A stretch of 34,534 bases of DNA. It comes from a virus (taxonomy: Duplodnaviria; Caudoviricetes). The stretch's first letter is position 1. Every line of letters begins with the position of its first letter. Positions 1 through 34,534 of this stretch are shown here, piece after piece. The notes beneath the pieces are model-generated. The model made no database searches. It saw only the letters and a list, made by a program, of their open reading frames with translations, and was not told where the DNA came from. Both the position numbers and the translations under genes were made by a program. The stretch covers positions 1 through 34,534 of the IMG/VR virus record IMGVR_UViG_3300012953_000096; one strand, 5' to 3'.

Positions 1-195
1 CCTAACTGGTTGAAACATCAAGTCCTACCTTTCTTTGGTGAAGGTGAAAGACGATCAATGGCATTTAATTGGAATGTGCGTGATAGTGAACGTGAAGTGA
101 AAAAATACATGAGTGATAATGAGAAGGAAAAATATGATGCAGCTGTGGCCGCAAAAAAAGAGAACTCCAGAGATGGTCAAATCAGAGGACATTGA
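1..195 (+). CDS. 3' part of a putative 2OG-Fe(II) oxygenase-like protein (begins before the window)
   Basis: Frame 1 is open from base 1: PNWLKHQVLPFFGEGERRSMAFNWNV matches the distal His / R-x-S-x-x-FN strand of phage 2OG-Fe(II) oxygenases. Confidence 0.65.
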   Translation, partial: PNWLKHQVLPFFGEGERRSMAFNWNVRDSEREVKKYMSDNEKEKYDAAVAAKKENSRDGQIRGH

Positions 196-466
196 TTACA
201 AATATGGTGAAGGTCAGATTCTAGAAGAGATGAAGACCTATATTGATTCTACCTATGACTCACATTATAGTCAGAATAAGTTTCAGGCAACTGAATTTAT
301 TATGGATAGTGGTCATGGAGAAGGGTTCTGTATCGGGAATATAATGAAATACGCACAACGATACGGAAAAAAGAATGGATACAATAGAAGTGACTTGCTA
401 AAAGTTATTCACTATGGTATTATGGCGTTACATAATCATGATAGGAGCGAAAATGAAATTAAGTAA
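134..466 (+). CDS. DUF3310-like protein (T7 gp1.7 nucleotide-kinase-like family)
   Basis: HYSQ...GFCIGNIMKYAQRYGKKNG...DLLKVIHY signature. Start uncertain (ATG 134 after GAAGGA, or 173). Confidence 0.7.
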   Translation: MMQLWPQKKRTPEMVKSEDIDYKYGEGQILEEMKTYIDSTYDSHYSQNKFQATEFIMDSGHGEGFCIGNIMKYAQRYGKKNGYNRSDLLKVIHYGIMALHNHDRSENEIK

Positions 467-1139
467 TGAAACGGTTACGGTATTGAAGAACTTTTCTACA
501 ATCAACCAAAACCTTGTGATAAAAACAGGTAGTAGTATTTCTACTATGTCTGCAATGAAGAATATCGTTGCAAAGGCAACAGTAAAAGAAGACTTTCCTC
601 AAGAGTTTGCAATCTATGATTTGAATGAATTTCTATCATGTTTGTCACTTTTCGAAAAACCTGATCTGTCTTTTAATGATGACTTTGTTATGATTACAGA
701 AGATGGTAAGACAGGACGATCTCTAAAGTATTGGTATTCTGATCCTTCAGTGGTAACAACACCACAAAAAGAATTGACCATGCCGAACACAGAGGTTAAC
801 TTTGATCTAAGTTCTGGTACTCTCTCAGAAGTACAAAAGGCTGCAGCAGTGATTGGTGCTCCCGATTTGTGTCTTGAGAATAAAGATGTTGGTTCAGCAG
901 TAATTAAGGTTACTGATAAAAAGAACGCAACTGCAAATGACTTTGCACTTTCTGTCGATGTAGATAAGAGTGAAGAGAATGTACCTTATAAGTTCTGGTT
1001 CAAGGTAGAAAATCTTAAACTTATTCCTAGTACATATCGTGTGCAAGTATCTTCAAAAAGTATCAGTACTTTTGTTAATGAAACATTGGGTGTGCAGTAT
1101 TGGATTGCACTGGAACCAGAATCTACTTACAATGCTTAA
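453..1139 (+). CDS. gp45: Sliding clamp (DNA polymerase processivity factor)
   Basis: MKLSNETVTVLKNFSTINQNL...FAIYDLNEFL...YWIALE. SD AGGAG before ATG 453. Directly upstream of gp44. Confidence 0.95.
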   Translation: MKLSNETVTVLKNFSTINQNLVIKTGSSISTMSAMKNIVAKATVKEDFPQEFAIYDLNEFLSCLSLFEKPDLSFNDDFVMITEDGKTGRSLKYWYSDPSVVTTPQKELTMPNTEVNFDLSSGTLSEVQKAAAVIGAPDLCLENKDVGSAVIKVTDKKNATANDFALSVDVDKSEENVPYKFWFKVENLKLIPSTYRVQVSSKSISTFVNETLGVQYWIALEPESTYNA

Positions 1140-1156
1140 TTTGAGGAATTTATATT

Positions 1157-2092
1157 ATGGATACTTTTTTGTGGGTAGAACAATATCGCCCAACGGATGT
1201 GGAGTCATGTGTACTACCTAAACATCTAAGAGATACGTTCTCAGAGTTTGTTGCTCAAGGAGAACTCCCAAACCTAATCTTGTCTGGTGGGCCTGGTGTT
1301 GGTAAAACAACCATCGCAAAGGCAGTACTAGAGGAATTGGGTTCTACATATATGATGGTCAATGGTTCTGAAGAGTCTGGTATTGATGTACTCAGAACTA
1401 AGATTAAAAACTTTGCATCCACTGTCTCTCTTGAGGGTGGACGTAAGTATCTCATTCTAGATGAGGCAGACTATCTAAATCCACAGTCAACTCAACCCGC
1501 CCTTCGTGGTTTCGTGGAAGAGTTTCATAAAAACTGTGGGTTCATCCTAACCTGTAACTACAAGAACCGTTTGATTGAGCCTCTACACTCTCGTTGTAGT
1601 GTTATTGATTTTACGATCCCTAGTGCAGAAAAACCAGAACTTGCAAAACAGTTTATGGGTCGAGTGGAGAACATTCTAAATAAGGAAGAAGTTACTTATG
1701 ACAAGAGAGTTCTTGCTGAAGTTATCAATACTCACTTTCCAGATTGGAGAAGGGTATTAAATGAGTTACAAAGGTATTCTGTTTCTGGAACTATTGATGC
1801 TGGTATTCTAGTAGACCTATCAGAAATTAATACTAAAGAACTCATGGTGTGTATGAAGAATAAGGAGTTCAAAAATGTTCGTAGATGGGTTGTCAATAAT
1901 CTTGATAATGATCCTGTACGTATTTTTAGGAGCGTTTATGATTCTTTGTATGACTATCTGGACAGCAATAGTATTCCCTTGGTTGTTGTGTTATTGGGTG
2001 AGTATCAGTATAAATCAGCGTTTGTCGCAGATCAAGAGATAAACACTCTTGCATTTCTAACGGAAGTCATGGCTAAGGTGAAGTGGAAATGA
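1157..2092 (+). CDS. gp44: Clamp loader large subunit (AAA+)
   Basis: LWVEQYRP, Walker A GGPGVGKTT, Walker B ILDEAD, SRC motif. SD GAGGA. Confidence 0.96.
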   Translation: MDTFLWVEQYRPTDVESCVLPKHLRDTFSEFVAQGELPNLILSGGPGVGKTTIAKAVLEELGSTYMMVNGSEESGIDVLRTKIKNFASTVSLEGGRKYLILDEADYLNPQSTQPALRGFVEEFHKNCGFILTCNYKNRLIEPLHSRCSVIDFTIPSAEKPELAKQFMGRVENILNKEEVTYDKRVLAEVINTHFPDWRRVLNELQRYSVSGTIDAGILVDLSEINTKELMVCMKNKEFKNVRRWVVNNLDNDPVRIFRSVYDSLYDYLDSNSIPLVVVLLGEYQYKSAFVADQEINTLAFLTEVMAKVKWK

Positions 2093-2646
2093 GTAAGGTC
2101 ATAGATGTTTTTGATGATGTTTTAGAAGAACACAATGCAATACTTATTGAACAGGAATTAAAAAGTATTTCTTGGAAATATGATTATCCCTCAAAAATAG
2201 GAGAGGTGAATAAACACTGGCATGTTCTTTGCGGTCATAATAAACAAGACTGCGAAGATAAAGACTATGCATGGGCAGATCAAATGTTTGATTTCATAAA
2301 AACTGGATTGAACTTTGAGGAGAAGTATTCTGTACTAGATTATGAAAGAATATATTGTAATGCTCACACTCATGGACTAGAACCACATATGCATGTAGAT
2401 GATGGTGACTTTACCATGATATATTATCCAAGACTTGATTGGAAAACCGATGCATGGGGTGGTGGCACTTTGATTGATGGTCAACTAGTTCCATATAAGG
2501 GCAATCGGTTGGTGGTCTTTGATGCATATCTAAAACATAAAGCAATGCCTGTATCTAGAGAGTGTTATGAACTTAGAAGTGTGGTTGTATTTAAATCAAA
2601 TGTAAAGGCTGGTAATCGTGACCGACTCGATTTCTACAAAGATTAA
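2089..2646 (+). CDS. 2OG-Fe(II) oxygenase (prolyl-hydroxylase-like)
   Basis: HVD...WGGGT...GNRLVVFD...HKA...R-S motifs. ATG overlaps the gp44 stop (ATGA). Confidence 0.85.
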   Translation: MSKVIDVFDDVLEEHNAILIEQELKSISWKYDYPSKIGEVNKHWHVLCGHNKQDCEDKDYAWADQMFDFIKTGLNFEEKYSVLDYERIYCNAHTHGLEPHMHVDDGDFTMIYYPRLDWKTDAWGGGTLIDGQLVPYKGNRLVVFDAYLKHKAMPVSRECYELRSVVVFKSNVKAGNRDRLDFYKD

Positions 2647-3022
2647 ATTCTTAGAGTCGATAGGATGTGGAGAAACTACACACCAAGACAGAACTCTTTT
2701 ACAACACTTAATAGATACGTATGAACTTCTGAAAGATAGTCCTAGACATATTGCTCTTGCTGGTTTGTTTCATTCAGTATATGGAACTGCATACTTCAAA
2801 CCAAAAACAATATCCCTAGATAATAGAGATGTTGTGAGAGACATTATTGGTGAGGAAGCAGAGAACTTAGCATTTATGTTCTGTACAATACCACATCCAA
2901 GAGGTGTTAATATTTGGACTATAGAAGATACAAAACTACGTGATGAACTTATGATGATTGAAAATGCAAATCAATTATCACAATATTCTAATCATGAAAG
3001 GTTAGATTTTTATAATGTATGA
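2618..3022 (+). CDS. HD-like metal-binding protein (DUF6817-like)
   Basis: HQDRTLLQHLIDTYELL...LAGLFHSVYGT...IGEEAENLAFMFC pattern. GTG start is uncertain. Confidence 0.65.
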   Translation: MTDSISTKIKFLESIGCGETTHQDRTLLQHLIDTYELLKDSPRHIALAGLFHSVYGTAYFKPKTISLDNRDVVRDIIGEEAENLAFMFCTIPHPRGVNIWTIEDTKLRDELMMIENANQLSQYSNHERLDFYNV

Positions 3023-3410
3023 ATTAAAAGACTATCTAAACGCAATAAATAATACTAAAGAAAATATACTAGATACAGAGGATGAACAGTGGGAAAAGAA
3101 GTATGCCCCATTCATTGTCAACAAATGTGTTGCACCATTTACCGATACCCTTATATTGGTGAATGAAATAAACCAACTACATCATCTTGATAAGAAACTT
3201 CAATTTGACTATTTACTAAATAGTATACGTCCAAGAAAGAGATTTACTCCTTGGGTGAAGGCGAAGAAATTGAAGAATCTAGAGTATGTTAAAGAGTTCT
3301 ATGGATACAACAATCAAAAGGCAAAGGTTGCTCTTGAACTACTAGATGAGAAACAGATTTCCGCTATAAAAGAAAAGTTAAACAAAGGTGGAAGAAATGG
3401 AAGAAGTTAG
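3015..3410 (+). CDS. gp62: Clamp loader small subunit
   Basis: YAPFIVNKC...NEINQLHHLDKKLQFDYLLNSIRPRKRF...VKEFYGYNNQKA. Lies upstream of regA. Confidence 0.92.
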   Translation: MYELKDYLNAINNTKENILDTEDEQWEKKYAPFIVNKCVAPFTDTLILVNEINQLHHLDKKLQFDYLLNSIRPRKRFTPWVKAKKLKNLEYVKEFYGYNNQKAKVALELLDEKQISAIKEKLNKGGRNGRS

Positions 3411-3798
3411 TTGGACGCAAGAGCAGATGCTCGAAGTATCTTTAAAGGAACCAGATGATTTCCTTAAAGTACGAGAGACTCTATCTCGTATCGGTGTCGC
3501 CTCTAGAAAAGAGAGAAAATTATATCAATCCTGTCATATCCTACACAAACAAGGACGTTACTTTATAGTACATTTTAAGGAACTCTTTGCACTGGATGGC
3601 AAGGATACGAATCTATCGGAAAATGATATCTCACGTAGAAACACAATTACAAACCTACTTAAAGATTGGGGTCTTGTAGAAATTGTTGGAGAACTTGGTG
3701 AGTTAGCTCCCCTAAGTCAAATTAAGGTATTATCGTTTAGTGAGAAAGATTCGTGGCAATTAGAAGCAAAATACAATATTGGTAAAAAAACAACTTGA
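3397..3798 (+). CDS. regA: Translational repressor RegA
   Basis: PDDFLKVRETLSRIGVASRKERKLYQSCHILHKQGRYFIVHFKELFALDG signature. Confidence 0.96.
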   Translation: MEEVSWTQEQMLEVSLKEPDDFLKVRETLSRIGVASRKERKLYQSCHILHKQGRYFIVHFKELFALDGKDTNLSENDISRRNTITNLLKDWGLVEIVGELGELAPLSQIKVLSFSEKDSWQLEAKYNIGKKTT

Positions 3799-3823
3799 CA
3801 TTTTTGAATAGGTGTGATATAAC
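3795..3823 (+). promoter_or_regulatory. Sigma70-type promoter of gp43
   Basis: TTGACA (3795-3800), 17 bp spacer, TG extended -10, TATAAC (3818-3823). Confidence 0.8.
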
Positions 3824-3829
3824 TACATT

Positions 3830-6319
3830 ATGAGTTTTTATACAAATGTTATGCAATGGGGCAACTTCATTCTTTTACGTGAAGTGGTCAACGGTGAACG
3901 TAAGAACAGGAGAATTAAATATTCTCCAACACTTTTTGCGTCTGTAGAAAAACCCACAAAATACCAGACTTTACATGGTGGATATGTAACTCCTGTAGTT
4001 CATCCTACCATGAAGGAAGCAAAAGAGTGGGTATCCCAATATGCAGATCAGCACGATGTGATTCACGGTAATACGCAATATCCATATTGTTTTTTATCCG
4101 ACACATTTAAGGGTGATGTCGATTGGGACATGGATCAATTATTGATGGTGACCATTGATATTGAAGTTCAGTGTGAAAACGGTTTCCCCTCACCATCTCT
4201 TGCTGAAGAAGAGATGTTATCTATAACAATTAAGAACCATCAATCTAAACGTATTGTTGTGTTTGGTATTGGTGACTTTGTGACAGATCGTGAGGACATT
4301 ACATATATCAAGTGCGAGAGTGAGATACATCTTCTAAAAGAGTTTCTAGTATTTTGGGAGAAACATCATCCTGACATCGTGACTGGCTGGAATACTGAGT
4401 TCTTTGATATTCCCTATATCTGTAATCGTATCAAGAAACTATTTGGTGAAGATGAACTCAAACGTCTATCCCCTTGGGGTGGAGTTCAAGATAGAGAGGT
4501 CTACAATAGAGGTAGGCATCATCAAGTGTATAACATACAAGGTATTGCTGCTCTAGACTATTATGATCTCTATCGTAAGTTTACGTATGTAACTCAAGAG
4601 TCGTATCGACTTGATCATATCGCATTTGTAGAACTTGGTGAACGCAAGGATGGTAATCCATTTGAAACTTTTCGTGAATGGTACGAAAAGGATTATCAGT
4701 CCTTTATTGAATACAACATTACAGACGTTGAACTGGTTGATAAACTAGAGGATAAGTTAAAACTAATTGAACTGTGTTTGACTATGGCATATGATGCAAA
4801 GGTTAACTACACAGATGTTCTAGGGACTGTTCGTTATTGGGATATATTGATATACAATTATCTCAAGGGTAAGAACATTGTTATTCCTATGAAGAACCCT
4901 CATCAAAAGAAGGCTGAGAAGTTTGAAGGTGCCTATGTTAAAGACCCACTTGTTGGTATGCACAAATGGGTAATGTCTTTCGATCTAAATAGTCTATATC
5001 CACATTTAATTATGCAGTATAATATCTCTCCAGAAACACTACTACCTCAAAGTGAGAGTAAGGTTTCGGTTGATAAGATATTGGAAGGTAAGGTTAAGAA
5101 TACTTCTAATTGTTGCATGACTCCTAACGGTGCATTTTTTAGAAAGGATAAACGTGGTTTTCTTCCAGAGTTAATGGAGACTATCTATGAAGATCGTACA
5201 AAATATAAAAAACTTATGTTGGACGCTGAACAATCGTATGAGGACACTAAGGATAAAAAACTCCTTAAAACCATTTCCCGATATAACAACATCCAAATGG
5301 CGAAAAAGATTTCACTCAATAGTGCGTATGGGGCAATTGGGAATAATTGGTTCCGCTATTTTGATCTGCAAAATGCTGAAGCAATTACAACATCTGGTCA
5401 GTTGTCTATTCGTTGGATTGAGAAATCTCTTAATGCCTATCTTAACAAGATTATGGAAACTGACAAAGAAGATTATGTCATCGCTTCAGACACGGATTCG
5501 GTTTACATTACGTTTGAATCTCTTGTCAGCAAAGTGTTTGGTGAATCACCAGAAACTAGGAAGGTGGTCGAATTCTTGGATAAAGTGGCAACTGATAAGT
5601 TGGAACCATTTATTAATAAGTCTTATAAATCTCTGGCTGAACTCATGGGAGCATATGAGCAAAAGATGTTCATGGCGAGGGAAGTCATCGCAGACAAAGG
5701 TATCTGGACAGCAAAAAAACGATATATCCTAAACGTACATAACAGTGAAGGTGTGCAGTATAACGAACCTAAACTGAAGATGATGGGTATTGAAGCAGTT
5801 AAGTCCTCAACTCCCTCTGCTTGTCGGGAGAAGATTAAAGAGGCATTGGACATTATCATGAATGGTAATGAGAAACTGCTAAATACTTTTATACAGGACT
5901 TTCGAAAAGATTTCATGAAACTTGATCCAGAACAAATTGCATATCCTAGAAGTTGTAATGGTCTTTCAAAGTGGACAGAGAGTCACAATCTATTTAAGAA
6001 GGGTGCTCCTATACATATCAAAGGCGGTATACTATATAATCATCTGGTAAACAAACATAAGCTAGGTAACAAGTATCCTAACATCCAAGAGGGTGACAAG
6101 ATTAAGTTTTTACATTTACGACAACCAAATCTATATCAATCATCTGCATTTTCTTTTATAACAGAATTACCAAGGGAACTTGACATTATGGACATAGTAG
6201 ACTATGATGAACAATTCGATAAGAGTTTTAGTCTTCCAATTCAAATTATCACTGAGAAAATGAATTGGTTGATAGATAATAGTTATGGGACACAAGGAAG
6301 TTTGGAGGATTTTTTTTGA
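3830..6319 (+). CDS. gp43: Family B DNA polymerase
   Basis: Exo motifs DIE and GWNTEFFD; pol motifs SFDLNSLYPH, KISLNSAYG, SDTDS, KKRY. 829 aa, no visible intein. Confidence 0.98.
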   Translation: MSFYTNVMQWGNFILLREVVNGERKNRRIKYSPTLFASVEKPTKYQTLHGGYVTPVVHPTMKEAKEWVSQYADQHDVIHGNTQYPYCFLSDTFKGDVDWDMDQLLMVTIDIEVQCENGFPSPSLAEEEMLSITIKNHQSKRIVVFGIGDFVTDREDITYIKCESEIHLLKEFLVFWEKHHPDIVTGWNTEFFDIPYICNRIKKLFGEDELKRLSPWGGVQDREVYNRGRHHQVYNIQGIAALDYYDLYRKFTYVTQESYRLDHIAFVELGERKDGNPFETFREWYEKDYQSFIEYNITDVELVDKLEDKLKLIELCLTMAYDAKVNYTDVLGTVRYWDILIYNYLKGKNIVIPMKNPHQKKAEKFEGAYVKDPLVGMHKWVMSFDLNSLYPHLIMQYNISPETLLPQSESKVSVDKILEGKVKNTSNCCMTPNGAFFRKDKRGFLPELMETIYEDRTKYKKLMLDAEQSYEDTKDKKLLKTISRYNNIQMAKKISLNSAYGAIGNNWFRYFDLQNAEAITTSGQLSIRWIEKSLNAYLNKIMETDKEDYVIASDTDSVYITFESLVSKVFGESPETRKVVEFLDKVATDKLEPFINKSYKSLAELMGAYEQKMFMAREVIADKGIWTAKKRYILNVHNSEGVQYNEPKLKMMGIEAVKSSTPSACREKIKEALDIIMNGNEKLLNTFIQDFRKDFMKLDPEQIAYPRSCNGLSKWTESHNLFKKGAPIHIKGGILYNHLVNKHKLGNKYPNIQEGDKIKFLHLRQPNLYQSSAFSFITELPRELDIMDIVDYDEQFDKSFSLPIQIITEKMNWLIDNSYGTQGSLEDFF

Positions 6320-7644
6320 AGAAGTTATTACCAGAAAGATTGAAGTTACCACTCACAGACCCATTTCATAGTGTCGATGAACATAACGAAGAGCTCTATC
6401 AATTCTTATCTAATAATTTAGATAGTGGTGGAAGACCTACTTTGGATGATATTCAGTTTGTAAAAACAACTGACAAGTATGGTAGAATGGTTTTTCGTAG
6501 AACTCTTGCAGACTATATCACAAGAGAGAAACCAGACTTTCCTTTTAAGACTTGGACTGATGAAGAGGTAATTAAGAAGTTTCAAGGTCTTGTATCATAT
6601 GATTGGACAAAGTGGATATCAAAACGTGATAAAGAAGATGTGTTAGAAAAGTATGATGATTACAAGTATCCTTATAGTGAATACGGACTAGGTGTTATTG
6701 ATGCTCCACCCATATTCAATTCTATAAGTGATTCGTTTATGAATCCTCTAAGACTTGCATGTGGTTCTTACGGTTATAAATCTCCAGTACAGAGATGGAA
6801 TGAAGGTGATAATATCTGGGGTGTATTCGGGCCTATGTGGAGAGGTATCAACGACACTTGTGAGTTGAATCATATAACCTATTTGGGTGCATTTAGACTT
6901 GGAACTTATATTGCAACACAATTCAAACCTACAGTTGCAAAAACAATCTATGAGATGACAGATGCAAAGACTGTACTTGATACTTCTATGGGATGGGGTG
7001 ACAGACTAACAGGGTTCTTTGCCTCTAATGCAAAAACTTACATAGGGTGTGATCCTAATCCAAATACATTTGCAAAATATAAAGAGATGGTTGCATTTTA
7101 TGATAAACTTACTGGTGGTAAGAAAACTGTTAGAATGTATAACTGTGGTGCAGAAGACTTACCTTGGGACGAAATTAAAGACGTAGATTGCTCATTCACT
7201 TCCCCACCTTATTTTAGCACTGAGCGTTACAATGAAGGTGGTGAGAAAGAAGAACTACAATCTTGGGCAAAGTTTGATGAATATGACAGGTGGAGAGATG
7301 AATTCTATCTACCAGTTGCAGAGAATAGTTTTAACTCATTGAGTGATAAAGGTCATCTTCTAGTTAACATCTTAGACCCTCAGATTAAAAAGGTACGCTA
7401 CCGTTCTGGGGATGAATTAGTCGATCATCTTAAAGATCATTTCATGGGTCAGGTTGGGATGCGTATTCAGCAACGTAGTCAAGGGAAGTCAGTTTTCAAA
7501 GATGAAAAAGGTAACTTCGATAAGGAAGCTATGACAAAATTTATGGATAAAGTTTATATAGAGAATGTATGGTACTTCTCTAAAGACAAGAACAGTGATA
7601 TTTTTAAACACACAAGAACAGGAACATTGGAGGATTTTTTATAA
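6316..7644 (+). CDS. DNA amino-methyltransferase (N6A/N4C; SAM-binding motif precedes SPPY)
   Basis: LDTSMGWGDRL (motif I), YIGCDPN, TSPPYF (motif IV). TTG start 7 nt after GGAGG. Confidence 0.8.
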   Translation: MKKLLPERLKLPLTDPFHSVDEHNEELYQFLSNNLDSGGRPTLDDIQFVKTTDKYGRMVFRRTLADYITREKPDFPFKTWTDEEVIKKFQGLVSYDWTKWISKRDKEDVLEKYDDYKYPYSEYGLGVIDAPPIFNSISDSFMNPLRLACGSYGYKSPVQRWNEGDNIWGVFGPMWRGINDTCELNHITYLGAFRLGTYIATQFKPTVAKTIYEMTDAKTVLDTSMGWGDRLTGFFASNAKTYIGCDPNPNTFAKYKEMVAFYDKLTGGKKTVRMYNCGAEDLPWDEIKDVDCSFTSPPYFSTERYNEGGEKEELQSWAKFDEYDRWRDEFYLPVAENSFNSLSDKGHLLVNILDPQIKKVRYRSGDELVDHLKDHFMGQVGMRIQQRSQGKSVFKDEKGNFDKEAMTKFMDKVYIENVWYFSKDKNSDIFKHTRTGTLEDFL

Positions 7645-8693
7645 TGAGTATGATATCAATAGATGATTATACAGTACCCCCTAACATGCCAGAAGCAAGA
7701 GGTATGAGGGTTATTGGTGTATTTCCAGAGTTTGATTATGTAAATAGTCTAGCAAATGGATATGGCACTAATATCGCAAAAGAAGAGGGTGTTGACGAAG
7801 TAGTAAGGGATACAATTAGGGGTGCAATTAAAGATGAACAATGGAAACCAGCGCATTATAATAAACCAGCAACTATGGAAAAAACAGATGTTGAAGGTAT
7901 TAATAATTTATTAACTGGTTTTACAACATTGGCTGCACACATAGGTCTAGTACCTACCATGTTTATCTATTTGGTAGAGTTTTTTGACGCACCAGATCAT
8001 AATGGTGTCATGCAAACAGCAGATTATTGGAGAAGGGCATGGAGAACAAAGGAAAATGTTGAAGAAAAATATGATCATATAAAAAGTAAATACAAAAAGA
8101 AAAATATTTTAAGGGGAGCTGCAGACCTTTTAAACTTAGGTTCTTATACTCCAAATGATGAAGGTGTATATCAAAGAAGTAATATTGTAGCAGTATTAAA
8201 GTCAATTGGTATTGCAAATCCAACTGATACTTGGGTTAATGATGTAAGAGAAAACATAAATCCTTCCGTGGGTGTTATGACAAACGCTGATGATTTTGAT
8301 GTTTCTGATAACCCCAAGTTGAAAAAATCTGTGATAATAGAAACAAAAACTTTTGGTCAAAAATCCGATCCAAAAATGGACTCACAAACTGTGGATGCTT
8401 TAGAAGAACAAATTGTCAATCAGAGTAAGGTAATTGAAAAAAAGTTGAAAAATGACGAAAAGTTTGATATTACTGTTGTTGGTAAAACACTAGGTGTTAG
8501 GATTGAAAAAGCAGATGAAATTAGAGAAATAAAGCCTTCCATAATTTTGGATATTTACAAAAAGAGGTATAACAACTATATGGTTATTGATAATTTGATA
8601 AAGAATCATGGTTTTGATTTAGAAGAAGCTTTACAATTTATGTGGCGTGGACAAAAACCAGATGAAGAGTCTGGAGAAATTTATGTTGCTTGA
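7644..8693 (+). CDS. Hypothetical protein, possible degenerate ParB/Srx-like N-terminal domain
   Basis: 349 aa ORF coupled by TAATG. IRGAIKDEQWKP...NLLTGFTTLAAH resembles the ParB core but lacks GxxR. Confidence 0.55.
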   Translation: MSMISIDDYTVPPNMPEARGMRVIGVFPEFDYVNSLANGYGTNIAKEEGVDEVVRDTIRGAIKDEQWKPAHYNKPATMEKTDVEGINNLLTGFTTLAAHIGLVPTMFIYLVEFFDAPDHNGVMQTADYWRRAWRTKENVEEKYDHIKSKYKKKNILRGAADLLNLGSYTPNDEGVYQRSNIVAVLKSIGIANPTDTWVNDVRENINPSVGVMTNADDFDVSDNPKLKKSVIIETKTFGQKSDPKMDSQTVDALEEQIVNQSKVIEKKLKNDEKFDITVVGKTLGVRIEKADEIREIKPSIILDIYKKRYNNYMVIDNLIKNHGFDLEEALQFMWRGQKPDEESGEIYVA

Positions 8694-9273
8694 AGAAGAA
8701 TATAAAAGAGGTGTTGAACTTGCTTGTGAACAAGCCTTTAAACTTTTAAAAAATAGTTTAGAAGAATGGGATACTAAAGACCCTACAGATCAATATTATT
8801 ATCGACAAAATATATCAATGATGTTTTATAATCTTGTTTTTAAATATGGTTCGAACATATCTGGATATTGTGAGAATGGTGCTGAGAGAAATTGTGATGA
8901 CCATTTTATGTCTCCAAGAATGGGTTGTTATGCGATAATGAATAAGAATAGAACTTTGTTAGATAATTATGAAAAGTTTAAAGAGTTCTTTTATTTGTTA
9001 CGGTTAACAATAAAAATTTTAAAAAGTAAAAATGATAGCGATGAAATAAAATTTGTTAATGATATTAAAACTGGTATCGTAGTAAAAAACTTAACTATTG
9101 ATAAGTATGATTTAATTGTAGACAATTGGACTTATGTTGAGGGTAGTGGAAGACATAGATCAGTACAACCCTTAGACCCAAAGGATGGATTTCCATTAAA
9201 GAGTTTAGTTCCAGATTTCTTCACAGCTGAAGAGAAAGAATACCACACACCAGTTGGACGCTTAGATGTATGA
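8683..9273 (+). CDS. Hypothetical protein, possible His-Me finger nuclease-like
   Basis: ATG 8683 after GGAG. CDDHFMSP...TIKILKSKN is weakly reminiscent of DHxxP...N HNH-like cores. Confidence 0.5.
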   Translation: MLLEEEYKRGVELACEQAFKLLKNSLEEWDTKDPTDQYYYRQNISMMFYNLVFKYGSNISGYCENGAERNCDDHFMSPRMGCYAIMNKNRTLLDNYEKFKEFFYLLRLTIKILKSKNDSDEIKFVNDIKTGIVVKNLTIDKYDLIVDNWTYVEGSGRHRSVQPLDPKDGFPLKSLVPDFFTAEEKEYHTPVGRLDV

Positions 9274-9899
9274 TACACCTAGAAAGTTGCATAGAAACAT
9301 TAAAGAAAAATAATACTTATAACTATGTTCTCACTAGTCCACCAGACTATGCAGAATTAGGTATTGATCCAAAGACGAATGAGTGGGAAGATTTTCTAGA
9401 TAGTTGGATTTCACTACTAAACCCCATCAATAATCTAGTTACAGTGTGTACAACTGATAGAAAGTCTGATGGTAAAATCTATCCAAAACACATAAAGGTA
9501 ATTGGTGTATTTGAAAAGAACGGTTGGTTTTTAAAGAAAACTAACATTTGGGTAAAGTCATTTAAAGTTAATATGTTTCGTATGAACTACATGCACATAC
9601 TAACCTTTGCAAAGAAACCATTCAAAGTCAAGAACCCACACATGGTAGATGTTATTCTAGATGAACGGTCTACCATAGTAGAAGGATTTAAATTTGGTAT
9701 GAGTCCTCTAGTTTGTCGAATGATGATTGAGAACCATACAAATGAAAATGATGTAGTATATGATCCATTTATGGGTAGTGGTACTACTGCAATTTCAGCC
9801 CTAGAGGTTGGAAGAAATTATCTTGGTAGTGAGATAAATGAAGAATATTATAACCTATGTAAAAGTAGAATCCAAAGAGACTTGACATTAATAGGTTAA
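9270..9899 (+). CDS. Beta-class N4C/N6A DNA methyltransferase
   Basis: TSPPDY near the N-terminus; VYDPFMGSGTTA...GRNYLGSEI near the C-terminus. Confidence 0.88.
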   Translation: MIHLESCIETLKKNNTYNYVLTSPPDYAELGIDPKTNEWEDFLDSWISLLNPINNLVTVCTTDRKSDGKIYPKHIKVIGVFEKNGWFLKKTNIWVKSFKVNMFRMNYMHILTFAKKPFKVKNPHMVDVILDERSTIVEGFKFGMSPLVCRMMIENHTNENDVVYDPFMGSGTTAISALEVGRNYLGSEINEEYYNLCKSRIQRDLTLIG

Positions 9900-9910
9900 T
9901 ATACTACTAT
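9882..9910 (+). promoter_or_regulatory. Sigma70-type promoter of uvsX
   Basis: TTGACA (9882-9887), 17 bp, TACTAT (9905-9910), then SD AAGGAG and ATG 9934. Confidence 0.75.
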
Positions 9911-9933
9911 AGTAAATTATTGAAGGAGATAAC

Positions 9934-10944
9934 ATGAGTGATTTTTTGAAGAGCGTTATTAAAGACGTTGGTAATGAATATGCAACACTAGTTGCAGATG
10001 GAACAAGTGGAGACAATGATTCATTCATTGACACAGGTAGTTATATTTTTAACGCATTATTGTCTGGTTCACTGAAGGGTGGACTTCCCTCTAATAAGAT
10101 AACTGCTCTTGCTGGTGAAAGTGCAACTGGTAAGACATTTTTCTTGATGGGTATTGTCAAGAACTTCCTAGATGCAGACCCAGATGCTGGTGTAATCTAC
10201 TTTGAGAGTGAGAGTGCGATTACGTCTAGTATGATTGAAGATAGGGGTATTGATCCTAATCGAATGGTAATGATCCCTGTCACTACAGTACAGGAGTTTC
10301 GTACACAAGCAATCAAAGTTCTAGACAGTTATCTTGCACAAGACGAGTCTGATCGTAAACCTCTGTTTCTGTGTCTGGACTCTCTAGGTATGTTATCCAC
10401 TACCAAAGAGGTAGAAGATACTGCTGAAGGTAAAGAAACCAGAGACATGACACGGGCACAAGTATTGAAGGCTGCGTTTCGTGTTCTTACTCTCAAGTTG
10501 GGTAGGTCAAAGGTTCCTATGGTTGTTACTAATCATACCTATGATGTGGTTGGTTCCATGTTCCCCACGAAAGAGATGGGTGGTGGTTCTGGACTGAAGT
10601 ATGCTGCCTCTTCTATCATCTATCTGTCAAAGAAGAAAGAGAAGGATGGTACAGAGGTTATCGGTAACATCGTTCACTGTAAGAACCACAAGTCTCGTTT
10701 GACTGTGGAAAACAAGATGGTTGATGTTAGGTTGTCATATAGTGGTGGTCTTGATAAACACTACGGTTTACTTGACCTTGCATTGAAACACGGTATTTTT
10801 AAATCTGTCAGTACTCGTATTGAGTTACCTGATGGGACTAAGACTTTCGGTAAGACAATCAACAATGATCCAGAAAAGTATTTCACAGAAGAGATCATGG
10901 AAAAACTAGAGGAAGCTGCTGACAAAGAGTTCAAGTATGGATAA
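9934..10944 (+). CDS. uvsX: RecA-like recombinase UvsX
   Basis: [14 protein letters not shown], Walker [29 protein letters not shown]. Confidence 0.95.
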
Positions 10945-11248
10945 CATCAAAGACAAATACACCTTTGTTACAAATGATGATAACCCTTGGACTTGTGTTG
11001 GAATCAGGGGTGGTAAATACGATGGTGTAGTATATAAATATGGAAAGGTAACTCTACCAGAAGATGGTACAGAAAATAAGGATGGTTCCTTTCCTTTTCG
11101 TTTTGAATATGATATAATTGATCCTAACGGTTTATCTAGAGAATTCTTTACAGATGATTTCTTTACTCTCATTGGAGATGTTCTTGTAGATATAATTGAT
11201 GATCAAATAAAGGAAGACAGTCTTGAATACATCAACACAGACAATTGA
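10937..11248 (+). CDS. Conserved acidic hypothetical protein between uvsX and gp41
   Basis: [13 protein letters not shown]...FEYDI; overlaps both neighbours. Occupies the position of T4 gp40, but homology is not shown. Confidence 0.7.
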
Positions 11249-12611
11249 ACGCACAGCACTAAGTCAGTTAGTTACTAACGAAGAATACGCTAGAAAGGTA
11301 CTCCCTCATATGAAGGGAGATTACTTTTCTGATCGTACAGAAAGAACAATCTTTGAAGAGATTGAGAAGTTTGTAGATAAGTATCAGAAGATACCTACCA
11401 CCACATCTCTGGAGATTGAAGTCCAAAGTAGAAAGGACTTGAATGAACAGGATTACACCAAAGTAGTTGAGGTTATTAAAACTCTAAAGTCTACAGATGT
11501 AGATTTTGAGTGGTTGGTGGAAACCACAGAAAAGTTTTGCAAAGATAAGGCGGTATACAATGCAATTGTCGAAGGCATATCAATCATTGATGGAAAAGAT
11601 AAGAATAGAGGCCCAGATGCAATTCCGAACATTCTCACGGATGCCCTGGCTGTGGGTTTTGATAATCGTGTGGGTCATGATTATATCTTGGATGCAGACC
11701 CCAGATTCGAGTTTTATCATAGGGTAGAAGAGAAGATACCATTCGATCTAGAGTTTTTCAACAAGATCACGAAGGGTGGTCTTCCACCCAAGACATTGAA
11801 CATTGCACTTGCTGGTACAGGTGTCGGTAAGAGTTTGTTCATGTGTCACATGGCAGCGAACTGTTTAACACAGGGACGAAATGTATTGTACATTACTCTG
11901 GAGATGGCAGAGGAACGCATTGCAGAACGTATAGATGCGAACCTTATGAACATCTCTATGGAAGACCTACATAGTCTACCTAAACAAATGTTTGATAACA
12001 AGATTGAGAAGATCAAGAAGTCTACTTCTGGTACTCTTCTGGTTAAAGAATATCCTACTGCATCTGCTCATTCCTCACACTTTAGAGGTTTGTTGAAAGA
12101 ACTTGCGGTAAAGAAATCATTTAAACCAGACATTATCTTTATTGATTATCTGAACATATGTGCGTCATCAAGGTTTAAAGGGGCAGCAAATGTCAACTCT
12201 TATATGTACATTAAGTCAATTGCAGAGGAACTTAGGGGACTGGCAGTTGAAACGAATCTCCCAATTATGTCGGCAACACAGACCACCCGATCAGGATTTG
12301 TTTCTTCAGACATTGGTTTGGAAGATACGAGTGAAAGTTTCGGTCTACCAGCTACTGCTGATCTCATGTTTGCGCTCATTAGTAATGAAGAGCTCGATGA
12401 TCTTAATCAGATTGCAGTAAAACAGTTAAAGAACCGTTATAATGATCCTACAATAAACAAGAGATTTGTGGTAGGAATAGATCGTGCAAAGATGCGATTG
12501 TTTGATGTAAAAGCGTCAGAACAAAATGATCTAGTTGATGCAAACCAATCTGATGATTTTTCTGAACCTGTATTTGATAATACAGAGATTGGACAACAGG
12601 AATGGAACTAA
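11223..12611 (+). CDS. gp41: Replicative DnaB-like helicase
   Basis: LAGTGVGKS, YITLEMAEE, IDYLNI, SATQTTR, TSESFGLPATAD, KQLKNRY. Confidence 0.96.
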   Translation: MNTSTQTIERTALSQLVTNEEYARKVLPHMKGDYFSDRTERTIFEEIEKFVDKYQKIPTTTSLEIEVQSRKDLNEQDYTKVVEVIKTLKSTDVDFEWLVETTEKFCKDKAVYNAIVEGISIIDGKDKNRGPDAIPNILTDALAVGFDNRVGHDYILDADPRFEFYHRVEEKIPFDLEFFNKITKGGLPPKTLNIALAGTGVGKSLFMCHMAANCLTQGRNVLYITLEMAEERIAERIDANLMNISMEDLHSLPKQMFDNKIEKIKKSTSGTLLVKEYPTASAHSSHFRGLLKELAVKKSFKPDIIFIDYLNICASSRFKGAANVNSYMYIKSIAEELRGLAVETNLPIMSATQTTRSGFVSSDIGLEDTSESFGLPATADLMFALISNEELDDLNQIAVKQLKNRYNDPTINKRFVVGIDRAKMRLFDVKASEQNDLVDANQSDDFSEPVFDNTEIGQQEWN

Positions 12612-13087
12612 AGGAACATGTGGGTTTACATAGATTCGACTATGAATTTGATAGAGAACGTCTATTAACAGAAGCTAAGATAGAAAAGGGTTACGAACCA
12701 TTTGTAGACCCCCTTACTAAAAAAACAATCCATGATTGGTTGATAAAACATGTTGTATGGGAACTCAACTGCAATACACCTTATGCCTTAGAGATTGCAG
12801 AACATTTTAGACAATTGACAGGATTCCGTTGTAAACCTAGATTTTATGATCAAAAGGCAGACTTTGGACTACCTTATCACAAAGATCGTGGAACCGAATG
12901 TTCTATCAACTTTGTTCTATCAGAAGACCCTGATCCTATATCATTTTTAGATGGTGAACTTACATATACGGTTGGTTTATTGAACACTCAAGTTGAACAT
13001 GCTGTATTTGCAACTAAACAAAGATATCTATTTAAACTTAGTTTTTTTGATAATACTTTTGAAGAAGTGAAAGATAAACTCTCCTAA
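12602..13087 (+). CDS. Cupin / 2OG-Fe(II) oxygenase-like protein
   Basis: PYHKD...SINFVL...LLNTQVEHAV...RYLFKLSF gives an HxD...H...R arrangement. Confidence 0.6.
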   Translation: MELKEHVGLHRFDYEFDRERLLTEAKIEKGYEPFVDPLTKKTIHDWLIKHVVWELNCNTPYALEIAEHFRQLTGFRCKPRFYDQKADFGLPYHKDRGTECSINFVLSEDPDPISFLDGELTYTVGLLNTQVEHAVFATKQRYLFKLSFFDNTFEEVKDKLS

Positions 13088-13107
13088 ATAGTATAAATTA
13101 TAATAAA
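13084..13107 (+). promoter_or_regulatory. Possible late promoter(s) heading the late block
   Basis: AT-rich gap with CTAAATA, TATAAATT and ATAAAT variants of T4 TATAAATA, before SD GGAG. Confidence 0.45.
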
Positions 13108-13119
13108 TGGAGAATTTGG

Positions 13120-14229
13120 ATGCCTTTGCAAAGTTATATACGTCAGCTCAATCCCAGAGATGACACATATATCCCTCATATAGACAAAGTACAAACCCTG
13201 TTAGAACGTGTTGATACAACTCTTAATGCGTCAATAACAGAGTTATTTCCATGTCTAGCGTTTAATAGTAAATTTAAACCTACATCTATAGAAGATTTTA
13301 AGAAGTTTCTTTATACATTAAATTTAAATAGTAATAAGATAAAGGCATCTTATGATAGAAAAGATGCTGCTTCTGCAAAATTAGTCATAGAAAAACTACC
13401 CTCTATGAAAGAAAAATTTCTCAAAGACAAAATGAGTAATGCTATAGGTATTACGAATTACTTATATGATCTTCATAGAACCAAACCAATTAAAAATGTT
13501 GTTTGGGGTTATCGAGCAAAACCAAAAGGTATTCCAAACAATCATGCTGGTGACATTTTTGTATTCTTTAGGAATGGAGAAAAGATAGGTGTCAGTCTTA
13601 AAGCGGGAACTGCAAAATCTAAAGAACCATTAAAAAATACTTATGTTGGAACTCAATATAAAAATCTTGGTGTACCTACAGATAAACTAGAAGCAGCTTT
13701 ATGGGATAGAGTATATTCTAAAGTGCCTGGTGTAAAAGATATTGCAAAGAAAACTAATTTTGTAAAGAACAAAGAAGTAACACAGTTATACGTAGACCAC
13801 TATGTTGAAAACCAAACTGAAGCAGATGAATTATACAAAGAAATGTTAGTTGTCTGTAGAGAACATATGTGTGATGTATTGAACAGCATGAATATAGATG
13901 ACTTTAAGAATTGGGTACAAGAGACATTTAACCTACAAAGAAAGGGTGATGAAGTTCCTTTGATAATGGTTAAGGCAGTAGGAAACAAAGCAGAACAGAA
14001 AGGTGATGATATCGTTGATATGATACCTATGATCACTAAACATTATGCATATTTGAATAAAAGTTCTGTACAAGAGTACTTAATTGATATACACTCTCCA
14101 GATGATAAGAAAACATTAAAGATGACTATTCGTTCTGACTCTGGTGTAAGACCAGAAAAGGGTACGAGTGGACAGGGGAGACTAGGACAGTACTTGCAAC
14201 TTAAAATGCAATACAGTGGTGTATTATGA
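13120..14229 (+). CDS. PD-(D/E)xK restriction-endonuclease-like protein
   Basis: N-terminal helix ITELFP and AGDIFV...IGVSLKAG (D...S-x-K catalytic variant). Confidence 0.6.
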   Translation: MPLQSYIRQLNPRDDTYIPHIDKVQTLLERVDTTLNASITELFPCLAFNSKFKPTSIEDFKKFLYTLNLNSNKIKASYDRKDAASAKLVIEKLPSMKEKFLKDKMSNAIGITNYLYDLHRTKPIKNVVWGYRAKPKGIPNNHAGDIFVFFRNGEKIGVSLKAGTAKSKEPLKNTYVGTQYKNLGVPTDKLEAALWDRVYSKVPGVKDIAKKTNFVKNKEVTQLYVDHYVENQTEADELYKEMLVVCREHMCDVLNSMNIDDFKNWVQETFNLQRKGDEVPLIMVKAVGNKAEQKGDDIVDMIPMITKHYAYLNKSSVQEYLIDIHSPDDKKTLKMTIRSDSGVRPEKGTSGQGRLGQYLQLKMQYSGVL

Positions 14230-15470
14230 TAGGATTTAAAGAGTTAATAACAGAGGATAAGGCAGGGAAGAACCTTCACCTTGAACACCTTGAGGATGAG
14301 ATAATCAACTTCGGTGTCGAGGGTGGTAGAGCGGCGATTAATTTCTTACGCTCCCTTAGAGATATGCTTGCTGGTGCAAGTCGTTCTTCCGTAAATATGA
14401 CAGTTAAATGGGATGGAGCGCCTGCAATTTTTGCTGGTGTAGACCCAGAGGATGGTAAGTTTTTTGTTGCGAAGAAATCAGTTTTTAATGTGAGCCCGAA
14501 ACTCTATAAGACAGAGGGAGAAATAGATGCTGATTTATCTGGAACACTTAATTCAAAGTTTAAAGTCGCACTTAAAGAGTTTTCTAAGTTGGGTATCAAA
14601 GGGGTACTCCAAGGTGACCTCATGTTTACCGATGATGTCGAGACTTCAAAGATCGAGGGTAGTTCATACTATACTTTTCAGCCTAATACTATTGTTTATG
14701 CTATACCAGTGGATAGTGAATTAGGTAAGAGAATTAGAAGTGCAAAAGTAGGAATAGTATGGCACACCACATATACAGGTAGTGCGTTACAAGACATGAA
14801 GGCATCATTCGGTGCAAATATATCTAGTCTTAATAAAGTATCAAGTGTGTGGATGGATGACGCAACATACAAAGATGCGTCTGGTAAAGCAACCTTTACA
14901 GAAAAAGAAACAACAGTTATTACGAAGTCTTTGTCAGACACAGGTAAGACATTTCAAAAGATTAATGCAAACCAGTTACGTTCATTCCTAAAGTTACAGG
15001 ATAGTATGAGTGGAACACTTGCTAGTGCATCACTTAAAACATACAATAATAGTAAAGTGCGAGCAGGAGAGAAGATCAAGAATCCTGCTTCTCATGCAAA
15101 AGGTTATGAGAAGTGGGTTTCTGATTCTATCCAGAAACAGATAGATAAGGCAAAATCCCCTGCTGGTAAGAAGAAATACGAGACTATACAGAAAGAGTAT
15201 GTAAGAGAGGTGAAAAAACACACAAGGAACCTAATACAGATCATTACGTTCCAAAATCTACTGGTTGATGCGAAGATGCAAATCGTAAAAAAACTAAATA
15301 GTGTTAAGCAGTTAACGGATACATTTATCAAGACTGCGAATGGATTTAAGGTAACAAACCCAGAGGGTTTTGTTGCTATTGATAGAGTGAGTGGAAACGC
15401 TGTTAAACTAGTAGATCGTATGGAGTTCTCGTTTAACAACTTCACCGCTATAAAGGCATGGGACAAATGA
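14226..15470 (+). CDS. DUF6267-like protein with ligase-superfamily nucleotidyltransferase motifs
   Basis: KNLHLEHLED; KWDG (motif I), QGDLMF (III), EGFVA (IV), AVKLVDR (V). Confidence 0.7.
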   Translation: MIGFKELITEDKAGKNLHLEHLEDEIINFGVEGGRAAINFLRSLRDMLAGASRSSVNMTVKWDGAPAIFAGVDPEDGKFFVAKKSVFNVSPKLYKTEGEIDADLSGTLNSKFKVALKEFSKLGIKGVLQGDLMFTDDVETSKIEGSSYYTFQPNTIVYAIPVDSELGKRIRSAKVGIVWHTTYTGSALQDMKASFGANISSLNKVSSVWMDDATYKDASGKATFTEKETTVITKSLSDTGKTFQKINANQLRSFLKLQDSMSGTLASASLKTYNNSKVRAGEKIKNPASHAKGYEKWVSDSIQKQIDKAKSPAGKKKYETIQKEYVREVKKHTRNLIQIITFQNLLVDAKMQIVKKLNSVKQLTDTFIKTANGFKVTNPEGFVAIDRVSGNAVKLVDRMEFSFNNFTAIKAWDK

Positions 15471-15850
15471 GTAACTTATCAGACCTATACGAAAGAACGG
15501 TTAACGTAGTTCAACGTAGGAAACAAGCACGTAGAATGGCACGATTAGCGAAGTCTGCTTCATTTAAAATGAAGAAGAAACGATCTGCTCTACGTAGACG
15601 ATCCCCAGAAAAAATTTCAATCCTTGCTCGTAAACAGGCTATAAAGATGTTTCGGGATAAATTCTATCCCGGCTATAACAATATGGCATTTGCACAAAGA
15701 GTTAAGGTAGATCAAATGTTGATGCAAAAGCATGGGACTCGTATAGATAAGGTTGCAAAAAAGAAGGCATTGATCCTCAAGAAAGGTGAATCCGAAAGGA
15801 TTTCAAAGGCGAGAGAAGCAATGTCTGGGAGTGTTCATGATGACGATTAA
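15467..15850 (+). CDS. Highly basic helical protein (putative internal head / DNA-binding protein)
   Basis: RRKQARRMARLAKS...KKKRSALRRR. ATG overlaps the upstream stop. Confidence 0.7.
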   Translation: MSNLSDLYERTVNVVQRRKQARRMARLAKSASFKMKKKRSALRRRSPEKISILARKQAIKMFRDKFYPGYNNMAFAQRVKVDQMLMQKHGTRIDKVAKKKALILKKGESERISKAREAMSGSVHDDD

Positions 15851-18134
15851 AGGTTTCAGAGAACTTACCGAAGCAAAAGGTGATACCGCAGTATTCACTT
15901 TCGGCAGATTCAATCCGCCCACAACGGGCCACGAAAAGCTTATAAATGCAGTAGCAAAACAACAGAAGAAGAACGCTGGTTCTAAGATGTATGTTTATCC
16001 TTCTCATTCTCAGGATGCGAAGAAGAATCCACTACCCCATGCAAAGAAAATCGCATATATGAGGAAGATGTTTCCTCGTTATAAAAGTACAATTGTTGCT
16101 GCAAAACCTAGAACTGCAATAGAAGTTGCAGTAGAACTACACAAGAAGGGTCATAAAGCTCTTGTTATGGTTGTTGGTTCTGATCGTGTACAGGAGTTTC
16201 AGAAGTTACTTGATACCTATAATGGAGTAGATGGTAGACATGGTTACTATGGTTTCGATAACATAGAAGTTATTTCTGCTGGAGAACGTGATCCAGATGC
16301 AGAAGGTGTAGAAGGAATGTCTGCATCCAAGATGCGAGCTGCAGCTGCAGACGGAGATTATAATTCATTTTCCCAAGGATTACCCAAAGGATTTAAAGAC
16401 GGTAAGGCAATCTACAGAGATGTTCGTGCCCAGATGGGTATTCGTGAAGAACGTGATATGGGCAACATGGATGATATGGAATCTAGAAGGGATGCATACC
16501 TCACAGGTAAACTATGGAACGTAGGAGAAAACGTAATAGTAAACGGAGTAGAAGGTGAAGTTGTACGCAAAGGAACAAACTATCTGTCCTATATGACAGA
16601 GGATGGTAAGGTACATAAGGCATGGTTACACCAGATAGATGAGAGAGATTATAAAAAAGAATATAAAAACTATCAAGGGAAACCAGAACAGATTGCAAGA
16701 CGATCCTCAAGAAATCAAGCACGTAGGGTTATGGGTGATAAGACTAAGGTTGGTATGGATGTAGGACATAAGGATAACAATCCTCTGAATAATGATCCTA
16801 AGAACTTGAAGAATGAAGACCCAACAAAGAATCGTAGAGAACCACGATTGCGTGAAGAAGATGAAGTTGATGAAAAATATGATAGCGATAAGTTTTTTGG
16901 TGGAAAAGGAACACCAGAACAAAGACTGCAACTTCTTAAACTTCAAAATAAAGCATTAAAACTTGGTATGGCGGGTACACCTAAACAAAAAGCAATTAAA
17001 AAAGAAATAGATGCATTACGAAAAAAAATGGGAATGAAAGTTTCAGAAGAACTTGATGAGGGTAAAAAACTCCCCCCACATCTTGCAAAGTTTTTTGATA
17101 AGAAAGGTAATCTAAAACCTGACGTAGCAAAACGTATGCAGAAGGGACGAAGTAAGAAAAATTGGAAAGATGTAACACCGAAAGGTTTCGGGCCCAGTGA
17201 GGATATGGATGCTCAACCACAGGATTCTTCAATTAAAGATAGACCAGGCACACAACCTAAAAAATACTACAAGGGATTAGACAAAGAAACTAAGAAGAAA
17301 CGTGATGCACACTTTAAGTCAAAGAAGGGTGGGCCTGCGCCTGGAGATAAAGGTGCAGAGACAAAACCATCTATACATACCAAGAAGTACCAACAAATGT
17401 ATGGAGAGGTTCTTGGTAGTAATGCATCACAACAGGATTACATAGACGATTTCATTAAGTCAGATGCACCGCAATTTAATGGCAAATCTAAAGAGAAACG
17501 CATTGCAATGGCAGTTGCTGCATACAATCAACGTAATGAAGACCTTGATGAGATGACATCTTCTATTCCTTGGTTAAACAGGGCAGCTGCAAAAATACAT
17601 CAAATTACGCATCCAAGGGGATATGAAAAACTTGTAAAAAGATATATGGATGGTATGAAGGATAAAGAACACAGAGATCATCCTGGCGCATGGGCAGCTG
17701 ACATTGCAAGAGACTATAGAGGTGTAGAAGGTCGAGACTTTGTACGATACATCAATAAACTGGTAGATAAAGGTAAACTACCTAAAGAATTAAAGGCAGA
17801 ATATGTAGAGGAGAGTAGAGTGTTTACGTTCAAAGAGTTCGTTGAGACTATAAATAGTAAAGAAAAATTAAATGAGTGGGGTGAAATTGAGGAAGCTGCA
17901 GAGTATCAAGGACGTAAGGTAACTTTGAACAAACCTTCTGCTGGTGATGTTAAGAAGTCTAAGGTATATGTTAGGAATGAAAAGGGTAATGTTGTAAAAG
18001 TTAACTTTGGTGATCCTAACATGACAATTAAGAAAGACAACCCTGCTAGAAGAAAAAGTTTTCGTGCGAGGCATAACTGTGAAAATCCCGGCCCTAAATG
18101 GAAAGCACGTTATTGGTCATGTAAGGCTTGGTAA
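15837..18134 (+). CDS. Modular polyprotein: HIGH-type (cytidylyltransferase-like) domain, HNH-like module and several small basic modules
   Basis: FTFGRFNPPTTGHEKL, VVGSDR, MSASKMR; DVGHKDNNPLNN...NL...NRR; C-terminal RKSFRARHNC...YWSCKAW. SD GGGAG before 15837. Confidence 0.8.
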   Translation: MMTIKGFRELTEAKGDTAVFTFGRFNPPTTGHEKLINAVAKQQKKNAGSKMYVYPSHSQDAKKNPLPHAKKIAYMRKMFPRYKSTIVAAKPRTAIEVAVELHKKGHKALVMVVGSDRVQEFQKLLDTYNGVDGRHGYYGFDNIEVISAGERDPDAEGVEGMSASKMRAAAADGDYNSFSQGLPKGFKDGKAIYRDVRAQMGIREERDMGNMDDMESRRDAYLTGKLWNVGENVIVNGVEGEVVRKGTNYLSYMTEDGKVHKAWLHQIDERDYKKEYKNYQGKPEQIARRSSRNQARRVMGDKTKVGMDVGHKDNNPLNNDPKNLKNEDPTKNRREPRLREEDEVDEKYDSDKFFGGKGTPEQRLQLLKLQNKALKLGMAGTPKQKAIKKEIDALRKKMGMKVSEELDEGKKLPPHLAKFFDKKGNLKPDVAKRMQKGRSKKNWKDVTPKGFGPSEDMDAQPQDSSIKDRPGTQPKKYYKGLDKETKKKRDAHFKSKKGGPAPGDKGAETKPSIHTKKYQQMYGEVLGSNASQQDYIDDFIKSDAPQFNGKSKEKRIAMAVAAYNQRNEDLDEMTSSIPWLNRAAAKIHQITHPRGYEKLVKRYMDGMKDKEHRDHPGAWAADIARDYRGVEGRDFVRYINKLVDKGKLPKELKAEYVEESRVFTFKEFVETINSKEKLNEWGEIEEAAEYQGRKVTLNKPSAGDVKKSKVYVRNEKGNVVKVNFGDPNMTIKKDNPARRKSFRARHNCENPGPKWKARYWSCKAW

Positions 18135-18859
18135 TGGATAAGAGACTGTACAATCAATTACAGGATGTTATTCCTAAGAGTCAACATTGTCAACGTAATT
18201 GGGACTTAACTAAGGAAGTTACAGATGAACAGATTGAAATTCTGAAACTTGCGGTTACACAATGTCCTAGTAAACAGAACAATGCTTTCTATTGGGTGCA
18301 TTTTGTTAAGAATAGGGAGTTAATAGAAAAACTCTATGATTGTACATGGGGTTATTATGATAAACCTGTGTATTCTGGAAAGAGAACAGAGGATCATATA
18401 CGGAGAAATGATCAGTGTTTAGCAAATGTATTAATTGTTTTTGAGAAATGGAATAACTATGAACTACACAGTATCGCTGGATATAGTGATAACGAAGATG
18501 TAATGACAGATGAACAAAATGACATAATGAATGAAAATGCACAACAATTAATTGATAGAGATCGTTGGATGGCTGTAGGTATTGCTGGTGGGTATATTAA
18601 TATGACAGCACACCAATTGGGATTAAAAACAGGGTATTGTCAGTGTTTTGGTAACCCACCAGAATCACAACCACAACCCGACATAAAATATCCTGAAGAA
18701 AGGATTAAAAATATTTTGGGATTAAAAGGAGAACCACTTATGTTTATGGGTGTTGGATACGCAAACGAAGGTGTAGAACACAGTCGAGGACATAATGAGA
18801 GAACTTTTAAATTCAATCCAAAAAGGAAACAACCTATTGTGACAAAGGTTTGGGAGTAA
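18134..18859 (+). CDS. Nitroreductase-family flavoprotein
   Basis: SQHCQRNWD...QCPSKQN...GIAGGYINMTAHQLGLKTGYC...MGVGY. Coupled by TAATG. Confidence 0.75.
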   Translation: MDKRLYNQLQDVIPKSQHCQRNWDLTKEVTDEQIEILKLAVTQCPSKQNNAFYWVHFVKNRELIEKLYDCTWGYYDKPVYSGKRTEDHIRRNDQCLANVLIVFEKWNNYELHSIAGYSDNEDVMTDEQNDIMNENAQQLIDRDRWMAVGIAGGYINMTAHQLGLKTGYCQCFGNPPESQPQPDIKYPEERIKNILGLKGEPLMFMGVGYANEGVEHSRGHNERTFKFNPKRKQPIVTKVWE

Positions 18860-18864
18860 GAAAA

Positions 18865-20607
18865 ATGAAAACAAGATATTCAAATAGTCTTTCAGAGGCA
18901 TATCATCAGATTCGTGAGTCAGCTGGACTTGCAGACAAGTCAAAGAAATCTGGTATCTCTGTAGGTATTCTGAAAAAGGTATATGATCGTGGACTTGCTG
19001 CATATAAGACAGGACATAGACCAGGCACTACCGCACCACAATGGGCGATGGCGAGGGTAAACTCGTTTATTACTAAAGGAAGTGGTACTTGGGGTGGAGC
19101 AGATAAGGACTTAGCAAAACAAGCGGGTGGAAAGAAAGAGGAAATGGAAGAAGATTTCTTTGATCCCATTACCGAAGCATGTTGGGCTGGATACAAACAA
19201 GTTGGTATGAAAGATAAAGGTGGTAAACAAGTTCCTAATTGTGTACCAGAATCCGTTTCAGAATGGGTACAGGTTGATCTTGATGAATACTATGAAATAG
19301 GTACAGATGAATACAAAGAATATCTCAAGAACTTAACTCCAGGCGAAACAAATAATGAACAACTTGCTAAGATTAAAGGTAATACTCCAGCAGCTGATGG
19401 ACGCCGTGCTGCAACTCAAGACGATATTGATAGAGCAGAGAAAAAGGGCGATAAAAAATTAGTCAAGAAACTTAAAGAAGAAAAGAAAAATTGCGGTTGT
19501 AATCAAGACCCATGTATAACATATGGTAGTCAAGAAGAAGGTGCAGCTGCAGATGCCCGTAGAGCAATCTCAAAAGATAAAGACCTACGTAGAGGAAAAG
19601 ATAGTGCAGACGATGATAATGATGCAACAGATGATGATGTAAAGGCAGCATCTAAAAATATAATGATGCAGTTAAGAAAGGCAGTATCCCTTAAAGGACG
19701 TTTTGCTGTTGAGTTTGGTGACGGTAAGAAGATTAAAATTCCTGCTAAGATTGCACAAGAAGTGCAAAGGAAGTTTAGTTCTATTCGTAGATCACAAGAC
19801 AAACAAAAGTTTCAAGCAAAAATTGCAAAGTCACATAAGAGTATGTTAGCGGCATTGAGAGAAAGTTACGATACTTCTCCTAGAAATTTAGTTAACCTTG
19901 ATGAGAGTGTTATCGACAAGGTAAAAGAGATTGATAAAAGGAAAGCTGCTAAAAAGATTGATGGTGTTATGGTTGATTCCTTTACTGCATCTGCGATTTC
20001 GCAAGTCTATGACAAGGTAAATGATAAAAACAAAAAGAGGATGGAGAAGTTGCCCATCAAGAAACTTGCTGATCTTGCCATGCAATTCATCAAACATGGC
20101 GAGGAGTTCGTTCCAGAAGAAGTTAAACTTGAAGAAGGTCGTATGAAAGAACTTCATGGTTATATCGAACAGGGTAAGTCTGCTGAGTGGATTGCAAAGA
20201 AGATGAAAGTGGATGTTAAGACAATTAAACAACTTATGAACTCTTATATTCCAGAACATGCAAATGCAAAACCACATCATCACCCACATCGTGAAGACGA
20301 TGAACTTGAAGAAAAGAAAAAGAAACCTGTTGTTTTTAAAGGAACACCAAAACAAATAAAACAACAGATGAAAAATCTAAAGAAAAAGGATAAGATTAAG
20401 ATAGGTGAAGGTGATGCAGAAGATCGTGTAAGAGATAAACAAAAAGATCAGTCTATGAGAGATCGTGATGCTAAAGAAAAAGAGATTGAACGTGCAAAAG
20501 TTCAAGATTTTCGATCTGCACAAAGAGATAAAAAGTCAGAAAGAGAACGTAAACAACGAAATGAAGTCCTAGACAGGGTTGCTTCAAAACTCAAAGGAGA
20601 GAACTAA
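18865..20607 (+). CDS. Modular Lys/Glu-rich polyprotein (putative internal head protein precursor)
   Basis: Modules LKKVYDRGLAAY...QWAMARVNSF; CWAGYKQVG...VPNCVP; CGCNQDPC; VDSFTASAI; HTH-like GKSAEWIAKKM, separated by Glu-rich linkers. Confidence 0.75.
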   Translation: MKTRYSNSLSEAYHQIRESAGLADKSKKSGISVGILKKVYDRGLAAYKTGHRPGTTAPQWAMARVNSFITKGSGTWGGADKDLAKQAGGKKEEMEEDFFDPITEACWAGYKQVGMKDKGGKQVPNCVPESVSEWVQVDLDEYYEIGTDEYKEYLKNLTPGETNNEQLAKIKGNTPAADGRRAATQDDIDRAEKKGDKKLVKKLKEEKKNCGCNQDPCITYGSQEEGAAADARRAISKDKDLRRGKDSADDDNDATDDDVKAASKNIMMQLRKAVSLKGRFAVEFGDGKKIKIPAKIAQEVQRKFSSIRRSQDKQKFQAKIAKSHKSMLAALRESYDTSPRNLVNLDESVIDKVKEIDKRKAAKKIDGVMVDSFTASAISQVYDKVNDKNKKRMEKLPIKKLADLAMQFIKHGEEFVPEEVKLEEGRMKELHGYIEQGKSAEWIAKKMKVDVKTIKQLMNSYIPEHANAKPHHHPHREDDELEEKKKKPVVFKGTPKQIKQQMKNLKKKDKIKIGEGDAEDRVRDKQKDQSMRDRDAKEKEIERAKVQDFRSAQRDKKSERERKQRNEVLDRVASKLKGEN

Positions 20608-21305
20608 TGGGTAAAAAATATATGGATACTAAAGTCGGCACCCTAGAAGAATCCGTTCTAGGTGTTTGGAAAGACGCATACATTCCTCAAACTGAAAAGG
20701 TAGTTGAAGAAGGTATTGAGGATTCACCAAATCCTGCTAACCGTCAACATATGTGTGCAAAGAATGTTGTACATGAAGAGTGGGGATTTGGTAAAACTGT
20801 TCCTACTATGCATGCTGAACCAGATGCAGAAGGTAATGTTGCTTGGTACGATGTAATGTTTGAACATGGTGTTGAGGAAAAGGTTTCTGTAGATGTTCTA
20901 GAGATCAAAGAAGCAAAAATGCATGCTCACTATGATCCTAAGAAAAAAGGACATGATAAAAAGATGAAAGCATCGTATGCTATGGAAGACAATTCTAACG
21001 ATGATTCTGATGATGGTGAAGGTATGGACAAGGTTCAACCTAAAGCACTGAAGAAGAAATTCAAAGATCGTAAAGATAAAGACATTGACAACGATGGTGA
21101 TGTAGACAGTTCTGATGAATATATTGATAAGAAGCGTAAAGCAATCAGTAAATCCATGAAAGAAAAGTGGACTGAAGCCCTCTTAAAAGTTAAAGAGAAC
21201 GAAGAAGACCCTTCTGATGAAGATGAAGATGAGAAGAAGTCTAAAGGTAAGAAGGCAAAAGTCGAAATCAATCCTGAGATTGAAACTGAAAACAAAAAGA
21301 AATAA
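20607..21305 (+). CDS. Hypothetical modular protein with a His-rich domain and a Dx[DN]xDG loop
   Basis: HMCAKNVVHEEWG...WYDVMFEHG; DKDIDNDGDVDSSD. SD AGGAG. Confidence 0.7.
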   Translation: MGKKYMDTKVGTLEESVLGVWKDAYIPQTEKVVEEGIEDSPNPANRQHMCAKNVVHEEWGFGKTVPTMHAEPDAEGNVAWYDVMFEHGVEEKVSVDVLEIKEAKMHAHYDPKKKGHDKKMKASYAMEDNSNDDSDDGEGMDKVQPKALKKKFKDRKDKDIDNDGDVDSSDEYIDKKRKAISKSMKEKWTEALLKVKENEEDPSDEDEDEKKSKGKKAKVEINPEIETENKKK

Positions 21306-21307
21306 TT

Positions 21308-21823
21308 ATGAAAAGTCTACTAGAACTTGTGGAGGCATCTAACGATGATCTCCCAGAAATATATTGTGATCTGGATGAAGTTTTAGTAGACTTCTTAAAG
21401 GGTGCAGGCAAAGCAGTCGGCGGTAGTTTTGCTACAGCTGAAAAAGAGGAAAGATGGAAGGCAATCAATCAAACTAAAGGTTTCTGGGCAAATCTTGATT
21501 GGAAACCAGGCGGTAAGAGATTGTATTCTTTCATATCTAGATATGATCCTCATGTTTTATCTGCATATAGTGGTCGTGATCCAACATCAAAGAATGGTAA
21601 AATGAAGTGGTTAGGAAAAAACACAAAATTTAGTCGTTCTAAGATACATTTGGTAATGAGATCGCAGAAAAAAGATTATGCAAAAACAGATGGGAAACCA
21701 AATGTACTGATTGATGATTATATTAAAAACATAAAAGAGTGGGAAAACGCTGGCGGAATCGGTGTCCATCACACAAATATAAACAAAACCCTTGGGCAAT
21801 TAAAGAAATTAGGGTTTAAATAG
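21308..21823 (+). CDS. HAD-family 5'(3')-nucleotidase-like protein
   Basis: IYCDLDEVLVDF (DxD), VLSA, K, LIDD, WENAGGIGVHH. Confidence 0.8.
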   Translation: MKSLLELVEASNDDLPEIYCDLDEVLVDFLKGAGKAVGGSFATAEKEERWKAINQTKGFWANLDWKPGGKRLYSFISRYDPHVLSAYSGRDPTSKNGKMKWLGKNTKFSRSKIHLVMRSQKKDYAKTDGKPNVLIDDYIKNIKEWENAGGIGVHHTNINKTLGQLKKLGFK

Positions 21824-21824
21824 T

Positions 21825-21832
21825 TATAAATA
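21825..21832 (+). promoter_or_regulatory. T4-type late promoter
   Basis: Exact intergenic TATAAATA upstream of SD AGGAG and a structural gene. Confidence 0.8.
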
Positions 21833-21868
21833 GAGTAATAAAGATACTCTAATAGAAGGAGAAAAACA

Positions 21869-22903
21869 ATGGGTTTATGGGGAGCTTCAGATGCTGCGGA
21901 AGACAAACCGAAGCATTTTACCACTGAACAAAAAGAAGAGATTGTTGCCAATGAACATGGATGGACGGTAAAAGCTGGTTCCACCTTGGCTGGTAATGAC
22001 AATACAGGTGCCGATCCAGAGATTTTGGTATTCATTCGTGGATTGGATAACAAACTTGGTGTTGGTGATATCGTAGGATTTGATTGGAATATATCAGCAT
22101 TTGATAAATCCGATGGTGGAACACTTAGTGTCACTGCTCACTTTAACGAAGCAGTTACAGTTACAGGCACACCACAATTAACGGTTACTAACGATAGTCG
22201 TTCAAACCACACACTTTCATATGCAAGTGGTTCTGGAACCAGTGCATTGACATTTACTCTTGCAATTGGTGCTGCTAACTCTGCTACAAGTGCAGACGAT
22301 GTGTTGTCTATTGCCGCTAACGCAATGGCACTTAATAGTGGTACGATTAAGGATACCTCTGGTGATTCGGTAAGTGCGTGGACTGCTGTAAACGATGCAA
22401 CTACTGGTGGAACGACATTCCCAACCGCAACCATTAATAATGGTAATGCATCATTTAAAACCACAGCCGCAGTTGGTGCTGTTACTGCTGGTATTCTTAC
22501 TGTTGACATTACGACTGCTGGTTCTGGTTACACAGATGAAGAAACTGCAACTATTGACTTAGGTACAGGTACAGACCCAACCTTAGAAATTTCTGGTACA
22601 ACTTGTACTGGTGCAACAATTAAAACTGCTGGTGCTTTGACTGCAATCACTGGTGTTACTGGACTTACCATTACTGGTGGTAGTTCTGGTGCATCTAATG
22701 GACGTTGTTCAGTCACAATGAAGGTAGTTAGTTGTGCAGTTAGTGCTGCTGGTGCTGAATATACTAGTCCTCCAACTGTTGATGTTGCTGCAACTGGTTT
22801 GGTTCAACCAGCAATTGAAGCAACAATGGTAGGACGTTCTGCAACAATTACTAATGCAACTGCAATAGGTACTGCTGCTGGAACGATTACGGTTACTGCA
22901 TAA
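21869..22903 (+). CDS. Virion structural protein (Thr/Ala/Gly-rich, beta-rich/Ig-like)
   Basis: MGLWGASD...; FNEAVTVTGTPQL, YASGSGTSALTF, GSGYT and GAEYTSPPTV repeats; late promoter upstream. Confidence 0.7.
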   Translation: MGLWGASDAAEDKPKHFTTEQKEEIVANEHGWTVKAGSTLAGNDNTGADPEILVFIRGLDNKLGVGDIVGFDWNISAFDKSDGGTLSVTAHFNEAVTVTGTPQLTVTNDSRSNHTLSYASGSGTSALTFTLAIGAANSATSADDVLSIAANAMALNSGTIKDTSGDSVSAWTAVNDATTGGTTFPTATINNGNASFKTTAAVGAVTAGILTVDITTAGSGYTDEETATIDLGTGTDPTLEISGTTCTGATIKTAGALTAITGVTGLTITGGSSGASNGRCSVTMKVVSCAVSAAGAEYTSPPTVDVAATGLVQPAIEATMVGRSATITNATAIGTAAGTITVTA

Positions 22904-22910
22904 TAACTGA

Positions 22911-22918
22911 TATAAATA
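22911..22918 (+). promoter_or_regulatory. T4-type late promoter
   Basis: Exact intergenic TATAAATA. Confidence 0.78.
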
Positions 22919-22948
22919 AATGAGATATTAAAAACGTGAGGTGAAAAA

Positions 22949-23188
22949 ATGAGTGGTTTAACTCAAAATGTTATTGAAGAAAAGAAACAAGCTTTGTTGG
23001 TAGATGTGGGTGAAGTACAAAAAGCACTTCAATCACTAAAACAACAAGAGACACAACAGATTGCTCTGTTGAACGCACTACAAGGTGCAATTCAACAGTG
23101 TGACGTTTTTCTACAAGACGAAAGAATTGTAGAGAAACAAGAAGAATTAGATAATGTATCTAGTGATGTAGAGAATAACGAAAGTTAA
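22949..23188 (+). CDS. Small coiled-coil protein
   Basis: Heptad-rich 79 aa (LLNALQGAIQQCD); SD GAGGTG. Confidence 0.7.
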   Translation: MSGLTQNVIEEKKQALLVDVGEVQKALQSLKQQETQQIALLNALQGAIQQCDVFLQDERIVEKQEELDNVSSDVENNES

Positions 23189-23239
23189 TATCTACAGTAG
23201 CATTCCGTCAATGGTGACGGTTAATATAGGAGAAGCCAA

Positions 23240-23722
23240 ATGGCTGATAAGAAAATTACAGCACTTACCGATCTTTCGACAGGTATTGCTGGTGCAGACC
23301 TTCTGCATGTGATTGATGATCCTACTGGAACACCAATCAACAAGAAAGTTTCGGTAACGAACTTTATTAATAACCTTCCTTCTTTTATCGGGTTCTCAAA
23401 CTCGTATGAAGATATTTCTGATGGAACACAGACTGCGATTTCTATTACGCATGCTGTTACGTTGCTTCAGACCGCTGGTTCTAACGCAACTACGCTTGCT
23501 AACGGTACAGTAATCGGACAGATTAAAGTTATCATCAATGATACTGATGGTGGTGCTTCCGAATGTACTCCTGCTTCCGTACTTGGTTACACCAACATCG
23601 ACTTCGAAGATGATGGTGACTCTGTTACACTTATGTGGACAGGAACCGCATGGGCAGTTATTGCTTCCGTAGATATTTCTACTGCTGCATCTGCTGGTAT
23701 TGTTGAGGTTGCAGACGACTAA
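23240..23722 (+). CDS. Virion structural / fibre-like protein
   Basis: MADKKITALTDL N-terminus; TLANGTVIGQIKVI...GDSVTLMWTGTAWAVI; SD AGGAG. Confidence 0.7.
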   Translation: MADKKITALTDLSTGIAGADLLHVIDDPTGTPINKKVSVTNFINNLPSFIGFSNSYEDISDGTQTAISITHAVTLLQTAGSNATTLANGTVIGQIKVIINDTDGGASECTPASVLGYTNIDFEDDGDSVTLMWTGTAWAVIASVDISTAASAGIVEVADD

Positions 23723-23734
23723 TAAGTAGTCTGG

Positions 23735-23770
23735 TAGAGGGGGGTTCGCCCCCCTCACCTCTATTTTTTT
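23735..23770 (+). terminator. Rho-independent terminator
   Basis: GAGGGGGG-TTCG-CCCCCCTC stem with UUCG loop, followed by a T7 run at 23764-23770. Confidence 0.85.
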
Positions 23771-23780
23771 GGAGATTAAG

Positions 23781-23972
23781 ATGGCAAGAGATGATGGTAA
23801 AAGATATGGTGCTGGTGGTAGTGTGTTACAAGAAATTGTAGAACCATCAGAAACAAAACCTCCAGTACGTAGGGGGATTAGAAAAAAGGCACAGATGTTA
23901 GAAGAGAGATTGCATGACAATGTTCCTTCTGATACAGAGCCAATGGAAGAAGAGAGCAATGAAAAAATTTAA
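23781..23972 (+). CDS. Small hypothetical protein
   Basis: SD GGAG then ATG 23781; 63 aa. Confidence 0.6.
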   Translation: MARDDGKRYGAGGSVLQEIVEPSETKPPVRRGIRKKAQMLEERLHDNVPSDTEPMEEESNEKI

Positions 23973-24381
23973 TTCATTTATCACAGAAGTCGTGGGAACA
24001 TCCCACCAAGACTTGGCAGTTGATAAAAATATAAATCCTACTGCATTTGCAAATCCAGAAGTTGTTAAGAAGTTAAATGCGTGGGTAGGACAGATCGCTG
24101 GTAGTTATGTTATGCCAGAAGAGGCTGTACACAAGTTACGTAGTTCTTTAATGAAAGTTGGATTGACCTTTGATGAAGTGCCTGTTATGGAAGGTAAAGG
24201 TTCTATTGACCTACCCCTAACATTATTCGGTGGACGTTTCGGAAAGGGTGTTGAAACCCCCCATAATGAATTTGAACAAGATGACGGAATTTCTCATATG
24301 CGAGAGGGTGGTCTTACTCTAGTCATTGGTCATGACATGAATGAAGATGGTTCAACAAGGTTAACTGCTAGTATTAAATAA
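23959..24381 (+). CDS. Hypothetical protein with a capsid-targeting-like leader
   Basis: MKKFNSFITE leader; LTLFGGRFGK...DDGISH. Confidence 0.7.
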   Translation: MKKFNSFITEVVGTSHQDLAVDKNINPTAFANPEVVKKLNAWVGQIAGSYVMPEEAVHKLRSSLMKVGLTFDEVPVMEGKGSIDLPLTLFGGRFGKGVETPHNEFEQDDGISHMREGGLTLVIGHDMNEDGSTRLTASIK

Positions 24382-24743
24382 TGTATGAAAAGATAACTGC
24401 TGAGAATGTTATGATGTTTGCTATTAAGCACTATGATAATCCTCAGTGTGAAGGAGAAAAAGAATTTCATGATGATATGAAGAGGTTTAAGTATATTAAA
24501 CGTCTACTACGCAAGTACAAAGACAGCAGTATACTTAAAGAAAGACTACTTCTTAATCATATTATCATACTAAACAATTTGTTTGGGCCGGAGGCTTGCG
24601 TGACCTTGTTACTCTTCAAGATTCAACGAGAGTATTGGGGAACACTCAAGTCTTTTTTATTATACCTAAATATGATAAGGGATGATGAATTACAGGAAGT
24701 AGAATCAAGTCAAGAGGTTCTAGACGTACTAAGGAAAATCTAA
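24381..24743 (+). CDS. Conserved T4-like phage hypothetical protein
   Basis: FAIKHYDNPQC...DMKRFKYIKRLL...ERLLLNHIIILNNLFG. Confidence 0.75.
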   Translation: MYEKITAENVMMFAIKHYDNPQCEGEKEFHDDMKRFKYIKRLLRKYKDSSILKERLLLNHIIILNNLFGPEACVTLLLFKIQREYWGTLKSFLLYLNMIRDDELQEVESSQEVLDVLRKI

Positions 24744-25330
24744 TGGGAAGAGCGATTGATTTATTCGTTACATACAGGTTTATTAAACTCTTAGTCACTC
24801 CGTTTAATAGAACGGATGCGTTTAAGAATGGTGTTATTGATGCTGACGGTAATCGTTTAGACAAAGACCTTAATACAATAGACGAAAAGAATTCTTATAC
24901 GGTTTTACACAAACTCGTATTTAATATCAAGAAAATATTTGGAAAAGTGCCTGGACTTAGAACTAAGTTGGGAACTTATGCTGCAGCTCTGTTTCTACTT
25001 AAAGATACATTCAAAGAACATGTCGAAGACCCCGATGTTTTTGAGAAGGAGTTTATGAAGTATCTTAAAGAAGAGGGTTACGAAATTGATGATAGTATAA
25101 GTGAAGAAGTTATTGGTTTCGGAGAGGTTCTACCTAAAGGTAGTTACACACTAGTTAACGACATTCTAAATGCAGAGGAAGAAGAGTTATCAGCAAGAAA
25201 GGGTGACAAGGTATTCGCATATGACGATGAACCACCCATAGATACTATTCTTGGTGTTGACATATTCCCTGTAGTACATTTAAAAACACAAGAAAAAATA
25301 TATGTAGGATTGGAGGATTTGAAACAATGA
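24743..25330 (+). CDS. Conserved T4-like phage hypothetical protein
   Basis: AIDLFVTYRFIKLLVTPF...GVIDADG...HKLVFNIKK...YAAALFLLK. Confidence 0.75.
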   Translation: MGRAIDLFVTYRFIKLLVTPFNRTDAFKNGVIDADGNRLDKDLNTIDEKNSYTVLHKLVFNIKKIFGKVPGLRTKLGTYAAALFLLKDTFKEHVEDPDVFEKEFMKYLKEEGYEIDDSISEEVIGFGEVLPKGSYTLVNDILNAEEEELSARKGDKVFAYDDEPPIDTILGVDIFPVVHLKTQEKIYVGLEDLKQ

Positions 25331-25902
25331 AAACATGGAAAGAAGTATCACCTTACTCTGGACAAGACATTGAGGAAGATGCCCCTGCCAACTCAGTTGC
25401 TGGTGGTGGTGTTTCAATGCCCCCTGATGCGATACAAGATAAAAAGAAAAGAAAACCACTTATAGATGCTAGAACTTCTGCATACAAGGCACATCGTACT
25501 AAACTCAAAGCACAACGTATTAGAAGGCAAGAGAGTAGACGTAAGAGTTCTATTATAGGTGAACAGTTAGAAAAGATTGATAATTTGTTTGAGTACGCTG
25601 GTACTGGTTATGATAAGGTTGCTCCTATGGCAGACCTTAATGCTTCTAAGTCATCTACTGGTTACGAGTTATACCATAAGACTTTTAGTGGTGCTATGCA
25701 ACATGCATATAAGTTTGCAAAGAGTAAAGGTTACATTGTAGATAAGTCTGACATTGATAACAAAGTTGCAACAGGGCCCAAGAAACCTTCTTCTGGTAAA
25801 ACGAATAGTTATACTCTTGGAACAAACAAGAAGCAGAAGGTTCAAATTCAAGTTGCAAATCTAGACAATAAGAGATATGAGTTGAATATGTACATCAGCT
25901 GA
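25327..25902 (+). CDS. Two-module basic protein (putative internal head protein)
   Basis: MKTWKEV...IEE|DAPANSV leader; C-terminal YHKTFSGAMQHAY...RYELNMYIS module. Confidence 0.65.
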   Translation: MKTWKEVSPYSGQDIEEDAPANSVAGGGVSMPPDAIQDKKKRKPLIDARTSAYKAHRTKLKAQRIRRQESRRKSSIIGEQLEKIDNLFEYAGTGYDKVAPMADLNASKSSTGYELYHKTFSGAMQHAYKFAKSKGYIVDKSDIDNKVATGPKKPSSGKTNSYTLGTNKKQKVQIQVANLDNKRYELNMYIS

Positions 25903-26510
25903 TGTCGAAGGTTGAGCAATATTGGGAGTTAGACCCCAACAGAAATAATATGGGAAAGTTTGATCGTCAAAAACATTTTGAGATTGCAACTAAAGCATAT
26001 TGGGAAGACATAGATGATTGTTGGAAGTTTATCATTAACTGCAAAGAACATCTTGAAATACTGAAAGAGTGTAAGGAATTTACTGATTACAAACCTTGGA
26101 TAACGGACGCTGTAAGAGCAAAAAAAACAAAGTGGACTAGGTTTGGTAAAATGGGATTTCATGGAAGGATGGTTGCCTTTCCTGATTACGATACTTTCCC
26201 AACATTTATGAAATGGTTTGATCAACATAAAGACACGTATGGTTGGCAACACCCAGAGATTAGATTATTGAAGTCTGGTTCTATGATTGTACCACATACG
26301 CACGATAAAGATACTCCAAAGTATATCTATAATATGAGTATAAACCATCCAGAGGGGTGTCGATTTGGGGTACAACCAAATGGTCAAGTACCATATACCT
26401 CTGGAGATGTATACAGAATAAATTCTTGGAACGTGCATTGCGTATGGAACAATTCTGATGTTGATAGGTATCATGTAGTGTTAGGTTCTAAAGAGAAAGG
26501 AAGTAGATAA
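25902..26510 (+). CDS. Asp/Asn beta-hydroxylase-like 2OG-Fe(II) oxygenase
   Basis: IVPHTHD...SINHPEGC...HCVWNNSDVDRYHVV. Confidence 0.7.
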   Translation: MSKVEQYWELDPNRNNMGKFDRQKHFEIATKAYWEDIDDCWKFIINCKEHLEILKECKEFTDYKPWITDAVRAKKTKWTRFGKMGFHGRMVAFPDYDTFPTFMKWFDQHKDTYGWQHPEIRLLKSGSMIVPHTHDKDTPKYIYNMSINHPEGCRFGVQPNGQVPYTSGDVYRINSWNVHCVWNNSDVDRYHVVLGSKEKGSR

Positions 26511-26989
26511 TGATTAAAGTTTATATGTTTCTGTTGATTATGGGTATTATTGGTGGTGTTGGTTATGGTGGATATATCTACTATAAAGATACACAACAGC
26601 GTATTCAAACACTTGCAGAAAATAGTGCAAAGTTAGAACAGGCTGCAAAGATACAAGAAGAGACTATCAACACCATGATTGAAGACCGTGAAAAGTTAGA
26701 CGAACTAAATAAAGGATTACAGAAAGAATTACAGACTGCCACAAGGTATGGTGATCAGTTACGTAATACTTTAAGAAAACACAATTTAACACACTTGGCA
26801 AATAAACGTCCAAGTTACATAGAAAAGAAGATGCAAAATGCGACTAATAGGTTATGGGACTGTCTTGCTGATGTCACTAACCCTGATGGGGTGTGGGATG
26901 ATGCCGGAACCAAAAGTGGTAACTGTAACAAAAACAGTGCGAACTCAGGTTCCAGTTCAAGCAAGACCACAACAAGTCCAGTTAAATGA
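26510..26989 (+). CDS. Inner-membrane spanin (Rz-like)
   Basis: N-terminal transmembrane helix followed by a long coiled coil; overlaps a lipoprotein gene. Confidence 0.75.
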   Translation: MIKVYMFLLIMGIIGGVGYGGYIYYKDTQQRIQTLAENSAKLEQAAKIQEETINTMIEDREKLDELNKGLQKELQTATRYGDQLRNTLRKHNLTHLANKRPSYIEKKMQNATNRLWDCLADVTNPDGVWDDAGTKSGNCNKNSANSGSSSSKTTTSPVK

Positions 26990-27212
26990 TGTAAAAATCT
27001 GGGTAGTTTCGAAAGAAAACTACAAAGAATTTGTAAAAGAGTATGCAAAGAAAAACGGTGGTGATTCTTATATTGCTATTTCTGTGAAGGACTATGAGAA
27101 TTTATCATTAAATTTTGCAGAACTTAGACGATACATCGAACAACAGAAACAGATCATTATCTATTACGAGAATGCTGTTACTGTAGATGATAAAGAAGAA
27201 GGGAAAAAATAA
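26838..27212 (+). CDS. Outer-membrane lipoprotein spanin (Rz1-like)
   Basis: Signal peptide MRLIGYGTVLLMSLTLMG|C with lipobox; starts inside the i-spanin gene in another frame. Confidence 0.75.
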   Translation: MRLIGYGTVLLMSLTLMGCGMMPEPKVVTVTKTVRTQVPVQARPQQVQLNDVKIWVVSKENYKEFVKEYAKKNGGDSYIAISVKDYENLSLNFAELRRYIEQQKQIIIYYENAVTVDDKEEGKK

Positions 27213-27709
27213 TGGGAGAATTTAACGGAAAAATTACTGCTGAGTTCACTCCTCCCAAAACATGGGTTTTGGAAAAAGGACTATCTTTTGTTACTGAAGA
27301 CTTGACAGAAGCAGAAATTCATGTATTACAACGTGTAGGTGCCAATGTCGCAGACACAGGAAGAATTAGTGTAAAGAAGGGTACGAGTACAGACCTTGCA
27401 TCAACTCCAAGGATTCTTTGGAACCTGATTGCACCTTGGGATGTTGCTCGTGCAGCCATCATACACGATCACCTATATGCAACACTAAGAACATACTATG
27501 AAAACAACGTAAGACAGAATAAAACAGACGTTGATGAAAAAGTAAAGATATGGAGACATGCTAGGGCGTTGTCTGATAAGGTTTTCCTATTGGGTATGGA
27601 GAGTGCAGACCCTTCAGTACCAACTTGGAAAATTAAATCAGCATACTGGGCAGTAAGATTGTTTGGTGGATGGCCTGCTAGTAAAATAGAAGATAATGAT
27701 GAAGTGTAG
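27212..27709 (+). CDS. DUF1353-like protein
   Basis: TDLASTPRILW...AAIIHDHLY...DKVFLLGM...YWAVRLFG. Confidence 0.75.
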   Translation: MGEFNGKITAEFTPPKTWVLEKGLSFVTEDLTEAEIHVLQRVGANVADTGRISVKKGTSTDLASTPRILWNLIAPWDVARAAIIHDHLYATLRTYYENNVRQNKTDVDEKVKIWRHARALSDKVFLLGMESADPSVPTWKIKSAYWAVRLFGGWPASKIEDNDEV

Positions 27710-27842
27710 AAATTGCGGTCATGATTCTCATTGTGGAAATCCCTTGATGAGAGAAGAAAAGAATGACCAAGGACAACCATATCAAATAGAAGTTTGCAAA
27801 AACTGTAGGTGTAACAACTGCACAACTCCAGATTGGGGTTAG
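27696..27842 (+). CDS. Small Cys/His-rich metal-binding peptide (48 aa, not in ORF track)
   Basis: MMKCRNCGHDSHCG...EVCKNCRCNNC; fills the gap between its neighbours. Confidence 0.65.
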   Translation: MMKCRNCGHDSHCGNPLMREEKNDQGQPYQIEVCKNCRCNNCTTPDWG

Positions 27843-27843
27843 G

Positions 27844-28089
27844 ATGTGGTTCTTTTTAATCAGTAATATCGCTGGAAGTATTCTAGGTAGTGCCGCTGAC
27901 TCTTGGTTCGCAGACACGAAGGCAGGAAAGTGGTTCTACAAGAAGGTTGATGATGTTTCGACATGGGCTTCTAAAAAGTTGGGTTTGAAGGTTTTACAAG
28001 ATGAAGAAAATTGGAAAACGAAATACCCTAATGTCAGTCAGAAGATTGACGAACTTGAAGCCAGAATCAAACAACTGGAAGGAGATTAA
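27844..28089 (+). CDS. Small protein with a hydrophobic N-terminus
   Basis: MWFFLISNIAGSILG...; 81 aa, within the lysis region. Confidence 0.65.
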   Translation: MWFFLISNIAGSILGSAADSWFADTKAGKWFYKKVDDVSTWASKKLGLKVLQDEENWKTKYPNVSQKIDELEARIKQLEGD

Positions 28090-28091
28090 CT

Positions 28092-28256
28092 ATGAGTAAT
28101 TGGATAGCAAATCGAATCAAAGAAGGTTCAACACATCAAGGAGCAATCGTTGTTGCTGCTGCTGTTGCGGTCATTTGGTTCGCAATTCCATTGACTAAGG
28201 TAATTCTTTGGGGTGCTCTCGCATGGGGCATCTGGTCAATTTTAAAGGAAAACTAA
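28092..28256 (+). CDS. Putative two-TM holin-like protein (54 aa, not in ORF track)
   Basis: SD GGAG; MSNWIANRIKEGSTHQG followed by two hydrophobic helices. Confidence 0.6.
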   Translation: MSNWIANRIKEGSTHQGAIVVAAAVAVIWFAIPLTKVILWGALAWGIWSILKEN

Positions 28257-28257
28257 A

Positions 28258-28692
28258 ATGGGTGAGTTGGAAACAGAGGTCAAACTTCTTAAAAAAGAGT
28301 TGCAAGACCAAACTAAAATTAATGGTCGTTTGGACATAGCAATAGAAAAGTTGACTGATGTTTCCAACTGCATCAACCGATTACTGGCAGTGCATGAAGA
28401 AAAGATTGCAAGACAAGAAGAATCAATAGTGGTTGCAGAACAACAAATAGAAGTACGTAGAACAGAACTAACTGCAAAAATAGATGAATTACACTCAAGA
28501 ATAACTACAAACACTAAAGAAATAATGACTGCGGCCGCACAACAACATGAAGCACAGAATAAAGAAATACAGAAGATAAAAGATGAATTAGTTGCCAGAG
28601 TAGGAGTACTAGAGAAGTGGAGACACGTTCTTATTGGTGGTTCTATTGTGATAGGATTTTTATTACACAAATTTATGGAATTTGGGGGTTGA
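28258..28692 (+). CDS. Coiled-coil protein with a C-terminal TM helix
   Basis: RLDIAIEKL...LAVHEEKI...LEKWRHVLIGGSIVIGFLL. Confidence 0.7.
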   Translation: MGELETEVKLLKKELQDQTKINGRLDIAIEKLTDVSNCINRLLAVHEEKIARQEESIVVAEQQIEVRRTELTAKIDELHSRITTNTKEIMTAAAQQHEAQNKEIQKIKDELVARVGVLEKWRHVLIGGSIVIGFLLHKFMEFGG

Positions 28693-28717
28693 CAAAACCT
28701 CTCCAGTGATATATTAT
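28689..28717 (+). promoter_or_regulatory. Sigma70-type promoter of primase
   Basis: TTGACA (28689-28694), 17 bp, TATTAT (28712-28717). Confidence 0.75.
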
Positions 28718-28724
28718 CTGTTAT

Positions 28725-29726
28725 ATGAATTCATACATTGATATAAAATACGTAAGTCTAATATCCCCCTTTCTGCAACAATTCAAAAAGAAGGGGGATT
28801 TTCTATGGAATTTTAGGTGTCCTTACTGTGGAGACTCCCAGAAGTCTCGCACCAAGGCAAGAGGATTCCTGTATCGTAAGAAGAATGACCTATTCTATAA
28901 ATGTCATAACTGCGGTGTGGGAACAACACTTGGTAAATTAATTGAGTTCCTAGACTCAAAAACTTACAAAGACTATATAATGGAACGATATAAATCAGGG
29001 GTCAAAACAAACAACCCTGAGCCGGAGTTTACATTCGATGCACCTGTTTTCCGAAAAAAATCCATCCTCAGAGGTCTTCAATCTATCTCTGAACTTGAAT
29101 CGGATCATCCTGCTAGAAAAATCGTTGATAAAAGAAAGTTACCCAATGAGTCGCTTAGGGATATCTACCTATGCAACTCGTTTTATAAGTTCACGAATAA
29201 TTTAATACCGAATAAGTTCCCTTCCTTGGATGGAGATCACCCAAGGTTGTTGATACCGTTTCGTGATGAACAAGGAGAAATATTTGCATATCAAGGAAGA
29301 GCATTCGGAAAAGAAAAACCAAAGTACATAACGATTAAGTTAGAGGATCGTGATAAGATTTTTGGTCTTGATCGTATAGACAAAAAGAAACGTGTTTATG
29401 TTGTCGAAGGCCCCCTAGACAGTTTGTTTTTGGATAACAGTATTGCTGTTGCTGGAGCAGACATTCCAAATTTGGATTGCAACTTTACAGTTGTTTTTGA
29501 TAATGAACCAAGAAATAAAGAGATTTGTAAACAGATCGAAAAGAATATAGATAAGGATTACGATATTTGCTTATGGCCAGATAATAATCCTTACAAAGAT
29601 ATAAACGACATGGTACTAGGTGAATTAACGCCAGAAGTCATCATGAATCAAATTAAAGAAAATACCTTTCGGGGAGCGGAAGCCCGATTAAGGTTTGCAG
29701 AATGGAGAAAAATAAATGTCAAATAA
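28725..29726 (+). CDS. gp61: DNA primase
   Basis: Zn finger CPYCGDS...CHNCG; TOPRIM VVEGPLDSLF, VFDNEPRN, KDINDM. Confidence 0.95.
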   Translation: MNSYIDIKYVSLISPFLQQFKKKGDFLWNFRCPYCGDSQKSRTKARGFLYRKKNDLFYKCHNCGVGTTLGKLIEFLDSKTYKDYIMERYKSGVKTNNPEPEFTFDAPVFRKKSILRGLQSISELESDHPARKIVDKRKLPNESLRDIYLCNSFYKFTNNLIPNKFPSLDGDHPRLLIPFRDEQGEIFAYQGRAFGKEKPKYITIKLEDRDKIFGLDRIDKKKRVYVVEGPLDSLFLDNSIAVAGADIPNLDCNFTVVFDNEPRNKEICKQIEKNIDKDYDICLWPDNNPYKDINDMVLGELTPEVIMNQIKENTFRGAEARLRFAEWRKINVK

Positions 29727-31635
29727 TTACCTACCAACAAGTTACCAAGAATTTATACACTTGTCAAGATACTCAAGATGGTTACCAGAAAAAGAACGAA
29801 GAGAAACGTGGGACGAAACGGTAGGAAGATATTTTAATTTCTTTACTGAACACCTAAAAGAACTACATGAATACAAATTAAGCAAATCTCTTAGAGATGA
29901 TTTAGAAGAGGCAGTATTGTCCACTAGTGTAATGCCTTCAATGCGTTGTCTTATGACTGCTGGAGAAGCACTGAAACGTGAGAATATCGCTGGGTATAAC
30001 TGTTCTTATGTTGCAGTTGATCGTCCACAGGCATTCGATGAAATCCTATACGTTCTTATGAATGGAACAGGCGTAGGTTTCAGTGTAGAACGACAATACG
30101 TAAATGAACTTCCTCGCATTGCCGAGGAATTTTTTCCTTCGGATACAGTCATCACAGTTGCAGATAGTAAACTAGGATGGGCAAAGGCGTTCAAAGAATT
30201 GGTAGGTATGTTGTATATCGGACAGATTCCACGTTGGGATTTATCTAAGGTGCGTCCTGCTGGTGCTCCACTTAAAACATTTGGTGGTAGAGCGTCAGGC
30301 CCAGAACCATTAGAAAGTTTGTTTAACTTTACGGTTACTACTTTTCAAAATGCATGTGGTCGTAGATTATCCTCTCTTGAAGCACATGACATTGTGTGTA
30401 AGATTGCAGAGATTGTAGTGGTAGGTGGAGTACGAAGGTCTGCACTGATCTCCCTCTCCAATCTAAGCGATGATCGCATGAGGGATGCAAAGAGTGGACA
30501 ATGGTGGCAGAACCACGGTCAACGTGCTCTTGCAAATAACTCTGCATGTTATACTGAGAAACCAGATATGGGAATTTTCATGAATGAATGGAAGGCTCTT
30601 TATGATTCTAAGTCTGGAGAACGTGGTATCTTCAATCGTGAAAGTGCGGTCAAGATGGCACAAAAGAATGGACGTAGGAATACAGAGGACTATGATTTCG
30701 GTACGAATCCTTGTTCTGAGATTATTCTACGCAATCGTGAGTTCTGTAATCTGTCAGAAGTTGTAGTTCGTGTTACTGACACGAAGGAGTCTCTTTTGAA
30801 GAAGGTTCGTCTTGCAACGATTCTAGGAACATTTCAATCTACACTTGTGAACTTCAAGTACGTATCATCCTCATGGAGAAAGAATTGCGAAGAAGAGAGA
30901 CTTTTAGGAGTCTCTCTTACTGGTATTATGGATAATTCTCTTACAAATGGTAAAGAGGATGGTCTAGAAGAATTACTAGATGCATTAAGAGAGGAAGCAG
31001 TTAAGACAAATAAAGAGTTCGCACAAAAGATAGGAATCAATCAAAGTGTCGCTATAACGTGTGTTAAACCTTCTGGCACAGTCTCACAGTTGGTTGATGC
31101 TGCATCTGGTATTCATGCTCGTCATAATCCTTACTATATTCGTACAGTGCGTGGGGATAAGAAAGACCCACTTACAAAGATGATGGTAGACCAAGGGTTT
31201 CCTGTAGAGGATGACGTTATGAACCCAAGTCATACAGCAGTGTTTTCTTTTCCTATGAAAGTAGATTCTTCTGCTGTATTCCGTACAGATATGACTGCTA
31301 TCGAACAACTTGAACTATGGTTGAAATATCAGAAACATTGGTGTGAGCACAAACCATCTGTTACTATTTCTGTGAAGGAAGAGGAGTGGATGGAAGTGGG
31401 AGCATGGACATATAAGAATTTTGATTATATGTCTGGTGTAAGTTACCTTCCATTTAGTGAACATACATATAAGCAAGCACCGTATCAAGATATTCAGAAA
31501 GAAGAATATGAAGTCCTTCTGAAACAGATGCCTAAAAATGTGGAGTGGAGTAAATTGGCAGAATATGAAAAGACCGATATGACAATAGGGGCACAGGAAC
31601 TTGCCTGTGCAGCTGGGTTCTGTGAAATCCAATAA
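29716..31635 (+). CDS. nrdJ: Class II (adenosylcobalamin-dependent, monomeric RTPR-type) ribonucleotide reductase
   Basis: YNCS, GGVRRSA, TNPCSE, CNLSE, TCVKPSGT, C-terminal CAAGFC redox pair; 639 aa; no nrdB downstream. Confidence 0.85.
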   Translation: MSNNYLPTSYQEFIHLSRYSRWLPEKERRETWDETVGRYFNFFTEHLKELHEYKLSKSLRDDLEEAVLSTSVMPSMRCLMTAGEALKRENIAGYNCSYVAVDRPQAFDEILYVLMNGTGVGFSVERQYVNELPRIAEEFFPSDTVITVADSKLGWAKAFKELVGMLYIGQIPRWDLSKVRPAGAPLKTFGGRASGPEPLESLFNFTVTTFQNACGRRLSSLEAHDIVCKIAEIVVVGGVRRSALISLSNLSDDRMRDAKSGQWWQNHGQRALANNSACYTEKPDMGIFMNEWKALYDSKSGERGIFNRESAVKMAQKNGRRNTEDYDFGTNPCSEIILRNREFCNLSEVVVRVTDTKESLLKKVRLATILGTFQSTLVNFKYVSSSWRKNCEEERLLGVSLTGIMDNSLTNGKEDGLEELLDALREEAVKTNKEFAQKIGINQSVAITCVKPSGTVSQLVDAASGIHARHNPYYIRTVRGDKKDPLTKMMVDQGFPVEDDVMNPSHTAVFSFPMKVDSSAVFRTDMTAIEQLELWLKYQKHWCEHKPSVTISVKEEEWMEVGAWTYKNFDYMSGVSYLPFSEHTYKQAPYQDIQKEEYEVLLKQMPKNVEWSKLAEYEKTDMTIGAQELACAAGFCEIQ

Positions 31636-31790
31636 TGAAATTATATGTATGTGAATCATGTGAAGCTGAGTTTCGTTTGAAACATAATATGAGCGATAAG
31701 TATTACGTAGTTACTTATTGCCCGTTTTGTGGTGACGATCTTAGCGAAGACTTAGAAGATGAGGTAGAATGGGATGAAGAAGAAGATTGA
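31635..31790 (+). CDS. Small Zn-ribbon protein with an acidic tail (51 aa, not in ORF track)
   Basis: CESC...CPFCG then DDLSEDLEDEVEWDEEED; TAATG-coupled to the RNR gene. Confidence 0.7.
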   Translation: MKLYVCESCEAEFRLKHNMSDKYYVVTYCPFCGDDLSEDLEDEVEWDEEED

Positions 31791-32601
31791 TATTTACGAT
31801 GATTTAATTGATGATGAAACACACGCTAAAGTATATGAATGGTGTCAGAGTGTTTCTTGGTATACACGTTGGTTGGGACTACAAGACGTAAAGGGAAGAG
31901 AGTTCAAACCAATTAATGAATATATTCCATCTGTAGATGGTAATCATAATACTAAACATGTGTTAGGTAATAGACAAGACTTTCAGGCAATGTTAGAGTT
32001 GCTCAGATTTACTATGTATCGACATCCTATTGGATGGAGTGATGAAAGTACAAAAGAAAGAAACCCCTTAATTTATAATTTGTGGACAACAATTAATAAT
32101 CATGTGTTTGATGGTAAGGCAACACTAGATGGTATTCCAGAACCAGCAGCAGGATTACGTGGTGCAAAACACTTCTATAAAAACAGAGAAGACTTCTACG
32201 AAAAATATGACGCTCCTCAAAATGTTAGAGAATTTACTGCTTACCTAAATGCAAGGTCTACAGAACAATTAGGTGGAGACATGGTTGGTGGAAGAGTTGG
32301 TCAAATTCATAAAGATACTGATGGTTCTTATGAAGGTGATAATTACTATACAGTTTTGTATATTGCAAATTATAAGTGGATACCAGATTGGGGTGGAGAA
32401 CTTATATATTATGGTGATGAAGAGACAGGTGGGAAACATTGGAAACGTGGATGGGATATAGGATGGCCCGTTAAGATTGTAGGAAATAAACCTAATAGAG
32501 TTGTAGTATACAAACACAATCAAACACACAGTACACAATCACCAAGAGCAAATGCTCCAGAGATGACACAGAAAATTGCGTTTAGAATCAAGGTGAATTG
32601 A
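31774..32601 (+). CDS. 2OG-Fe(II) oxygenase
   Basis: IHKD...WGGELIYY...PNRVVVY...HST...KIAFRI. Confidence 0.8.
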   Translation: MKKKIDIYDDLIDDETHAKVYEWCQSVSWYTRWLGLQDVKGREFKPINEYIPSVDGNHNTKHVLGNRQDFQAMLELLRFTMYRHPIGWSDESTKERNPLIYNLWTTINNHVFDGKATLDGIPEPAAGLRGAKHFYKNREDFYEKYDAPQNVREFTAYLNARSTEQLGGDMVGGRVGQIHKDTDGSYEGDNYYTVLYIANYKWIPDWGGELIYYGDEETGGKHWKRGWDIGWPVKIVGNKPNRVVVYKHNQTHSTQSPRANAPEMTQKIAFRIKVN

Positions 32602-32750
32602 TGTGGAAGTATTGGTGTAGGGCACTAGGTAGTAAGGCCTTTGATGAAGATGATAAGGCAGACAAGGTTGCAATAGTTAGGACAGCGTGGGTGATACTAC
32701 ATATATGTACCTGTATTGCTATTATATTAAATGCGTGGAGACATTGGTAA
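32601..32750 (+). CDS. Small membrane protein (49 aa, not in ORF track)
   Basis: MWKYWCRALGSKA...ADKVAIVRTAWVILHICTCIAIILNAWRHW; overlaps both neighbours by TGATG and TAATG. Confidence 0.65.
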   Translation: MWKYWCRALGSKAFDEDDKADKVAIVRTAWVILHICTCIAIILNAWRHW

Positions 32751-33109
32751 TGAAAACAATTATATGTGATATAGACGGAACTTTATTAGACTACTTACAT
32801 GATAAACCTTCAGATGAACGTGGTGAACACGTTGCATTGCCTGGAGCGATAGAACACATGAGGGAGTGGGAAGTACAAGGTTGTAGAATTATAATTATTA
32901 CAGGACGTAGGGAAAGTGAAAGAGTAAGAACAGAAGCTGAACTAGAAAAACATCGTATTCCTTACGATGTGTTATTGATGGGTTATGCTGATACTGGAAG
33001 AGTTCTTATTAATGATGTAGGTAAATATGGTAACTGTAAGGCACATGCAGTATCATTACCTAGAGATGAAGGATTTAATAAATTTGATTGGAATGAGGTT
33101 GGACTATGA
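32750..33109 (+). CDS. HAD-family phosphatase
   Basis: ICDIDGTL, ITGR, IPYDVLLMG, LINDV. Start at ATG 32750. Confidence 0.8.
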   Translation: MKTIICDIDGTLLDYLHDKPSDERGEHVALPGAIEHMREWEVQGCRIIIITGRRESERVRTEAELEKHRIPYDVLLMGYADTGRVLINDVGKYGNCKAHAVSLPRDEGFNKFDWNEVGL

Positions 33110-33471
33110 AAATAGATTATGCGTTTTGGTGGAGTGAGTTTAGTTGGAAGATGTATGATGCCGCTACTATCATGTTTGACGATAATAAGAATGACTTGAG
33201 GGCATTACCTAAGTCAGTACGACTACAGTTACTAATGACTTTGAGTACAGTGTGGTCTACAGTGTTCAGTGTGTGGGCGTTTGAGACAATATATGGAATG
33301 TCATATGGTTGGGGTGGATTGGTCATAGGTCATCTACTCGCAATTATCGCTACGTATTATACATTCCATTCATTTAAGAATGTCAAGGAGAAGAATAAAA
33401 AATTTGGGACTGTAGTTAATTCTTATGATGAGTGTTATGATTATCTAGAGAAAGTAGATAAATCAAAATGA
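33106..33471 (+). CDS. Two-TM membrane protein
   Basis: Hydrophobic LLMTLSTVWSTVFSVW and GLVIGHLLAIIATYYTF segments. Confidence 0.65.
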   Translation: MKIDYAFWWSEFSWKMYDAATIMFDDNKNDLRALPKSVRLQLLMTLSTVWSTVFSVWAFETIYGMSYGWGGLVIGHLLAIIATYYTFHSFKNVKEKNKKFGTVVNSYDECYDYLEKVDKSK

Positions 33472-33809
33472 AAACACAATCTGCAAAAGCAAAGGGTAGG
33501 CGGTTTCAACAATGGGTACGAGATCAACTAATCGAAGAATTAGGTGTCCATCCAGAAGATATAGAATCTCGCAGTATGGGGGCTGGTGGAGAAGACCTCA
33601 TAATGGCAAGAGCAGCGAGAGAAAAGTTTCCATATTCAATAGAGTGCAAGAACCAAGAGACACTAAACATATGGAAGGCGTATCAACAAGCGACTGAAAA
33701 CTCTGGTGACTATGAACCAGTATGTTTTATTAAACGCAACAACCAGAAACCTTTAGTTGTTGTCGATGCAGAATATTTTGTGAGGTTACATAATGAATTG
33801 GTGGATTGA
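33468..33809 (+). CDS. Holliday-junction-resolvase-like PD-(D/E)xK nuclease
   Basis: SAKAKGRRFQQWV...GEDL...IECKNQE. Confidence 0.75.
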   Translation: MKTQSAKAKGRRFQQWVRDQLIEELGVHPEDIESRSMGAGGEDLIMARAAREKFPYSIECKNQETLNIWKAYQQATENSGDYEPVCFIKRNNQKPLVVVDAEYFVRLHNELVD

Positions 33810-34362
33810 AGAATACAAGAAATATCATGCAGAGTTAGACAGCCATTATCCTGGCGATAACCTAAAACCCCAACTACATCACATAAAGGATTTGGTGCAA
33901 GACACTAAAGCAGAGACACTTCTTGATTATGGGTGTGGTAAAGGATTGCAATATACGAAATGGAAACACCATGAAGAATTGGGTGTTATGCCTTCATTGT
34001 ATGATCCAGCAGTCCCAGAGTTTGAAGAGTTACCAGAAGGTAAGTTTGATGGTGTATACTCTACGGATGTTATGGAACACATTCCTAAAGAACAATTACC
34101 ACAGGTGTTTGGACATATATTCGGTAAGGCACAAAGGTTTGTGTTTCTTGCGATATGTACCAGACCAGCAATTGCAACACTCCCTAGTGGAGAAAATGCA
34201 CATTGTACTGTAGAGCCCATAGGATGGTGGACAACTATGATTGAGAGATATGCACCAAGAAGAGTGTACACTCATGTAAAAACATATGGAGAGTGTAATA
34301 GTTACGAGATACTAAACGAAGACAAGTACCTAGAATGGTACATTGAAAATATTGAGGTATAA
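33793..34362 (+). CDS. Class I SAM-dependent methyltransferase
   Basis: LLDYGCGKG, YDPAV, FDGVYSTDVMEHIP. Confidence 0.85.
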   Translation: MNWWIEEYKKYHAELDSHYPGDNLKPQLHHIKDLVQDTKAETLLDYGCGKGLQYTKWKHHEELGVMPSLYDPAVPEFEELPEGKFDGVYSTDVMEHIPKEQLPQVFGHIFGKAQRFVFLAICTRPAIATLPSGENAHCTVEPIGWWTTMIERYAPRRVYTHVKTYGECNSYEILNEDKYLEWYIENIEV

Positions 34363-34363
34363 T

Positions 34364-34534
34364 ATGGAAGAAATTAAGGAATTTTTTGGTAAGACATGGA
34401 ACCAAACAGAGGTTGATGACCATGTAGTAGATAGGATCATAAATGCCAAGTCAGTTATTGACGTTGGATGTGGGTTTAACCCCTATAAGAAATTTAATCA
34501 TAATCTTGTAGGTGTAGATTTGATCAATGAAGAG
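34364..34534 (+). CDS. Class I SAM-dependent methyltransferase, 5' partial
   Basis: SD GAGG, ATG 34364; VIDVGCGFNPYK...LVGVD; open to the window end. Confidence 0.7.
   Translation, partial: MEEIKEFFGKTWNQTEVDDHVVDRIINAKSVIDVGCGFNPYKKFNHNLVGVDLINEE

What the first reader, a model, noticed from the sequence alone, without database searches (positions are those of the whole stretch)
13120..25902. Cluster of proteins with capsid-targeting-like leaders: a putative packaged and injected enzyme kit
Seen: unrelated genes of this block start with short leaders ending in (I/L/V)-x-E just before the recognisable domain: MIGFKELITE|D (14226), MSNLSDLYE|R (15467), MTIKGFRELTE|A (15840), MKTRY...QIRE|S (18865), MKSLLELVE|A (21308), MKKFNSFITE|V (23959), MKTWKEV...IEE|D (25327). 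The replication genes lack them. Known: T4 internal proteins IPII/IPIII carry the capsid-targeting sequence MKTYQEFIAE, removed by gp21 protease after Glu, and are injected with the DNA; IPI blocks GmrSD restriction. Inference: this phage packages enzymes (ligase-fold NTase, HIGH NTase, HAD nucleotidase) to act at the moment of infection, e.g. RNA/DNA end repair or nucleotide/NAD rescue against host defence.
Basis: partly seen in the sequence, partly recalled or inferred. Interest (0 to 1): 0.85.

Follow-up and report, generated by a model that had tools for sequence, protein, structure and literature searches.

The report
Capsid-tagged cargo with swappable nuclease
A marine T4-like phage puts T4-style leader peptides, ending at a likely head-protease cut site, on a block of enzymes and basic proteins that are likely packed into the head and delivered with the DNA, and one of them is a predicted restriction-enzyme-like nuclease whose body is swapped between close relatives while the leader stays.

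Summary
The leaders are real. Nine of 16 genes in the late block between gp41 and gp61 of this Melnitz-like marine myophage start with a leader ending in hydrophobic-x-Glu. Replication genes score low. The bare (I/L/V)xE pattern alone is weak (p=0.07). A score trained only on T4 leaders picks out block genes here, and picks out virion-detected non-structural proteins of cyanophage S-CREM2 (7 of 15 vs 9 of 127). In homologs the leader varies in length and sequence but ends at the domain start. Packaging and trimming are likely; neither is shown for this phage. The ligase fold (DUF6267), HIGH domain and HAD domain are supported. NAD rescue or RNA repair is not: five relatives lack Nampt, and two cyanophages have a leaderless DUF6267. 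The scan has noted leader-cargo blocks, the DUF6267 fold and the 61.1-type capsid mimic before on other DNA.

The parts
13084..13090 (+). T4-type late promoter core heading the block
   Evidence: TAAATA lies upstream of this gene slot in 38 of 41 related loci, vs 1 of 19 for gp41 and 0 of 26 for 15840; the late motif NATAAATA is given for S-PM2 in PMC2984593
13120..13206 (+). 29-aa long leader ending L-L-E, shared by different slot proteins
   Evidence: residues 1-31 have pLDDT<50
13207..14229 (+). Predicted PD-(D/E)XK nuclease body (HinP1I/MspI-like), a swappable cassette
   Evidence: Foldseek top three rows HinP1I E=1.2e-3 and 5.5e-3, MspI 8.6e-3; VIA Z 6.4, rmsd 4.5, 194 aligned; invariant D145, S159, K161; replaced in L005
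14226..15470 (+). DUF6267, ligase-type covalent nucleotidyltransferase fold; leader 14226-14255
   Evidence: Pfam E=6e-105; pLDDT 91.6, residues 1-12 <50; VIA Z 8.2 NgrRnl, 8.1 REL1; K61/D63/G64, G130/D131, E380/G381, K394 conserved
15467..15850 (+). Very basic small protein (28% K+R); leader 15467-15493
   Evidence: leader score >=10 in 29 of 44 relatives; no similarity to T4 gp68
15840..18134 (+). HIGH-family nucleotidyltransferase followed by Lys-rich modules joined at Phi-x-E sites; leader 15840-15872
   Evidence: Pfam CTP_transf_like 27 bits, cut-off 21; 33-36% identical to virion-detected S-CREM2 gp154 and S-SZBM1 gp140; module starts near Glu sites at 23 of 46 positions vs 19% null
18134..18859 (+). 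Nitroreductase-family gene without leader, a likely insertion
   Evidence: Pfam; only 3 homologs among 2029 proteins of related loci
18865..20607 (+). Lys-rich modular polyprotein (DUF5824 module first); leader to E18 (18918)
   Evidence: module starts near Glu sites 24 of 51 vs 27% null; one module shared with virion-detected S-SZBM1 gp139
20607..21305 (+). Charged modular protein with variant leader to E15 (20651); weakest member
   Evidence: leader score 0 of 11 relatives >=10, module starts not enriched (2 of 7 vs 40%)
21308..21823 (+). HAD phosphatase, 5'(3')-nucleotidase-like; leader 21308-21334
   Evidence: PHROG 2643 E=9e-25; both motif-I Asp kept in the 31 motifs counted; score >=10 in only 10 of 53 relatives
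21825..23972 (+). Two more late promoters (21825, 22911) and four leaderless genes (21869, 22949, 23240, 23781)
23959..24381 (+). Unknown protein with the most T4-like leader (23959-23988)
   Evidence: rank 1 of 48; 31 of 37 relatives >=10
24381..25330 (+). DUF7207 and PHROG 18642: conserved leaderless genes of the block
   Evidence: DUF7207 homologs are absent from the S-CREM2 and S-SZBM1 virion tables
25327..25902 (+). Counterpart of T4 gene 61.1: leader to E17 (25377), then a copy of the major-capsid-protein maturation junction, then basic modules
   Evidence: motif found in 36 of 44 distinct orthologs; the segment's best hit in its own proteome is the MCP in Melnitz, S-CREM2 and S-SZBM1; T4 61.1 has the same design

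Best explanation
This late gene block encodes proteins with T4-style leaders that likely load them into the prohead, where the phage's gp21-type protease would cut after the leader's Glu and at internal Glu joints, so that mature enzymes and small basic peptides are likely delivered with the DNA. SHOWN: leaders, late promoter, modular joints, capsid-junction copy, folds, and the swap of the nuclease body. INFERRED: packaging and trimming (about 0.85); ejection into the cell (about 0.7). Proposed roles, all inferred: (1) the basic peptides neutralise or coat DNA, as T4 IPII/III may; (2) the 13120 slot delivers a sequence-specific DNase that cuts non-self DNA (host chromosome or a co-infecting phage) before phage genes are expressed, and is swapped to change target (about 0.45); (3) DUF6267 plus the HIGH transferase, with the HAD and in some relatives a kinase, form an older nucleic-acid end-healing and sealing module that this lineage has tagged for packaging (about 0.3; substrate unknown).
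For: LEADERS TRACK VIRION DETECTION. T4-trained score >=10 in 7 of 15 virion-detected non-structural S-CREM2 proteins vs 9 of 127 undetected, p=2e-4; cut-offs 8 and 12 give 3e-4 and 2e-3 (153 of about 219 ORFs scored). Homologs of 15840 are virion-detected in S-CREM2 and S-SZBM1, and an NMNAT-like protein in S-SCSM1. GENOME-WIDE IN MELNITZ. The top 6 of 215 ORFs are four block genes, a RimK-like ligase, and gp204 between portal and protease. LEADER ENDS AT THE DOMAIN START. Among DUF6267 representatives, 91 of 115 N-terminal and 20 of 21 internally fused forms have Phi-x-E in the 14 residues before the domain, vs 15% of body windows. One nuclease body carries either the long or a short T4-type leader; 98 of 103 have Phi-x-E just before the body. 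CASSETTE SWAP. Window and L005 align over 9925-13202 and again from 14226. Slot clusters need 24 changes on the DUF6267 tree (minimum 10, shuffled mean 27.6). PROTEASE. An S77 protease is in 5 of 5 relatives. T4 precedent: PMC9958956 and PMC5694885.
Against: No virion or cleavage data exist for this phage, and its own protease lies outside the 34.5-kb fragment. S-SZBM1 gp191 and gp192 have the best leaders of 62 ORFs scored and are not in its virion table. 8 of 15 S-CREM2 virion non-structural proteins score below 10. DUF6267 has no leader in S-PM2 (fused to the HIGH domain) or S-SZBM1, and 21 of 136 representatives have under 10 residues before the domain motif. The S-CREM2 and S-SCSM1 authors allow for co-purification. 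The folds are moderate: no Foldseek hit at E<=1e-3 for either model. Internal Phi-x-E sites also fall inside the HIGH domain (E119, E203), so not every site can be cut. 20607 shows no enrichment. The window's own 25327 segment ranked the Melnitz MCP only 5th of 215.
Confidence: 0.7

Rival explanations
1. The proteins are prohead core or filler components: targeted and cut by the protease, then degraded or kept in the head like T4 gp22, gp67 and gp68, and not delivered.
For: Melnitz gp204, in the gp67/68 position, has the same leader. The long proteins are 19-22% K+R with 10-17 Phi-x-E sites each. 25327 copies the capsid junction.
Against: Folded domains with invariant catalytic residues sit behind the leaders. 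Cytidylyltransferase peptides survive in mature virions. A fast-swapped nuclease is hard to explain as filler.
Confidence: 0.13
2. One reading: an injected counter-defence kit for NAD rescue or repair of tRNA or RNA cut by host nucleases.
For: Ligase fold. Weak NadR/NMNAT-type hits. HAD in the block. A leader-bearing P-loop kinase in Melnitz (gp117), and a kinase-DUF6267 fusion (P0133). DUF6267-HIGH fusions in both orders in 10 of 32 long representatives.
Against: No Nampt in 5 of 5 relatives. NMNAT equivalog score 20.8 vs cut-off 341. Several DUF6267-HIGH fusions are leaderless. DUF6267 matches 460 cultured phage records, more like a core function than a response to one defence system.
Confidence: 0.2
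3. The 13120 slot is a selfish free-standing endonuclease that spreads by intronless homing between conserved flanks, and merely inherits the leader of the locus. This concerns the slot only and is compatible with packaging.
For: Clean replacement between conserved flanks. Scatter over the tree. Late promoter. No methylase gene seen beside the slot in the 15 loci listed.
Against: The same body carries a long or a short leader, both ending at the Glu site, which suggests selection for the leader. Closest folds are short-site restriction enzymes.
Confidence: 0.2
4. The leaders are chance or a generic N-terminal bias of AT-rich late genes.
For: The bare xxE pattern is common. With Met allowed as the hydrophobic residue it rings in 38 of 42 DUF7207 homologs, which have no leader. 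Gene 8662, outside the block, scores 10.7.
Against: Family-specific conservation: 23959 31 of 37, 15840 28 of 40, 15467 29 of 44, vs primase 0 of 30, DUF7207 0 of 42, spanin 0 of 36. Fixed spacing: last Glu 5-9 residues before the domain motif in 105 of 112. Link to virion detection.
Confidence: 0.03

Closest known systems
T4 internal proteins IPI, IPII, IPIII and Alt with the capsid targeting sequence, cut by gp21 (PMC9958956, PMC5694885)
   Same: About 10-residue leader ending (I/L)-x-E, S77 protease in relatives, non-structural cargo; leaders resemble the T4 ones fetched.
   Different: No homology of the mature parts. At least nine tagged genes in one block, including enzymes and Glu-jointed polyproteins. 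A second, 29-residue leader type. A swappable predicted nuclease.
Virion-associated 'cytidylyltransferase/NMNAT' of cyanomyoviruses S-CREM2, S-SZBM1, S-SCSM1 (PMC10665884, PMC9146016, PMC9602691)
   Same: Homologous HIGH domain (33-36% to the S-CREM2 and S-SZBM1 proteins), detected in purified virions.
   Different: The passages read leave contamination open and name no targeting leader. Here the domain is fused to basic modules.
T4 gene 61.1 (uncharacterised)
   Same: Upstream of primase; leader plus copy of the gp23 cleavage junction plus basic tail.
   Different: 191 vs 54 aa, with extra shuffled modules.
Type II restriction endonucleases HinP1I and MspI
   Same: Top structural neighbours of the 13120 body; D...S-x-K core invariant.
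   Different: 8-13% identity, Z 4.8-6.4; no adjacent methylase seen; carries a packaging-type leader and is phage-borne.
ATP-dependent RNA ligases NgrRnl, Trypanosoma REL1, fungal Trl1, T4 Rnl2
   Same: Nucleotidyltransferase fold and motifs I, III, IV and V in DUF6267.
   Different: 12-15% identity, a long helical insertion, frequent fusion to a HIGH transferase; activity unknown.
Hypervariable T-even ipI locus (recalled, not checked here)
   Same: Conserved leader with exchangeable cargo at one locus.
   Different: Cargo here is a 35-60 kDa predicted nuclease, not a small nuclease inhibitor.

Membership tests
T4 CTS-bearing internal proteins (IPI-III, Alt) | Short N-terminal leader like the T4 CTS | tested here: met
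   clear for 23959, 25327, 15840, 14226; looser for others
T4 CTS-bearing internal proteins (IPI-III, Alt) | Leader ends in hydrophobic-x-Glu at the mature domain start | tested here: met
T4 CTS-bearing internal proteins (IPI-III, Alt) | Late promoter | tested here: met
   sequence motif only
T4 CTS-bearing internal proteins (IPI-III, Alt) | gp21-type (S77) protease in the same genome | tested here: inconclusive
   window is a fragment without head genes; 5 of 5 relatives have it
T4 CTS-bearing internal proteins (IPI-III, Alt) | Mature parts homologous to IPI-III or Alt | tested here: not met
   no such PHROG or Pfam hit for any block gene: works like them, is not a member by descent
T4 CTS-bearing internal proteins (IPI-III, Alt) | Packaged, cleaved after Glu, ejected | not testable with these tools
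   homologs of 15840 are virion-detected; no cleavage or ejection data seen
Rnl2/Rnl5-type ATP-dependent ligases (DUF6267) | Covalent nucleotidyltransferase fold | tested here: met
   top 6 VIA rows are RNA ligases, Z 7.5-8.2, rmsd 3.8-4.2, 167-200 aligned; Foldseek best E=0.16
Rnl2/Rnl5-type ATP-dependent ligases (DUF6267) | Motifs I (KxDG), III, IV (EGxV), V (K) | tested here: met
   motif numbering recalled
Rnl2/Rnl5-type ATP-dependent ligases (DUF6267) | Lysyl-AMP formation and strand joining | not testable with these tools
   needs assay
NMNAT / NARP2 NAD-reconstitution pathway | HIGH-family motifs (TxGH and SxSxxR) | tested here: met
NMNAT / NARP2 NAD-reconstitution pathway | NMN specificity | tested here: inconclusive
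   NCBIfam far below cut-off; PDB profile hits E>=0.048
NMNAT / NARP2 NAD-reconstitution pathway | Nampt partner gene (pathway make-up recalled) | tested here: not met
   PF04095 in 0 of 5 relatives, while 8 of 14 controls ring; the window's own genome is incomplete
Type II PD-(D/E)XK restriction endonucleases (13120) | Fold and catalytic core | tested here: inconclusive
   consistent but moderate:
Type II PD-(D/E)XK restriction endonucleases (13120) | Adjacent cognate methyltransferase | tested here: not met
   none next to the slot in the window or in 15 loci listed by motif; methylase-like genes lie several kb upstream in some
T4 gp61.1-type capsid-junction mimics (25327) | Leader plus MCP cleavage-junction copy, upstream of primase | tested here: met
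   this phage's own MCP is not in the window

The most novel reading that the evidence does not exclude
Abundant marine T4-like phages carry a virion-delivered, restriction-enzyme-like nuclease in a recombination cassette that keeps the promoter and packaging leader and swaps only the enzyme body. The phage would arrive with a changeable DNA-cutting weapon against host or rival-phage DNA, together with a packaged ligase and nucleotidyltransferase module.
Probability: 0.35. Interest if true: 0.85.

Novelty: new variant of a known kind. Interest (0 to 1): 0.6.

Why it matters
It gives a testable reason for a repeated, unexplained result: 'cytidylyltransferase' and other non-structural proteins in cyanophage virion proteomes. 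It also gives a simple rule for predicting which hypothetical proteins of marine T4-like phages act before transcription. A cultured relative (Melnitz, DUF6267 75% identical) makes this directly testable. If the slot nuclease is packaged and active, it would be a pre-formed, specificity-switching phage DNase, and a large pool of new restriction-like enzymes.

Tried and rejected
Bare [ILV]xE counts: too unspecific. RegA scored >=10 in 3 of 3 relatives only because my automatic start rule took an internal Met. 15467 as a T4 gp68 homolog: no similarity. Sequence searches of PDB for DUF6267 and the HIGH domain: nothing significant. Pfam (24 slot proteins) and PADLOC (12 proteins): nothing above cut-off. 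Site avoidance as a clue to the nuclease target: the missing words are largely shared with Melnitz, which has another slot protein, so they more likely reflect host restriction. A regex for nuclease motifs hit 20 of 45 slot proteins vs 17% of shuffles and missed the window's own protein, so whether all slot clusters are nucleases is open. Pairing more MCPs with mimics in uncultured contigs: MCPs found in 3 of 10 contigs, but my script printed them only up to the junction, so they were not used. Exact TATAAATA count in the window is no more than chance (4 vs 3.3); only its position is informative. The RaK2 paper gave nothing on this family. No complex prediction or read mapping was run.


Full report
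CONTEXT. The window is the whole assembly (34,534 bases), a fragment of a T4-like myophage running from sliding clamp to ribonucleotide reductase (gene names from recalled T4 homology). The best cultured match of gene 14226 is Methylophilales phage Melnitz (75%), with 460 records matching in all, mostly cyanophages. Melnitz has the same block in the same order.

OBSERVATION. The seven leaders are present, and two more were missed (13120, 20607). Seven of the 16 block genes have none. The bare [ILV]xE pattern barely separates block from rest (p=0.02-0.09). I therefore built a score from residues 2-10 of T4 IPI and IPII only, fetched. It ranks four block genes first among 48 (p=0.0099), and nine replication or nucleotide genes score <=7. 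The score misses T4 Alt and gp24 (4-5), so it is a narrow test. In 184 related loci (2029 distinct proteins, automatic starts), score >=10 is family-specific: 23959 31/37, 15840 28/40, 15467 29/44, 14226 19/50, 13120 3/11, 21308 10/53, 25327 3/33, 20607 0/11; primase 0/30, RNR 0/11, DUF7207 0/42, spanin 0/36. 18865 had too few N-terminally aligned relatives to be tabled.

DOES THE LEADER MEAN PACKAGING? Three independent lines bear on this. (a) Virion proteomes. For S-CREM2 (PMC10665884, Table 3) I scored 153 of about 219 ORFs (gp1-84 and 131-199; the rest not fetched). Leaving out 11 structural proteins, 7 of 15 detected vs 9 of 127 undetected score >=10 (p=2e-4). In S-SZBM1 (PMC9146016, Table 1; 62 ORFs scored) the detected cytidylyltransferase ranks third, but the two top scorers were not detected. 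(b) Position. Among 150 DUF6267 representatives at 37-79% identity, the anchor motif was located in 136. Phi-x-E (Phi = L, I, V, M, F) precedes the domain in 91 of 115 N-terminal forms and 20 of 21 internal fusions, against 15% of body windows; 21 forms are leaderless or truncated. (c) Mimicry. Gene 25327 follows its Glu with a copy of the major capsid protein's maturation junction in 36 of 44 orthologs. In three cultured phages that segment's best hit in its own scored proteome is the MCP (rank 1 of 214, 152 and 61), and the S-CREM2 protein is virion-detected. An earlier scan note pointed me to T4 61.1, which has the same design. The operon opens with a late-promoter core in 38 of 41 loci.

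THE CARGO. DUF6267 models confidently, and its six best structural rows are RNA ligases (Z 7.5-8.2) with the catalytic motifs conserved; Foldseek alone is not significant. 15840 begins with a HIGH transferase of unproven substrate. The two domains are fused in both orders in 10 of 32 long representatives, often without a leader, and in S-PM2, so they form an older pair that only some lineages tag. 21308 is a HAD phosphatase. 15840, 18865, 20607 and 25327 carry basic modules that move between proteins. Module starts cluster near Phi-x-E in 15840, 18865 and 25327 (23/46, 24/51 and 6/13 positions vs 19%, 27% and 18% null; neighbouring positions are not independent) but not in 20607.

THE NUCLEASE SLOT. 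The gene before DUF6267 was recovered in 44 cases from 75 loci, plus the window and Melnitz. These 46 proteins fall into 11 blastp clusters. By eye, 39 share a long leader ending in Phi-x-E, 3 have a short T4-type one and 4 have neither. Conversely, homologs of the window's mature body carry a long or a short leader (98 of 103 distinct N-termini have Phi-x-E just before the body). The closest relative, L005 (DUF6267 94% identical), has an identical promoter and leader start. DNA similarity stops at 13202, just before the Glu codon, and resumes at 14226. Slot clusters are scattered over the DUF6267 tree (24 changes, minimum 10, shuffled 27.6; 44 distinct rows), including different clusters on near-identical DUF6267 (L062 and L064). 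The window's body resembles HinP1I and MspI in structure and HaeIII-family proteins in language-model features (0.96), with an invariant D...S-x-K core. The clusters may be remote homologs rather than unrelated proteins. How the phage would protect its own DNA from a packaged nuclease is unexplained; no adjacent methylase was seen.

MECHANISM AND RIVALS. Best reading: prohead targeting, Glu-specific trimming and co-ejection (0.7 overall). The nuclease most likely cuts non-self DNA at once; the ligase/HIGH pair most likely heals or seals nucleic-acid ends. Both roles are inferred.

WHAT IS KNOWN. The T4 system is textbook (PMC9958956, PMC5694885: passages read; Mullaney and Black 1996 seen only as a citation). 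Virion detection of the transferase is in print with contamination left open (PMC10665884: passages and two sections; PMC9146016: passages and tables; PMC9602691: passages and one supplement search that gave no virion list). Also read as passages: PMC12801897, PMC2984593, PMC3622015, PMC13326640, PMC9697503. Listing only: PMC9004378. Recalled: NARP2 make-up, ipI hypervariability, ligase motif numbering. Searches finding no paper on such leaders in marine T4-like phages, on DUF6267, or on a packaged nuclease cassette: (open-access library only, judged from listings; most subscription papers, including the S-PM2 and Syn9 proteomes, and unread supplements could bear on this). Within the scan, leader-cargo blocks are a frequent finding (804 notes in at least 701 genomes), as is the DUF6267 fold (94 notes). 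Two word searches and one sequence search found no note on the nuclease slot.

VERDICT. A real feature and a new variant of a known kind. Interest 0.6, carried by the out-of-sample virion test and the swappable nuclease cassette; nothing is shown experimentally for this phage.

Noticed in passing
window 8662-9273: Unknown gene outside the block whose likely start scores 10.7 on the T4 leader score; may be a stray cargo or a false positive.
   Followed up: no
window 6316-7644 and 9270-9899: Two genes with methyltransferase-like motifs seen in the sequence, between DNA polymerase and UvsX; relatives carry different methylase-like genes in this region.
   Followed up: partly
whole window: Strong avoidance of restriction-like words: CGCG 0 vs 22.7 expected, GGWCC 0, AACGTT 0 vs 19.6, and several other 6-bp palindromes absent (both strands).
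   Followed up: partly
window 15840-18134, residues 269-339: A module bounded by Phi-x-E sites with a weak HNH match (Pfam HNH_3 E=0.0026, below cut-off).
   Followed up: no
L003:40382-41431; L007:7768-8841; L059:7275-8342: RimK-like ATP-grasp ligase with a strong leader in Melnitz (gp230); similar-looking proteins sit directly before the nuclease slot in two loci.
   Followed up: partly
L002:14603-15271: Melnitz gp117: P-loop kinase with leader and late promoter, outside the block.
   Followed up: partly
L088:3837-13331: S-CREM2 gp6, 13, 14 and 15 all have leaders and are virion-detected; gp12 has a leader-like stretch at residues 17-26.
   Followed up: partly
window 24381-24743: DUF7207 is leaderless, conserved next to the 61.1-like gene in cyanophages, and absent from two virion tables; a candidate assembly or loading factor (speculation).
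   Followed up: no
window 29716-29757: The ribonucleotide reductase N-terminus holds a chance look-alike of the T4 leader core, without the terminal Glu site.
   Followed up: yes
L048:2286-3665; L050:5523-6296: In two loci the slot before DUF6267 holds unrelated proteins without the long leader.
   Followed up: no
window 26510-27212: Overlapping Rz/Rz1-like spanin pair right after the block.
   Followed up: no
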